This document shows positions 1-64,000 of a stretch of DNA of 64,000 nucleotides, one piece after another. Below the pieces are notes generated by a model that saw only the letters and a program-made list of their open reading frames with translations, did no database searches and was not told the origin of the DNA. The first letter of the stretch is position 1, and each line of letters begins with the position of its first letter. The translations under genes were made by a program, and so were the position numbers. The stretch covers positions 62,001-126,000 of the forward strand of contig NW_026862094.1 of assembly GCF_026571515.1 (NCBI RefSeq). The letters are read 5' to 3'. The DNA is from Ruditapes philippinarum (Eukaryota).

Positions 1-600
1 GTAACAGTTGGTATTCAAACTTAGAAACGTCTGGAAAGTGTAAAAATTTCAAGTTATCTTAACACAAATTCGAATTTGAAAGGTATATCACAAATACAGC
101 TCCTAATTTACTTAGATATTTGATTAAATCTAGAACACGAAACCATAGATTACCAGTAGAAACTGGATCTTGGCATTGAATAGAACTTAATATGAGAAGA
201 TGTACATTATGTTATTCCTCAGTTGGAGATGAATTTCACTACCTTCTAGAATGTAAATATTTTGATCATGAAAGAAAAAAATACTTACGACCCAATTATT
301 ATATTAGACGAAGCGTTTATTCTTTTGATAAACTGATGAATATAAACAACCATAGTACTTTTGAAGAAAATATGTATGTTTATCAAGGATATAGTTGAAA
401 AATTTATATAATGAAAATTAAATGCATATAACACGTGTAAATTTATAACATGCATATGTTAAAGTACCCAAGATACTCTCCCTTTACATGTATTATATAT
501 GCTTTTGTTTTTTTGTATGTATTCTATTGAGCCTCGAAAATTTGATAATATTTATTTACCTTATGCTGTCAATGTCTTGACCTGAGAGAAATAAAGATAT
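1..600 (+). mobile_element. 3' remnant of a non-LTR retrotransposon (LINE ORF2 C-terminus), decayed
   Basis: Reads RTRNHRLPVETGSWH*IELNMRRCTLC..VGDEFHYLLEC, the Cys/His C-terminal domain typical of LINE ORF2. Has an in-frame stop; AATAAA near 590. Confidence 0.7.
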
Positions 601-1974
601 TTGTATTATTCGTACTTGAAGTAAAATTTCAGCACCAACAGTTATTTCTCACTATTATCCTTGGTTTATCTCGACTGATAATTTTTCGCCTTTCTCCTGC
701 AGAGGTGTGAAATACACAAACCAGAAAATAATCTCTTTTTAGCGCGTGTCATAATGATGATTATGTTTGTAACAAGTTAATCTGTTTTTTATAAAAGTTA
801 ATCTAATTAGCGTGTTGGTTGACTTATGTCCAAAATGAGTGCATTTTCCGTCATATATAAAATAATTGAACATTGTGTTTAATTTAAATTATTATGACTT
901 TAAATGTAAATGAAAGAGTGAAAGAATAGAAACATTGTTTAACAACATCAAAAAATAAAAAATAAAATAAAAATAAATCAAAAATCTGTCGAACAATCTC
1001 GAGAAGGGTCCGCTAACCAACGCGGGAGGATATCTTGATCGACCATGCTGAAAACAACGTTTCACTATGGTGGTGTGTTACCTAGTAAACATCATTATGT
1101 GTAGTTATCACAGACTGCCGTATTTCCGCTGGTACTTGTAATAGCTTTGTTTAATATTGACTTTGCGATTTTAGGATCAAGAAAACAAGACATGGAGATA
1201 TCACACTTAGTTAATTTTATTTATGGTATGCACATATCTTTTGCAAATTTCAGTTTTTGACTGCAACAAACCCTGCAACGTTTATCTCGACATTTTGTTA
1301 TCTCTATATTTTTTGACAGTCTCGATGACTTCGAGATAACGAGAGTCGACTACATATTTGTAACGATATATTATTATTACTATTCCTACAATCAGGACTA
1401 TCTTGAATACTTCAAGGACAGCCTATAAAATCAACGTTATGCAAATCTAGATAAAGTATAGATTTAATTTACAAAGTCTTACAAGCTTAGCGTTTTATTG
1501 TTGTTGTTTGGGGTTTTTGGTGTTGTAATTTGTTTGATATTTGGGTCATTTCTTTTTCAATACAATAAGAATATGTTCACAATAGGATTAAAGTGGACGC
1601 TTGAAGTGAAATTCTTCACAATGCGAAACTTTTTTAAAGGCTTATTCGACATATGCAATAATATAATCCATTACATGTAAACACACTAGACAATTTCAGT
1701 ATGTAAGTATTGCACGTCATTTTTATACGCTAAAATATAACAAAACACATTCATGGAAACACGCCTACTTAGAAATAGCATGTTTCTTTTTTAAATCATT
1801 TAACAACCCATTTATATAGTCAATATGTGTGTTTGAAAAATATAAGCTACCATGATTTTCTTATTTGGCTTTCATTTGACATGCTTTTGGTATTTTCGAT
1901 AATGCGTGTGTTTGAATGCAATCCCTTTTCCAGTTCTTTTGATTACAATTTAGCTCTGATTCCACAGTCGATTA

Positions 1975-2552
1975 TCGAGTATCCACAATACAATGTAATT
2001 CGTCAAAAATATATAAAGAAATTTTACAGACAAAAACCAAGTATGTTTAAATTTGTAAACCTATTAAATAGTCAAATTTTTTCAGAATTACTTACGTTTA
2101 GCAAATATATTTTCGAGGCTTTTAAAATTAGAAATCAAATTCTTTCAAATGTGCTAATGTAACTTCTTGAAGTATGGTGTTTCATTTACAATAATATTAT
2201 ATGCACATTTTAATGATTCCCTTTTTGAACTGTTTAGGTATTATATTATAGTTCCTACTTTCCAGTATCTGTTGAATTCACACATTATCACATAATGCAA
2301 GTACATGTGTTTTTTCTTTGTTCTTTAATATGCAATTACATGTTGCTTTTTTGATTTTCATTATATAATGTATGCATGTTGTTTCTTAAGAAAATATTAG
2401 TTCATCCATTATTGTGTTATATATAATAATTTCATTCACTTTTCATCCTATATGTATCGTTCAATATTATATTATATGTATTATTCATTGTTAAACACTA
2501 GAAACTGTACAGTTTATGTGTAATAAAATCTGTTCTGTTCTGTTCTGTTCTG
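1975..2552 (+). mobile_element. 5'-truncated LINE 3' end with (TTCTG)n tail
   Basis: YNVIRQKYIKKFYRQKPSMFKFVNLL resembles the extreme ORF2 C-terminus, as in the copy at 1-600. Followed by an AT-rich UTR, AATAAA at ~2522 and a short TGTTC tandem tail. Confidence 0.6.
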
Positions 2553-4818
2553 ATTATGATTTCCCTCTTTAAATTAAAAAAAAACTAAAATTGATAAATC
2601 ATTTAATGAACTTAAGTGAATAGTTAAATCCGCCTGTTAACTACGCCTAAAATATACTGTCAATATAGGCAAGTTTTTGTTTTAATTGTTGTTGCATTCA
2701 TCACAACTTGGGGGGAAATCAGCAGTTATTCGACATTTCGTCAGTTAATTTATTAATGTTATGTTTAAACTTAATTAATCTTGATGAAGCCAAACCCAAA
2801 GGGAGGGTTGTTAAGTTTGGATTTAATCATCAGATTGATCCCGCGGGAAGGAATTTTACCATGAATGTCCAGATGTCTCAGATATAAGGTATGAGTAGTT
2901 GCTGCGTTTACAGGGCATAACGTAAGTCAAACGTATACGTATATATATGCATGTGTTCAGTGTTAAAGAAATAGTAAACTTTTGTTAAGACAGAAGTAAA
3001 ACATACTGTGAACTTGAGTGGTATCAGAATGGGATTAAATACTCAGACACATATTGTAGAAAAATAGTTCTTGTAAAGTCATAAGAAATTATTGAAATTT
3101 AAAGTAGCAAAACCCTAATGGGCACTATAAGGAACTGAAAAATTGATAGCATAGGGCAGTTATACAGTGTATGCCTTAAATGTCACCTGTATGCTTAATT
3201 TAAACAAAATTTACCGTGTTGTTTATGAGTAATGGACATTTTTCTAAACTAAAACTGCGCCATTAGAAGGGCTTTTTTCAGAAACTCCAAATACTCTAAA
3301 CTATCATCATTATTGAACATGTTTCCCTATTGCTCATTGTTAAGAAACAAATGAAGACATTCAGGTAACAAATTGAGCGATCAAAATGATTGTTTATAAA
3401 CAAAATGTTTTAAATATGTATAAAAATGTAACTCTACCCCTACAACTTTAAACACTTTTTTGACCATTTCCCTATGTAAAATGTCTTATACAAAATATCC
3501 CTTTAGTTGACCAAAATGAGAGGCAGTTTTCAAAGTTTGCCTAAATTTGCTTAAATGTATATTGGTTTGTCTTGCAAAATATAAAATACTTTAACCGTGT
3601 AGTTTTTATTTTATGAAACTTTGAAAATATCTGGTATTAAATTTGGCATTTTTCAGCAAATAAATACCTACAATAATTATATTATTACAATCAAACACTT
3701 TTTTTTCTTTCATAAGGGATCTGAGAGATACATTAACATTGTTAAAAAACAAAAGAAAGAAAAAAAGTTGGGGGCTTGAACCCACGCCTCTCAGTTTCAA
3801 TGCACTTAACAGTGATTCTAGCCTATTTAAATACTCTTTAAAGTGGAGATAATGCATTAGAGGTGCACTACCTTAATCTTATTGTATGAACATTAATTCA
3901 GAAAAGAAAAAGGGTTAAATAAATCTGTATTGAATTCAATGGTAATTGCTTAATTTCCGATTAAAATCATAGTTTAATCATAGTACATATTAACTATCGG
4001 TTACATTGAAACCCCTAAATTTAAAATTTACTTGTAAATTCATAATTATTTTTAGAAAGGAAATAATGTGTATATATAGTAACGTTTACATCATTTACAT
4101 TGCACACTTAATTTACGAATTTGAAAATCATATTTTAACAAGGTTAACGAGTCAACGCTTATTTTTAGAATGATTTTGAAATTAGGAAAACCATAAATTT
4201 GGACTTCAAAATCATATTCTAATGATAGTAAAATTTACATCGTTGACGTAAATCTTTAAAATTAATGATAATCATAGAAATGTTTTTGGTGCACACGTTT
4301 AAATTTATAATTTACATGTCGGGAAATTAGTTTTTATTTAAAATCGACTAAGAATAGTAACGCTAGCAGCGTAGACGCTTAAAAGGACATTATGCTATTT
4401 TTTTACGTATCAAGTTGAGTTGGATCAAATATATAGGTCAAAAGATTGACTACTTTAATGGTGACTAATAATTAGAAATGTTTAGGATAAAATATAAAAT
4501 CTGTCTAGAGCCCAGATCTTTTAACAACTGAGCGTAACTGATACATTTCGAAAACTATTTAGAAATGTAAGTTTCCACGTGGGCTATTCAATATTCACTA
4601 AACGTACAATATGGATTTTAAAACAAATATTAGAATATTGTAAACTTACTCTTATTTCTCTAAACAGTAACACTTGAATGGACATAATGTCACTTAAATA
4701 ATGAAATCAAGATGTCTGTTTGCTACAATATTTTGTTGGTTACAAGATAAAACTAAAAGCAGTCAGACTGTTACGTTTGTAACGGATAATTTAAACTATA
4801 GCTATACTAATTGATTAA

Positions 4819-5136
4819 AGGGACTCCACTGAGGTTTAAAAGCCTAAAAACATAACATTTGAATTTCTTACATAATTGAGCTGGGACACTTTAAACAGAA
4901 ATATATGCAAAGATAGTTAAGAAATATACTATGAAATAAATTGAAAATCGTATTTCTTTTTTTATCTTTCGTTAGCCCAATTTGAGTGAAAAGCGTTTGA
5001 ACGCTTTTCATTTTTGGTCATTTTTTACAATTTGAATAATTATTCTGGAAAAAAGAAGTGCGCGAATGATCTGACATTTTGCACAAAGATTTGTGGTCTA
5101 AACCCAATCTTGTCAAAAAACCTCAGTGGAGTCCCT
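4819..5136. mobile_element. Non-autonomous TIR element (MITE) with TTAA TSD, Kolobok-like
   Basis: TTAA|AGGGACTCCACTGAGGTTT ... AAACCTCAGTGGAGTCCCT|TTAA: perfect 19-bp TIR with purine-purine termini and a TTAA target. Confidence 0.75.
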
Positions 5137-6787
5137 TTAAGATCAAGTCTTAATCTGCTTATTTTAAAATAATAAGAAAGCGGTTTTGTGATATTGCGTT
5201 TACCATCACCGGTAGGTATGGATAAGCTGATTTAATCCCGTTATTTTTTAAATAGTTTTTATGACAAAGGCTTTTATATTTTCTTTTTAGTCGTTTACTT
5301 ATAAGACATTTTCCTTTAAATACTTAACGTTTTGAACTAAACCATGTTTTTTGGCGCACGGCATATTCTTGTTTTCATTAAAAGGAATAGGCGTTTCAAG
5401 ATATTGTTTATCTTTGACTTCCAACTGCTCGATAAATGTTTTTATGTTTTTCAATTTTGATTTCACCTGAACTCCGTTTATGACCTCTGTAATAAAAGTT
5501 TTTTGAAATAGACAATTGCGTGGCTTCTCATCATTTAAATTTACTTAAAGTTACATAGAATAATAAGTTCAAATAGGTTTTGTGGTAGTATAAATTCATC
5601 GCCTTGCCATGTTGATCTTTGTGTATTAAAGATTATGTATCCAATAAACATGTAATTTGATGGTTCGGCGAGGGTTGAAAGCTAGGTCACATAGTCCAAA
5701 TATGGAAAACCCTTGTTTACATTCTAAAGGTAAAATTTTCAAACAATAAATCACACATCACAAATATGGGAAAACCTTGTTAATACTATAGATGTGATAT
5801 TTTTAACCCAAATTTCCTTGAAATCTGGTACAAAGGTTATTTAAATGATGTTAAGATTCAGTTTAAATGGTAAAGAAATCTTAGTAACAGCACATAAAGA
5901 AGAATATATGGATAAATTTAATTTCGCACTATTCAAGGTGAAGATATGAACGTTATGATATCAGTTAAAGTTTATGATATTATATCTGATTTTTGCTATA
6001 GTTCTTCTTTTGATAAGCACCTCTACATTACGGCACAACGGAATTATGTCGCACTCGGGCTCGTTAAGATTGAGCATAGTAAATGCTTTTTGACGAGTCA
6101 GAGAAATTGCTATACATTTGAATGTTGTTTTTTTTGCGACAGCATGCGGTTAAGAATTATTATTTTGCTACCAGTAATACTGTTGTAATATCGATATAAG
6201 TAGTTCCAAGTTGTTGCATTTCATGCAAATATTGATCTCAATCGTTCAGCAAAATCTTTAATAATCTTCATTGGTTTTGATTTGTATATGATTACAAAAC
6301 TGAATTTAACAACAAGAGAAACACATTCTGTTGTGTTATTGACATTACTGGATTGTGTTCGGTTTTGTATAATATATATTAAATCCTAAAGATAACCCTT
6401 CAACGGTAATATGTACCAAGGTTCACACCTACGTAAACTTGGTCATGTCTGTATTGGTCATTGTTTTGGATGTTTACATGTTTTGTGATGTCTGTACTGT
6501 TGGATTGTCGATGAAGGTAGGTATTTTCTCACCCCCCCCCCCCCTCACCCATTTTTAACCTCCCACCTTTTCACCTTTAATTCCCTTATGGGCCCGTTTA
6601 AGTTGATATTATTTTACATTACATGTCTCACTCCTTTCACCCTTATGTCCGCTCCAGGTTTTTTAAGTGTGTCTGGCGCCGCGTCCTGTGAACGTTGCCT
6701 TTGCCTTGTTGATCTTTATTCTTGTTTTGTTTTACAGTTTGAACCAATTATGGAGATCTAATAGCTTAATATTATTTCCTGATTATT

Positions 6788-9700
6788 TTATTCAAGAAAA
6801 CTGACTACTGATTTAACTATTTTCCCTGTCTTAACTTCTTTTGCAGTAACAACTATTTCTGTCCCTCCAAACGCAAAAGATACTTCAAGTTGATTATTCG
6901 TCGCATCATCTGTACCAGATAAGTTTAATGTGACTCTGCCAATAACATGACAGTCTTTGTCTGTAGTATACCTTGGATTTTCAAGTTTTGATGCACATAT
7001 ATCCCATTTTACTGTCCTTTGATCTCGATACTGTGGAACAAACAATTTCGTGCGTTGAGACTCTCCAGTTTTAACTAATTCTCCTCTAGTCACGTGTTTA
7101 AAGAAAATATCTTTACAACGCACTCCGTTATCAGTGACGACACGCTTCTCTATTGGATGTGCACCTGGAATGAATTCAGCACTCCCTGAAACACCATATG
7201 TATATTTCACAATTCTCTCTGAAATAACAGGCGGATAATATCCATACAAAACTGCACCTTTCAGCACTGCAGTCGAAGCTTCTACTGGTACAACAACAGG
7301 AATGTCGGGAAATTCAGTTTTAACAGCTTGTTGCAGAAGGATACATTCAGAGAAGCCACCTACCATTAATATGCAGGAAAGTGTTTCTCCCTGCATTTTC
7401 TCAATTATTTTTTTGATTTCATGTATTGCCTTTAATGTTGCCAGTTTGAAAAAATTGCTGAAAAAGTGTGATGTGAAAGTTATCTTGTCCCTTTTCAGAG
7501 TGATTTCATTGCCAGTATCTATCTCTCTGAAAGCATCATCTAAACTTTTAGTTTTTATTATTCTTTTCAAAATCGAGCTACGTTTGTTTGATTCATATAT
7601 CCCTTTAAAACTATGCGGAAATCTCATATTTACATGATCTTGTTCTTTAGGGTTAAACGATTTCTTTTTGGATTCAAATTCACCCATTAAATACAACCAA
7701 TCATCAGTTTCTATTCGTTTAAACTGCTCATACTTTTCATCAGATAGAGTGGTTCTCAAGAATTTTTCGAACTCCTTATTCACTGCATTTCCGCCGTGTA
7801 CATTCCCACTTGCGGTCACTATTTGTTTTACAGTTTTCGATGAGGCGACTTCATGTACTGTTAAATCTACTGTTCCGCCTGAAGAGAAATTCTTCTAGTT
7901 AAATAAATTTGAGAAACAAAATTATGAGATTTAATTAAAGATACAAATTACAATTTCTTATCAACATTCCAAAACAGAAATTATTGTGTTATCTATAGAA
8001 AGGGCAAATATGTGTTTGATTGTGTCTTTATTTAAACATTCAACGGTGCTTATCACTTGGAGAAATTAACACTGAATATTGAAAAACAATTGTGAAGGTA
8101 GCAAAAAGTAAACAAAATACTTAACCACTATATTCGTACCAATTGCCAAGCGCAAGACAAATGCAAAAAATCACTCAGCTAAATGGCATATTAGTATTCA
8201 TTTAGAAACTGTAGCAGGCCACTAAAAGGAGGCATACCCATTAAAAAAAAACAACAATAAATAGTGTGGCTCAGTGGCCCTTTTTAAAGGAAAATAATAT
8301 TCAAATTTGAATTAACCTTTTTGTAATATATATAACCAAGTGGCATGGCTAAATCATTTTCTTCGTCTCTCGAAATAGATACATGTAGAATGCTAATCCA
8401 TTTTGTAAATGATTAATACGCTACGCACCCCACTTTTGCTTGAATTAAAAAAAATATAAACTTTTTTTTTATTTACCTCCAGCATCCAGCACGAGGTATT
8501 TACTTCCAATCTTCAGGGAAGATAAAGCAACACCCGAGTCTCTATTAATAGCACACACATCAAGTTGCCGACAATAAACTGACGCAGCTTCTGGCTCAAG
8601 AGCTATAATTATACTGTCTGGTAATAATCCTGCCTAAAACAAATAAAATCTGAATAAAATAGCGTAGGTTAAAGTAAATCGTGACATTTGACTCGTAAAT
8701 CTATATACATTGTATAGTTTTAATTTTTTGGTTAAAAATCTTGAAAAGAGGACACCACTTGGGAACAATATAAACAGTTGCATAAAAGTGAAAATTGCAT
8801 TCTTTGGTTAAGTCTGTTCATGAGAGATAATGAAAAGTGCAATTACTATTTTGAATTATTTATAGTAACTCTCCGTCCATACTTCACCTTTGTGTCTACT
8901 CCAGATTTTGTTTGCTGTCCTTGCCGGTGGTCATTTGTTACTGTTTTTTGTTGAGAGATGTTGTCAATGAATGCCAACCTTTTTGGTTGATCTTTGTTTT
9001 AATTTTTATTCACATTTTAACCCATGGCCTAAAGTGGCATTATGTCCATCCAAATGTGTGAATGGTGAGTGTAGGAAAATGTCATTCAAGTCATTATTTT
9101 GTTACACACAAACTATCAATAAACCGCGTGACCAATGGTAATTTCTCTGTATAAAATTCGTAAGTTATCGGTATCGTTAAATAGAGCTAGGCAGTCTTTT
9201 TATGTCTAAAGCAGGTTTAATATTTAATCGTTATTAATCATTGGCTATTCCCCATTATAGCAGTTATTCAGCTAATAATTTAAACGAACAAATGAGCATA
9301 GTATAACCTTTATTGGTGTTCGATAATAAATACAAAAATAACTTGAATCAATGATCGACAAGGATTATGCAAATGTTAGGGTAAAATGTTAATCTTCCCA
9401 TATAGTAAACATTTTTGTTGTGAAAAGAACCTTACTTGTAATGCAGATTCTCTCATCAAATATTTTGCTTGGTCTGTCCAGATGGCAGGAACAGTAATAA
9501 CCCATCTAATATCTCCGGGTCTTATATCTTGAAATCTTCTTTTTAAATCACTGAACATATCCTCGGCTAAAAACCGAATACTGGCTGAAAATACGTTTAT
9601 TGCTGGAAGAACTCTTCCCATTTGGTCAACAAGCTTCATCCCAGTGTTCAGCGGCTGAAAAGTGTAAATTTTGACCATGCATAAATCATGATCAGACAAA

Positions 9701-12700
9701 AGGAACTTTAAGAATGTCTGTGCATACGGCTGCAACTTATGAGAACAGATTGATATGTTTTTCTTATCCGCGAATTTTTCTCTACGAATTCGATGCAGAT
9801 CAAAGAGTTAACGCAATAGATAGACAGGTAGAATGAACAGTGAACATTTACAACATTGATGAATTTGAAGTATAATACATTAAAATGATATATAATGATT
9901 GAAAGGGTAAATTTGTTTTACGTGTAAATGTTGTTTTTTACCCAAGATATATGATAATGATTGACACAACAAAGGTTTGAAATGTGTTTCTTGTTTATTC
10001 TTCTCTAGTGGTTTTTTTTTACATTTGTAAGGTTGTAAAAATAAGTTTGTTTTTGTTTCTGATAAGGCCAAACTAAGAACACATTCGGTAAATTGTACGG
10101 TATATGTTACATACATCACGATACTACAAAATTGCAAGTAACAAAATATTAATTATACCTGGTAATATTTTCCATAGAGACCAGTTTTGAAGTTTTTGAA
10201 GAAGAAATATGCCTGGTGTTGTTTCTTTGTTACTAAGTCATCATATCTGCTCTCTGCCTCATACCCAAATGAGTCCAGAGTTTCACCATCTGGTTTTATC
10301 AAAGCACATGTGGATGTTTTTCCTGTTGAATTTGAGGTGTATGTTGAGTACCAAGACTTTACATATATGGTAGAGTTTCTGTCTAGATCTGTCTTGGAAG
10401 CAAATGCCCATCCAGAATAGGAAGTTCCTAAATCAATCGCCGCAAAGATAATCTTACTGTCAGCCTGAATATATCGTAATACAACATTATGAACAATTTC
10501 CATTTTCTTTTAATTACTTTAAACGTACATTATTCTTTTTTGTTGTGGAGGGGGTGCATATAAATTTTTACTATTCCATAATATTTCCATTTAGAGTATA
10601 CATTAAGAGAAATCAATATCATGAAAACAGTACTTATTGACTTTGTTCTAGTTTGAAATAAAGTATGTAGATGTTATAATAAACAGCCTTCTTCCACCTT
10701 TACGGAGAGAATCTATACCCAAACCATCAAGCATCAATTAGTCCAGTATTCCCTTTTTAAATGCATCTTTGTGAAGCGAAGCTATAATGCATAGTTGATA
10801 ATTTGTTTAGTTGGGTATTCTAGTTTTCCTGTGTTAGACTGTCCTAAAAGCATCTTCAGAAATAAGCAACAATCTGGTAGAACTATTTTCAATCTAAATG
10901 CAATTTGAAAATGCTACTTGTGTTAAAAAGAATTGCTTGTATCCGAAAGTAACTGCTGGATTAAACATTATAGTGTCAGGATGTTACCAAGAGACTTAAA
11001 GTACTTTTTATGGCGCCCTGAAAGTCTTATTTGTTGAGTTCTTGCACTTTGTTAATTGTCATACTTTATTTTTGTCCGAGCCATTTCTCATGAACTATAA
11101 AAACTATGGACTATAAAACGTAAAAGATCTCACTGAGCAAAAATGCCTTGCACAATAACTGGTACTCTGTACTTCATGATTTTTGAGTTATTACCCTTTG
11201 TTAATTTCCATGCTTTATTTTTGTCCGCACCAATTCTCTTACACTTTAAAAGCTATTGGCTTGAAACTTCATAGGATTGTCGATCTTGTTGAGAAGAAGT
11301 GCAGTACATAAGAACTTGAACACTGCACTTATAATTTTTTATATTTATTCCATATCAGTCACTTTAATTTACGTTCTTTATCATTTAATATAAATAAGGA
11401 ATTTTGTCAATAAATACATTCTTTAAAATCAAGTTTAGGGTTAAGGTGAGTTGATATCATTGTTAATTGTTTTTTGTACATACTTGTCGCGCATATAATT
11501 AGTTATTTAATGAAAATTACAAAACGTGACAAGATACGACGAGCGTATGTATTTTTTTACCAATGTTATCATCTGATTTGAAGTATCAATTTATCTGAAG
11601 TCTTAAAGTGTCAAAAACATTGTAGACATACAATGACAAAACCATGTCTCTTCAAAATAGGAAAAATAAAAAAGCTCCGATAACTTATCAATCGATTCAC
11701 GCGATAAACCAGGAAGTTAAGAAACGTTAAAAGATTAAGCACATTAATATCAACCGGTTGTTGCACATAGATGGAGTGGGCAAGGTGGTCCACGAAAGTT
11801 GTACTTTACTAGAGCATAAAGCTGAGAGAAGAATGGTGTGTAATTAAATACTAGTAGATTGCCTTGAATCATCTGACGGAGAGGTTTTATCTTATAATGA
11901 ATTTATTTATAGGTTCAATATCCAATAACATTTCTTTTTTTATATATATCGTTTTAGGAATGATTGTTTCAATTGAAAGTTTTTAAAGAAATAAGATATA
12001 AGCTCTAATATTGTACTAACAATGGCCGAGAATTTCAACATTACCTCAAAGATATCGTACTAAGTGTAAATTTCGTAAAACCATTTTCATGTACATTGAG
12101 TACACAACAAATTCAACCCGGAAGTACTGTTATCAGGGTTATTTCTGTGCTGGATATGTCTACATGTGTCTCTAGTTTTAAAAGAGTAAAATGTATATTT
12201 ATGGCCACTTTAACATGTAATAAAAGTTTTTTTATACTTTACTTTGATCTAAAACTGTGTTAACTTAATGTAAATAAGCACCTCAGTCATTACTTAATTT
12301 TAGATCTAAAGTGTTGCAATTTAAAATGATTTATTTAAAACATTAGTGTATATTAGTGTATATGTCCTTATCTCACAAGTGTATAATATACTGCGGATTA
12401 CATAATTTTTCTCTATCATTAAAATGACATATTTCAAAGACATATTTTGTCTTAAATGTACAAATGCTGCACTGGCTATATGCATAATTATAGCTTATGA
12501 CTTATAAATGAAAAAAAAATGAAATTTTTCTTTTTTCACACTTCCTACATGATCAACATGTTTTTCTGACTTACAGTGTACACACAAATTATCATTGACC
12601 AAATGATTCAAAATTATATTTTAAAGATTTAACGATTCATGATACTACAATATAACAGCTTATAGTTTTAGCTTTAAAACAAGTATATCGCCGGATACAG

Positions 12701-13740
12701 CTCACATCTGAAAGATTATGATGTTAAGGATCAAAGTTGCAGGCTTCAACATAAGTATCGTTATGTTTATAATGTTTCAAAACACAATCTGGCTGCTGCT
12801 CTGACTTTTATTGTTGCTGATACTTGTAGTTATGTTGCAGTAACAGGAGCAGCTACACTAGTAGCATAGAAGCAATAATATTAGTAGTAGAAGCTATGTT
12901 TCAGCCAAGCTGTTACAAACTTGTTATAACTTTTCAACAATTGTTTCGTATAATATCGTCGTAATATAATATCTCTTCTTTTAAGGTTATGTCATAAATA
13001 TTTTATGATTTAGTGTTTGTTCAAATGTTTGATATTCGTAAAAAAATTATACAGTCATATTTATAAGTCTGGTTCCCCATATCTTCATATTAAGAATGTT
13101 AAGTTCCATTTTTAAGAACAGATTAGTAGCGGTCGTGTCAAGGTCACTAACTAGGGAAGGGGATGTTTAAGCGGCCGCATAGCTCAGTCGGTACAGTCGC
13201 GGAAAAGTCAAAGGTACGAGTTCCGCTCTAGCTGCACATAACTTCTCATCATCTGACATTTGTAAAACAACAGTTACCGACTTGTAGGAAAACATTACCT
13301 TCTATTGTACATTACTATATTTTATGAAATATTTTTATTATCATTAAATAAAATTAATTGGTTGATTCTTGAAAAATAAGTTTTAACATAAAATGTGTTT
13401 TTTAACATAATGAACTGAATAAGGCATTTAAAAGAGGGTTTTAACCATTTCGCGATGCGTTAATACATTAACCGTTTGTTTTTTAAAGCAATGTACTACC
13501 GTGTTCCTTAAATATTCATCAGCATTTTGGTAGTATAATTTTTCAAAGTCAGAATAATAATTGTTGCAGCTAAAATATATACACTTTAATAAAGAGATAA
13601 GAAATATTTTTATATTCATTTATAATACATGTTCCAGTAAAAAGCAGTAAAATGTTGATTATAACTAAATAAGAGAAAACCTGATCTGATGTGATGTCGC
13701 ACTCTGCTGATGTTGCCATATTAAGAGCACTTAGTTCCAT
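6788..13740 (-). CDS. HSPA12: Heat shock 70 kDa protein 12-like (atypical Hsp70), ~610 aa, 5 coding exons
   Basis: Exons 13681-13740 (tentative, weak donor), 10159-10464, 9436-9654, 8477-8633, 6788-7878; all GT-AG and phase-compatible. Motifs AAIDLGTSYSGWAF, WVITVPAIW, IALEPEAAS, LDAGGGTVD, MVGGFSEC, AVLKGAVLYG, FGGTEI. Confidence 0.92.
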
Positions 13741-14589
13741 TTTTTTCTCCCAAACAAGGTTTACATAGTTTTATGTGATTTTTGCCCGCCGTATTCTTTT
13801 CAATTCAATCTTATAATTTATCTTATCAGTATTCCATTTGATAGCGACTGAGTAAAGCGATCGGTGATATCTACCGTTATTCCTGATTTGTAAACGCTTA
13901 AACATAATATTTATATGACACGAAAAGTCACGAAATTACCCGAAATTATTTACGAACTTGTTATCAATCCAATTAGATCCTCTGCCATTGTTTTAATCAT
14001 CTCATCTCTTCGCTGATTTCACTTTTTCACTAAGAATATATGCATATACTCTAGCTAATAATTGGTTGGGATATCATCATAAAATTATCTAATTTATCTG
14101 TTTTATATTTATTATAAATCATTCAGCAGATTAGTTTGTTATTTTAACATTGTAAATATTGTATGTGTATTGGAATAAATTAATTTATATTGCCGCTTGG
14201 GGTTCGAGTAAGGTTGCTGATTATATTTCTGTCCTTTTCTTTTGTTTATCTTTTTGTCTTCTCTCTTTTATTTCTTTTAAATTTAAGTTTCCTTTGACAT
14301 GTAACATGAACACAAAACACGTCAAATATGTCATAGAAGAACGGCAGAATTATTGTAGCAGATGTCACTGCAGTGCATGCATACAATTGCAACCATTGCA
14401 AAGTGACGGGCCGGCAGTGTAAATAAAAAAAAGTTGTTTCGGTCCATATATACCTTTCTTCGTATAACGCCGCACTTAACCAAGTGTACAAGTTTATTTA
14501 TTTAAGCATGGCATATTACATGCATGTGATTAAAATTACAAAGTATATATAAAGTATAAATAAACAAAAACATAGCACAAGTGCATACA

Positions 14590-16567
14590 CACGGGGGAGG
14601 AAGTGTTACACGAAGGATGGAGTTCTTATGATAACTTGTTCAGGAGTTCTTGTGATAACTGTCACGGAGTTCGTCGGAAAACATCTGTATATACTACAAA
14701 AACACTCGTCAAAAATGGTTATTTTCATCTTTCCAAAATGAGTTTTAGGTGCTAAATTAAACTTTAATGATTAAGCTTGTCTTACATCTTGTATTATGTG
14801 TCAAAAACTAATTCACAGACCATTTTTACGTCCTCTTGCTTCAAATCTGGTAGTTTTGAGTAAAATTTCCAAATTATTTGCCAATTCACAAGTATTGACC
14901 TGTTTATTTCTGGTCTTCATCCTTGCCATACATAATTACCTAATTATAGGGCAAAATTGCAAACATAAAGCACCGGCTAACAGATTTATACCCGATTTTT
15001 CAAATGTCCCGGAGTTCTTGTGATAACTCTGAAGATGTCACAGAGTTCTTATGATAACTTTTGTTATTGGCAGTGTGTTTCTTGCGCTAAATCACGGCAC
15101 GTTTTAGCGTTTTTTTATTATTCATTGAGATTGTAAATCATTATGAAATGTAGTACGCTCATCCTTTGCGCAAAAAATAGGATATATAATGTTGGTTTTG
15201 AGTGAATTTTAGCTCAAGAGATATTATTTTTTATACCCGCGTTTCTTTTTCATAGTATTTTTTTGTTTGACGCAGATTTCGTAGACTGGAAAAAGGATTT
15301 ATGTACTGGTTTCCTAGCTGTTTCTGGCCCCTAGCAGTTTTCTGGCCTTTATCATTTTCATCCAGGCATACAGTCTTTTTTTTCTCTCAGTTAAGCATCT
15401 TTGTTACTGCATCAATCTGAGAAACATTTGTTTTCTATGTAAAACATCAGTTATAATAGTACAGCGATTAATATGTTTCAAAGTTTTGTCTGTTGTTTTA
15501 AGTTACATTAGAGAACTTGCGACACTTACAAGCAACACCTGTGGAATTCTAGTTTGAATGCCCGTGCACAATAACTGAAATCCCATTCCAGGTAAATCTG
15601 GAACCTGGAGGGACAGTTCAAATTTTTTCGAGAGATCGGTAGTTAGAGCCAACCGCAGTTGAGTTTTTATCATGTATCGTACTTTTTAGGACATAAGTGG
15701 AAATCATCCTGGTTATATACTTATTTATTATGGTATAAAATGATACAAATTACTTAGCCCTTAGGTAAGGGAAGCATGCCTATATATTGTCTGCTTAAGA
15801 AAGATGGTTGCTTAAACTGAGAACAACGTGTACGTTTTGATACATTTTTGTTTTGTGGTTTAAGCCATTATACTGCTGAGTATCAGTGGCCGCTGGTTCA
15901 ATGTTACTGTAGATGATAGCCTATGATAGCCTATCACCTATTTATCCTTTGAAGACACTTAAGACCAACGTTTTATCCACATTTTTGTGCAAAGGATGAT
16001 CGTACTGCATTACATAATGATTTACAATCTTATTGAATGATAATAAACGCCAAAACGTGCCGTGATTTAGCGCAAGAAACACACTGCCAATAACAAAAGT
16101 TATCATAAGAACTCTGTGACATTTTCAGAGTTATCACAAGAACTCCGGGACATTTGAAAAATCGGGTATAAATCTGTTAGCCAGTGCTTTATGTTTGCAA
16201 TTTTGCATTATAATTAGGTAATTATGTATGGCAAGGATGAAGACCAGAAATAAACCGGTCAATACTTGTGAATTGGCAAATGATTTGGAAATTTTACTCA
16301 AAACTACCAGATTTGAAGCAGGAGGCGATGAAAAATAGCCTGTGAATTAGTTTTTGACACATAATACAAGATGTAAGACAAGCTTAATCATTAAAGTTTA
16401 ATTTAGCACCTACACTCATTTTGGAAAGATGAAAATAACCATTTTTGACGAGTGTTTTTGTAGTATATACAGATGTTTTCCGACGAACTCCGTGACAGTT
16501 ATCACAAGAACTCCTGAACAAGTTATCATAAGAACTCCATCCTTCGTGTAACACTTCCGCCCCCGTG
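14590..16567. mobile_element. Foldback non-autonomous DNA transposon, ~600-bp inverted arms, 5-bp TSD ATACA
   Basis: ATACA|CACGGGGGAGGAAGTG ... CACTTCCGCCCCCGTG|ATACA. Arms ~14590-15205 and ~15956-16567. Motif GAGTTCTT(A/G)TGATAACT occurs four times per arm. No transposase ORF. Confidence 0.85.
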
Positions 16568-16927
16568 ATACATACACTTATCAATAAGGTATTCTGTCGT
16601 GTTTTCGGTCTGTGGCAAAACAATGTAGCGAGAAATGAATCTCCGCGAATGTTAATGACTACGAGTATTTTCACGCGTTGAACGGTTGTCTACCCATTTA
16701 ATTGCACGGTGTGGTAATGATCACTTTCACTTTACAGCTAGCTGTTTTTATGACGGTTAATGTAACGTCATTGTTTAAATTTTTGCACGTGCTCGGCCCC
16801 GGTCGACAAACTCATAATCGATCACATGACACTTGATTAAAGCTAAACTAAAACAAACATTAATCCTTATTTCATTAGTGACTGAAATATTGCCAATAGT
16901 TTTGGTGGGAAAACGTGAAGTTCATAA

Positions 16928-19900
16928 TTAATATAGCAAGACACCGGTAAATGAAGTTGTTCTCTCATCATTGTCACCAAAGACACCAGAGCCTACATGC
17001 AAGGCGATCCAGACTTCGTCTCTTTCATTCAGACGTATAACAATCGTGCTGCTGCCTTGGTTATCATCTCTAGCAAATTGACTTTCAGCTGCCGCGTCAA
17101 ACTGAAGAAAAAAAAACCATAGAAACATCTCAGTGTTATTAACATAAAACGGAATATATATGCTTGAAATACATCATTTTTCCCAATGTAAATGTACGAC
17201 ATTTTTAATTCAGTGTTATAAAAAATTACGATGTCAATACAATACAATACAATACAATACAATAAATACAATACAATACACAATACAATAGAGTACAATA
17301 ATATACAATACAACGTTGTTATATACCTTACGGACACCGTTAACCATAAGTTTCACCCAGATTTCGTGGGTTTCCTTTCCAGATAACCTTCTTGCTGTTA
17401 TAGACCATGACAAGAGGTACACACCGGAAACTGGTACACGAAATATTCCTGAAATACGTAAATAAATCTGAAATTTTCAAAGGATCGTTTGCATGAAGTT
17501 TAAAAATGTTATTATTCTTCATTATATAACTGTTAAAATAACGAAATTTAACATTCTGATATTTGCATCCAAACTACAGAAATCTAAATGTGGATTTAAA
17601 GGAACGAAGAAAGTCACATCTTAAAACTATCAAATAAAATTCTTGAACATGGTGATACATTGATAACGGACTAACAGTTATTACCCAACATACGTGTAAA
17701 ATAATCGCGTATTTTAATAATTATATTAATTTACGTCGTTATTCTGAATATACTCGTATTACAGCATATTCAAATTTTGTTCTTATAAGTACAGGATCTA
17801 TTTTCATTGGGTGGTATGGAAATACATATTACGTGAATGGAGGTTGCCACGGGTGAAATATTATAATTTTCGTACCACAAGATGAAATTTTGTTGTTTAT
17901 TATAAACATTTTTCTCTTTTATGACATTACAATTTGAAAGACTTTCCCTTACATTTTGTGTATTGGCTGATTTTAGATGAAATAACCCGGAAAATATGTT
18001 TCACTGCAATGAAACATGATTTTTCATATTGAAAATACGGGAAATGAAAATACACATTTTATTTCATCAATATAAAATATCAATATTTCATTTATAAGTA
18101 TATAAGAAATACAGTGTACATAAACTGACAAAAATGCACTACTTGTTAAACGTATGTAAAACACTTGCTTTACATATGGTGAGAAACATATTGTGTACAC
18201 CGTATATTTAACATGCGGTGTAGACACATGCTTTTCATATTGATATGTACGAATATCATATGTTTTTCTTATAGTTCAAAGTCATTTAATCTGATGGCAA
18301 ATATTTTTACGTGTATAGCAGAACCTCCTTACAACAATAAAAAAGGTAAGACATTTCAAAGAGCAAAACTTGCAAACAATACATGCATTATCCAGTTAAT
18401 ATATTAAAAAGTACATGAATGGTCACTTATATTTAATTTATAAGAACTTATTCATATTAAAAAACATATCATAATCATAACTTTACGATGCTTTTGTTTA
18501 AATACATTTTTCATGTTGTCTTGGTTTAACATGTGTCATTTTACATATGAAATAAGACATGTTCACGTATTCAAACCATACGAAACACATATGATTTACA
18601 TGTTTTGTGTAATATATATAGATCTAGATATTGTATTCATAATATAATACCATCAAATTCAGCTTTAAAATTTAAAATGTTAAAATGCTATAGAAAGGGC
18701 AATCATCGTTATAATAGATTGTTTTAATATTGTTTATTTCAAGATAAATACTATATAGATTATAAAGAGGATATTTGTTTAGTTCAGTGTAAAATCGAAA
18801 TATAGTGAGCACCAAGAAGTGTACTTCGCGAGTGTTCACGAGATGAAATATATTTCGATCTTGCGCAAAACCTAACAAGTTTTCTTTTTATTTTATGCAA
18901 AGAAACGTATAAAAAGTCATATTAAGCTAATACAAAATGACAAGAGCGCCAAATAATGATGCAACGTCATATCATTTACGACGTCACGTCATTTAGTTGG
19001 TCCTCAGTACTGTGCACGCTGGTATAACACTGAAACAAAGTAACGAGGCTAAAACTCAAAGCAGTGAAAAATATCAAATTAATATTTTCACTGTTTCAAA
19101 CAGTGAAACATGAGTTTTAAATTTCACTGATATATTTCTAAAGACCACCGAAAAGCATGTAATAAATTTCAATAATAAAGATTCATTGATATTGCAAGTA
19201 GTAAAGCAAATAGATAATAGAACACATACCGGTATTCACACTATATGCGCCAGCCTCGTTCTGAAGAACTTTATTGTAAACAATGGGTTGGTTATATCCT
19301 ACCTGCTCTTTCACGTGGTCTAAGTACGCGGCAAATGAAACCGATACCGGCTGATGACGCTTTTCTGAAAATACAAATTAAAAACACTTCATGACAATTT
19401 AAAATGATGGTATGGCGGATCATATGCTTTAATGCTTTTGTAAAAGATTTTCAATTATTTTACCAGTGATCTTCAGATGGTCTATTGTTATTTTAATTCA
19501 TTTTGGTTACCTGTTATCCTCTTATATATAACATAAAGAAACATTAAACACTCATTAGGGACTTAACGCACGTGTTTTTGTTGTTGTTTTTGTTGTTTTT
19601 TGCATGTCAGACATGAGATTTACTATTTGAAAAATTTCGTTGCCGCCGTTGACAGCAACCCACGAGCTAGATGTTCTGGTCTAAACCGGCGGCCGGTGTA
19701 AGGTTCTTATGATAAATATGTAACTAAAGAAATCGCAAGTACACAGCATTTAAAGTAATAGTATTTTCTTAACTAGTTCCCGCATATAAAGCTAAAAATG
19801 CCAACTTACTGACCTCTTACTATACTTTTTGAACTGTTTGTCTCACCCTTCTGGTTAACAGTATCGGTACTTATGCGAAGGTGCTGACCATTAGATTCAA

Positions 19901-20216
19901 TCAAAGTTTCCATTGTCTTTTCTAATGCTGCAATGTTCTGTTTGTTTTCTTCATCAGATAGCTTTAACTCTTCAATTTTCTTCATCAGTTCCGCAATCTG
20001 TGACTGACATTGTGTTGTATTGCCGATCAGTAAACTCACAGACTGGATTAATTTCCGTTCTGCCACAGTCAGTCCTGATATCATTTGTTGCATTATTTCC
20101 ATTTTAGAAAGCACTTCTTTTAACGTGACTTCATTCTTGTAATTAATGTCTTCGCTAGTGAACACAGCATTAATGACAAGAATAAGACTTGCGAAGCAAA
20201 ATGGATAACAAGCCAT
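16928..20216 (-). CDS. Secreted C1q-domain-containing protein (signal peptide, coiled coil, gC1q), 277 aa, 4 exons
   Basis: Exons 19814-20216, 19230-19364, 17327-17448, 16928-17101; phases 1/1/0 fit. gC1q motifs SFAAYL, YNKVLQNEAGAYSVNTGIFRVPVSGVYLLSW, IRLNERDEVWI, TSFTGVLL. Confidence 0.92.
17236..17312. repeat. (CAATA)n microsatellite in C1qDC intron 3
   Basis: Directly visible pentanucleotide run. Confidence 0.9.
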
Positions 20217-22984
20217 GCTAGAACAAATTATTTTAATGTTTTAAACAGTAGCAAATATTGTGAACTGCAAAACTGTATTTAAAAGATAAATATGGTCTGA
20301 TTTGAAAGAGGAAGTACATGTGCACTCAATTATATAGTTATCCTTTTGTTTAACAAAAACTTACAAAGGGCCTGATAAAAATCAACTTCTTTTGAGAGAC
20401 ACTTTGTTAACATTTTAGAGTTGAACAATGTGGCATTGTGCGCTTTATTGTGTGTGATACCGTATTGTAAGATAATACAATAAACACGATATATACATGT
20501 ATATATCCACTTTTTGTGCACACCAGCTTAATTTTCGTAACTTTAAGAACGCATATACTGAATGCAACGCTTTTAAAACATTTTTGGTTTCATTAGTCCT
20601 TCAAAAACCGACGACGATTTTTCAATGCAATGTTGACAAAAAATTTTCGTCAGATGTACAAATTATAATAATCTATTTTACGCAGACTATTGAATTTCTG
20701 AGTTCTATCAGTGAGATACATATATATTATGAAAAGTAACTGGATGGGCAGAGAGTGAAATATCTCATATCACCACTGTCAATTGTTCGCTGAGATGAGC
20801 AAAAAAGTGATATATTTTCTTAACTGTAAGACAAACCCGGTCACGTTTGTATTCATTTTGGTATTTAACATTAGGACTTAAACATTATATTGTGTACTTT
20901 GTCGAAATGGCTAGTGAGCAGCACGCATTCGAAGCAAAGACAACTTCAAATGCCCATGAAATATAGCCCCGTGGGTATTCCCTTTTTAAGAAGGAACGAA
21001 ATCTTCAATACTGTATTATTTTTTGAAGAACTTGAGTACAAATATCGTTCGTAGCTTTACACAGCTGTTGATGCTGTACATGTTGTTTCTATGACATAAA
21101 ATAAAATGTGTTCGTTTTACATTTGAATATATCAACTTCAAGTGATATGATTTTCATTTTTCTTTTTTTCATGTTTCTTTTTTTTCTTCTTTTTTTTTTT
21201 TGGCTACCCTTCCTCAAAATAATTTGTTTCATACTTTCAAAAGGTGTACAACTATCACTTAAAGTTTACAGATAATACTTTTAATTTGTTCTAGATATAT
21301 AGTACATGCAGCACCGTCCACCGTGCTCGAATGGTAAAGGGATATTCTTTCAGATCGGCAGATTTAATGTTCGAATCCTATTTGTACCAGCAATGGTGCA
21401 TTATTTTAAGTATTAAAGATAAAATTGAATAATTAACAGCTGATCTTTTAAGGCGTCACTGTTTGTATTCATGCTAAAAACAAGGTTTGACCAAAATTGA
21501 CATTACGCCGCCTGCCAATCATTGATAAGCCAATCAGCGATCGTTATGAGTTTCACTGCGAAGTCAACCATTATCTTTAGACTAGCTTCTTGTATAAGAC
21601 AATGGTGCAGAGGTAATTTAGATTGAAATTATTTAGATTTTCTGTCAATTTAAAGCTATTTAATCGGTATATGTATTAAGCTATCAAATATTCTAACATA
21701 CTGACAGATAGTTAGTTCATTAAACACAAAGTCAATAAATTTCTATGGTAATTAGTTTTGTAGCAGGTACGAACCATTAAACCTGGCTATAACACAATGC
21801 ATGGGAAAAAAGGATTAAACAAATTCGCTTTTTACCATTCCATTTTTTCATAATCACATTATATATTATAATGTCCCAGAATATCTAGAAAATATTACTT
21901 TTTTCGTTTATAACGCATAACGTCAATAAAAATGCAGCCGAAAAAATGCAGATATAGATTTAATGAGTAAATACAATAAATTTTTTTGGTGAAACAATCG
22001 AACCTGAATATTTCTATAAAAGTTCAATATACATATATTAAGATAAAATGCTTAATACGGAACTAATACCAATAACATCATGTCTGGTGTATGTGAAGCT
22101 TATTCTAAAGAATATAACGTTGCATTTTATCGTGAATCATATCAAATGTGCAATACATAATTATATATCATACAAAGTGCCGCAAAGGCAGGCAATTTTC
22201 ACAATCAATTTATTCATGAACAAACTTATGTATAATTTAAACTAAACTGAATTTTGCTAATAAAACTCTAAAAATGATAAAACATTTTATTCTGTCACTA
22301 ATACAATTTTACTGATTTTGTTTCGCTACTTAAATTTGAAAATTAAACAATCATAACATACTTGTATACTTTTATACATTTAATCTCTCTTTGAATCTGT
22401 AAGATATAATGATATTTTGTCTGTTTAAGATTTTTCATTGTAGTCAACATGAAATTACACGATCCTTGCAAAATGTTTCATTCGTCATTAGTTCAAGAAT
22501 GCAGATATTTTTATACTTTAATGTACATTGAATAATACTATTCAATAAAACCATTAAAAAGTATCAAAATTTTATATATAGAAAAATTATATCAGGTTAG
22601 TATAAGTGGCATAACAGTTTTGCCAAGACATTGGTACCGTATTTTGTCTAAGGTTCTGAATGACCGGATCACGTGAATCAGTGGGCGGAGCGATCCCTTC
22701 ACTGACGTAATGTCAATTACATTTGATTTGTTTACCTGATTATGACCATGTCATCTATAAATTGATGTTTAGTACACATTGCAAGGTAATGTAAAGATGT
22801 AAATCTCATGATATACTGCATTTCTCCATGTTGTCAATATATCTTTTCAGTTCCAATAAGTTTGCATAAAAGTCCAAAAGGAAAACAATCTCAGCCAGAT
22901 TTGTTCTAGTTGCACTTGAAGACAAAAAGTTTGATCAGTTTGTTGACCCTCTTAAGGAGTTTCCTGAAGGTTAGAATAAATAGT

Positions 22985-23600
22985 TGTTTAGCCATAGTCT
23001 CAGAGTAGGCTATTAGGATCAATACATGTCCGTCGTCTATCTGCCGTTGTCACTTAGTTTGTTTACACTTTATTGTCGCATTTTTGTCTTAATAATCACG
23101 AAATTTTGTAATGATATTTGCTCCAGTAACTACAGGGACTAGTTTGAACATAGGTTATCTCAGATGGAAAACTAGGTCATATGACCCTAAATTAAGAAAC
23201 CATTTGTTAACGGTAAATTTGTTAACGGTAAGGCTACTGATGCAGTCCAAATATCCTGGAAATTTGTCATAAAGGTTAACAGATAGATTTCTAGCTAAGG
23301 TTCGAATAAAGATCACCTGGGGTGAAAAACTAGATCACAGTGCCTAAATATGGAAAAACCTTGCTAACACTCTAGAGTCTGAAAATAAATCAGGACGTTT
23401 GTTTGGGTGATTTCGAACTCAATTCCAAATAGTGGTCATCTGGGATCAAAATCTAGGTCATGCAGCAAAGATATTGAACAATTCTTGTCTACTTTTGTAC
23501 TATTTCAGAGGCAGGTTTGAACTTGTTGATACCATTTTAAGATTAAGTCATTTTATCTGCTTTTCATGTATAGTAATCATATAACAATAAAGGGGCAACC
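22985..23600 (+). mobile_element. Degenerate Helentron/HINE-like repeat with internal tandem units
   Basis: GTCCGTC-like tract near 23030, then recurring AAACTAG(G/A)TCA units at ~23170, 23328 and 23450. A related piece sits at ~5660-5870. Confidence 0.4.
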
Positions 23601-26119
23601 ATGACCTTCTTGCTTATGTCGTAGGGTTCGTCTTTCATGTATAGTTTCATGTAATGACACGGAAACAAATAAAATAATTTTCTAAGGTGGAAAGAAAAGC
23701 AACACAGCTACTTCGTGGCGCAAACCAATGGAAGTGTATTCAATGTGTGCATGCGTGCCTTCCAATCCGGGTGAGTAAATGTTAGGTGGCCCGTCCAGAA
23801 GAAATTAGTTGTTATGAGTTATATAGAATGACATTAAGTGTTACATATTGCAATGAATGAAAAGAATGAATGAAAATGAGAAAAATATGTGAAAATAAAT
23901 GGGACAAATATATAGGACATGCACATATATGATATAACAAAATGACAAACATACAGGGGATATATAACGACACAATATATAAGACATACATACAAACAAT
24001 AAATTATACATGTCGGTATATTACCCTCGTGACACTTATAGCTAGTATTTATTTTCATTTTTTGAGGCCCTTGGCCAACTTATCACTTTTTCCCGTTTAC
24101 TCACCACAGAACATTGGACGATTTTTCTCACCGAGCATCTGTGTAGCACTTTTGCTAAAGACAAACCTTAAGGTGCAAGGTATTGCACAACACAATTATT
24201 ACAGATATGTAAAGTTCCACACTTGTAATAAGATCAATGTCCATTAACATAATACATAGTATAGATTTTAACCAGAATTATCATGGCCCTCTGCAAAAAA
24301 AAATTGGTAGAAGTTTCATGTGCAACATCAATATTTAAAACTTCTGAAGGTATTTCTTTAAAACCACCTAATACATCTCTACAACTCTGACAATGATATT
24401 GGCCGAATTACAGCATTTTGTAATCTATGAAAATTGTTGGTTATAGCCCGTACATGGATTTGCATTTTTTCTCCTATATGGAAACTACGAAACTTTATTG
24501 TCACTGACATAAAATGCAAAGTAATTAGTTCTTATAAACACCATGTTAACTCAAAAGCGCCTTTTACTATTTTGGCCTAACCGAGCTTCACATACCTTAT
24601 CGTGTCCAATAGGAACATATTGGGGCTAAGATTGCGTTTTGGCAGGCCTAAAACCGGTATAAACTCCCAAGTGGTTTCACTTTGTTTCCAGATTTTTTAA
24701 CTACCACCGACCGTTTTAAGGCGGTATTGTGATGGAAACGTATCTTTTACTCGACTAGATTGACCGCTCCCCCCCCCTATTTGTAAGTTCATCATTTGCC
24801 TCAGAAAAAAAATACAATTAACTCGTAAATTTAATTAGATAGAAGAGTAGGCATTTTAGTTGTTTTTATCGTCAAATAGATATCAGTTAGGAGAATCATC
24901 AAAGATGTTTACGTTTTGAATTGTTTACTTATTACTCGTAATAGTTTAAAGGCGAAATAGTTTCAAGTAACAGACGCTTACCAGATCAGGTTAAAATCAG
25001 CATAAAGGAACGTATTATTTTATTAGCCAATCAATATCATTGTTTTTATTGACTGCGAAGATGGTGCAATCACTAGTATATATAGAGTAAGCGCAGCACA
25101 AAAGAGTCAGTTTGGTTTTGTCCGTGAGGCAGATCAGAGCAGTATTATATTTACTGGTACACAGAAGTCTCAGATATATAGTGCTAAAAATATATTGCTG
25201 TTTCTGTGAAATCTCATGGACAAACATTTGATTGAAGAAAGTTTTAGAAATGGGTATTCAAGTAAATCTGAATATGTCTGCGTATAGAAGGGAACGGAGT
25301 AGTAAATACATACTACTGTACAGAAAACACTAAAGACGTTTTACTGTTTCTGTCAAACCTCTGGATAAATATTTTAGTTGAAGTATTTTTGGGAAATAGA
25401 TATTTGAAATATGTTTGGTTTTGTCCTTCTAAGAGTCGGATCGTAATAATAGAAATATTTTCCTGTACACAGAAATCACAGATATCTGGTACTGAAGTGT
25501 TTTATTGTTTCAGTAAGACCTCTCGGGCCAACGATTGATTTGTTATATTTTGGCTGATGTTAAAGCTAGTACAGAGAAATCTCGGATATCTGGTACTAAG
25601 GATGCTATATGTATAAGACAAATGTTTAATGAGGAAATATCTTTATGAATGTTTGGAGTAATGTAGTTTTGAAAAGAAATGTAGGATAAAAAATTGTTGA
25701 AATGTAAAAAATTTAGGAATATAAAGGATAGGTTTAGCTTTGGATTGATATTTGAATGAGAATAGTTGTTGAAAACAAATAAATTGTTTCTTGGAATATA
25801 TAGTTTCGAATGTTTGTAGAAAGAGATTAAGATTGTTATTTTACAATGAATGATGTTTTTAGTTATTTTGCAATCATAAGGATAAGTATCTCGAGAAAAA
25901 TTATATATTTACATTTAAGAATACTATGATTTTATTTTGTAGCAATTAGATTAATAATCAACAGCTTGGTACGCGCTACAGTACACCTCTGTGTTCCTTC
26001 ACGTGATTAACAAGTCTTCATTGTTTTGAATGTTATCATGTTTTGTGATGTCTACCTTTTTAAATTGTCAATAAAGGTAAGTATTTTTTCACCCCCCACA
26101 TGAGTCTAATAACAGATAT

Positions 26120-26420
26120 TGTAAAACGTGGCTCTAGTAAAGGAATTGTAAGACTTGGCTCTAGTAAAAAATTGTGTAAGACGTAGCTCTAGTAAAAGAA
26201 TTGTAAGCCGAGGCTCTAGTAAAAGAATTGTAAGCCGTGGCTCTAGTACGAGGCTCTAGTTAAAGAATTGTAAGCCGCGTCTCTATTAAAATTATTGTAA
26301 GACGTGGCTTAAAATATTGAAAGAGGCGCATCTAGTAAAAGTATTGAAAGCCGAGTCTCTAGTAAAAATATTGTGAGCCGTTGCTCTAGTAAAGGTATTG
26401 GAAAAGAAGCTCTGGTAGAA
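26120..26420. repeat. Minisatellite, ~27-bp unit, about 10-11 degenerate copies
   Basis: Unit approximately TGTAAG(A/C)CG(T/A)GGCTCTAGTAAAAGAAT. Confidence 0.85.
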
Positions 26421-27433
26421 TATTGGTGAGGTAATAAGCTATTGTTTGTTTGTCGACAGTTCGGGACTGAGGGGGCGGGGTGCATTTAGATAAAGAATAA
26501 TGAATTGCACTTCGAGATTTGCACAACACAAAATTTGAAAAATGTCAGGTTGATAAGTTTCGCCAAATTTTCATGTGCATATTCAATTTCTGAATGACTA
26601 AAAGTAGCTTTATACAGACGTGGACATTCTGATGTCTGACATTAAAATTGACAGAAAATTTCTGCCCATTTTTTAAGTGTTTTGATTTAAAGAATGTCAA
26701 AATCGAGCTGTTTACTGTATATAAATTTGATAAGGTAGTCAAATAGGTTCTATCTAATGTCAATAACAAAATTCGGTGACACCATCCCTCTGGTAATCAA
26801 GGTTTGAATATGTATTTAGTTGTACATTTAATAATTGCATATTTTCCCCAGTCAAGTCATTTTCCAGTACAAAATTCGTAAACTTGATCAAGTACTTTTC
26901 CTCAAAATGGCCAGAAAAAGACCTGATGTCGCATCATTTTGTCAATTATGAATGAACTTATTTTCCAACAATTAAACTTATCTAAGGAAGACATAGTGAT
27001 TATTGCTACATCAGTTTAGAATTATAAAACATATTTGGTGATAAAACCACATTTCAAACTTGTTTTTATCACACACCCGTGCCGATGTTGCGACTCCGTA
27101 AATATGGTATTGCACGACCGTGCATATATTTTGACGTGACGTCATTACCGTTATACAAACATAGTGTAAAGACGCGCTAAATGTTAGCGTAATACTACAA
27201 GCGCGTCAATGAAAAATGACTCTTATCTCACTTTAAACGGTCTTTATTTTGGGTATGTGATAAATAGAATATTAAATTCGTGTAAGTTCATTACTGAATT
27301 TATTGCACTCGTTGAATAAAATAATATTATGCTCGCCAGAGGCTCGCATAATATTATTTTATTCAACTCGTGCAATAAATTCAGTATTAAACTTACACTC
27401 ATTCAGTATCCTCTATATAATAAATGTTCATGA

Positions 27434-27650
27434 NNNNNNNNNNNNNNNNNNNNNNNNNNNNNNNNNNNNNNNNNNNNNNNNNNNNNNNNNNNNNNNNNNN
27501 NNNNNNNNNNNNNNNNNNNNNNNNNNNNNNNNNNNNNNNNNNNNNNNNNNNNNNNNNNNNNNNNNNNNNNNNNNNNNNNNNNNNNNNNNNNNNNNNNNNN
27601 NNNNNNNNNNNNNNNNNNNNNNNNNNNNNNNNNNNNNNNNNNNNNNNNNN
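27434..27650. other. Assembly gap followed by (TTC)n and (ATT)n microsatellites to ~27776
   Basis: Run of N. Confidence 1.
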
Positions 27651-27737
27651 TTATTCTTATTATCATTAATGTTATTGTTGTTGTGTTCTTCTTCTTCTTC
27701 TTCCTCTTCGTCTTCTTTTTCTTAATTGTTATTGTTA

Positions 27738-27777
<40 letters not shown>

Positions 27778-30700
27778 ATCAATAAATATTTACCCCTATT
27801 AACGATATTTGTTTACCCATATTAACGATATTTTTTAAAGAACATGTAAATATTCCTCTGAAATAGTTATAATTTTGGAAAACGTGTGTGTCATATATTT
27901 TAAGGAACATGTACATATGATCTATTTATCCTAACTACTTATATACATGTATAACATTGTAACTTAAATTAAAACTTTTATATGACACACAAAATTATGA
28001 GTCATTTATAAGCAACTATCTTAAATCCAAATATACTGAGGCTATTTCCTTAACATTGTTGTTAATTCATAGTCATAAATCATAACTTTGTGTAACATTA
28101 TTCATATGCAAAGCAACAGACCCCTTCTTCGCGTATTTAACCGCCAAACCTACCATAAACAATGACAGATGTAACTGATAATTTTCAGGTAAGGCACCTT
28201 TGCGCTGTATTCTCCATCGTAAGAATTATATATATAAATGACTAGACATACGGAATGTCTACACAATATGACCACTCGTTGGAACAGTTTTTCTCCATAG
28301 AAAACGATCAGTTGTAATATTTTTGTCAATAAAAATTTGCGTGTTGAGTTCAAATGTAAACGAACAGTTGTTAAAATGGCTATGTTTGATTCTCGCATTT
28401 TCAATAAACTTTGAATAAAGATACAATTCAACCTTCGTATGGTACATCCAAACTGTGGTTGGCAATCTATTGTTTTTAGCCGGTTGTTTCTTTTATAAAT
28501 TGCAACGTTAGGTGGGACCGATCGCTTGCACCGGAGAACATCTACAATTTATTCTAATAAAGAACAGGTGATATGACAAGACACTAGTATGAATTCATTG
28601 GAAATGAATTTTTCCCAATTGAAATTTGAATTGTTTGTAATGAATTCTTCACCATGATACGTTTTATTTAGTTAAAGATCTGCTGAAATTTGGATTTTAA
28701 TGATTTCGTGCTGCCTGTAGTACATTTTCAATCCCCTTGATTGCTAAACTTTAGCCAGGAATATCTTCCATGTATCACTTACTTCGGCAGTCGACAACAT
28801 TCAATTAAACTTCATTCATAAACTGCATATATTGTGATGGGCAAATTTGGTCAAACTCGACAACTCCAAGTCACTCATGGTAAATAAAGATTTTTTACAT
28901 ACACGTGCCGATTTTGCGACTCCGTGCATATATTTCGATGTAAAATAATCGAATGAAGAATTTAAATTACAGAATTATCACCGTGTATTTATAATTAACA
29001 TAAAAAGTAAAAGTAAAATAAATTATGAATTAATACATGTTATTGTATATACATGTAACATAAATGGGCATTTGACCCAAGAATAGCTTTATTGTTCTCG
29101 TGAATAGAGTATGTGGGAGTCGACTGTGTCCTCCTCTACTCCGTAAAATGTTGTAATAAGTATGTATATCATGATATGGTTTATGCAATAAGGTACAAAC
29201 ATTTTTATTCACTTTCATATCTTCCAAAACAACATGCTTCCAGAGTTGCTTCAATTTTTCAATTCTACCACTAAAACTAAAACTGTGCTCATTATACAAA
29301 TTGGGCAATTTAACAATGCATATTTTCCATATTTCCTTAACCCTAAATATATGGTTTCTTATGTTTTGAATTTTTGATAATTTATTTTATTCATCCGATG
29401 ATATGTCACTTTAAATTAAAAAATATTCAAAACATTATATTGAATATGGATATAAAAATACAACAGTTACATAACAGACATAGGCATTTACATCAAAATC
29501 TACTAAATCTTCAGTGTTTCCCAAAACTATCCTATTTGTGGCCTGTGATGGGAATTTAATTATAACGATATGATTATTGTTACGCCAGAGTACAGATCAG
29601 ATATTTCTCAATGTGTGACACTGTCAAAAGAACCATATAATTGTTAAGTATCATCTATACTTAGTTAAAAATTTTGTGGACAGGGACGTGCCGCAGAAAA
29701 TAATTGTCATTTTAATGAGCTTATAAATACATTTGCGTGACGTAGTTTTGATTCTCGTAACTGTTATATGTATTTGTAAAAAAGTACATGAAGTATATCA
29801 TTACAAATAACTTTGTTGCATTTTCAGAAATTAGAATTATAAGTTCAACCAGACTTTCTGCTGGCATATGCATTATTGTTCGTAAATCGTATGGTTCCCG
29901 ATCTTGTGGAAGCGATGTCATATTCATCACAAATGTTGGCTTATAATGTAGTTACATCCATAGAGACAATAATGTTATGTATAGTACGGTGTCTTGTGAC
30001 TCCGAGCTTATGTTTGAAGTAAGTGGTTTCCCAAAGCACCTTCGAGTAATACAAAATGGTGGCCTATATTCAGTTTTACGTTTTTAAGATTATTTGCTGA
30101 GACGATAGAACGACCTGAGTTTCCTTTATGAGTATTTTATAAGTAGGTTATTGAGTTAAGGATTATAAAGTAGTTTGAAGTATTTAGTCTTTAGCACGCA
30201 CTTGCAAGTGTTGATAATTGAGTACCACTCCAATCGGTGCTAGGGGGCGTATAGAATATTGCATAATTTTATTATCCCTCATGTGCAAAACAAAATCAAA
30301 CCAAGTTTGCAATTTTTATGCAATTTTGTTGCGATTAATGCTTCCGAGGGATCACCCTTTTTCCAGACTTTTATTGTTGTTGTGAAGAGGTAAGTGCTGT
30401 GCAGGGGTCAAACTACATCATATGTTACATCTGTTGATACCTTAACTTTTAAAGTTGTAAAAATGTTGTGAACACAATTTCTGAATGAAGTTTTTATGTT
30501 ATATCTTCTCATTTTAAGAGATATATATTAACCGTAAAATACAGTTTCAGACAAATTACAAAATACAATTTCAGGAAAGTATCTGATTTTATCATATTTG
30601 TGAAGTTAGCGACCTAGAGGCCTAAATTTTTAAAGTTATAGAAATTTTATGAAATTAATTGAAGTAGCAATAAATGAAATTTTAGTATAGTATTTGACAA

Positions 30701-31319
30701 ATTTGTAATAGAAATAAAAGTTATAGAAATTTTGTAAACACAATTTGTACGACTCTTCATGAAGATTTTCCTTACATTTCAAATATCTATAAACAGAAAA
30801 ATCACTTTCAAAAAGTTTTTTAATGCTTTCAATATTTTTGTGATGTTGGTGGCCCAAATTGAAAGGAGGGGGTACCTTTGTCTGTCCTGTTCTATTAGAA
30901 TTGAAGTTGTATTTTGGGAGAATTTTGAAAGTCTTTCATCTTACTAACGGAGATTTTACGTCACGTTCATTATATTGTCGAGGATTTTGTTCATTGTATG
31001 TTTCGCTAATTTGTTTATCCTTTTCAATTTCATTCGTTTCTAATACAACAGTGTGCATTTTATCTCATCTCATCATTTGCTTGCGATAGAGCAATTAAAT
31101 TAAACTAAAACTCGAACATAAACTAGAGCATGGAAAGCATATTTCATCATCGGTAACTCTGTACACACTCAGTTATATGGTAAATAAAGGACAAACAACA
31201 AGTATATGCTTGATTAATATAATTAAAACTTTACAATGTTGACATATCTATCGTAAATCATGTTTATTCCGGCGTTGATAGTGTGTATCACTGTCCTTTT
31301 TCTCATCCATATGATCTCA

Positions 31320-34300
31320 TTAGGGCGCAACTAAAAATAACATACGACAATGTTTAAAGGTCATACAAAAGTTGTGTTATTCATTAGCATAGTTAATATG
31401 ATTTTAGGGCAGACGCATTCTTTTACTTGAGGAACATACGCCTCTTTTCATGGAATACTAGTAGTACTGACGTGTCACATTGAAGGTTCTATGATAACTG
31501 TCATATGAACACATATGCAGATATTTAATTTATCTATTTATCAAATTTACCATATGCAGGGGGCGTGGACGGAAACTTGCAATTGTCATTACTGTCCACG
31601 AACAAGCATAATCGAAATGAGCCTGCAACATTTTCAATTTTCTTGTTTTGTGCGTTCTACATGGATTCTAAATTTCTCTCTAATTAACATCGGTAGAGCG
31701 TGTTTGTGCGAATTAATGCAACATTAAACGTACAACCGCTTCACAACTTGATCTTACCTTAGCATTTGAGATTTATTCAAATTACACCAGCTATACCCAT
31801 TATGATTTCTTTGTAAATATATTCAAAAGGTTTCTTACTTGTAGGAGAACGTTGACAGAAATAGAATTTTAGACTAGCACAGTAGTAGTCATTCCATTTC
31901 TTAGTGGCTGACATTTCAACACAATCTTCCTCTCCAGTTCCTGCGCCATTATTTGGTTCATTTGTGTTCCAATTTGTATAACTGACAGGTTGTTGCGATC
32001 CGTCCCATTTGAATGTATTTTCAGTTTCAAGATCATTCAATCCGATCCAAGCTGTGTCACCATTTCCTTAAAAATGTTTTTATGTATTTATTTAGAAACT
32101 CTTATTAACTTACAGCTAGAAGTCCTTTGTCAACAACTTTTAAAATAAAATCGTTCGTACTTGAGCTTTGCAGATTTATAGTCATCATTCAAAAAAAAAA
32201 TCTGAGTTATTGCCTCACCTTTCAATGTGTCAAGATAGTTGTTAACAGCTTCGCTGTCGGCTTGCGCAAGAGTACCACCGTCTTGAGCGCATTTGGTCTA
32301 GAAAATAAATACTTAAATGAATTATCGTCAACAAATTTTAAGGTTAGTAGTATCATGTTATTTAAAGAAATATTGTTTCCAGAGTGTTACAATATATAAT
32401 CGTATAAAATGTAACATAACAGGGACTTCACACGTAAACTTTTATTGTTGACGTCATTACAGTCATTATATTCATGTCAACATACTCTTAACTGTCAACG
32501 ATTTTGTAAAGTGTTCCTGTCATATGTAAACTTTGGCTACTTACCTTTAGTATTTGAAGCATAATATATATAACATTAAATTTGGAAGGATAATTTGAAA
32601 TACTGATCAAACAAAAGATGAACAAGATGTAATATTTTCATCAAACATAAATACATATTAATATTGTCGTAAGCACAATAAATTATGAATTAGAAACGTC
32701 CATGTTTAAATATCTGGGGTGGGGGTTATCAATGACATAAATCAATGGGAAAACATTGTAATAACTAGTTAGTGGCTTCTTTATTGTGCCACCAATACAA
32801 AAATATTATTTGATTTCCATACAAAATACTAAATCACTATAAATGTTCGTATTCTTAAAACATCAAAAGCAAAAGTAATCGTACAGGCAAGTTGCCAATG
32901 AGTTATGTTTTGGAAAAAATAACTTAACATCAAACATAGAATGCTTTCGGGTAATATCAGCTTTTCAGAGGCATATGCGGCATTAAGAATTTATGCAGAA
33001 AAAAGATAATGGTATTGACAATGTAGCATTTATTTTAAATGTAAGTATAAACATAATTGTAACGTACTGAAGTGATATAAAATTAAGATGCAATTCATTA
33101 AATAACGATAATAACCTATTTAATTATACCAGCCTGTCCGGGTATTACTTCAATGCACACAAACATATATTAGCCGTGTCACGACAAAACCAACATAGTG
33201 CGTTTGCGACCAGCATAGATCCAGACCAGCCCGCGCATCCGCGCAGTCTGATCAGGATCCATGCTGTTCGCTATCAGTTTCTCTACTTGTAATAGGGTTT
33301 GTAAGCGAACAGCATGGATCCATATCTGACTGCAGGTGCGCAGGCTGGTCTGGAGCCATGCTGGTCGCAAACGCACTATGTGGTTTTGTCGTGACACGGC
33401 TCATATTATTATAAACGAGAATCTAGACAGTAGCTAATACATCTGTGTGATATCGTAGATCAGAAGAATTAAAATTTGCCATATACGAGTAAATGATTTA
33501 TGTGTTACTTTTGCGGTCGACCAGTTCACTGTCTCCCCATTTTTGAATATATAACAACGACCATTTGACAAGCTCCAACCACTAGGACATGATTCTACAA
33601 TGAGGAGGGAAACAAATCATAAGATTGGTGTTTAATAAATTTATGCCCTCTTTGTATCACCTTTTTTTTATAAATGTATCAGAAATTTGTACATGATTAT
33701 TAAAAACTAGCATTGTAAAATGTTTGCAATTTTTGAAGATAATTACACGATTCAAAATCACTAACTGACGGTCCGTCGCTATTTTCCCCGCATCATGAAA
33801 TCCTTGAAAATATCATTTCATATTAAATGTATCTAACATTTGTGACGTTTTTCGTTAAAGACAGTGGAAGATCATTTTTAGCAACAACAAAGTATAAAAA
33901 CATGTCAATACAAAGCAAACTAAAATATAAAAAAGATTATCAATAACACGAGAACACACATGTATACATATATATGTAAAATAAAAGACAGCCATTGATC
34001 AAAGAAGTCACTCAAAGGTGCACCGCATCCTTTCTGTCTTCTTCTCCCTGTCTGACTCTTTGTCTTGTGAAGCAAATCAATTTTCGAAATTGATTAATAA
34101 TTTACATACAAGGACCATTCGGAACATGGTGCATATTTTGTGATCGAACATTTCCTTATTGTCCTTATTGTCCAGCAATAAATTGCTATATTCCTTATAA
34201 TACTTACGCTCACAATTACTGCCTGCAAATTGGCTAGTACAGGTACATGTATAACTGCCAGATTGACTTGTGCACGTGCCTCCATTCTTACAAGGGCTTT

Positions 34301-37300
34301 CTGTGCAGGGATCATCCGTGACGGCTTATAAAAGAAAGAAAAAATACGACTTTATTATGTTTTACAGAAAAAGAATAAAGAATATCTGGCACGTTTCTTT
34401 TTTTGATCATTTCGTGATTGAAAACATTTGACAAGATACAGTGGCAGTTGTGTAATTACGTGATACAACCACACTCATTCATACTTTCCGTTTTCATTCA
34501 TTTCCAACATTAGTGTCGTCTGAATTTTCATCGCAGTCTATGATCTATTTTGTTATATTTGCAACATGAAAAAGATCATCTTACATTCTTACATCAATTC
34601 AAATGAATGCTTGAGATGGTCATAGTTCGGTATCGATCAAAAATCATGTCATTGTAACAAGTATATGATGAATTATATGTATAACAGTTGTAGCTAAGGT
34701 TTACATTGTCATTGGCTGATAACTTTTATGTGATTACCTCGAAAAGGACTTGTGACCAGTCACTGTTAACATTAGTTCAATCTTGATTTTTTTGTATTTT
34801 TAAGTCTCTTTTCCATTCATCAGTTCCCATGATAATTAATATATTTATCTGCAATTACAAAATGTATATTGTTTGTACAGACCTTTCTCACAAATGTAGT
34901 TAGAACTCGTAGTGCAGTCAAGTTGACTCCATAACCCGTTACTTTGGTCAAACTTGTAGCAGTAAACATTTGAAAATCCGGTACCCGAACCCCCTACCCA
35001 ATTTCTGTAGTTGTATAGAGTGCCGGATGTTACCCAATAGAAAGTGTCCTCGTCATTGTGCCACTTAAGTCCAAACCAAACACCCGTCGTTAATGTTGTA
35101 ACTTAAAGGAATTGAACATACTACTGTTAAATGATATATAATGAAAGTTTGTTAATGATATATGTTAGGATGTTTCTCATATAAATGTGCTATTAGATGA
35201 TACATAATGTTAGTTTGTAAATGATATATGTTAGGATGTTCCTCATACAAATGTGCTGTTAAATGCTGTATAATGTAAGTTTGTAAACTATATATGTTAG
35301 GATGTTTCTCATACAAATGTTCATTTAAACTATTACCAACAATCAACTTACGTTTCCATCTTTATTTATGTTTTCTAACATGTTTAAAAGTTCTATAATT
35401 CTTCTTGATAAGTTTAATCGTGGTAATTTCTGCATTTATCACTTACGTGTATTTATGCTATAGAGCTATAGGGTTTTCCTTCACATTTTTATGTGTATAT
35501 TTTATAATTAAGGTCGTTTCGATTGTGCAAATTGCTAACTTTCTTGTAGATGTAAAGAAGCAAATCTATAGTGAAAATGTTATGTATATTTAACACAAAA
35601 ATGCATATAATTGTTACCATTTTACATACTCTTTGTCAATTATCATGTAAATGTAATGCTTATAAATATTATATATATATTATCGCTGAATGTAGTCATA
35701 AACCACCTCCTGTATCTATTTTATAGGGTGCAATTCTCGACATTTTTTTTGTGACTGAGCTTTGTGAATTCCAATGTTCAGATGTACGATGGAACATTTT
35801 TAATTACCGTTGAGATAATATGTTTAAAGCTTTTCGTTATCCATCAAGGTTATTCAAATAAAAAATATTACAAATTCTTTCAAAATAAGAATCAGGATTA
35901 TATATACAGTAGATTGATATTCACTTGAAACCAATGAAAAAGAAATACCGTTACAAACGGTATAAAATATTTTACGTTTAGATAAATTTTAGACGGACAC
36001 ATACTTGCGCTACCGGTCGTCTGCAGAAATGAATTCTCCTCGGCATTGATTATTTCTGCTAGATAAGCACTCTCGTCTGCTACACATGCAAGCTGCAAAC
36101 CATCAATAAATAGGTGGATATGCATGGAATGTGGTCAAATGTGTGATAAAATTATATGTTATGTGATTATGTTAAAATATTTTCAATAGGACACCGAGAT
36201 AAAGCTATTAATCATGCTTAAAACTGTGAATGGTAATAACATAAGGCAAATGATTATATAGAATCCTGAAATGTGATAAGAAGTCTGTAAATTACATATA
36301 GATAACCAAATATTAAGATAACAGAAAATAACAAGTAAAGTCATACCTTAGCTGCGTCCCAAGTTTTAGTATTTGAACTGAATTTGTAGCATTTTCTTCC
36401 ATAGTGAGACCAACCTGGCTGACAATAGCCTGATGCTAAAGTAAAAAAAGAACGAAAAATAATTCGTTACTGCAAATAATAAATAGTGTTTAGTAAACTG
36501 TGGTACCTCCAAAATGAAATCTTATTATGAGAGATGAGCAACTTGTAGAAAGTTCGATCATATTAGGGGTATACATTGGAACTTTTCGGCAAATTAACTT
36601 AAAAGTATCTCGTCCGGCTACAAGACAATCAATGCTATAAACATTAGCATAAACGTGATACACACGCGATTTATATGTACATTTGCATTTTTGAATAAGT
36701 TTTCTTTCTTATTGATGAATTGTAATAATAGTAATATAAAAGCAATTTTTAAAAATATAATAAAAGTGTTGTTTGATTATACACAACCTGTTATGTTGAT
36801 TAAATATACTGCAAAAATAAAGAAAGTAAAACCAACAACAACAGTAAGACTTGAACCTCAGACCTCTCCCATTTAAGGCAATCACTGAACCAACTATGTT
36901 AATGCGGATGTGATGATTACACTTAGAGCAAGTCATGAATTATTAATATTTGATATTAATTCTCCAGTGGAATCGGATATTTAAATGAGTGCTATAATGT
37001 TTTCATATTTGGCAGATCAATTTAATCACACTATACCTGAAACAAGATTATTACATGCATGTTATAATATATTCAACAGATTATAACTTACTCTCACAAC
37101 TTTTTCCTTCGAAACCAGATTGGCAATTACACGTATAATCAGCTCCATTAACAATGCATGTACCTTCATTTTGGCAAGGATTGGGGAAACATGGGTCGTC
37201 TGCCGCTTCTAAAATATGAAAAAAAAAATAGTTAATTCCTTTCTTTTATTTTCAAAACTTTGTTTAAGTTTTTTGTACCATTTGATGTGGGTCTATATCA

Positions 37301-40300
37301 TTAAGTAATGTGCCAATTTTCAGATCATTCGCTCACTTCATCTTTTCAAGTATAAACATTTTTATCCTGCAAAGCGGCATAAATTTAGAAGCATTTAAAC
37401 CGATTTAAACTAAAATCGGGATGAGAATCGCACATAGTATCAAATTTCATTTTTAATTCTGCTCTGTGTTTATTTATATATTATCTTTTCATATTTTCCG
37501 TTTAAAGTACCCCAGTTATGTAACATTTTAATTGTAAGTCTTTTTTGCCTTTTTTGCCTTTTTGTGATGTTACAATTCATTCATTTTGTCTTGAACAATT
37601 TTACAAGAAATTGATTCAATTAATCGGCTTCATGACAGAAATGAAAACACGGGAAAGGTGTGTGCTTGTGCGTGCGAGCGTGTGCGCGCATGTGTGTGTA
37701 TGTGTGGAATACTTATGTAAAATACACTTGGAGTATTTATTGAAATGCAAAACAAGTAACGGGTTGTAAACATACCTTTTTCACAAATGTAGTTAGAACT
37801 CGTAGAGCAGTCAAGTTGACTCCATAACCCGTTACTTTGGTCAAACTTGTAGCAGTAAACATTTGAAAATCCGGTACCCCAACCCCCTAACCAATTTCGG
37901 TAGGAATATAGAGTGCCGGATGTTACCCAGTAGAAAGTGTCCTCGTCATTGTGCCACTTAAGTCCAAACCAAACACCCGTTGTTAATGTTGTAACTTAAA
38001 GAAAATAAATACAAATATACACTTATGAGATGATATTAATATTCATATGTATATTTTATTCTATCTATCTAAACTTTAATGGTTAAATAACTAATTAATA
38101 TTATCACCTGAATTCTACGTACGATATACAAAACTTATAAGCTCTACTTTTCAATCGGGATGACCCTTTCCTTGGGTCGACTATGATTGTAGTTCACATT
38201 TTCTTTAATAAGATCAATTTTTGAGGAAAATTGAAGTACTATTGCCTTCTTGTTTATTATTAACATATAAAGCCATACCACAAGTGAAGATATTTCAAAA
38301 ATAACATTATGCTTTGCACTGTTTTGGCTTACTTTTTATGCAGTAGTTAATCAATTTGTTAATGGTGATTTCTTACAAGAATAAAAGGTATTACCTTCAA
38401 ATTTGTTTCTTGTTTGCTATCAAAATTTAAATTAATTTCAAAAGAGCAGATTACTTCACCTCAGACATAAAATGCTTATCAACTTGGTTTACGTGTCAAC
38501 TCTGCATTTTTGCAGAAATGTAAAGCAAAATGTCCGAGGTCTTGTGTAACCCAAACAATATACTTACTCTTTTCCCCAGTATATTCAAGAAAGTTATTTT
38601 CATTTGCGCTATAGATTTCTGCCAGATATCCACTGTAATCATTCACACATGAAGTCTATAAAAAAGTGTATAAAAAAAGAAGCAAAGAATTGATTGTTGT
38701 CGTATCAAAATGTCTAATTGTAACGAATATCTTTGATAGCAACAAAGAAATAAGGGATTTATCAAAATTCATGGATATAATTAAATCAAATATCAAATGC
38801 CTTTGAATTCGGAATTCATACCATTTTTATCACATAGCAGTACCATAAAAACGATATTGCACGATGTATGTGTAAGTGTTATACTATTTCATGCATAAGC
38901 CTGAGCTCTAAATGAACTTCACTGAGGTGTTTGACATGACGGGCCAAGAAATAACTTTTCAAGATTTGTGTTCCGTTTGCTAGAAAAGATGTGTGTAAAG
39001 AATCACTCGGAGGTTCCTAATAACTTCTTTAGTTGCAAAACACGACCTAATATGCAAAAGCTTTGCAACACTTTTCGCTTAAATCGGTCTAAGAACGGCA
39101 CAAAAAATACGATTTTCAAAGTTTTCTTAGTATATTTCTTAATTATCGTTTGCATACCTGTCAGTTTTAAGTGCTCCAGCTGTGTTATGTAAGAAATCAA
39201 ATTTTAACCTTCGCAAAGTATCATTGTCAAATCTATTGAAATGATGTTATGTCGCTAGAGATTCGTACTATTTGATTTCAGTCAAGAAAAAATTCGTATA
39301 AATAGTTTAATGTCCTCTTTATATTTAAAAACACAAGTATTCATTGATGCCAGTCTTTTGTCGCAATACCCGATTTTATAGTTACATGTATGTTAGACTT
39401 ACTTTAGCTGCTTCCCAGGTTTTCTTGCTGGAGCTGAATAGGAAGCATTTGTCACCATAAATATGCCATCCTGTACTACATTGTCCTGTACCTGCAAACA
39501 AGTTATACAAAATGCATCATTACAACACGTTTCAATATGATTTTAATTAACATGTTTAAACATTATCAAAAAAATATCATTATTATCAGAAATAATCAAG
39601 TTGAAATAACATATTGAGAAATGTCATTCATAGTACAATAGACTACCAGTACTCATATTCTTAGTTTACCTGGCATCAAGTTATATATTAAAACTAAATT
39701 TGAACACAGCTTTGAAAATAGAGTACCGCTCTAAAAATTGAGTACCATTCAAAAATTGAGTACCGCTCAAGGTGCTGCTAGAGGGCATGAGGGATGTTGC
39801 ACTTATTCATTATCCCTTAATTACAAACCCAAAACAAATCAGGTCCGTAAATTTATGTTATTTTGCTGTTATTAATGCTTCCGAGTGAGCATCCACTCTT
39901 GTTTTTGTTGAATGCTACAGAAGAACCTTGTTTAACTTTGGTCGTATGTTTTAGGATTTTTTTTTTATGTTTTTATTATTTTTGTTGTTGTTGTTGTTTT
40001 TTTTATTTCAATTTTGTCATAAATTATCCAAAAATATACAATTTTATGGGATAAAGAATTTCACTTAATGATACAAATTGCTTACTGTCACAATCTCTTC
40101 CTCTGAATTGACTTGTACAGCTGCACGTGTAATCTGTACCATCAACCGTGCATGTACCACCATTCTGGCACGGGTTTGGATCGCACGGACCTAACAGAAA
40201 ATAATCTCACTTATTTTAAAACAAGTAAGGAATGCTTATATACGATTTTTTTCATTCGTTATATACATATATAAACATTATATTTTATTATGTAATTTTT

Positions 40301-42499
40301 CGCGTCTTCTTCCCCTCATCGTATTAAAGTGCATAAAGCTATATATCTGCTGCAAAAATCATTGTTTGAATTTTGAAAAAAGAATACTTCCAAAATGCTT
40401 GTATAAAATACATATGGTAGTTAATTACCTTAAAAAATGGATGGAACATGTACAAATCATTGCTGAACAGAAAAAAAATCTATCAAAATAGCAAAATAAT
40501 ATTTTGTTCCGGAATAGTTTATTCTGTTTATGAACATTATCCATGTGTATGATATTCTATGTTGGGAATCAACCATACAATAATGGAACCAATATAATTT
40601 TATTGTTGATACAATTCATAAAAATATTTCATTCTCTATAGATTTATACCCTTTAATGTTTTAAAATTTCACCATTCTGTCCACCGTCGTATGATGAATG
40701 TATCTACATAGTTTATTTATTGTTACAAATGATAAAAAAATTCTGTACAGTTTAACAGTCCCCACAGTCTGTTCGTGGTTTTGGTTAAAATTACAGAATT
40801 TGACTAGCTAGTTCTTATCGTAAATACTGTCGTATATTAACAGATTCCAGTAAAAAGTTAGATTTTTTTCTCAAAATTGTTATTTTAACAACACAGAAAT
40901 AAAACAACAATATCAAGTTTGAATAGATAAAAAGTAAACTTACCTGTCTGCCGTTTATGACGACGACCATCTGTGCTCTTTAAACCTACAGTTTAAATAA
41001 TATAGGTTAAAAGTCTTAAAAAAAGAAAACCACGATGAATAAAGATATCATAACATTTCTTTTAGATGAACAAATCTTAATTTGAATTGAAATATAAACA
41101 TATAAGCTGTTATTATAACATTTTGAAGCATTCTGTATACCAATTTCTTATTTACGTAAGACCAAGTCTTAAGGACACGCACGGTAACTTGCATGAGCTA
41201 CTGTTGCACATGAAAAAAAATCAATTCAGTCAAACTGATATTTTAGCATTTCAATACTGCAGTATTTTTGCCGCCTTGAAAATCCTCATTTTTTTCTTTT
41301 TTTGTTGTGTCTTAATCTGAGATGTGGTTTATTGTACATGTATTCCTAGTATTACACTCAATAACACACAAATTTGACTTTTTAAAAGAAAACTAGAAAT
41401 TTAATATAAAATTATATTTTAGAAATATTTAAACATCATTTCTATTGTAATATTATAACATTTTATATCCATAAGTCAAACAGTATGTGTTTTTATGATT
41501 CAATTGAATGACGCATACATTTATTTCATAATTCATGCATAGGAACGTTAAATATGACACTGATTAATTGTAGTTTATTTGACAATAATGCGCGTATAAA
41601 AATGAAAATACACAATGTGTGTTAGAATTACTATTTTATTTTCAAAGACATAACTTCCTGTATTCTTATTTAGCTTTAATTGATTTATTTTTGTCAGTAA
41701 GATATTATTTAATGTGGATTTTTTTCACTAAAAATTACTCACTAAGCCAGATATAAGCTTAAGTCCGGAATTATTTCCGGTTTTCACTGAATTACAATTA
41801 TATAAGACAATAATATATTTTAAGCACATATCTAGTTTCAAGTTCCACCTTGGGCCGTTGACGAATATTTTAAATGAATAATTTAGATCAGTTGAGGCCC
41901 CAAATGCGACACGTCTAAAGACATTTGTGTACAAAATATATTGTACGTATGTGAAAAGAGTTTTGGTTTCGTCGAAAACAGTTCAATAAAATACGTAGGA
42001 CATACTGAAAATAAAAAGCGTTTTCAAATATCAAGAGATTCGAGTCAATCAGTAATAAGAATGATATTTACATATGTTAACATTACCTATGTCATTGTAT
42101 ATATTGATGATCTATTAATGTATAGGAATGATAGTGTCGATATTAATTAAGACAGGCGTTATGTGTTTACTATGCACGGTGTCATGTGATAAAATAGTTA
42201 TGATGCAGGCATTAACACATCGCATTACTGTGAAATTTCTTCACGAAGTGAATTAAGATTTCTGAACGAATTGAATCTAAAGTTCTGAAAGAATTTAATT
42301 TAAATTTCTTTACGAATTTACTTTGAATTTCTTTACGAATTGAAATTAGATTTATTAACATTTATATTAGAGTTTTTTTCTGACTTAATGATGAAGATTT
42401 AATAAAGAACTGAATCTAAATTTATAAACAATTAAGTTTAAACTAATACTTACAAAGGCACACATATATTCCAATGACAACAATATGTCTTAGATTCAT
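31320..42499 (-). CDS. Secreted multidomain lectin: signal peptide, RHKR, (EGF + C-type lectin domain) x3, ~564 aa, 16 exons
   Basis: Exons 42454-42499, 40944-40985, 40086-40190 (EGF1), 39403-39491, 38568-38655, 37776-37994, 37092-37208 (EGF2), 36347-36435, 36005-36092, 34883-35101, 34208-34324 (EGF3), 33509-33594, 32219-32297, 31839-32066, 31551-31622, 31320-31330. All GT-AG, phases consistent, no internal stops. EGF pattern [14 protein letters not shown]; CTLD3 has WIGL, EPN and WND. First and last two exons are less certain. Confidence 0.88.
33171..33402. mobile_element. Palindromic MITE (Sola-like, GAG...CTC ends), copy 1, in lectin intron
   Basis: TIR (G)AGCCGTGTCACGACAAAACC with long inverted arms; ATAT on both flanks. 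Confidence 0.8.
35125..35330. repeat. 66-bp tandem repeat, ~3 copies, intronic
   Basis: TATGTTAGGATG recurs at 35161, 35227 and 35293. Confidence 0.85.
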
Positions 42500-43775
42500 T
42501 TCGAAGCAAACAATCTGTGTCCTTCCTGTTTATCAGAAAGCAGTGCAGCTTCAGGAAAAGTTCTTTCAATATGATATGATAGACACTCCTCCACAATATA
42601 CCGGGTAAGCATGATACTGTGACATATATAGCTGTGAAACTGACTGACACGTGTGATTTGCACAAAACATACAGTAATAATTAAGATTGTAGATAAATAT
42701 AAAGCTTTCAATGTTTTCTTTTGTTTGACACTGTCCCATGCGAAGTTTATTGTAGTGAAAGTTTTAAATGGTAGCTTTCCTCAAGCTGCTTCTATTATAT
42801 AAATTGTAGTTGTTGCCAATAATGTACGCAATGAAAGATAACATTGAAACATAGTTAAACAAAGGTATAATATATAATTCCCTTGTTCTGGAAACATATC
42901 GGTGGGTTATGAAATTTCTCATTGAGCATATTGCGCGTTTGCGATGAATACCTTTATGAATTTGACAGATGTTCAATTAGATTTTAAGTGTACATGCTAA
43001 ACATTTACAATTTGTCATTGCTTATATATGATCCATAAAACGAATCATTATTAACGCATGTGACTGCTTTAAATACATTTATATTGACTTTAAATGTCAT
43101 TTAAAGACATCTGTAAATCCATGAAATATACCCAGGAATGTATAATGTGCAACAAGCAAGTTTGCATTTTCGTCATCAACAAAAGTCGACATATGCAGAT
43201 GTTGTCGTATCCTATAACACGTAAACAGGCGATTATTGCGCAGCGTTATTATAATATCAATGCAAAATAATGATGTACAATATAAGACTGTGTTTTCAAG
43301 GTCCTTATATACTATACAATTTAACAACATTGTAGTTTTCCTTTAACTTGTTTGATTTCAAATTAGGATACGAAGACTGTTATTTCCTTTTTACAATGGA
43401 ATCTAATATAATATTTATTTATAAAAATATACTTTCATAATTTGTAATAGTATTTTGACCCTGAAGAATTTAGGCAGGGGAAATATTCGTACTTTGGCCA
43501 AGGTGAAATTTGTTAATAATATAGACATGGTGTTCTGAAGGTGTTGAAAATTGTTACAATTTCTCTTTGTAATTTGTATGTAGAAAATAAGCAAAATATT
43601 TGTAAATTTCAGATTGTCACCTGCTACAAAACTAGTAAGAAACTTTGATAAACTTTTGCAAAAAAAAATCTAAACATATGACTAACACTTAGTTAAGCAT
43701 TTTCAAAGTTTTTTCTGTAAAATAATTCTATCATTAAAGACATAATGCGGATTCTGAAGTGTTCTGTGTCTTCAT

Positions 43776-44010
43776 GAGCCGCGTCACGACAAAACCAACA
43801 TAGTGCGTTTGCGACCAGCATGGATCCAGACCAGCCTGCGCATCCGCGCAGTCTGATCAGGATCCATGCTGCTCACTGTCATTTTCTCCACTTGTAATAG
43901 AGTTGGTAAGCAAACAGCATGGATCCTGGTCAGACTGCGCGGATGCGCAGGCTGGTTTGGATCCATGCTGGTTGCAAATCCATTATGCTGGTTTTGTTGT
44001 GACGCGGCTC
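43776..44010. mobile_element. Palindromic MITE (Sola-like), copy 2
   Basis: GAGCCGCGTCAC ... GTGACGCGGCTC; same family as 33171 and 58736. TSD imperfect. Confidence 0.8.
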
Positions 44011-45119
44011 ATTTGTTCTGTAGGGCAATGGACGCAAAGTGTTTTTTTTTTTTTTTTTCAATGTTTGTCATATATCCTTGAATAATGCCAAGCAGCAAGT
44101 TCTTACCATGTGCATAAATCAATGAAAACTTTGAACGCCCTCTCGGAAGTGAAAAATGCTATTTTTGGTCCCCTGCCCGTTTTACACATTTTCCAGCTTT
44201 GCTATGGTTAGTGATGACTTGATAATAATGACCCAATCACACTGGACCTAGAGTTTTGTTTAAAGCGACATGTCTCCAGATTCATGATTTTATTAATGAA
44301 ATAACAATAATACAAATTAAAAAGTAAAAATATTGTCAAGTGAGCAAAGAAAGTAATTTACACAGGACAAACAGCACTTACAAATCTACGAAAATTACCA
44401 AAAGTAGGTCTGAATAAGCAAATATAGCTTGTACTGCGTTAGTCTCCCAGTAGGAACATAGTGATATATACCTCAAAATCAATCAGTAATTGCACAAAAT
44501 ATGTATAATTACGTTATTTAATTGTGAATATGTTTGCATTTTTACTCTGAGTACATGTTTCTTCAGGTTGATTTTTTGCATATCGGCATGCATCTTTAAG
44601 ATCTTCAAGTATCAATAGAGAGTTGAATGTATGAAATATTTTCAATCGTCAAGTTTTACCAGCATTTGTGTTCTAAGATTTTCAGAAATGAGGCAGACGT
44701 GCGTAAACTCTGTTTAAACGAAATAGTTAATCACCTCTGGATTGTATGAGGAAAGTGCAAATAGGACATCGGCTACCTGATCAGAGAGACATCCACTGCG
44801 CACTTGTAATCATATTACTTATTTACGTCTGAATATTGTCCTGATGTGTATATATCCATATACACTACGTGCACGACAATGAAATAGACATAACAATGAT
44901 ATTAATGCTGAAACATGTTCAATCGTTTCCATTGTATCATCGACGACAGCCTCGCAAAAACGGTGGTCAGGGTCGTGAATTTAAACCCACATAAAGTTTA
45001 TATCAACTGTGTTATAGTCGTGCTAGGGAATTATTGAGATGTTGGCGGCATGAATAAGGAATACCGTTATGGCCATCTTGGTTATACATTAAAATACACA
45101 GTGCAACAATGTGATAACT

Positions 45120-45380
45120 TACGACAGTGCGATGGCGACAAAGCGATAGTGCTTTGACGAAAATGCGATAGTACGATGGCCACAATGCGAGAACGCGATA
45201 GTACGATGACGACAGGGCGATAGTGTTATCGCACTGTCGCCATCGCATTGTCGTCACCGCACTATCGTATTGTCGTCATCGCACTGTCGCATTGTCGTAG
45301 CGTCGCCATCGCATTATCGCACTGTCGCTATCGCATTGTCGCACTGTTGTCATCGCGTTATCGATTGTCGACTATCGCAT
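45120..45380. repeat. CpG-rich short-unit array in inverted arrangement
   Basis: CGA(C/T)A(G/A)TGCGAT units from 45121-45225 flip to ATCGCA(C/T)TGTCG units from 45228-45380. Confidence 0.75.
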
Positions 45381-47069
45381 TCCGGTAAACGGTTCTTAAC
45401 AAATGACGAATAAGGTGATGGTACAGAATATTGAAAATAATTTTAATTTTGTCAATAGAACTTTTTCTTTTTGTTTTTTTTCTTTTCTTTTTTTTACTAT
45501 TTTTTGTTTGTTTCTTTTCTGTTTACTAAAAACGTCTAAATAGAATTATGAATTAATAATCAGTAACATTTTATATCCGAAGATAGGGGAAATACTTAAA
45601 GAGTTAAACATACACCGATAATGTAATAAATTGCAAATTGTGTGCAACTTTAATATAGTAGAAATATTTCAGATGAAAATGTTTAACGTTGACATTTAAA
45701 AGATGCAAAAAATATTCAAAATAAGTGTTGAACACTTATATAAAAAAGACAAATAAAGTATATTCATAGATCATATTACAAAAATATATACAAAAATAAA
45801 AATTGTGTAATGGAAAATGACTTTGATAATAATGTAGCTTTAAACAGTCTGTTTAAATACAAACTAAAAAGATTCCTTATATTTAATTGGTCAGTAATAC
45901 ATGAGTTTTCACGATGAATACGAAAATAGTTCAATGGTCACTATAAAAATACAGCTAAAATCACGTAGGTAATATCTATTAAATTGTAATTGGTTATCAG
46001 TGGTTGTGTTGTTTTGTAAGATGTAGAATTTATTACATAATAAGAAATTTACGTCAACACAAATTTTGCTATATATCTAACATAAATGGTCAGCCATTTT
46101 CACTATAAGTTGAATTTAACAGCAGATTATACTATAAGTTTAACTGGTCAGCATATTCTTCTATAGTCAACTGATTCCCCTTGTGGACATAGTAATACAA
46201 GGTGCTTCAATGTTAAAAACATATCTATCTTGCTTTCGTAAATCCATTTTATTTATTCCGCAAAACACTTACTGTTTTTATTATTACATGTATTTTTATT
46301 ATTATAATTATTTTAAGGGGAAAACATGCAACGTTCGAATTACCCACTATCTGCTGGAATGTAGTCGGGGATTGCCAGCTAATAGGTAGTTGGTTATTGG
46401 AATATCCAACCAAATTGACGCACCTTTAGGTTTTTATCTATATCTAAAATGCGGCTATTTTTGGTGGATGGTGAACATAACGCTTTCATATTTCTTACAG
46501 GTGGTAAATAAAAATTAAAAAAAAAAACATTTAAGATATACAAGGTTCTGTGTGATATTTGCTTTATATATAGCCAAAGTGATTTTAAAACTGCCGATGT
46601 AAAGAGGATAATGATACTTGCCGTTAAAGTGACTTAATGCTCATACTTTCATAGTCAAGTTGAGCAGAATTGACAAGACATTGCAAAAGATTTACTGTTA
46701 AAATGGTGATTCTGCCTAAAATATAAAAGACTGTCCCACTCTTTTTATGGAGTGAACGTTACAGGTAAATTCTAATGGATATTTTTGAAAATTTCGTTTG
46801 AATCCATGCATTGTTTATTGTTAATGTGAACTAGGTTTTTTATATTAAAAGGAATAATTGCAATATAAAAACTCATTTTGAAATTCACCTTTTCACTCAT
46901 TGAAACCATTGGATGACCATAATGTCATTTTAAATACTTATATATTTTGCAATATAAGTAAAAATTGCTTTGTAGTTAATGCCATCTTTTCCTCTTATAC
47001 TATATGGTCAGCAGATTTAAGGTACTGTGCATTAGGTCAGATGTAAAGAAGAATCTGCTGACCAGTTAA

Positions 47070-47616
47070 CCTATCACCGCATTGCATAAGCATTTTGTGA
47101 AAAATGGCCGTTTTCATTGAAAAGCCCACTGTTACACAAGTTCAAATTGCTATGAAACTATAATAATAAAAAATGTTTAATACTGTTCAAACTTGACACA
47201 AACGTTAACTGAACCATAGTTTTTGTAACGGCATGCTCCATTTTGGATTTTCTGTTACCATGGCAACGAGGGGAAATTTCAAAATCACTATAGTGTCTTG
47301 ATTTGTTCCATCAAAACTGTTTTCAAAGTGCTGCAACTTCTCAATCGATTGAGATAAAGTGAAAGGCTTTTCGTTACATTAAGATCGACCTGATTCCATT
47401 TTTAGCCTCTCACAAATCCAAAATATTCTTGGCACCCTCGATGTATCTTTTACATAAAAGGGCGGCGCCGAAAAAGTGATCACCTTTCAGTTACTAACAT
47501 TTCTCAAACGAATAATATATGTGTTTGGGAATAAAATAAACATTGTTTTAACTATTTGAAGTTTCAAAAGGGGTGGGATGAGATGGCGTGAGAACACGTC
47601 TATATGAGGCAAAGGG
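47070..47616. mobile_element. Probable piggyBac-like non-autonomous insertion at TTAA
   Basis: TTAA|CCT... and ...AAAGGG|TTAA with an imperfect TIR. Removing it rejoins the interrupted CTGCTGACCAGTTAA-CAT repeat unit. Confidence 0.5.
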
Positions 47617-47792
47617 TTAACATATAGTAAAATCTGTTGACCAGTTACACTAACAGTGAAAACTGTTGACCAACTAGATATCTAGGAAAATATATGTTAT
47701 TTTGCCGTGAATTTCTTAGTTGTATCGTAATGTAATTAAATACAATATATTCTACATCTCGCAAACCAGAACAACTAAAATGTAAAAGAAAC

Positions 47793-49900
47793 CAAGGGGC
47801 AGGACGTGAAGTGGTTGCACACTTGGTTCAAGCGAGCGAATTGGTTGCAAACTTGACAAAATGGCGAACACGGCTTGATTTTTTTAAACGGGTGAACGAA
47901 TTATTGCCAGACAAGTGGGTTTCTTTGTTATTTTGTAGTTCATTAGTATGTCTATTCCATAATGCAATATATATGCCACACTCGGTTAAAGGTTTCAGCA
48001 TCCTAGATTCTGTTTTGACGAAGTTATTGAAGATATAAACTGATCATGTAGATATTTTAAAATTTGACATATGACTGTTCTGGTCGGGTTTTCTCCTTAT
48101 TTATTCGAATTTGTAAGTTTTGAACTGCATTTAACAATAACAAAATATATTTCTGTCAATGCGGTACAAATGGTTTTTGTTCGCAAGTCCGAAGATAACG
48201 TGCAATACACAAAAATATCTTGTTCAAGCAGACTTATACTTCAAGCATTTTAGGTTGCAAACTTTTGTGTTAATATTGTGGCATGCATATTTTAGCGAGG
48301 AATAACTAATCATTTTTTCAAAAATAATTAGCAATATTAAGGCAATTATACCCGCTCATCTTATAAGAAATATATATACAAATTGTGCACGCGTGCAGAT
48401 ATATCCTAACACAGGGTCTTTCAAATAGATATAAAACACAATACAGTGTATGCTAAATTGTTCAGTTGTGTTTTTTCTCCTCGATATACTTCTTTTCTTT
48501 TTACAAAGTCATAGGACTTTTTTTATATCTTGGCATGACTAACTGTAAAGGAAAAGAAGAAAAAATGGCAACAAACAGCTTCCATTATTGTTCTTTTTTT
48601 GAGATTTGAAATGAATTTGATTATATAGTAGATAAAAACTATATTAACATTGACCCAATGGCATTCTTTAAAATGTTCCTTATTATTGACCAATCGAAAC
48701 ATCTTCCAAATTCCATAACTCGAACAATGACTTCAAGTAGTTTTGTCACGTATAAGTCAATGTAAATAAACAATCGTATATCATTTATATTATGAAGTAA
48801 TAATCAAAATCATCTTTAGAATACCAATTGACATAATTAGGATGTACCTTAAATCCGAAATATTGTAAACAAGCATATCATTTTCACTTTTGGTTTGTGA
48901 AAATATTTTAAGTGCATTTACATACTTTATGTCTAAAGCAACTACTGATCTTTACATACGAAACAAACAAATTAATATTTCTTGTGGTTTTGATAAACTT
49001 TGGACATTTTTTCGAGTAACATCGTGTGTGTGCACATGTCCTTATGTTTATGATGAAAATAATTCACTTACATACAACAGTACTTTCACATACGTTTGTT
49101 TTGTATGTAGTTTTCATTTGCATTTTACATATGATGATAGATTTTAGATTTGAAATACCAATAAATATTTTTCTATATGCTATTATTTTGTTTGCAGGCT
49201 TTTACTGATGATTATAGTATTGAACTGAGAACCATGTAATTTGAAACAAAAAGTGCATAATTGTTGTAAAAGAAGAAAGTATAAATAACATTTATAACAA
49301 AAACAAGTAACAGAACATAAATTATGTCAATAATTGCCATTGAAAATTGGTTAATAAATATAACCTTCTACACTCCTTTTGAAAAGTTTTACTATGGATT
49401 TCAATAGAATAAGAATAAGTTTGCAACCAAAAATGCTTGAAGTATAAGTCTGCAACCAAAATGTGCTTGAACAAGATATTTTTGTGTATTGAACGTTATC
49501 TTCGGACTTGCAAACTAAACTATTTGTACAGCATTGACAGAAACATATTTTGTTATTGTTAAATGCAGTTCAAAACTTACAAATTCGAATAAATTAGGAG
49601 AAAAAACGACAAGAACAGTCTTATGTCAAATTTCAAAATATCTACATGATCAGTTTATATCTACAATATCTTCGTCAAAACAGAATTTAGGATGCTGAAA
49701 CCTTTAACCGTGTAAGGCATATATATTACATTGTGGAATAGACATACTTATGAACGTCAAAATATGAAAGAAACCCACTCGCCTGGCAATAATTCGTTCA
49801 CCCGTTTCGAAAAATCACGCCGTGTTCGCCATTTTGTCAAGTTTGCAACCAATTCGCTCGCTTGAACCAAGTGTGCTACCACTTCACGACCTGCCCCTTG
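47793..49900. mobile_element. Second foldback non-autonomous DNA transposon, ~470-bp inverted arms, 5-bp TSD GAAAC
   Basis: GAAAC|CAAGGGGCAGGACGTGAAGTG ... CACTTCACGACCTGCCCCTTG|GAAAC. Arms ~47793-48263 and ~49417-49900. Confidence 0.85.
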
Positions 49901-50184
49901 GAAACTATTTAAGTGTTTTTGTCGTATTTTCTTCTTTTTCTATTTAGTCATGCCAGTTAAACGTACAGTAGAGTCTGCTGACCAGTTAAACATGTAGAAG
50001 AATCTGCTGACAAGTTAAACGTACAGTGAAAATAGCTGACCACTTCTTTAGATATACAGAGAAAATTCTGTTTAGACGTACATTTCTATTTTTCACACTG
50101 TTAGTAAATATAATAAATTAACAATAGTATATGATTTATGATGGTGTGCCGTTTTCAATCATGCCGTTTTGAACCAGGGATTAA

Positions 50185-50490
50185 TTATGACGTCATTTAA
50201 TCCTAATCCTTGATAATCCTAATCCCCGAAACAATGGTTTTATTGAAAAAACTAAACAGGATTAATCTCTACTTATGATTATTCAATCATCTTAAACAAT
50301 GGGCATTAAAATCTTAAACAATGGGCATTGAAATATTAAACAATGGGCATTGAAATATTAAACTATACGTCATTTAATCCTAATCCGAGATAATCATAAT
50401 CGCCCGAAATAATGGTTGTATTGAAAATCGTAACAGGATTAATCTTTATTTATTATTATCCAATCGTCTTAAACAATGGGCATTGAAATG
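50185..50490. repeat. ~180-bp imperfect direct duplication with an internal ~21-bp tandem, upstream of the Polinton genes
   Basis: ACGTCATTTAATCCTAATCC at ~50190 and ~50367; TTAAACAATGGGCATT four times. Confidence 0.8.
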
Positions 50491-50737
50491 TAATCATTTC
50501 TTAAAGAATGGAGAATTGAAATGTAATTATAAGAAAGGATTCTATTTCAATGCACATTGTTTAAGGTATGGTTTAGGTAATCCATACTTTCAAGTGTATT
50601 GTTAAGATAAAATAGCCGGATTAGACAGACTGGTGTATTGAAATGATTGAAGAGCTGATCCTTTTTCGCACTTAGAACAGAAAAGAAATTAACAGATAAA
50701 CATTGACTGATATAGGTACATCTTTAATGATATTATA

Positions 50738-51148
50738 ATGAACATGGCTGCAAACGAAATTATATCACCCAGTGAGGCCGAAGAAGATCTGTCTCTCAGT
50801 ATTGAAGACAGTGAATTCGCTAGACCGCTTACTACAAAATATGTCGAAGTTTCAAGTTTAAATGGTACTAAATCCAGCGATGACTGCATGGTGTGCGCCC
50901 AGAGTATCCCGAAGAATCGATTTACCTTCCTTGCACAGATTATTGCAATCTACGGTATTATCATTGTGGCAGCAGTGAATCTCTCTGTTCGTCCGGACGG
51001 GCCTAATAAAGAACTTTGGGTTGCGTTGTTAGCCTCGGCTCTAGGTTGTGTTCTTCCGGCACCGGGGCTGAAGTATAGGAAGCCGGTGCAATCTATATCA
51101 AGCGGTTGGTTGTCGTCAGAGAGAAAAAATGAGAGAGACGGGCAATGA
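50738..51148 (+). CDS. Polinton small membrane protein (two hydrophobic segments), 136 aa
   Basis: FLAQIIAIYGIIIVAAVNLS and LWVALLASALGCVLPAP; overlaps the integrase start by 20 nt. Confidence 0.75.
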   Translation: MNMAANEIISPSEAEEDLSLSIEDSEFARPLTTKYVEVSSLNGTKSSDDCMVCAQSIPKNRFTFLAQIIAIYGIIIVAAVNLSVRPDGPNKELWVALLASALGCVLPAPGLKYRKPVQSISSGWLSSERKNERDGQ

Positions 51149-52274
51149 AACTAAACTGGAATACCTTAAACGTATTTACACCGACCCTTCGCACCCGGCC
51201 AGTTTCGGTGGGCGGCAACGATTGAAAAGGGAAGCAGACAGAGAAGGAAAATTCCATATCAGCAATAAAGAAATAGTTGAGTTTTTAGAATCACAGGATA
51301 CTTACAGCACGACCAGGAGAGTTCACAGGCGGTTCAAAAGAAACAGAATAAGAGTGAGCGGTATTCACATGCAATATGATATGGATTTATGCGACATGAT
51401 GAAAATGAGGCGCTTCCGGTACAACAAGGGAACCAGATATCTTCTCACTGTCATTGATGTATTTAGCAGGTATGCATTCGTAAGGCCTCTGCGCTCTAAG
51501 ACAGGACAAGCAGTGGCCAGTGCTCTAGAAGACATTCTGACCTCGGGCCCGAAACCGGCTCGTTGCAGATCGGACAGGGGCATGGAGTTCCGATGCAAGC
51601 CCGTGACAGACCTTCTAATGCGCCTAGGGATTAAACAGTATTTCAGTGCGTCCGCCTTGAAGTGTCAGCCTGTGGAGCGTTTTAATCAAACTCTGAAAGG
51701 CGCTATATACAAGTGGTGCTACGAGAACAGATCGTTCTCGTATGTTCCTGTGCTGGAAATGTTGGTGCACAGTTACAATCACCGCGTGCATTCATCACTA
51801 TTTGGACTCAGTCCAAGCGAGGTTTCAGAGTCAAACCAAGCGAGGCTCTGGAATTTGATGTACGTAGAAAATGCTAGTAGCAGTAAGAGTGGTGAGCGGC
51901 GAAAAGTCAGATTGTTTAAATACAGTGTAGGAGATCTGGTAAGGGTCAGCTTGGCTAAGCGTACATTTGAAAGATCTTACAACCAAAAATTCACATCTCA
52001 GATCTACAGAATACGAGGGCGGGTCTACCGTGATAACTTGCCAGTGTATTATCTGATGGACCTCGAAGAAAAACCAATAGAATCAACTTATTATGAAGCG
52101 GAACTGCAACGAGTGCGGAAGAATCTTGACAACATACAGGAATGGGAAATTGAAAAAATACTCAAGACGAAAAAATCAGGAAAGGGGCAGTTGGTGCTAG
52201 TTCGATACCGCGGCCTTGGACCAAGCTTCGACAGGTGGATATTGAAGTCTTCAATAAGCAGTAATCGTAAATGA
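51129..52274 (+). CDS. Polinton retroviral-like (rve) integrase with C-terminal chromodomain, 381 aa
   Basis: YTDPSHPASFGG start; DDE triad in DMDLCDM / SDRGMEF / VERFNQTLK; IDVFSRYA; chromodomain WEIEKILK...VRYRG...FDRWI. Confidence 0.95.
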   Translation: MRETGNETKLEYLKRIYTDPSHPASFGGRQRLKREADREGKFHISNKEIVEFLESQDTYSTTRRVHRRFKRNRIRVSGIHMQYDMDLCDMMKMRRFRYNKGTRYLLTVIDVFSRYAFVRPLRSKTGQAVASALEDILTSGPKPARCRSDRGMEFRCKPVTDLLMRLGIKQYFSASALKCQPVERFNQTLKGAIYKWCYENRSFSYVPVLEMLVHSYNHRVHSSLFGLSPSEVSESNQARLWNLMYVENASSSKSGERRKVRLFKYSVGDLVRVSLAKRTFERSYNQKFTSQIYRIRGRVYRDNLPVYYLMDLEEKPIESTYYEAELQRVRKNLDNIQEWEIEKILKTKKSGKGQLVLVRYRGLGPSFDRWILKSSISSNRK

Positions 52275-52311
52275 TGATATTCATGATGTAATGACTAATT
52301 AATGAACAGTG

Positions 52312-52776
52312 ATGGAGCAGTTCCATGTTGACATAAACAGTAAAGACTGTATTCAGTTGTATCCTCTTAATAATGGCTGCGAATTCCGAGTGGTAATGGA
52401 CGAAAGTCTTGTATTGAAAAACGGCAAAAGGTGGTCCGTCGCATTGGTCGGGTTGACAGTGAATTGTGACCATGACGACATGCAACTTAATGGACGGGAA
52501 TTGTACGTATGTTCAAACATTGTGGACTTTTCAGTGGTCGGGGGCAAAAAGGTTCAGCTATTGAGAAAGATTTGCCTGGGGGACGGGGTACGAACTGCAG
52601 AGGGGGGGCGCATGTTTTCTGTTGACACTATTGAAAATTGTTGCTTTTACAAAAGAGTTTATGGTCATGAGATAAAATGCATTCACATTTATAGTCTTTC
52701 TGCAACAGGCAAGAGAGCTACAGCACTGATAGATTGTACAGTAGGCGTAACTTTACATTTTAAATGCTCCAATTAG
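52312..52776 (+). CDS. Polinton minor capsid protein (penton), 154 aa
   Basis: INS..C..LYP.N...EFRV, WSVAL, LYVCSNIV.FSVVGG...QLLR and terminal TLHFK match Polinton minor-capsid motifs; lies between integrase and major capsid. Confidence 0.8.
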   Translation: MEQFHVDINSKDCIQLYPLNNGCEFRVVMDESLVLKNGKRWSVALVGLTVNCDHDDMQLNGRELYVCSNIVDFSVVGGKKVQLLRKICLGDGVRTAEGGRMFSVDTIENCCFYKRVYGHEIKCIHIYSLSATGKRATALIDCTVGVTLHFKCSN

Positions 52777-52900
52777 CAAACGCCAATCAAACGTTATCCT
52801 ATCGTTAATTGGCTACGTCACACGCATGATCAATCGTGGTTAAATAATAAATATCAATACACCAATAGAATCACACATACACACACTCGTATAAATCAGC

Positions 52901-53353
52901 ATGGATACTAGAGGTGAACAATCCCGACTTCTGTACATCCCGGATTTCCAGGCTTGGGAAAGGATATATCAGAGCAAAGTTCCACGTCGTCCATTGTCAG
53001 AAGGAAAAAGGAGTACTGTGCATGTAAGAAATCCTGCAGACGTGAAACTTCGTTTCGTGTCACCTGTTGAAGAGACGGTTGATCAAGCCGAGAGTGAAAT
53101 CAGTTCAAAATCAAAGGCCGACTTTCGAGCTAAAAAAAGAAAAATTCAAGATACAGAAAGTCTGCCGAAGCAGCTGAGTGTTAAAGACGTAGTCCGGGCA
53201 TCTACTTCTACTGCTACCACTAGCTCTACTTCATTACAAAAGCAGAAAAGAAAAAAGCACAGACAGGAACAAGGAGTGAAGAAAATCGGTGTAAAAGACT
53301 CTAAGAAATTTAGTTACAGGACACTCAACGATATATTCAGTAAGTCGGGATAA
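52901..53353 (+). CDS. Polinton basic Lys/Arg-rich protein (putative core/DNA-binding), 150 aa
   Basis: YIPD..AW, VSPVE..VDQAESE, basic tracts and C-terminal DIF. Stop overlaps the capsid ATG (TAATG). Confidence 0.7.
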   Translation: MDTRGEQSRLLYIPDFQAWERIYQSKVPRRPLSEGKRSTVHVRNPADVKLRFVSPVEETVDQAESEISSKSKADFRAKKRKIQDTESLPKQLSVKDVVRASTSTATTSSTSLQKQKRKKHRQEQGVKKIGVKDSKKFSYRTLNDIFSKSG

Positions 53354-55107
53354 TGTCGGTTATTTCTCCACTAAGCGGTAGTGAAAGTGCGCCTGAAGCC
53401 CTGGATATATTCCGTATGTACCCGAACCAAGTCGCCGTACAGAATTACTATCAAGAAGACATCAGACCAGTAAGTCAGTTTGGTGGCATTGACGCTCCGC
53501 TGGAGTTCGAAACATCTCTTCAAGGAGATAGCTATTGTGAATTACCGTCTTCCCGACTATTTGTAAGAGCTCAAATTCTCAATGCAGACGGTACTGCATG
53601 CAGCGAGGATGTTAAAATATCTCCATGTGATCTGTTTTTCCATTCAATGTTCAAAAAGGTTGACATATACATGAATAGAACGCTTGTTTCCAGTTCCGGA
53701 GACTTATACCCCTACAAAAGCTTTTTCAACAAGTTATTTCGATGTGGCGTGAACACTGGCAATGGAACACTGTCAGAGAGTGAACTATTTTCTGGAAATG
53801 ATTCGGGTTTTCCGGCAGAAACAAATCCTAACGCAGGTAAGTTGCTGTATGCAACATGTGTCCATTTATTACTGATTATTACTGATTTCTTATGAATGAA
53901 TTAAATTATTTTATTGTTTATCGTTTTTGGTATTGATAAATAAACTTGACAAGTTAATAAAGAAGTAAAATAGAGCTATCAAAAAGGAAACANNNNNNNN
54001 NNNNNNNNNNNNNNNNNNNNNNNNNNNNNNNNNNNNNNNNNNNNNNNNNNNNNNNNNNNNNNNNNNNNNNNNNNNNNNNNNNNNNNNNNNNNNNNNNNNN
54101 NNNNNNNNNNNNNNNNNNNNNNNNNNNNNNNGCTATGCTATTCTATTCTATGCTATGAAATGCTTTGCTATGCTATGCCATGCCATGCCTTGCTATGCTC
54201 AAACTATTATTAATTTTATTTGCCTTCCTTTACTGCAGGTAATTTCTCATTGTTCCAGCGATACAAAGTCGGTCGTGGTTCTAAGCCATTTGACATGGTA
54301 GGGCTTCCACTGAATGACCTAATGGAACTTGATCGTTACCTTATCAATGGCGTTCATTTGAGAATCGTGCTTCATCGGAACAGCGCAGAGTTTTGTCTAA
54401 TAAGCGATGAAGACAATAATAATGGTGGATATCAAGTAAAACTACTCGACTGTTACCTTAGAATACTGAAATGTAAACCGAATCCAGCCATACTGGTCGC
54501 TCATAGTAAGGTACACAAGGGGCTCACTGCCAAGTATCCCTACATAAGAACCGAAACGAAAAGTGCTAATATTGCTAGCGGTCAGAGTGTGTTTTCATGG
54601 GATCATATTAACGCTTCCTACCTGCCAAAGTTGGTTATAGTTTCTTTTGCAGATAGCGCTGCAGTGCTGGGCTCGCTGAAATTGAACCCATTTAACATGG
54701 AACACTTTGATGTTCGCCAAATAAGTCTTTATGTAAATGGTATACCTTGTTCAGGGTGCCCAATCAATGTAAACTACAACCAAGATCTGACAGCGGAAGT
54801 GTTCGACCGGATGTACGGATTTGGCAAAGGGCGGCCATTATACACAGCAATGGGTGGTATCAGCGGCAAAGACCGTGGGAATGTCGGTATAAACAGAGCT
54901 GACCTAAAAAATGGAAGGGCTATATACGTATTCGATCTTGCTCCAATTATAGAAGAGCCATTTCATTTTGAGCTACAACACAGTGGAACGCTATCAATGC
55001 ACGTGAAATTTGGCAGCTCTCTTGCGCAAAATGTTGCTTGTATTTTTTATGCTGAATATGATGCTTTGATGGAAATTGATGAAACGCGTGGCGTGAAAAT
55101 TGTTTAA
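53353..55107 (+). CDS. Polinton major capsid protein (double jelly-roll), 450 aa, 2 exons
   Basis: Exons 53353-53836 and 54239-55107 with a phase-1 GTAAGT...TGCAG intron. Motifs LDIF..P.Q, PLEF, HSMF..VD, YPYK, RYLINGV.LR, LPK.V.V.F, NPFN..HFD, FDL.P, G.L...V.F, YAEY..L.EI. Confidence 0.9.
53993..54200. other. Assembly gap (53993-54131) and GCTAT-type microsatellite inside the capsid intron
   Basis: N run followed by GCTAT/GCCAT pentamers. Confidence 0.95.
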
Positions 55108-55368
55108 AATATGTTTTACGTTTTGATGTGTATTAAACCTGCCTAAAGTTATGTCTTTGTGGTTGAATCATGTATAAATCTTGGTTGTGTACATTGACTG
55201 CATTTTTTAGAGTATTATTTAGTTTTAAATGAAAACATCAATCATTGTTTAAAATATATCATAAGCTTAAATCTGTATTGATCCTGCCTTAATGTCTTTG
55301 TGATTGAATCATGTATAAATCTTGGTTGTGTACATAGACTGTATTATGTACAGTATTATTTAGTTTAG
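55099..55368. repeat. ~145-bp imperfect tandem duplication starting at the capsid stop codon
   Basis: ATTGTTTAAAATAT...TTGAATCATGTATAAATCTTGGTTGTGTACAT...AGTATTATTTAGTTT occurs twice. Confidence 0.8.
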
Positions 55369-55831
55369 CATTCTTTACAAGTATTACTGATTAAAAAAAC
55401 TTTGATTGCAATAACTATTAAATAATTAATGTTGTTTTTCCCCGTATCATTATGTTTGTGCGTGTCTGATTTTCATGTTTTGCTTTCATTGTAATTAAAG
55501 TGTGCACGTAAAACCATTGTTGTCTTGTCACTTGCTAGTAGATTACGAACAGGTGTGAAAATGACCAATTCAGCCTATTTGGTAATGTTTGGTCAGTTCT
55601 GACTTGTTAAATAATCATAACACCAAAATAATCATACAAATAATTTTCAGTCATATTTCGCCAATTAACTACCCCTAGCCTAAAGTAAGCATATATAAAC
55701 ATACACAATACATGTACATGCCAACATTCGCAAGAATAATACGTTACGTCACTTCGCAACCAAGGATTAAGTCACGTGACCACTTGAAAAAAAACTAGTA
55801 GTTTTTTTTCGTTAGCCCCTTATTCTGTACA

Positions 55832-56620
55832 CAAGAAATGCAAAACACAAAAACATATTTTGTTTCATATAATGCAATAATAATAATTATTTATTTATTT
55901 ATTTATTTTTATTTTTTTTTTGCTGCTCCTTTTTGTAATTAGTTAGAAATCGTGAAACAATAAAAAAATAATGTAACAAGAATCATATCAAGGATCTTAG
56001 ATAACAAAGTTTTATTTTATGCCAGTTTTTGATGTTTAATATATTTGCTATAAATTGTTATCTTCAAGCGTTAATTCCCACTGGAACATTTTTACAAATA
56101 ATTTCGAGAAATGCGCACCGACACTGACATCAAAACTTTCCACATATCTATTATTGCGCCAAACTTTCAATACCGGTATTCAAAAAGGAGCTGTCGGCCT
56201 TTTATCAAAGGCACTGGCCTTAGTGTCGTCTGCTTCTGACATCTGGCGCCCCACTTAACAGCATTGCTCTCCTTACTCAAGAAATGCAAAACACAAAAGC
56301 ATTTTTGTTTCATATATTGCAATAATAATAATAATAATAATGACGATTTATGATTGAAGCACTGATTATTATTATTATGAATATTATTGTGGTTTTTCTA
56401 CTGATTCTTCTTGTTAAGTGTCAAAGATACACATTACTGAAAATTGTGAAACAATATAATTATATGACAAGAATCAAATCAATAATTTTAGATGACACAG
56501 TTTTATGTCACAAAAATTATCTATTATTGCGACACACTCTCAGTACTAGTACACAACATGAAACGTCGGCTTTTGATCAAAGGCGCCCGCCTGATTGTCG
56601 TCTGCTTATCTCCAGCAGAG
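55832..56620. repeat. Diverged ~350-450-bp tandem duplication upstream of the membrane-protein gene
   Basis: CAAGAAATGCAAAACACAAAA, TATCTATTATTGCG, ATCAAAGGC and TGTCGTCTGCTT each occur twice in the same order. Confidence 0.75.
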
Positions 56621-56743
56621 TTGGAGACCACCTGTCAGCTGGTACCCAGGCCCTTTTAGTCACGTGACAACACAGTTTATAAGCAAATGCTGAAGGTCTT
56701 TTTAAATCACTTGACCCTTGGAAATTCATCTGTTATAGAACAA

Positions 56744-58220
56744 ATGGAAAAGCTTTATATTTTGATTAGCCTTACGGCGCTATTTGCATTTAGCAGTAGT
56801 TTATGTGTGACAGAAGATGAAGGGAAAGATGGTATTGATTTGAGGTGTAGTTCCAGGTGGAGTGGAGAAGGTTCTAAAATCCGTCGTCTTATAGTACACA
56901 GCTGGGACGGCTCCTGCCACTTTCCGGAAGGGGGCCTTTTGACGCTTTACGGCGCAGATCAGGATTGTTTCACCTGTTCGAAGTCTATCCATGAGCGAAT
57001 GATGGTTAACGGAGAGAAATGTACAGTCGCTGTAAGTCACACATTCTTTTTTTATTTTAAATTTTACGATGAAATGTTAAGTGTTAAATCCTTGAAAATG
57101 ATATTTACTTTTTATCTCCCCCGAAAAGTGCATGAAAGGATCCAGCCCTGCATGTTTCTGTGCAGCGTCTCCGATATTAAAATACAATGTATGAAACCTC
57201 ATTTGTTCGGTAAATTCTTCTTTTTGCATTGCCTTCTGCTCGAACTGTCTGTATATTTTTAGCAGAAAACACGTTTGATAGATCCCTGGTATTATAATTA
57301 TATTTAATTAACAAAAGACATTTATCTGCAGGTTCCTACAGCAAGGTCAGAATCGAAAATTTCCGGAAGCAGCAGAACCACAACTGGGTCAATAGATTTC
57401 ACGACAGAGCTCTACGAGGCAGTCTGGCAGGTAAAAGGTAGCATCCATGGCACCACAACTACAGCAGCTGAAACCTATAGTGCATCCTCAAGTTTGCAAG
57501 GTACTTACATAATATTTGTTTTATTTACGCCTTTAAAACTAATTATATAATTTGCAGTTTGAATAAACTATTATTTTAAATGCGGATGCGTGCATTTTTA
57601 TGTACAGCACAACTTTTTAACTTCCCTTTCCAACTTGAGGTCATATTTATTCGATTTTTTTTTTTGTTGTTGAAAATTTAACTATTTGTTGCCATTTGTG
57701 TTATAAGAATGTAATGCACCTAAATTATAGATTAATTCTGTTGAGATTTGATCATTCTGGTCAGGATTGCACTGTATTTTCAACCTTTTTACAGACAGTG
57801 GTTCGATCCCCAGATGGACATATGGGCTGTTGTCAACTTTAGCGGTAACTGTCCTGGTCTTATTCGTGCTCCTAGTACTGTTGCTATTGCGTTATAGGAG
57901 ACAACGGGCGTATATTTGCTGTAAACCAAGAACAAGTCCAAGTGTAAGCATGGAATCTGTTATGATATATCCGTTGCCGACATTACAACTTTAATATTTG
58001 TAAATTTACAGAACTATGCATATTGGTGACAGTCGCACTGGTTGTAAAATTTCTGAAGGGTTTTAATTGGCAGCCTCATCCTCTCCAACAACAACAACAA
58101 CAACAACAACAACATCGTAGATTTCAAGGAGGTAGAGAGCTTGTGATTAATCAACCCCATAGGGCACTACGACCACAGAGGGCTCGGAGGCAAGTCCAAA
58201 GATTACAAATATCGTGGTAA
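56744..58220 (+). CDS. Spliced type I membrane protein inside the Polinton region, unknown family
   Basis: Exons 56744-57031 (signal peptide, 6 Cys), 57332-57500 (Ser/Thr-rich), 57795-57943 (transmembrane, RYRR, CC), probable 58074-58220 (polyQ, Arg-rich). Phases 0/1/0 fit; last exon ambiguous. Confidence 0.7.
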
Positions 58221-58735
58221 AAATAAGCTCGCGCCAGTGTGTGTGTGTATTTTATTTCTGATGTGACACCATGTGTTTTCTTAGAGTGCTACTTAGTTGT
58301 GGACACCATGTGTTTTCTTAGAGTGCTACTTAGTTGTGTGTCACTTATTGGCACTGGGATTTTCTGTGTATGATTTCTTTCTGTTACATCATGTATAAAT
58401 AGTAATTTCTTATGTCTTTCTATATTAAATGAGTAGAAAAATGTGCCGCAGTATATGTGCATGAATCGTTAGTGTTTCTGGTGTGTATGAGTTAAGTATC
58501 TAAGACGAAACATTTCAAAGAATTGTTATCTGTGTTGACGTGACAACCAACGTTCCAAGTGTTCTATATTTTGTTTCCCGGTGTTCTATATTTTGTCTCA
58601 TATATGTCATAGTAAAGTGTAAATGACAAGTTTTAAAACTCGTTTGATTACCTACACTATAATCTTTGAAATAGTGAAGATGTCAGACTTAAAGATGGCA
58701 GATTTTCTTTCATGAATTCTTGGTTATCTTAATTT

Positions 58736-58922
58736 GAGCCGTGTCACGACAAAACCAACATAGTGGGTTTGCGACCAGCATGGATCCTTTACAAACCCTA
58801 TTACAAGTAGAGAAACTGATAGCGACCAGCATGGATCCTGATCAGACTGCGCGGATGCGCAGGCTGGTCTGGATCCATGCTGGTCGCAAACCCACTATGT
58901 TGGTTTTGTCATGACACGGCTC
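58736..58922. mobile_element. Palindromic MITE (Sola-like), copy 3, internally deleted, nested in the Polinton region
   Basis: ATTT|GAGCCGTGTCACGAC ... GTCATGACACGGCTC|ATTT. Confidence 0.85.
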
Positions 58923-59784
58923 ATTTAATTTTTTTTTGTATAAAGACGGGTTTTTTCGTGGAATGCTTCAGTTATATACTAAGCGAAAGTTCTAACACCC
59001 CCACACATTTGCCTTTCAGCTAGTCATAAATTGGTTGTCTTATTACATAGTATTATAATTAAAATGGGTGTTAGAAGTTTCGACAATACACCGAGTCATG
59101 ACACACGAAAATATACACCGGATGATGCATGTTTTTGTTTAATTGTTATTCTTACTAGATAGTTTTACCAGTGTAGAATATTGTTTAAAATCGAAAATAA
59201 ATCAGTGAAATATTCATTTTCGTTTTACTCTGTTGTCCGTGAACCAGACCTTCATGTTCTATACATGGTCTCCTATTACCGGGAATTAATGTCTTGCCAT
59301 TTAACGGAAGAAAAAATAAGAATACGTTTAGCTTTATATAAAAATAGCATTATCATCATTAATTTTCATGGATCACTTTTAATCTTCGATGGATGCTTAG
59401 TTTTTCTTCTATTATATGGCAAGCTTTAACAATAGGCCTATTGGAGGAACAATAGCATATTTACAGTAACGTTACGAAGAATGATAATCACGTTCGTCTA
59501 TACAAAATGTGTGATCATTATCTTCGAGAAATGATTAATAGGGCAACAGTGGCTGAACGCATTAAATAATGCAGATAACAAGTTAGAACGCAAAACATTT
59601 GATTGCAGTATATAACAGGTTTAATGGCAAAGAACAGTGACGATTTAAAATAAATAATAAAGACATAATCTGGCAAAATTTGACAGGTTAAATATCAAAA
59701 GAAAAAAAAAAGAACAACTACAAAACACTGAAAAGAAAAGACATCAAAAATAAATATAATCCTTCACTGATTTTTTTACACATA

Positions 59785-60516
59785 CTACAACGAGAATTCG
59801 CCGTCCCCCGAATAACACTCTTTCAACAGTCTAAAAACTTCCTTGCTCTGATTTGGCCTGTCAATTTCAAAAGCGCAGTCATATTCTTTTCTTATTTTCG
59901 TTATCCAGAATATGCTACTGTCTGTCACATAATGCAATCTCTTGCAAGTCAGTTTAAAATGGAACAAATCAGTCATTTTAAGGTGATGTGCAATTTTTTG
60001 CAGAATAACGTCTGGCAGTCATAAAAGGAACACATCATCTGAACCTTGGGTTGTGTCCATGTCACTGTCCTCACTTGACCACCAGTCACTGTTTTCTTGT
60101 TCAGGCTCTTCCCAGCGCATGTCCGATGACCTAGACTGGTCCTGGTTGTCTTCGTCTGCGGATTGGCCACTTTCGTCATCACTTATGACGACGGCAACAT
60201 CCGAGCAATCGGAATACCTCAGTCTCATCCTTAGCTGGCTGATTCCAGGCAGACCTGAATCAACATTTTCCTTGTTCTCGTCGGTCAGATCGATCGGCAT
60301 CAGTGCATTTCGTCCAACATTATCCTGATATAATGCCGCCTGCTCGCAGGTGTCCACAATTACCCCGATTGAAGAACATAATCGAATCAGCCCCATTTTA
60401 GAAAGTGTAACCTGAGTGCCTGAACGCACATTTATTATAGTTCCAACAGCCTTTCCGTTCACTATGTCCATTTTCAAGTAATTTTCAATATCGAGAGAAA
60501 CACAATTTGAAGCCAT
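59785..60516 (-). CDS. Accessory protein with acidic linker and C-terminal F-box, interrupted by one in-frame TGA (60021-60019)
   Basis: MASNC... 165-aa ORF continues in frame past the stop: DVFLL*LPDVILQKIAHHLKMTDLFHFKLTCKRLHYVTDSSIFW, matching the F-box consensus LP.EIL..I...L...DL.....CK.......W. Confidence 0.7.
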
Positions 60517-61878
60517 TTTTAAGTTGTTTTTTTTAATCGACCTTACACTAAAGTATATGATGTAGATTTGTGACGGTTTGATAAAAAGCAACAGATATAA
60601 AGGGTCGCTAAAACAATACAAAACAAACACATAATATACATTGTCCAATCAAAACGTAGCTGAGACGCGGCGTCTCGTGGCACGTTGTACTCGTGTCACG
60701 TTCGGTACACTGAATTGACACTGATTGTGCCAATGCTAGACAAAAGAGATAAAAGGATATAAATCACGTGGGAAAATAGTACTGACACGTTACAATTCAA
60801 TGTAGCATTCAGTACTAAATAAGATAAATGGTACCTTTTATTGGTACTAATTGAATGATCTGATTGTGCCGTTTTATGTGTTTTTTTTTGTTGTTGTTTT
60901 TCAAATTACCATTAAAAGACGGGATAAAGCTTTACTACTTACCTTGAATGAGAAAAATTTTGAGCGTTGATGTAATAATTTTAACTTTACTCAAGTGCCA
61001 CGCCTTCTCTGGCACCGCCCCTACCTAACAACGTTTGTATTAAAAAATACAAAACAAAACAAATTAAAAACAACCAAAACAAAACAAAAAAATTAAAATA
61101 AACAAGAGATGTATACGTTTCTGTAATTATTTATGTATCAAAAAGTGTTTACGGATATATATTTATATATAATTATACCTTAAAATGATATTCATAAACA
61201 GACATATCTATGAAAATCACATTCTGGTTAAGACAGACAAAAGCACTTTCAATAACATCAGTGTTGCAATTCAGTGCATACAGTATTCAATAAAAAACGG
61301 ACGTTGTCGAATGACAGATGACAACCGATTAATTAAGGAGGCTGTTTTCAACAGAATTATTGGTTTTCAGGGAAAACGGCAGTACCGGGCCTGTAGAGCC
61401 GTATTATCTTTGGAAAATGTATTAATTACAAGTTACCCCATAAGTCTTGAAAAGTGAGTAGAACTTTTTCATTTTCTTACAGGCACATTAGCTCTCGGAA
61501 TCATGTTTTTTTTGGATATATTAATAAAATGTTTCTACTGAAAGTAATTGCTATTTCAAAATCATTGTTCATTTATGAATATTTAAAGCACTCGTTTTGC
61601 AATGTTTCCAATGCTTCTTGTTTACATTTCTTACATGCATAGATCGATTTCAAGCGCTTTCTATGAATTGAAGCAAAATATGTGCATAAAAAACTCTTGA
61701 CTATTATAGTTTTAGTCTTGTTTTAATATAAACAAGCTCGATAAACATGTACTATTCATTTGTGTGCTATTTTAAATACAAGAATTAATAGGGACACATA
61801 TCATTGTAAACAAAGATAGTAATTTTGCGGATTTTGATAACGTTACATTGTCACCACTTTTCATTGTATTTCTTTGAG

Positions 61879-62438
61879 GATATTTTCATTTCTGAGCGCT
61901 AGTGTGGCTTTAACCATTTCAGTATATTTTATGTGTATTTGAAAATCTGCGGCAATCTATTGATATTTTCATTTCTGAGCGCTAGTGTGGCTTTAACCAT
62001 TTCAGTATATTTTATGTGTATTTGAAAATGTGCGGCAATCTATTGACATTTTCGTTTCTGAGCGCTAGTGGGGCTTTAACCATTTCAGTATATTTTATGT
62101 GTATTTGAAAATGTGCGGCAATCTATTGATATTTTCGTTTCTGAGCGCTAGTGGGGCTTTAACCATTTCAGTATATTGTATGTGTATTTGAAAATGTGCG
62201 GCAATCTATTGATATTTTCGTTTCTGAGCGCTAGTGGGGCTTTAACCATTTCAGTATATTTTATGTGTATTTGAAAATGTGCGGCAATCTATTGATATTT
62301 TCGTTTCTGAGCGCTAGTGGGGCTTTAACCATTTCAGTATATTGTATGTGTATTTGAAAATGTGCGGCAATCTATTGATATTTTCATTTCTGAGCGCTAG
62401 TGGGGCTTTAACCATTTAAGTATATTTTATGTGTATTT
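61879..62438. repeat. 83-bp tandem array, ~6.7 near-identical copies
   Basis: CTGAGCGCTAG at 61892, 61975, 62058, 62141, 62224, 62307 and 62390. Confidence 0.95.
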
Positions 62439-62514
62439 TCTCATGCTAATGTAAACAATGCAGGACGCCCCTCAGGCTACAAAGACGGGATATTGTCTGT
62501 TCTGATGATATAAC

Positions 62515-62800
62515 CATGTATATACATGTATTACCGTCACAAGATTATACATCTTCTCTAGAGTTAATTAAGCCTAGCCGCCCCTATCATGTATATACAT
62601 GAGTTACCGTCACTAGATTATACATGTTTGCTACAGTTAAGCCTAGCAGCCCCGATCATGTACATACATGAGTTACCGTCACTAGATTATACATGTTTGC
62701 TACAGTTAAGCCTAGCAGCCCCGATCATGTACATACATGAGTTACCGTCACTAGATTATACATGTTCGCTACAGTTAAGCCCCCGAACATGTACATACAT
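62515..62800. repeat. 69-bp tandem array, ~4 copies
   Basis: TTACCGTCA at 62531, 62604, 62673 and 62742. Confidence 0.9.
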
Positions 62801-62839
62801 TACAAATTGTGTAACCACAACACAATACAAATAAATAAA

Positions 62840-62850
62840 TATATATAAAG
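62840..62850 (+). promoter_or_regulatory. Candidate TATA box of the zinc-finger/pPolB gene
   Basis: TATATAAAG about 60 nt upstream of the ATG at 62905. Confidence 0.45.
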
Positions 62851-62904
62851 CGGTCACTTCAGGTCTGATACATTAATTTATTATTACACACTGTCACATC
62901 AGGT

Positions 62905-64000
62905 ATGGCAAATTCCAGCGACGAAAACGAGTTCATAAGAAACCTTCTATTCCCAGATGATGAAAACGTAACGTATGAACCAAGCTCACCGGAAGTGCGA
63001 GATCAGCTAAGAAAACTAAATGAAAAGTTACTGGATGGTTCTGTGTGTCCAAAATGTGGAAAGCAATTTTTTAATAAATCGAATTCAATAAAACACCAGA
63101 GATCGGCAGTGTGTGATAAAAAAAAGGAAAAACGCTGTCAAACTTGTAAAAAGGAGTTCAGGAAACCGTGTGAATTAAAGAGACATATGCTACAATGTGC
63201 TGCTATGACAGAGCAATGTACTTTATGCCAGAAGAAGTTTAAATCACGAAAATATCTGGACCTTCATATGCAACGGTCCCATGAGAACGCTTGTCCAATA
63301 TGTGGTGAAAATTTTGTGGACAACAGAGAACAGCTTGTTGCTCACGCAAGAAGACATTTCAAGGATGACTATCTAACACTGCCTCAAGTGAAAGCACTTA
63401 GGAAAATAACTGGTAAATCGGCGTTGCTTCCGGTGGACCGGAATAGTAATTCTAGTGATTCATCTAACGCCGTTCGTGCTTCTAGTGATCCAATTCCAGG
63501 ACCATCCGGTGCGCCGAACATGGATCCGGCCTTTCAGCAAACATCAAGACCGATACACGGAAACGCTGGTATAGAGATATCGGTTACTCCAAGTGGCACA
63601 GAAAAATATTCCCTGTTGGCGCTGTTTGACGGGAAACGACAACAAATAAGTTGGAACCTAGAGACGCATTTACAAAGGTAACACATTTTTATCATGTAAT
63701 TTATATACATCAAATATGTGTGTGTGAATTAATGTATAGCATAAATACGAACTAAATTTAAACGCATGTGATTATCAAATTTATATACATGTACACATTA
63801 TAATTATGAATATCGATATCAATTTTTTTCCGAAGCAAGAAAATATAATGCCTCTGGAGCACCCATTGAATAAAATATTCATTCAAACAGTTTATAGAAG
63901 TATATATATTTCACTTCCCTTTGCAGATGGACCAATGTGCGTTGGTATTTGAATGCAAAATGCAGGATGATTCGGTACGACAACGAAGGAAATATAAGGT
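62905..64000 (+). CDS. Zinc-finger protein, probably the N-terminus of the Polinton protein-primed DNA polymerase B; spliced, runs off the window
   Basis: Exon 62905-63677 has four C2H2/C2HC fingers. A phase-2 intron (63678-63926) joins to give LLALFDGKRQQISWNLETHLQR-WTNVRWYLNAKCRMIR, which resembles the region before the polymerase domains in Polinton pPolB. No catalytic motifs are in the window. Confidence 0.65.

Follow-up and report, generated by a model that had tools for sequence, protein, structure and literature searches.

Maverick elements, or Polintons, are characterized by terminal inverted repeats (TIRs), a 6-bp target duplication, an rve integrase and a double jelly-roll capsid in the text available for PMC8097293, PMC8502044 and 10.1101/2022.07.12.499685. 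We analysed a window of 64,000 nucleotides of Ruditapes philippinarum DNA and found an element that shares these traits with its sister copies. An A32-type ATPase in the sister copies and a large polymerase-like gene missed by Pfam extend the likeness. The published core genes differ from those found here. In the available text of PMC8097293 and 10.1101/2022.07.12.499685, Maverick core genes are intronless and introns occur in cargo genes only, whereas the clam element has one predicted intron position in its capsid gene and six in its likely polymerase gene. Our main finding is that a whole Maverick lineage is likely, as judged from its sequences, to carry introns in core genes that are usually called intron-free.

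Two other systems bear comparison with the capsid intron. Introners have been described in Maverick-like elements of dinoflagellates, where they were mostly gained after integration (10.1101/2025.03.18.643946, available text). The clam intron resembles them in lying within a Maverick-type element and in having a short flanking repeat that holds the splice dinucleotides, but it has no dispersed copies, TIRs or empty allele, and its position is old and shared. Intron gains at proto-splice sites and in Daphnia (PMC3443670 and PMC4202315, in part) offer a second likeness: an AG|GT-like site, a junction spanned by a short repeat, intron bodies that are unrelated although they share a position, and one copy shifted by 3 bases. 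The Daphnia gains are young presence/absence polymorphisms, whereas the clam introns lie in genes with near-saturated synonymous sites and no uninterrupted close relative was found. Polinton-type regions are abundant in bivalves according to 10.1101/2025.04.19.649669, the available text of which makes no statement on introns, and the text available for PMC12220804, 10.64898/2026.07.28.741278 and PMC5718144 offers no information about core-gene introns of the spliceosomal kind. In a literature lacking most subscription journals, supplements and Repbase, no description of an intron-bearing Maverick lineage in bivalves was found. Four RefSeq proteins named "F54H12.2-like," XP_060557438.1 and XP_060573598.1 from R. 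philippinarum and XP_053386485.1 and XP_053372971.1 from Mercenaria mercenaria, all span the capsid junction; they are named as uncharacterised proteins and not as Maverick capsids.

The Maverick element and its genes

By sequence, the element in the window is a Maverick/Polinton. Its likely left TIR (positions 50125 to 50694, + strand) has 85 to 99% matches on seven other contigs, including a site some 3 kb past the polymerase in sister copy C9024; no partner was found in the window's own contig, and no right end of this copy was detectable. Next to the TIR lies an rve integrase with a C-terminal chromodomain, read as a stop-to-stop frame (51072 to 52274, +; PF00665, E = 1.3e-13; chromodomain PF00385, E = 8e-4, below the cut-off). 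The minor capsid position is occupied by a 156-aa open reading frame (52306 to 52776, +) that is conserved in families B to E; it has no Pfam hit, and its look-alikes in the Atlas are unnamed viral proteins with a weak recognition score. Downstream of the capsid gene, a likely cargo gene of three exons encodes a predicted membrane protein (56745 to 57995, +), with two predicted GT-AG introns at about 57032 to 57331 and 57501 to 57794; families B and D contain pieces like it. Its product has a hydrophobic N terminus, a Cys-rich part, a Ser/Thr stretch and a transmembrane segment, and its first part has no Pfam hit.

The initial annotation had called the interrupted gene a major capsid gene, and this identity was borne out by the fold of P0006, a relative with 66% identity. 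The P0006 model, built from a 145-row alignment, reached a pLDDT of 91, and its best matches were the capsids of PBCV-1 and iridoviruses (E = 8e-16; TM = 0.55). On the strength of this model, the protein is a double jelly-roll major capsid protein. The intron breaks the protein at residue 162, in a loop of the first jelly roll and not between domains. A sequence search of the PDB with an exon-2 profile returned nothing.

Sister copies supply parts that were not detected in this copy. Intron-bearing copies B and D carry TIRs and flanking duplications (343 bp, 98% identical, duplication 6/6 in B; 393 bp, 99% identical, duplication 5/6 in D). A packaging ATPase was recognized in copy D (Pox_A32, E = 3e-6), with homologues in the B and C copies, and none was found within the 40 kb examined of the window's copy. 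Core genes are broken in the window's copy, where the polymerase is affected, and likewise in the inspected copies of families B, C and D. The adenain-like protease (PF00770) gave nothing in genome G000 and likewise nothing in 14 control genomes.

Other features were seen in the window. A 94-aa frame just upstream of the polymerase (61173 to 61454) is conserved in families B and D, and a 209-aa open reading frame with an acidic C terminus and no Pfam hit (60019 to 60648, −) resembles a segment found in families C and D. Long inverted-repeat pairs at 47792 to 49901 and 14590 to 16567 (486 bp at 90% and 616 bp at 94%) are probably nonautonomous DNA transposons. Copies of a palindromic element some 240 bp long lie at 33167, 43774 and 58735. 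Upstream of the Maverick lie exons of an Hsp70-like host gene (6791 to 10509, −), which we take to be of the HSPA12 type.

The capsid intron and its position across relatives

The capsid gene is interrupted at 53837 to 54238 (+) by 402 bp that begin with GTAAGT and end with a pyrimidine tract and TGCAG. This phase 1 GT-AG interval splits the Gly codon of an N-x-G-N-F/Y motif, has a GC content of 32% and holds six stops in the frame of exon 1. Exon 1 (53353 to 53836, +; 161 codons plus one base) is the start of the RefSeq model XP_060557438.1 from R. philippinarum (P0033; 450 aa), and exon 2 (54239 to 55107, +) is its end. The 161-aa first half and the 288-aa second half of that protein are identical to the window, and the intron boundaries are already present in this public prediction. 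The GT-AG interval agrees with the earlier proposal that splicing restores a 450-aa capsid. The sequence features of a U2 intron were found (GT donor, pyrimidine tract, YAG acceptor and exons collinear with uninterrupted relatives), and Rfam gave no match to a group I or II self-splicing intron at E values up to 1. Terminal inverted repeats were not found in the interval, just three short internal AT-rich pairs. Judged by these features, 53837 to 54238 is likely a spliceosomal intron.

The initial annotation had taken a run of N in the intron for an assembly gap. That view did not hold, since the counterpart in G000 is equal in length and free of N and has at this place a microsatellite of a 5-bp unit in about 38 copies, the tail of which is visible in the window at 54132 to 54199. 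A mis-joined gap between two elements was rejected on the same evidence. Dispersed copies of the intron, suggested by the same annotation, did not appear either: in a search that skips common words, the unique 5′ part had one match in G000, which was itself, and the microsatellite tail alone matched elsewhere.

Four sequencing runs (X5, X15, X23 and X24) were sampled at 4 to 5% each; they gave no splice joints and are uninformative on splicing either way. Runs X23 and X24, labelled RNA-Seq, are unstranded, and 68 to 69% of their placed reads continue into unlike sequence. Of 12 loose ends inspected, 10 had GATC at an end, a feature of DNA libraries made by proximity ligation. No read of run X5 could be placed, and run X15 looks genomic.

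Exon 2 had at least 67 matches in G000, and exon 1 had at least 60. Junctions were tabulated for the 10 loci at which both intron ends could be located; copies with one end or with decayed ends (L005/L013, L020/L030, L023, L024, L025 and L039) were excluded from these counts, and they have the same intron position wherever an end survives. Nine of the ten mapped copies, from families A to D, are interrupted at the same phase 1 position, and the tenth, L010, is interrupted one codon downstream. Intron ends are canonical in all five families. The introns measure 209 to 820 bp and are similar within families only, with no similarity between families. Comparisons between families gave pS values of 0.74 to 0.86 and dN values of 0.16 to 0.35; by these sequence-based estimates, both capsid halves are under purifying selection and synonymous sites are near saturation. 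The L010 intron (1287 to 1495 on C9141) has no junction repeat and may reflect sliding or an independent gain.

The more distant G000 copies, with identity of 41% or less, are uninterrupted. Scans for related loci gave three from metagenomes, one from a genome and none from viruses; each of them is distant, and those that have both halves are uninterrupted. Intronless relatives had been expected to carry a single GCAGGTAA, the junction repeat, but the uninterrupted relatives in G000 lack it and use different codons there, an outcome that the initial annotation had named as refuting its proposal. The fetched proteins numbered 273, of which 168 run across the junction. Only four of these exceed 48% identity, and all four are RefSeq eukaryotic models; the remainder have 47% or less. 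Many of the half-length protein calls are near-duplicates within clusters, and with that limit, of 35 first-half calls, 27 break off at the junction and show a donor-like read-through (G-K, G-E, G-M or G-stop) and 17 of 70 second-half calls extend upstream into an acceptor-like read-through with residues fitting NCA|G acceptors. P0031 and P0032, from another sample, provide both halves with the same read-through, and the first-half calls P0036 and P0040, which are 93% identical, read through a different donor. Prokaryote-style gene calls split this capsid into halves throughout databases. No uninterrupted close relative of the intron-bearing capsids was found among the G000 copies and the fetched proteins.

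The distribution of the intron was compared with trees of exon 2. Interrupted rows and P0082 group together (88/97), and their sister is an uninterrupted clade (100/99). P0082 is uninterrupted and lies inside the interrupted group, on a long branch and with 42% of columns. The second tree has 29 rows, covers exon 2 only and omits near-duplicates, short fragments and most of the distant rows; the interrupted label of several rows comes from protein read-through or half-length pairing and not from DNA. The hypothesis that the 17 rows with an interrupted or half-length capsid are monophyletic was not rejected (p-AU = 0.36), and no uninterrupted row falls in the 9-row group that holds families A to E in this tree or in the corresponding 21-row group of a quick tree. 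A single gain is the simplest reading of this distribution. Several capsid relatives (P0017, P0024, P0025, P0078 and L044) are filed under metagenome-assembled genomes (MAGs) of bacterial symbionts; they are probably host DNA carried into the bins.

The likely polymerase gene and its predicted introns

A large gene at the right edge of the window carries zinc-finger and endonuclease VII domains and is, from its sequence, likely a protein-primed family B polymerase. Its first exon (62907 to 63677, +) encodes C2H2 zinc fingers (zf-C2H2, E = 1.6e-11). It is followed by predicted intron P1 (63678 to 63926, +), at a position common to families A to D, and by a small exon that ends at 63998 and the start of predicted intron P2 (63927 to 64000, +, for exon and intron start together). 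The gene runs past the window, through L048 up to 4549, with predicted introns P3 to P6. Searches of Pfam, PHROGs and the PDB by sequence gave zinc-finger and endonuclease VII hits only. The Pfam miss fits the divergent Beta PolB class described in the available text of PMC8502044. The exons match an uninterrupted open reading frame of 1347 aa at 24 to 52%. They carry DFNGLY, N..GK and GDTDS, which we take to fit polymerase B motifs. In the window's copy, frameshifts and a stop disrupt the middle exons.

The likely polymerase has six predicted GT-AG intron positions, represented by 22 junctions. P1, P2, P4, P5 and P6 are common to three or four families, and P3 (L048, 1455 to 1662) was found in family A only. 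The last intron, at the Gly-Lys motif, was also found in the distant loci L070, L072 and L082 (C8727, C13927 and C12185), so that it is either very old or gained in parallel. Two of these three elements have uninterrupted capsid genes, and other elements have uninterrupted polymerase-like frames of 1100 to 1350 aa.

Since the introns of capsid and polymerase have persisted under long purifying selection and through recent rounds of transposition, the life cycle of these elements would include transcription in the nucleus and splicing by the host. Where intact elements are counted by intronless open reading frames, a spliced lineage would score as decayed or be missed. The shared introns, the family-specific P3 and the shifted intron of L010 make a compact test system for intron gain in a mobile virus-like genome.

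The junction repeat and the origin of the intron

The 8-bp repeat reported by the initial annotation is present at both junctions. GCAGGTAA stands at 53833 to 53840 (+), where it reads GCAG/GTAA across the end of exon 1 and the 5′ splice site, and again at 54235 to 54242 (+), across the 3′ splice site and the start of exon 2. A third copy lies at 57427, which brings the window to 3 copies against 1.36 expected; at least 3 were seen in 13 of 100 shuffles. The annotation's caution, that some of the match follows from splice consensus, proved sound. When the window's exon was combined with the donors and acceptors of the 22 polymerase introns, 13.4% of 484 pairings gave a repeat of at least 8 bp, so the 8-mer alone is unremarkable and is no proof of a target duplication. 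The exon side, G|GT AAY TWY, fits the donor consensus GTAAGT at five of six places. In the ten mapped copies, exact junction repeats measured 8 bp in family A, 3, 3 and 3 bp in B, 9, 4 and 4 bp in C, 5 and 5 bp in D and 0 bp in E, and GCAGGTAA itself is doubled in one of the ten. Repeats of at least 5 bp are similarly frequent at conserved and gained introns of Drosophila (26% versus 25%; PMC3443670, in part). The repeat itself is therefore a weak witness of the origin of the intron.

A longer comparison, from −4 to +8, gave junction matches at 10, 7, 11 and 9 of 12 positions in families A to D, compared with 2 to 7 at the 22 polymerase junctions. This interval was picked post hoc, after the data had been seen, and it compares four families. 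The capsid total was 37 of 48, versus 26.3 expected from the polymerase pool, a comparison in which the families are non-independent and the capsid donors are nearer consensus. With the families' own splice sites permuted, 37 compared with 31.8, which placed the observed pairing in the top 2 of 576 permutations and first of 24 joint ones. In family C, a 9-bp exact repeat, G|GTAACTAC, stands on both sides and includes a non-consensus C at donor position +5. Own-family junction similarity was rejected as a general trait, since the 21 shared polymerase junctions gave 102 versus 104 (p = 0.83). The excess is therefore special to the capsid intron or due to chance.

We consider it the best explanation, with a probability of about 0.6, that an old spliceosomal intron was gained once in an ancestor and that its repeat comes from conserved codons overlapping splice consensus. 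The Gly-Asn-Phe/Tyr codons are donor-like and the upstream Ala/Ser codons ending in CA are acceptor-like, and together they would have formed a proto-splice site at which one gain took place in the common ancestor of the families. From then on, protein constraint on the exon and splicing on the intron would have kept both sides close to the same letters, and the intron body would have turned over and taken up the microsatellite. The element would be transcribed in the host nucleus and the intron removed by the host spliceosome, and the lineage would have kept transposing with likely introns in its capsid, polymerase and cargo genes. Because diverged relatives share the codon, the repeat likely reflects codons that overlap with splice signals and not a recent insertion.

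The initial annotation had proposed gain by an insertion of the introner type, with a target duplication that provides GT and AG; we considered it as the recent arrival of an introner, or of a small DNA transposon, that duplicated 8 bp of target. The exact 8-bp repeat does carry both dinucleotides, and introners are described in dinoflagellate Maverick-like elements (10.1101/2025.03.18.643946, available text). The clam intron is single-copy apart from its microsatellite tail and lacks terminal inverted repeats, close relatives offer no empty site, and the position is common to near-saturated families and to other samples. This reading is largely refuted, and we regard it as very improbable. 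We give equally little credence to the view that the interval is unspliced, either because an insertion disabled the gene or because two elements were mis-joined. Splicing is a prediction from DNA and gene models here, and no spliced read was seen, which leaves room for that view, but G000 has no gap, both halves keep open frames that evolve under purifying selection, the ends are canonical in all five families, and a second sample repeats both halves with the same read-through (P0031 and P0032).

The pattern of junction matches bears on two further accounts. An ancient gain could have occurred once by a short local duplication, through staggered break repair, a tandem duplication or the roughly 12-bp target duplication of an insertion. 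Its footprint would have persisted because the two copies came under simultaneous constraint, and the account amounts to the initial annotation's mechanism placed much earlier. The 10, 7, 11 and 9 matches of 12 would fit this, as would the family C repeat with its +5 C, and several of the remaining mismatches sit where splicing demands them; duplication of AGGT is an accepted route of gain (PMC3443670, section 8), and an offset GAAAATTC likewise occurs at each side of the family A-only intron P3. At synonymous near-saturation, however, the weakly constrained positions +7, +8 and −4 should have been erased, the matched letters differ among families in a way that a single origin does not predict, and the polymerase introns have no such excess. 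The A at +7 of the two weak donors could reflect pairing with U1. We judge this account unlikely, although it deserves some weight. The alternative that the intron was gained or rebuilt repeatedly at one hot-spot codon, each family copying its own exon flank, appears improbable to us: no uninterrupted row falls in the tree group that holds families A to E, and five polymerase introns are common to the same families, which indicates that their ancestor was already intron-rich. Own-family pairing that ranks best jointly would agree with repeated gain, but the permutation test is post hoc and covers four families; the dissimilarity of introns among families would agree too, but it is expected at saturation. 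The one-codon offset of L010 and the different intron starts of P0036 and P0040 at 93% protein identity are further points in its favour, and parallel gains make up 48% of new Daphnia introns (PMC4202315, in part). If it were true, the element would record intron birth by local duplication repeatedly.

Intron P3 of the polymerase gene was viewed with its flanks (L048, 1448 to 1675). CAG stands at both of its junctions, and GAAAATTC follows just after each, offset by two bases. This pair could be the trace of a duplication in an intron of younger age.

Follow-up and report, generated by a model that had tools for sequence, protein, structure and literature searches.

Whether animal Polintons are viruses with an infectious cycle is an old question, argued mostly from their capsid genes. 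A spliced gene for a predicted membrane protein within such an element of the clam Ruditapes philippinarum raises it in another form: what would a Polinton do with a protein of the cell surface? The gene lies in the 64-kb window analysed here (positions 62001-126000 of contig C10581; all coordinates below are relative to the window), and RefSeq lists it as LOC132717885, uncharacterized, with isoforms X1/X2 (proteins XP_060557443/4). The original prediction had described four exons, each encoding one module of the protein.

Seven runs among 24 were examined for transcripts. Five of these (runs X1-X5), Logan contigs from five studies, were taken as RNA by guess and give neither expression level nor strand. 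Their contigs omit intron 1 exactly at its GT..AG borders in every one of the five runs, which shows that the gene is transcribed and spliced; a lack of transcripts, which the original prediction had named as fatal to it, is thus not what we found. Two raw-read runs labelled RNA-Seq (X23 and X24) show a flat depth of 0-2, loose ends bounded by GATC and no splice joint; they look like ligation (Hi-C-type) DNA libraries and were set aside.

The contigs reveal two alternative last exons, A and B. Intron 2, which begins at 57501, ends at 57794 in X3 and X4 (joint 57500->57795) and at 58011 in X2 and X5 (joint 57500->58012), giving isoform A of 218 aa and isoform B of 221 aa, with three exons per mRNA. 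The two RefSeq isoforms are the same A/B pair. The gene is therefore a spliced membrane-protein gene, as predicted, and the four-exon, module-per-exon product is not what is made. Frames were computed for a third intron with its donor at 57942/57944 and its acceptor at 58012/58033/58059/58074; no such joint occurs in the contigs, which cross the putative intron unbroken (X1 57793-58039, X3 57793-58073, X4 57906-58294) and contain the alternative read-through to the stop at 57994. Because no third intron was found in the contigs, the TM exon and the polyQ tail are mutually exclusive: polyQ, predicted to be fused behind the TM exon, belongs to isoform B, which skips that exon.

The modules themselves were largely read correctly. 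The signal-peptide-like start at ATG 56744, the six-Cys ectodomain and the Ser/Thr stalk were all borne out, as was a TM helix followed by a basic stop-transfer and CC in the exon at 57795. Specifically, the ectodomain comprises ~75 aa, and its six Cys (C21, C35, C58, C75, C78 and C93), within a 73-aa span, are invariant in 7/7 genomic copies. The helix of isoform A spans ~23 residues, with a best 19-residue KD value of 3.03. The hydrophobic stretch of isoform B reaches a KD value of 2.34 over 15 residues and of 1.74 over 19 residues, the latter being 0.5-0.85 in relatives. The Gln run of isoform B varies in length, with in-frame gaps of 3 and 6 bases in the RNA contigs and five Gln in a sister copy of 91% identity. 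Some consensus patterns were considered for the tails, namely furin cleavage (all B tails have RxRR), PP1 RVxF and ITIM, and were not adopted, as they lie on the wrong side of the membrane or are not conserved.

Upstream of the gene, an E-box and a TATA-like box form a putative promoter. The pair precedes the gene in all three lineages described below, the E-box core being exact in six of the seven copies and carrying one mismatch in the seventh. The E-box word occurs four times in the window against 0.78 expected, twice within this element. The RefSeq ATG at 56687 directly follows the TATA-like box, so 56744 is probably the likelier start. Contigs of X2, X3 and X5 join exon 1 at cryptic AG acceptors (56797, 56851) from foreign upstream sequence; such transcripts would be without the signal peptide. 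The upstream piece in X5 matches non-element DNA on two other contigs, where it is followed by GTAAGT (L117:1501-1529), which suggests that this animal either makes host-to-element chimeric transcripts by splicing or has the element inserted at another site. For one upstream loose end, the assembly contained no match.

Table 1. Features of the gene and of the element around it (window coordinates unless a locus is named).
Feature	Position	Strand	Remarks
Conserved 136-aa ORF, two hydrophobic segments	50738-51148		Directly before integrase; present in distant Polintons of the same genome too
Retroviral-type integrase with chromodomain	51129-52274	+	Pfam rve E 1.2e-13, Chromo E 8e-4
Penton (minor capsid)-like ORF	52312-52776	+	Presumed from position and general likeness; no profile match
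150-aa ORF			Between penton-like ORF and capsid-like gene in window order
Major-capsid-like gene, two exons	53353-55107	+	Predicted intron 53837-54238
Putative promoter	56660-56667 and 56678-56683	+	Palindromic E-box TCACGTGA and TATA-like box
Exon 1, coding	56744-57031	+	Predicted signal peptide (~residues 1-19) and six-Cys ectodomain
Intron 1	57032-57331	+	GT..AG, phase 0; skipped in 5/5 spliced-contig runs X1-X5
Exon 2, stalk	57332-57500	+	22/56 residues Ser/Thr; ends in phase 1
Last exon A, coding part	57795-57994	+	Long TM helix, RYRRQR, CC, KPRTSP..SMESV..PTLQL tail, stop
Last exon B, coding part	58012-58220	+	12-15-residue hydrophobic stretch, Gln run, Arg-rich tail, final Trp
(CAA)9 microsatellite	58086-58112	+	PolyQ of isoform B
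F-box-like frame and 165-aa ORF	59785-60018 and 60019-60516	-	Pfam F-box E 3.9e-8; syntenic in sister copies
C2H2 zinc-finger first exon of polymerase-like gene	62905-63677	+	Gene continues past window end
Sister-lineage membrane gene	L024:2490-2864 and 1329-1505	-	Also L022, L027, L061/L062, L059/L060, L063/L064

The genes around this locus are those of a Polinton. The major-capsid, penton and polymerase labels are ones that we take from gene order and characteristic motifs; the capsid-like and penton-like ORFs had no Pfam, PHROG or PDB sequence match, and the 136-aa ORF had no Pfam match. The polymerase-like gene, presumably that of a protein-primed family B polymerase by its motifs, has several exons with zinc-finger, endonuclease VII-like and GDTDS-motif frames, whose single exons gave no DNA_pol_B_2 or PDB match. 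No protease, adenain-like or other, was identified among the ORFs scanned. A packaging ATPase was not found in the window and the 20 kb downstream, nor were TIRs for this copy; because both are missing over this span, the element here is a truncated Polinton, and its expression now may be a leftover. Sister copies possess the ATPase (Pfam Pox_A32, E 3.2e-6, over the cut-off), and TIRs of 292-393 bp (94-99%) are present in four of the six copies examined.

The capsid-like gene has 68 matches genome-wide. Genomic comparison (loci L010, L016, L008, L011 and L017) indicates that both the capsid-like and the polymerase-like genes contain GT..AG interruptions with conserved positions and phases. The donor of the capsid-like intron is kept in 3/3 and its acceptor in 4/4 copies compared, and the donor and acceptor of the polymerase-like gene (63678 onward) are kept in 3/3 copies. 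These predicted introns would set the clam lineage apart from the intronless-core Mavericks of vertebrates and nematodes. Vertebrate Mavericks are described as being without introns (PMC8097293), and the nematode elements as combining intronless core genes with intron-bearing cargo (10.1101/2022.07.12.499685; PMC10748475).

The predicted location between capsid and polymerase genes holds on one side: the gene comes directly after the capsid-like gene, while the F-box-like frame and the 165-aa ORF intervene before the polymerase. The F-box-like frame is kept in both element lineages, is without its own ATG and abuts the 165-aa ORF, of which it may be a spliced or stop-separated part. A very abundant palindromic short repeat (MITE/SINE-like) at 58732-58927, behind the gene, swamps read mapping, and two tandem arrays with units of ~84 and ~69 bases (by eye) occupy 61900-62800, before the polymerase-like gene. 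Elsewhere, a rearranged Polinton fragment on C10716 is accompanied by an open frame of 691 codons (L013:3861-5933) with an HSP70-like N-terminal motif.

We searched the genome with three different exon-1 proteins and exon A, and with local profiles on the loci, so that the counts are lower bounds. The ectodomain exon occurs at at least 11 places on 10 contigs, and tail exons only at at least three more. Element genes lie within 10 kb at 13 of the 14 places carrying close-family exons; the remaining place, on C10419, has only non-coding flanks in common with element copies. The copies on C1945 and C14624 sit between TIRs of 393 and 343 bp. The close homologues are thus multi-copy and tied to Polinton genes, the reverse of the unlinked single-copy host genes that were to count against the original prediction.

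The copies form three lineages (this copy; C2186/C14624/C10716/C10419/C1145; C1945/C2131) between which synonymous sites are saturated. Across all three, the six Cys, a WDG.C.FP and LYG framework, both phase-1 acceptors and both tails are kept, and the B acceptor lies 17-31 bases behind the stop of exon A. The Arg-rich B tail is conserved among copies. A YxxL motif of relatives (YPTL in the C1945 and C1145 copies) reads YPLP here and FPTL in the clam Mercenaria mercenaria. When 1.84 billion proteins were searched with a profile, 19 matched, of which three belong to the locus itself, three are repeat proteins (P0011, P0015 and P0019, dropped) and 13 are relatives; these repeat proteins and the 39-aa fragment P0016 were left out of alignment A6. 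Among the protein records, M. mercenaria LOC123527406 has the same design, with a RefSeq X1 of A type (tail ending PTLQL) and an X2 of B type, and P0006, from a Logan contig, is a spliced B form. Longer, fused forms were not found: the range 169-2000 aa yields proteins of the own locus only and the range 351-2000 aa none. IMG/VR contains no relative of the ectodomain or the capsid exon, and no free virus of the lineage. Two matches of 10-13 residues in a metagenome scan were dismissed as chance.

In all copies with intact gene order, the gene directly follows the capsid-like gene on the same strand. Among 20 stretches downstream of capsid matches (two of which end at contig ends), three carry the six-Cys gene family and three carry, in the same slot and on the opposite strand, a different spliced type I membrane gene. 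The latter belongs to a sister Polinton lineage on six contigs, where a gene with signal peptide, Cys domain, stalk and TM lies between the capsid and F-box genes. The slot is therefore kept while its content changes. Stretches from more distant Polintons contain neither membrane gene (4/4), in agreement with genome-wide searches. An SMESV tail motif is common to the sister-lineage gene and exon A (by eye); homology of the two ectodomains, with hhalign E values of 0.13 and 0.21, is not significantly supported.

Divergence is much faster in the ectodomain than in the capsid. Between lineages, identity is 73-78% in the capsid exons, 60% in the penton-like ORF and 50-65% in exon A, compared with 37-45% in the ectodomain exon and 31-40% in exon B. 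Between the close copies C2186 and C14624, capsid exon 2 is 98% identical (dN 0.007, dS 0.017; seven differing sites in 264 codons) and the ectodomain 87% identical (dN 0.086, dS 0.114; 18 differing sites in 69 codons). As both dN and dS are raised, the difference suggests that elements have swapped ectodomain alleles. For the ectodomain, three pairs of one lineage give a dN/dS of 0.69-0.80, and a pair of another lineage gives 0.19; the ratio never exceeds 1 in the pairs compared, so these give no signal of positive selection, and the values fit relaxed constraint or decay after insertion too.

The original prediction recognised no family for the protein, and our searches agree. Exon 1 matched 0 Pfam families, and the 18 members gave no consistent Pfam match and no LRR; PHROGs gave no match, PDB sequences 0 at E<=10, and the ESM Atlas a best value of 0.77, below the usable level, with no Atlas match for the host-type domain described below. 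By comparison with Pfam and PDB, the six-Cys ectodomain is thus best described as a new protein family. A first structure model had a pLDDT of 55.7 and a best Z of 3.1. AlphaFold2 with 18 sequences predicted a small beta-rich domain (pLDDT 87.7, pTM 0.76), so that the suggested modelling gave a confident structure, and the fold search that was to follow gave no significant match. Foldseek with this second model returned a best E of 0.6 in PDB and 1.2 in BFVD with no Ig or gB row among the matches listed, a result that leaves room for such a fold, and the best VIA Z was 4.2 (metallo-beta-lactamases). LRR N-termini (caps and first repeats of extracellular proteins) recur among the weak VIA matches at Z 3-3.9, level with unrelated folds (TLR5, Z 3.9, rmsd 3.2 over 69; GPIb-alpha, Z 3.7, rmsd 3.3 over 73). 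An LxxLxLxxW-like spacing, a pattern picked after inspection of the alignment, is present in 16 of 18 related rows and in 7% of shuffles. A miniature Cys-capped LRR-like fold may be proposed from these models as a lead only. N-glycosylation sequons number 0 in this ectodomain and one each in three of the 18 rows.

A weak genomic match led to a third subfamily of the domain, which is about 27% identical (26-28%) to that of the element (HMM 62-80 bits). This host-type subfamily has nine matches on five contigs (C1231, C541, C6799, C9796 and C7774; gene pieces L085:7497-9697 and L086:684-920) with 79-100% mutual identity, and its pN/pS of 0.15-0.73 over 10 pairs indicates purifying selection. None of 20 stretches around it contains a Polinton gene. 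The host gene has six phase-compatible exons, encoding a signal peptide, ATG27/MRH-like exons, a Pro-rich linker and, as the last part before the stop, the six-Cys domain. Its exons match in order those upstream of the over-cut-off PF09451 matches at C7443 and C6205 (exon 2 at 55%, E 5e-9); single exons had no Pfam match. The gene is repeated in tandem, and every copy lies tail to tail with a gene for a C1q-domain protein. Since its last exon is the homologous six-Cys domain, the element and a predicted secreted host protein have a module in common, with differences on both sides: no TM exon was found in the host gene, and the element protein contains no ATG27/MRH-like domain. In a tree of 18 domains the host-type rows form a starred group; the deeper branches are open, long branches meet there, and the direction of domain transfer is not readable from it. 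The original prediction had set an accessory protein against a captured host gene; these are not alternatives, as a gene that is an integral part of the element contains a domain with distant relatives in the host.

What, then, does the protein do? The explanation that we favour, at about an even chance and by analogy, is an element-borne accessory membrane protein like those of adenovirus E3, whose fast-changing ectodomain would bind a host surface or immune factor and so blunt the host response. The signal peptide would direct the protein into the secretory pathway, with a disulfide-bonded beta-rich fold carried on an O-glycosylated, mucin-like stalk. Isoform A would reach the cell surface by its ~23-residue helix, basic stop-transfer and palmitoylatable CC (juxtamembrane Cys are palmitoylated), and its conserved CC/KPRTSP/S.ES Ser/Pro tail may engage host sorting, trafficking or kinase machinery. 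Retention in the ER/Golgi is favoured by short helices and by Arg motifs; isoform B, with its short anchor and Arg-rich tail, may be retained there or released. One binding domain could then act in two compartments, much as adenovirus E3 proteins are retained in the ER or displayed at the surface and shed. The ectodomain perhaps mimics its host relative, and the six-Cys domain may have been exchanged with the secreted ATG27/MRH-like family in either direction.

Adenoviruses descend from Polinton-like ancestors, and adenovirus E3 is heavily spliced. Like the E3 CR1 family, the clam protein would be a type I membrane protein with an accessory role in a dsDNA virus, and it has a compact ectodomain and a long low-complexity linker. 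E3/49K is described (PMC13437282) as a type I protein that has Ig-like CR1 domains, a disordered linker and YxxPhi/LL motifs and that is shed, and the clam protein resembles it, as far as that account goes, in its short tail with putative sorting motifs and in having membrane-bound and possibly released forms. The two forms arise differently, by alternative last exons in the clam and by shedding in the E3/49K described there. In addition, the clam domain shows no sequence or fold link to CR1/Ig in the searches made, its type I topology is predicted from sequence, the heavy N-glycosylation of E3 CR1 and HCMV RL11 proteins is almost missing from its ectodomain, and its host is a bivalve without adaptive immunity.

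The premise of Polintons as elements without membrane proteins is too strong, as nematode Mavericks encode MFUS-1 (10.1101/2022.07.12.499685). This protein of 866 aa is a herpesvirus gB-like class III type I fusogen (10.1101/2022.07.12.499685; PMC10748475). Like MFUS-1 as described there, the clam protein is Polinton/Maverick-encoded with a signal peptide and a single TM; unlike MFUS-1, an intronless core gene for which that work detected no transcription, it is spliced, transcribed and only 218/221 aa long. A class III fusogen has a large multi-domain ectodomain with fusion loops, whereas here there are ~75 aa and a 56-aa stalk, and a fusogen role for the 75-aa ectodomain is unlikely. On the features compared, the clam protein appears to be a member of neither CR1/RL11 nor the class III fusogens.

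Other Polinton genes offer partial parallels. Intron-bearing Maverick cargo such as the wasp proteases and kinases (10.1101/2022.07.12.499685) is, as far as described, likewise spliced inside the element and likely a host-derived module; unlike this cargo, which occupies a variable TIR-integrase region and represents near-identical recent transfers, the clam gene has a fixed slot after the capsid and has diverged with its element, whose own capsid and polymerase genes also contain conserved predicted introns. Adintoviruses have accessory genes for PLA2X, GasderminX and Cupiennin (PMC8502044), which resemble the clam gene in being accessory to an animal Polinton and in having products that act on membranes; the main text of that source describes no surface protein with signal peptide and TM, and 'glycoprotein' and 'splic' occur 0 times in it. 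Polinton-like regions abound in bivalve genomes, and their survey took no account of introns in the portion available (10.1101/2025.04.19.649669). The coral and bivalve TE papers hold no relevant passage, and no paper on the six-Cys gene family was listed in literature searches; elements of this kind may figure in the supplementary gene maps of PMC8502044 and of 10.1101/2025.04.19.649669.

Several other explanations have to be weighed against the E3-like one. Its position on the same strand behind the capsid-like gene, together with the conserved Arg-rich B tail, could indicate a virion-associated or egress protein, with A or B on a membrane that wraps or releases capsids, a B tail that would bind to capsid or DNA, and an ectodomain for attachment; nematode Mavericks have been proposed to be enveloped (10.1101/2022.07.12.499685; PMC10748475). 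We consider this role unlikely, as the ectodomain has 75 aa against the 866 aa of MFUS-1, the slot is taken in the sister lineage by a different gene that runs on the opposite strand, the more distant Polintons of the genome do without both genes, and the gene has its own putative promoter. Somewhat less probable still is superinfection exclusion or receptor interference, whereby the protein displayed by an integrated element would block or take away the receptor that related viruses use, perhaps by now to the clam's advantage. Expression of a truncated copy in five studies and lineage-specific, mosaic ectodomains would suit this reading, and the ER-type isoform B could trap a receptor; however, no link of the ectodomain to capsid or fibre was found, and relatives of the domain occur in a secreted host protein. 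Exclusion systems usually reuse the virus's own receptor-binding protein, which also counts against it.

The gene might also be a domesticated or ordinary host gene lying by chance in a dead element: it is listed among the clam's genes in RefSeq, it is intact here although many of its sister copies are broken, and its domain has host relatives. This origin is improbable and largely refuted, since all close homologues in the genome searched lie within element remains, the A/B design is older than this insertion, and the host relatives combine low identity with another architecture and surroundings free of Polinton genes. Among close copies dN/dS is near 0.7-0.9, as would be expected of passive cargo without function or of chance open frames; we give this reading hardly any weight, because it is refuted by deep conservation, the six Cys, the Trp/Gly framework, the acceptors, anchors and promoter being kept across saturated lineages and the design being present in two clam genera.

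Taken with the E3-like explanation that we prefer, these results describe a new family that would follow a known viral strategy in a varied form, within a Polinton lineage that is unusual for its introns. A more specific version is possible, and in our view doubtful: a bivalve Polinton lineage whose capsid and polymerase genes have spliceosomal introns and which has an E3-like immune-evasion slot, in which a new miniature Cys-capped (LRR-like) binding domain taken from a lectin-like secreted immune protein of the clam would be sent to the surface and to the ER through conserved alternative splicing. If that version is true, it is direct evidence of an infectious cycle from cell to cell that animal Polintons went through under immune pressure, and adenovirus E3 has a parallel among invertebrates. 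The conserved introns predicted in core genes would escape ORF-based surveys of Polintons. A 75-aa domain without a name is now defined, common to the element and to a host family beside C1q immune genes, and the protein is small and expressible, with a partner that can be sought in a farmed clam. A conserved, transcribed and alternatively spliced surface protein with a rapidly changing ectodomain is what one would expect an element to retain if it encountered host cell surfaces or host immunity.

Follow-up and report, generated by a model that had tools for sequence, protein, structure and literature searches.

We found that an F-box gene in a Polinton/Maverick-like element of Ruditapes philippinarum is divided by a single in-frame UGA, and that this stop, judged by the ends of homologous proteins, is old and not a recent lesion. 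The feature is real: we propose that programmed readthrough of the UGA gates the F-box, and we consider it likely, if well short of certain, that the gene yields mostly a 165-aa protein and, in smaller amount, a 243-aa SCF adaptor. All coordinates (Table 1) refer to the window, the whole stretch of 64,000 nucleotides that was analysed.

Table 1. Positions, strand and basis of the features discussed.
Feature	Positions	Strand	Basis
Integrase, retroviral-type, with chromodomain	51129..52274	+	PF00665 E 1.2e-13, PF00385 E 8e-4
Probable major capsid gene, two pieces	53353..55107	+	sequence pattern
First poly(A)-signal hexamer (ATTAAA) past ORF2	59620..59625	-	sequence scan
ORF2, 77 codons after the TGA, in frame, ending at TAG	59785..60018	-	Pfam; relative P0010
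F-box domain, residues 164-205, across the stop	59902..60027	-	PF00646 E 3.1e-8
Predicted extended mRNA stem-loop, nt 13-98 (U of UGA = 1)	59924..60009	-	folding
Splice donor/acceptor look-alike, 63 nt, frame-preserving, spanning the stop	60012..60074	-	sequence; candidate
In-frame TGA (codon 166, 60021-60019) with context UGA-CUG, proposed readthrough site	60016..60021	-	
ORF1, 165 aa, short terminated product	60019..60516	-	ORF list; homologs with same start and end
DDVF, residues 160-163, candidate RSK-kinase docking site	60028..60039	-	motif match
Linker motifs IDLT (75-78), KEN (82-84), RMRL (96-99)	60220..60294	-	conserved in disordered linker
Small folded N-terminal domain, ~residues 7-55, three strands and one helix	60352..60498	-	AlphaFold2
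C2H2 zinc-finger ORF	62905..64000	+	PF00096 E 1.6e-11; continues past window end

Read on the minus strand from 60516 to 59785, the gene is one frame of 243 codons, ATG to TAG, whose only internal stop is the TGA at codon 166. The earlier note, made from the letters alone, had seen that two separately listed ORFs (60019-60648 and 59785-59976) share this frame and that the TGA stands immediately before LPDVILQKI in a TGA-C context; we confirmed each of these observations, the context being TGA-CTG. The true start of the upstream ORF is ATG 60516, where seven homologs (P0003, P0004, P0008, P0009, P0012, P0015 and P0017) also begin. The F-box check that the note had called for was run: with X at the stop, the 243-codon frame matched PF00646 at 33.6 bits (gathering cut-off 20.5) over profile positions 1-42 of 43, and F-box-like PF12937 at E 4e-7, and ORF1 alone matched no Pfam family at E<=1. 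Residues 161-243, again with X, scored 36.1 bits, residues 167-243 (the 77-codon stop-to-stop frame past the TGA) 33.3 bits and residues 169-243 27.0 bits; the product of the first ATG past the stop, residue 181, scored 17.3 bits, below the cut-off. These scores indicate that the F-box starts at the stop without an ATG of its own, and initiation of the domain at its own ATG is ruled out. Because there is no ATG before residue 181, the earlier note's claim of an F-box in the extended form only is true of products initiated at an ATG; it does not hold for the 77-codon frame taken alone. ORF2 holds the F-box and two further helices. Base composition alone gives a chance of ~0.003 for a 77-codon open frame past a stop, and a sequence scan found no poly(A) hexamer between the two stops.

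Structural searches added little to the profile match. The ORF2 model has helices at residues 9-18, 21-37, 43-56 and 61-75 with a pLDDT of only 60, and no F-box structure was among the listed fold matches of its F-box part; neither the ORF1 nor the ORF2 model had a significant match in fold searches. The best hit of a PDB sequence search was FBXO2 (E 0.4), another search gave one unrelated match, and the ORF1 profile had no match in the PDB. In the ESM Atlas, an F-box cluster stood at rank 3 for ORF2 (score 0.90), and residues 1-112 found only unnamed clusters at scores of at least 0.9.

The evidence on the age of the stop comes from homologous proteins. A search with ORF1 gave 3 matches among 53 candidates, a search of representatives gave 7 matches, one of them the window's own piece, and an ORF1 profile search gave 14 among 2359 candidates. 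Homolog size ranges of 133-426, 42-135 and 34-314 aa were searched; longer fusions were covered by the representatives search only, in which members inside 50% clusters are hidden. Five of the 14 profile matches extend to residue 165, and each of them ends at that point, to within one codon and as seen at the protein level only; the remaining nine are fragments or leave the frame before the stop. An uninterrupted fused form was found in none of the 14 profile matches, the three single-sequence matches or the seven representatives. The five site-reaching homologs form two further lineages (P0003/P0004, 73% identical to each other, and P0009/P0012/P0014, 81-96%), which are 41-53% identical to the window protein; counted from the VF of DDVF, the end of the third lineage comes one codon sooner. 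The last two residues of all six proteins are a hydrophobic residue and Leu, and in the window this pair fills F-box profile positions 1-2, with Leu-Pro past the stop. Two close relatives, P0002 and P0007 (84% and 79%), leave the frame upstream of the stop and have a common out-of-frame tail past ~residue 142, which suggests, from the proteins, a sub-lineage with one inherited frameshift. The downstream part is represented by P0006 (85%), whose contig is exactly as long as that of P0002, and by P0010, a separate predicted ORF, known as protein only, that is 46% identical to ORF2 over 71 columns and has the same end. P0010 has no Pfam F-box match and lacks the first F-box residues. Its predicted start Met corresponds to window residue 173, which is Gln in the window, where the first ATG is residue 181; the two thus have no common start. 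Pattern scans of genome contigs for relatives gave 87 and 185 matches, none confirmed, and tblastn against phages found no relative.

The nucleotides around the stop resemble those of type II readthrough sites, in which UGA is followed by a CUA/CGG-like triplet and, after a spacer of 8-9 nt, by a 3' stem-loop, at a conserved stop position. The UGA-CUG found here falls within UGACUD, and UGA-C occurs at none of seven other stops examined in the element. The alphaviral hexamer is given as UGACGV or UGACUD, with UGACUG for Trocara virus (PMC13517186). In alphaviruses and kelch, stems that begin 8-9 nt past the UGA (VEEV, EEEV, WEEV and kelch) boost readthrough several-fold (PMC3159437). By prediction, and on one sequence, the stem-loop in the window begins after a 9-nt spacer, which becomes 16 nt in the 122-nt fold and the 150-nt centroid, where the basal helix is absent. 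Its core, nt 20-89 (60002-59933), is present in every fold long enough to contain it, with stem pair probabilities of 0.84-1.0 and two loop-closing pairs at 0.6-0.7. Folds anchored at the stop gave z of +0.35, -2.95, -2.89, -2.49 and -2.88 at 60, 80, 100, 120 and 150 nt (150 shuffles for the target, 15 per control), and none of 54 control starts in ORFs of the element had a z as low. A second set of five windows gave z of -1.92 (122 nt), -3.06, -0.82 (straddling the stop), -2.98 and -1.97. Sliding 80-nt windows without the stop anchor gave -1.2 to -2.0 near the stop, and two other 80-nt windows in the gene reach -2.2 to -2.3. Neither the stem-loop, nor the DDVF motif, nor the 63-nt intron look-alike had been remarked in the earlier note.

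The short protein is predicted to consist of a small domain and a long disordered tail. AlphaFold2 gave a pLDDT of 72-81 for residues 11-50, with strands and a helix at 12-50 and disorder beyond. Residues 7-55 aligned with PURA, PC4, BPSL1147 and MoSub1 at VIA-align Z 3.2-3.7, tied with unrelated folds (rmsd 3.6-5.8 over 45-52 aligned residues; Foldseek E 0.7-1.1), a weak and tentative PC4/PUR likeness; a homodimer prediction for residues 1-64 scored 0.31 against a mark of 0.32. Among the six proteins that extend as far as the stop, the linker motifs recur as KEN in 5/6, RMRL in 6/6 and [VIL]DL[TA] in 3/6; IDLT is SIM-like (putatively SUMO-binding), and KEN and the D-box-like RMRL are candidate APC/C degrons. 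At the end, D-x-V-F is found in all six proteins and [DE][DE]VF in five (P0003 has DNVF), in a region that is predicted to be disordered and is acidic. Identity to four homologs is 4-5/6 at the DDVF end and 11-15/47 in the preceding acidic stretch. Viral and bacterial proteins use motifs of this type to bind RSK kinases, and the docking loop on the kinase side is conserved between C. elegans and human (PMC8812568, PMC11984722); the sequence match suggests that DDVF before the stop may function in RSK docking. The presence of DDVF means that the conserved protein end need not come from the F-box, and so weakens one of the arguments for readthrough.

We weighed these observations together. In favor of readthrough we count the conserved stop, the hydrophobic-Leu end, the conserved downstream protein, UGA-CUG, the stem-loop and the lack of an intervening poly(A) hexamer. 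Against it we count that the homologs are known as proteins only and P0010 is not tied to an ORF1 homolog; that DDVF alone can account for the conserved end; that the hairpin signal is gone at 60 nt and weak across the stop, with a variable basal helix; that the third lineage stops one codon sooner, and P0002 and P0007 leave the frame before the stop; and that the F-box model is unmatched, P0010 is without a Pfam F-box and the family is rich in broken copies. Abundant cellular readthrough, moreover, was not found outside Pancrustacea (PMC5100048). Programmed readthrough, one of two explanations offered by the earlier note, is supported by stop conservation, UGA-CUG and the predicted stem-loop, and probably occurs.

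Under this preferred reading, the gene would be an accessory host-manipulation gene of the element that is decoded through programmed stop-codon readthrough. The majority of ribosomes would terminate at the UGA and release the 165-aa protein, with its small folded domain, its acidic disordered tail carrying SIM-, KEN- and D-box-like motifs, and its DDVF end. A minority, aided by UGA-CUG and the stem-loop, would place an amino acid at the stop and extend the chain by 77 residues; the F-box would then be complete, and the partner-binding N-terminal region that both forms have would be docked on Skp1-Cul1 (SCF). A single mRNA would in this way supply plain binder and ubiquitin-ligase adaptor at a fixed ratio. 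A more elaborate version, which we consider rather unlikely, is a switch between hijacking and destruction. The short protein would hold host RSK through its terminal DDVF and keep it active or retarget it, in the manner of cardiovirus L and KSHV ORF45 with their DDVF motifs (PMC8812568, PMC11984722), and the long protein, with the F-box set behind DDVF, would bring RSK, or some other partner common to both forms, to SCF to be ubiquitylated. Alternatively, since the two sites adjoin, Skp1 might take the place of RSK.

The window is AT-rich animal DNA with assembly gaps (GC ~0.28-0.40), and the host element, which is Polinton/Maverick-like, occupies it from ~50 kb to the window end; its second end lies outside the window. 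A retroviral-type integrase, the Polinton/Maverick mark, is present as Pfam rve and chromodomain matches. The capsid and the polymerase start were tentatively recognised by sequence pattern, with no library match. By this pattern 53353-55107 is the probable capsid gene; its pieces had no match in Pfam, PHROG or NCBIfam (both pieces) or in the PDB (3' piece). This capsid-like gene is interrupted by an N gap (53993-54131) and by an insertion of low-complexity sequence, either an intron or an assembly problem. The zinc-finger ORF is probably the start (N-terminus) of the protein-primed polymerase gene, an identity we infer, and its splice sites mark a 249-nt GT-AG intron (63678-63926); the element therefore has spliceosomal introns. 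The F-box gene lies on the minus strand between the capsid-like gene and the zinc-finger ORF. Two tandem arrays, 61879-62438 (83 bp x 6.7, 97% matches) and 62515-62781 (69 bp x 3.8), fall between the F-box and zinc-finger genes, where a divergent promoter region is expected.

Other features of the window were recorded alongside. An apparent multi-exon gene at 56687-58220 (+) combines a signal-peptide-like start with an ectodomain that contains Cys and with a transmembrane exon (57767-57994); it matched no Pfam family over the cut-off and is a candidate membrane accessory gene of the element. A 123-nt direct repeat and 22-bp tandem units at 50190-50500, 5' of the first element ORF, may mark the left end of the element. 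Three copies of a host MITE bounded by terminal inverted repeats are present (58732-58926, 33167-33387 and 43772-44014), the first within the element, which indicates that this element copy is aging. Two long-inverted-repeat elements, 14590-16567 and 47771-49922 (whose arms reach 293 and 406 nt at 90-99% complementarity), are probably non-autonomous DNA transposons. Host genes are represented by minus-strand exons at 6788-10509 (presumably HSP70-12-like, by sequence pattern), 19806-20240 (a secreted coiled-coil exon) and 37630-37995 (a C-type lectin exon, PF00059).

Could the stop instead be the true end of the short protein, kept for its C-terminal DDVF, with the F-box frame a separately made second gene? 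Translation of such a gene would begin at the CUG past the stop, through re-initiation or leaky scanning, or would use another transcript. In every lineage a DDVF-type motif does lie 1-2 residues short of the end, and ORF2 alone scores a full F-box and opens with CTG, a near-cognate start; a downstream hairpin can also help weak initiation. However, a stand-alone F-box with ~38 trailing residues has no substrate-binding part and could therefore only be an SCF decoy, and two separate genes would require neither the exact in-frame abutment nor the upstream hydrophobic-Leu profile match (+2.8 bits). We regard this explanation as improbable.

Slightly less probable again is alternative splicing, in which the 63-nt look-alike intron would be removed from some transcripts together with the stop, and its retention would give the short form. 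The candidate has a GTGAG donor and a pyrimidine-rich CAG acceptor in the same phase, an equally good pair spans none of 1728 control codons under thresholds taken from the candidate itself, and spliceosomal introns do exist in the element. Looser rules, however, span 6-19% of control codons; the pyrimidine tract consists of Val-Phe-Leu-Leu codons, and codon choice alone gives such a pair at 2.6% (strict) to 27% (loose). Splicing would also delete DDVF and the Leu-Pro of the F-box, lowering its score from 36.1 to 27.0 bits. The sole measured intron of the element is 249 nt, the homolog searches returned no spliced fused protein, and the hairpin is left unexplained.

A recent nonsense mutation in a decaying 243-aa F-box gene, the other explanation raised by the earlier note, or an untranslated F-box remnant, is very unlikely. 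This copy does show decay, in the host MITE and the split capsid-like gene, and 9/14 matching sister sequences are frameshifted or fragmentary. Yet all five homologs that reach the site end at the same point, which largely refutes a recent lesion: the chance of two other lineages stopping within one codon of the site through random lesions is ~1.5e-4. Nor does any of the three sets of matches contain an uninterrupted form, and ORF2 is open and 46% conserved, about like ORF1 (41-53%). Least probable of all is specialised recoding of the UGA, by insertion of selenocysteine or by editing of the RNA. Selenoproteins are classically recognised by a conserved in-frame UGA, and the stop sits at a duplex base in one fold, but the Rfam search of 58900-60700 found neither SECIS nor any other meaningful family (four weak matches, E 0.36-8.6), the F-box position concerned is variable and non-catalytic, and ADAR disfavours a 5' G neighbour. 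The molluscan precedent for such recoding is selenoprotein P, with many recoded UGAs according to a title in the reference list of PMC8310308.

If programmed readthrough is correct, this would be the first such case among Polinton-type DNA viruses, and also the first in which recoding decides whether an F-box is present. Table 2 of a 2026 review (PMC13517186) places animal-virus readthrough so far in RNA viruses and retroviruses only (Retroviridae, Togaviridae, Reoviridae and Dicistroviridae) and includes no DNA virus; conserved readthrough in a dsDNA element that integrates would widen that range and would show that Polintons have tuned host-manipulation genes. Our literature searches found no report of readthrough in Polintons and, judged by titles, none of a readthrough-set viral F-box or a Polinton F-box. 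The main texts of PMC8502044, PMC11071296, PMC11161782, PMC11131425 and bioRxiv 2023.08.22.554363 and the text supplement of PMC8502044 contain no F-box, although genome-map figures and preprint supplements could hold one. In all the database entries that we found, gene callers had split this gene, so ligase modules hidden in the same way may go unnoticed in other Polinton genes. An adaptor that lacks its F-box is the usual laboratory dominant-negative, and the production of both adaptor forms from one mRNA at a set ratio would be a new use of recoding.

Several known systems resemble parts of this arrangement. Poxvirus ANK/F-box proteins (PRANC, PF09372), to which the earlier note had likened the gene, also have the partner-binding part at the N-terminus and the F-box at the C-terminus, opposite to the order in most cellular F-box proteins (PMC4353913). 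The likeness is one of architecture: the poxvirus proteins have ankyrin repeats and a truncated F-box, and the available sections of PMC4353913 mention no recoding, whereas the present F-box is nearly full-length against its profile. PRANC membership was rejected, as Pfam gave no ankyrin match and no PF09372 match at E<=1. A DNA-virus case of UGA recoding is that of the poxvirus selenoproteins (PMC8310308). The RSK hijackers cardiovirus L, KSHV ORF45, VZV ORF11 and Yersinia YopM similarly have D/E-D/E-V-F in an acidic disordered stretch (PMC8812568, PMC11984722); they are not homologous to the window protein, in which the motif adjoins the stop and the F-box start and RSK binding is putative. 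Adintovirus/Polinton oncoids likewise are motif-rich accessory genes upstream of a probable polymerase gene (PMC8502044), but membership was rejected, with LxCxE, CR1 and CxxC in none of the six proteins.

The proposed decoding itself resembles type II readthrough in alphavirus nsP3/nsP4, coltivirus VP9 and the furo- and tobraviruses (UGA-CUA/CGG), which likewise has UGA-C, an extended stem-loop 8-9 nt past the stop and two products with a common N-terminus (PMC3159437, PMC13517186). In those viruses the extension is a polymerase or capsid part, whereas here it would be an SCF-recruiting domain in a dsDNA Polinton-like element. Among recoding systems, the nearest analogue is Drosophila kelch, a cullin-RING ligase adaptor gene that also combines UGA readthrough with a 3' stem-loop (bioRxiv 2020.06.22.165522; PMC3159437). 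In kelch, however, the ligase subunit is ORF1 itself (bioRxiv 2020.06.22.165522), whereas in the window gene it is the extension that would recruit the ligase, and readthrough would then switch ligase coupling on.
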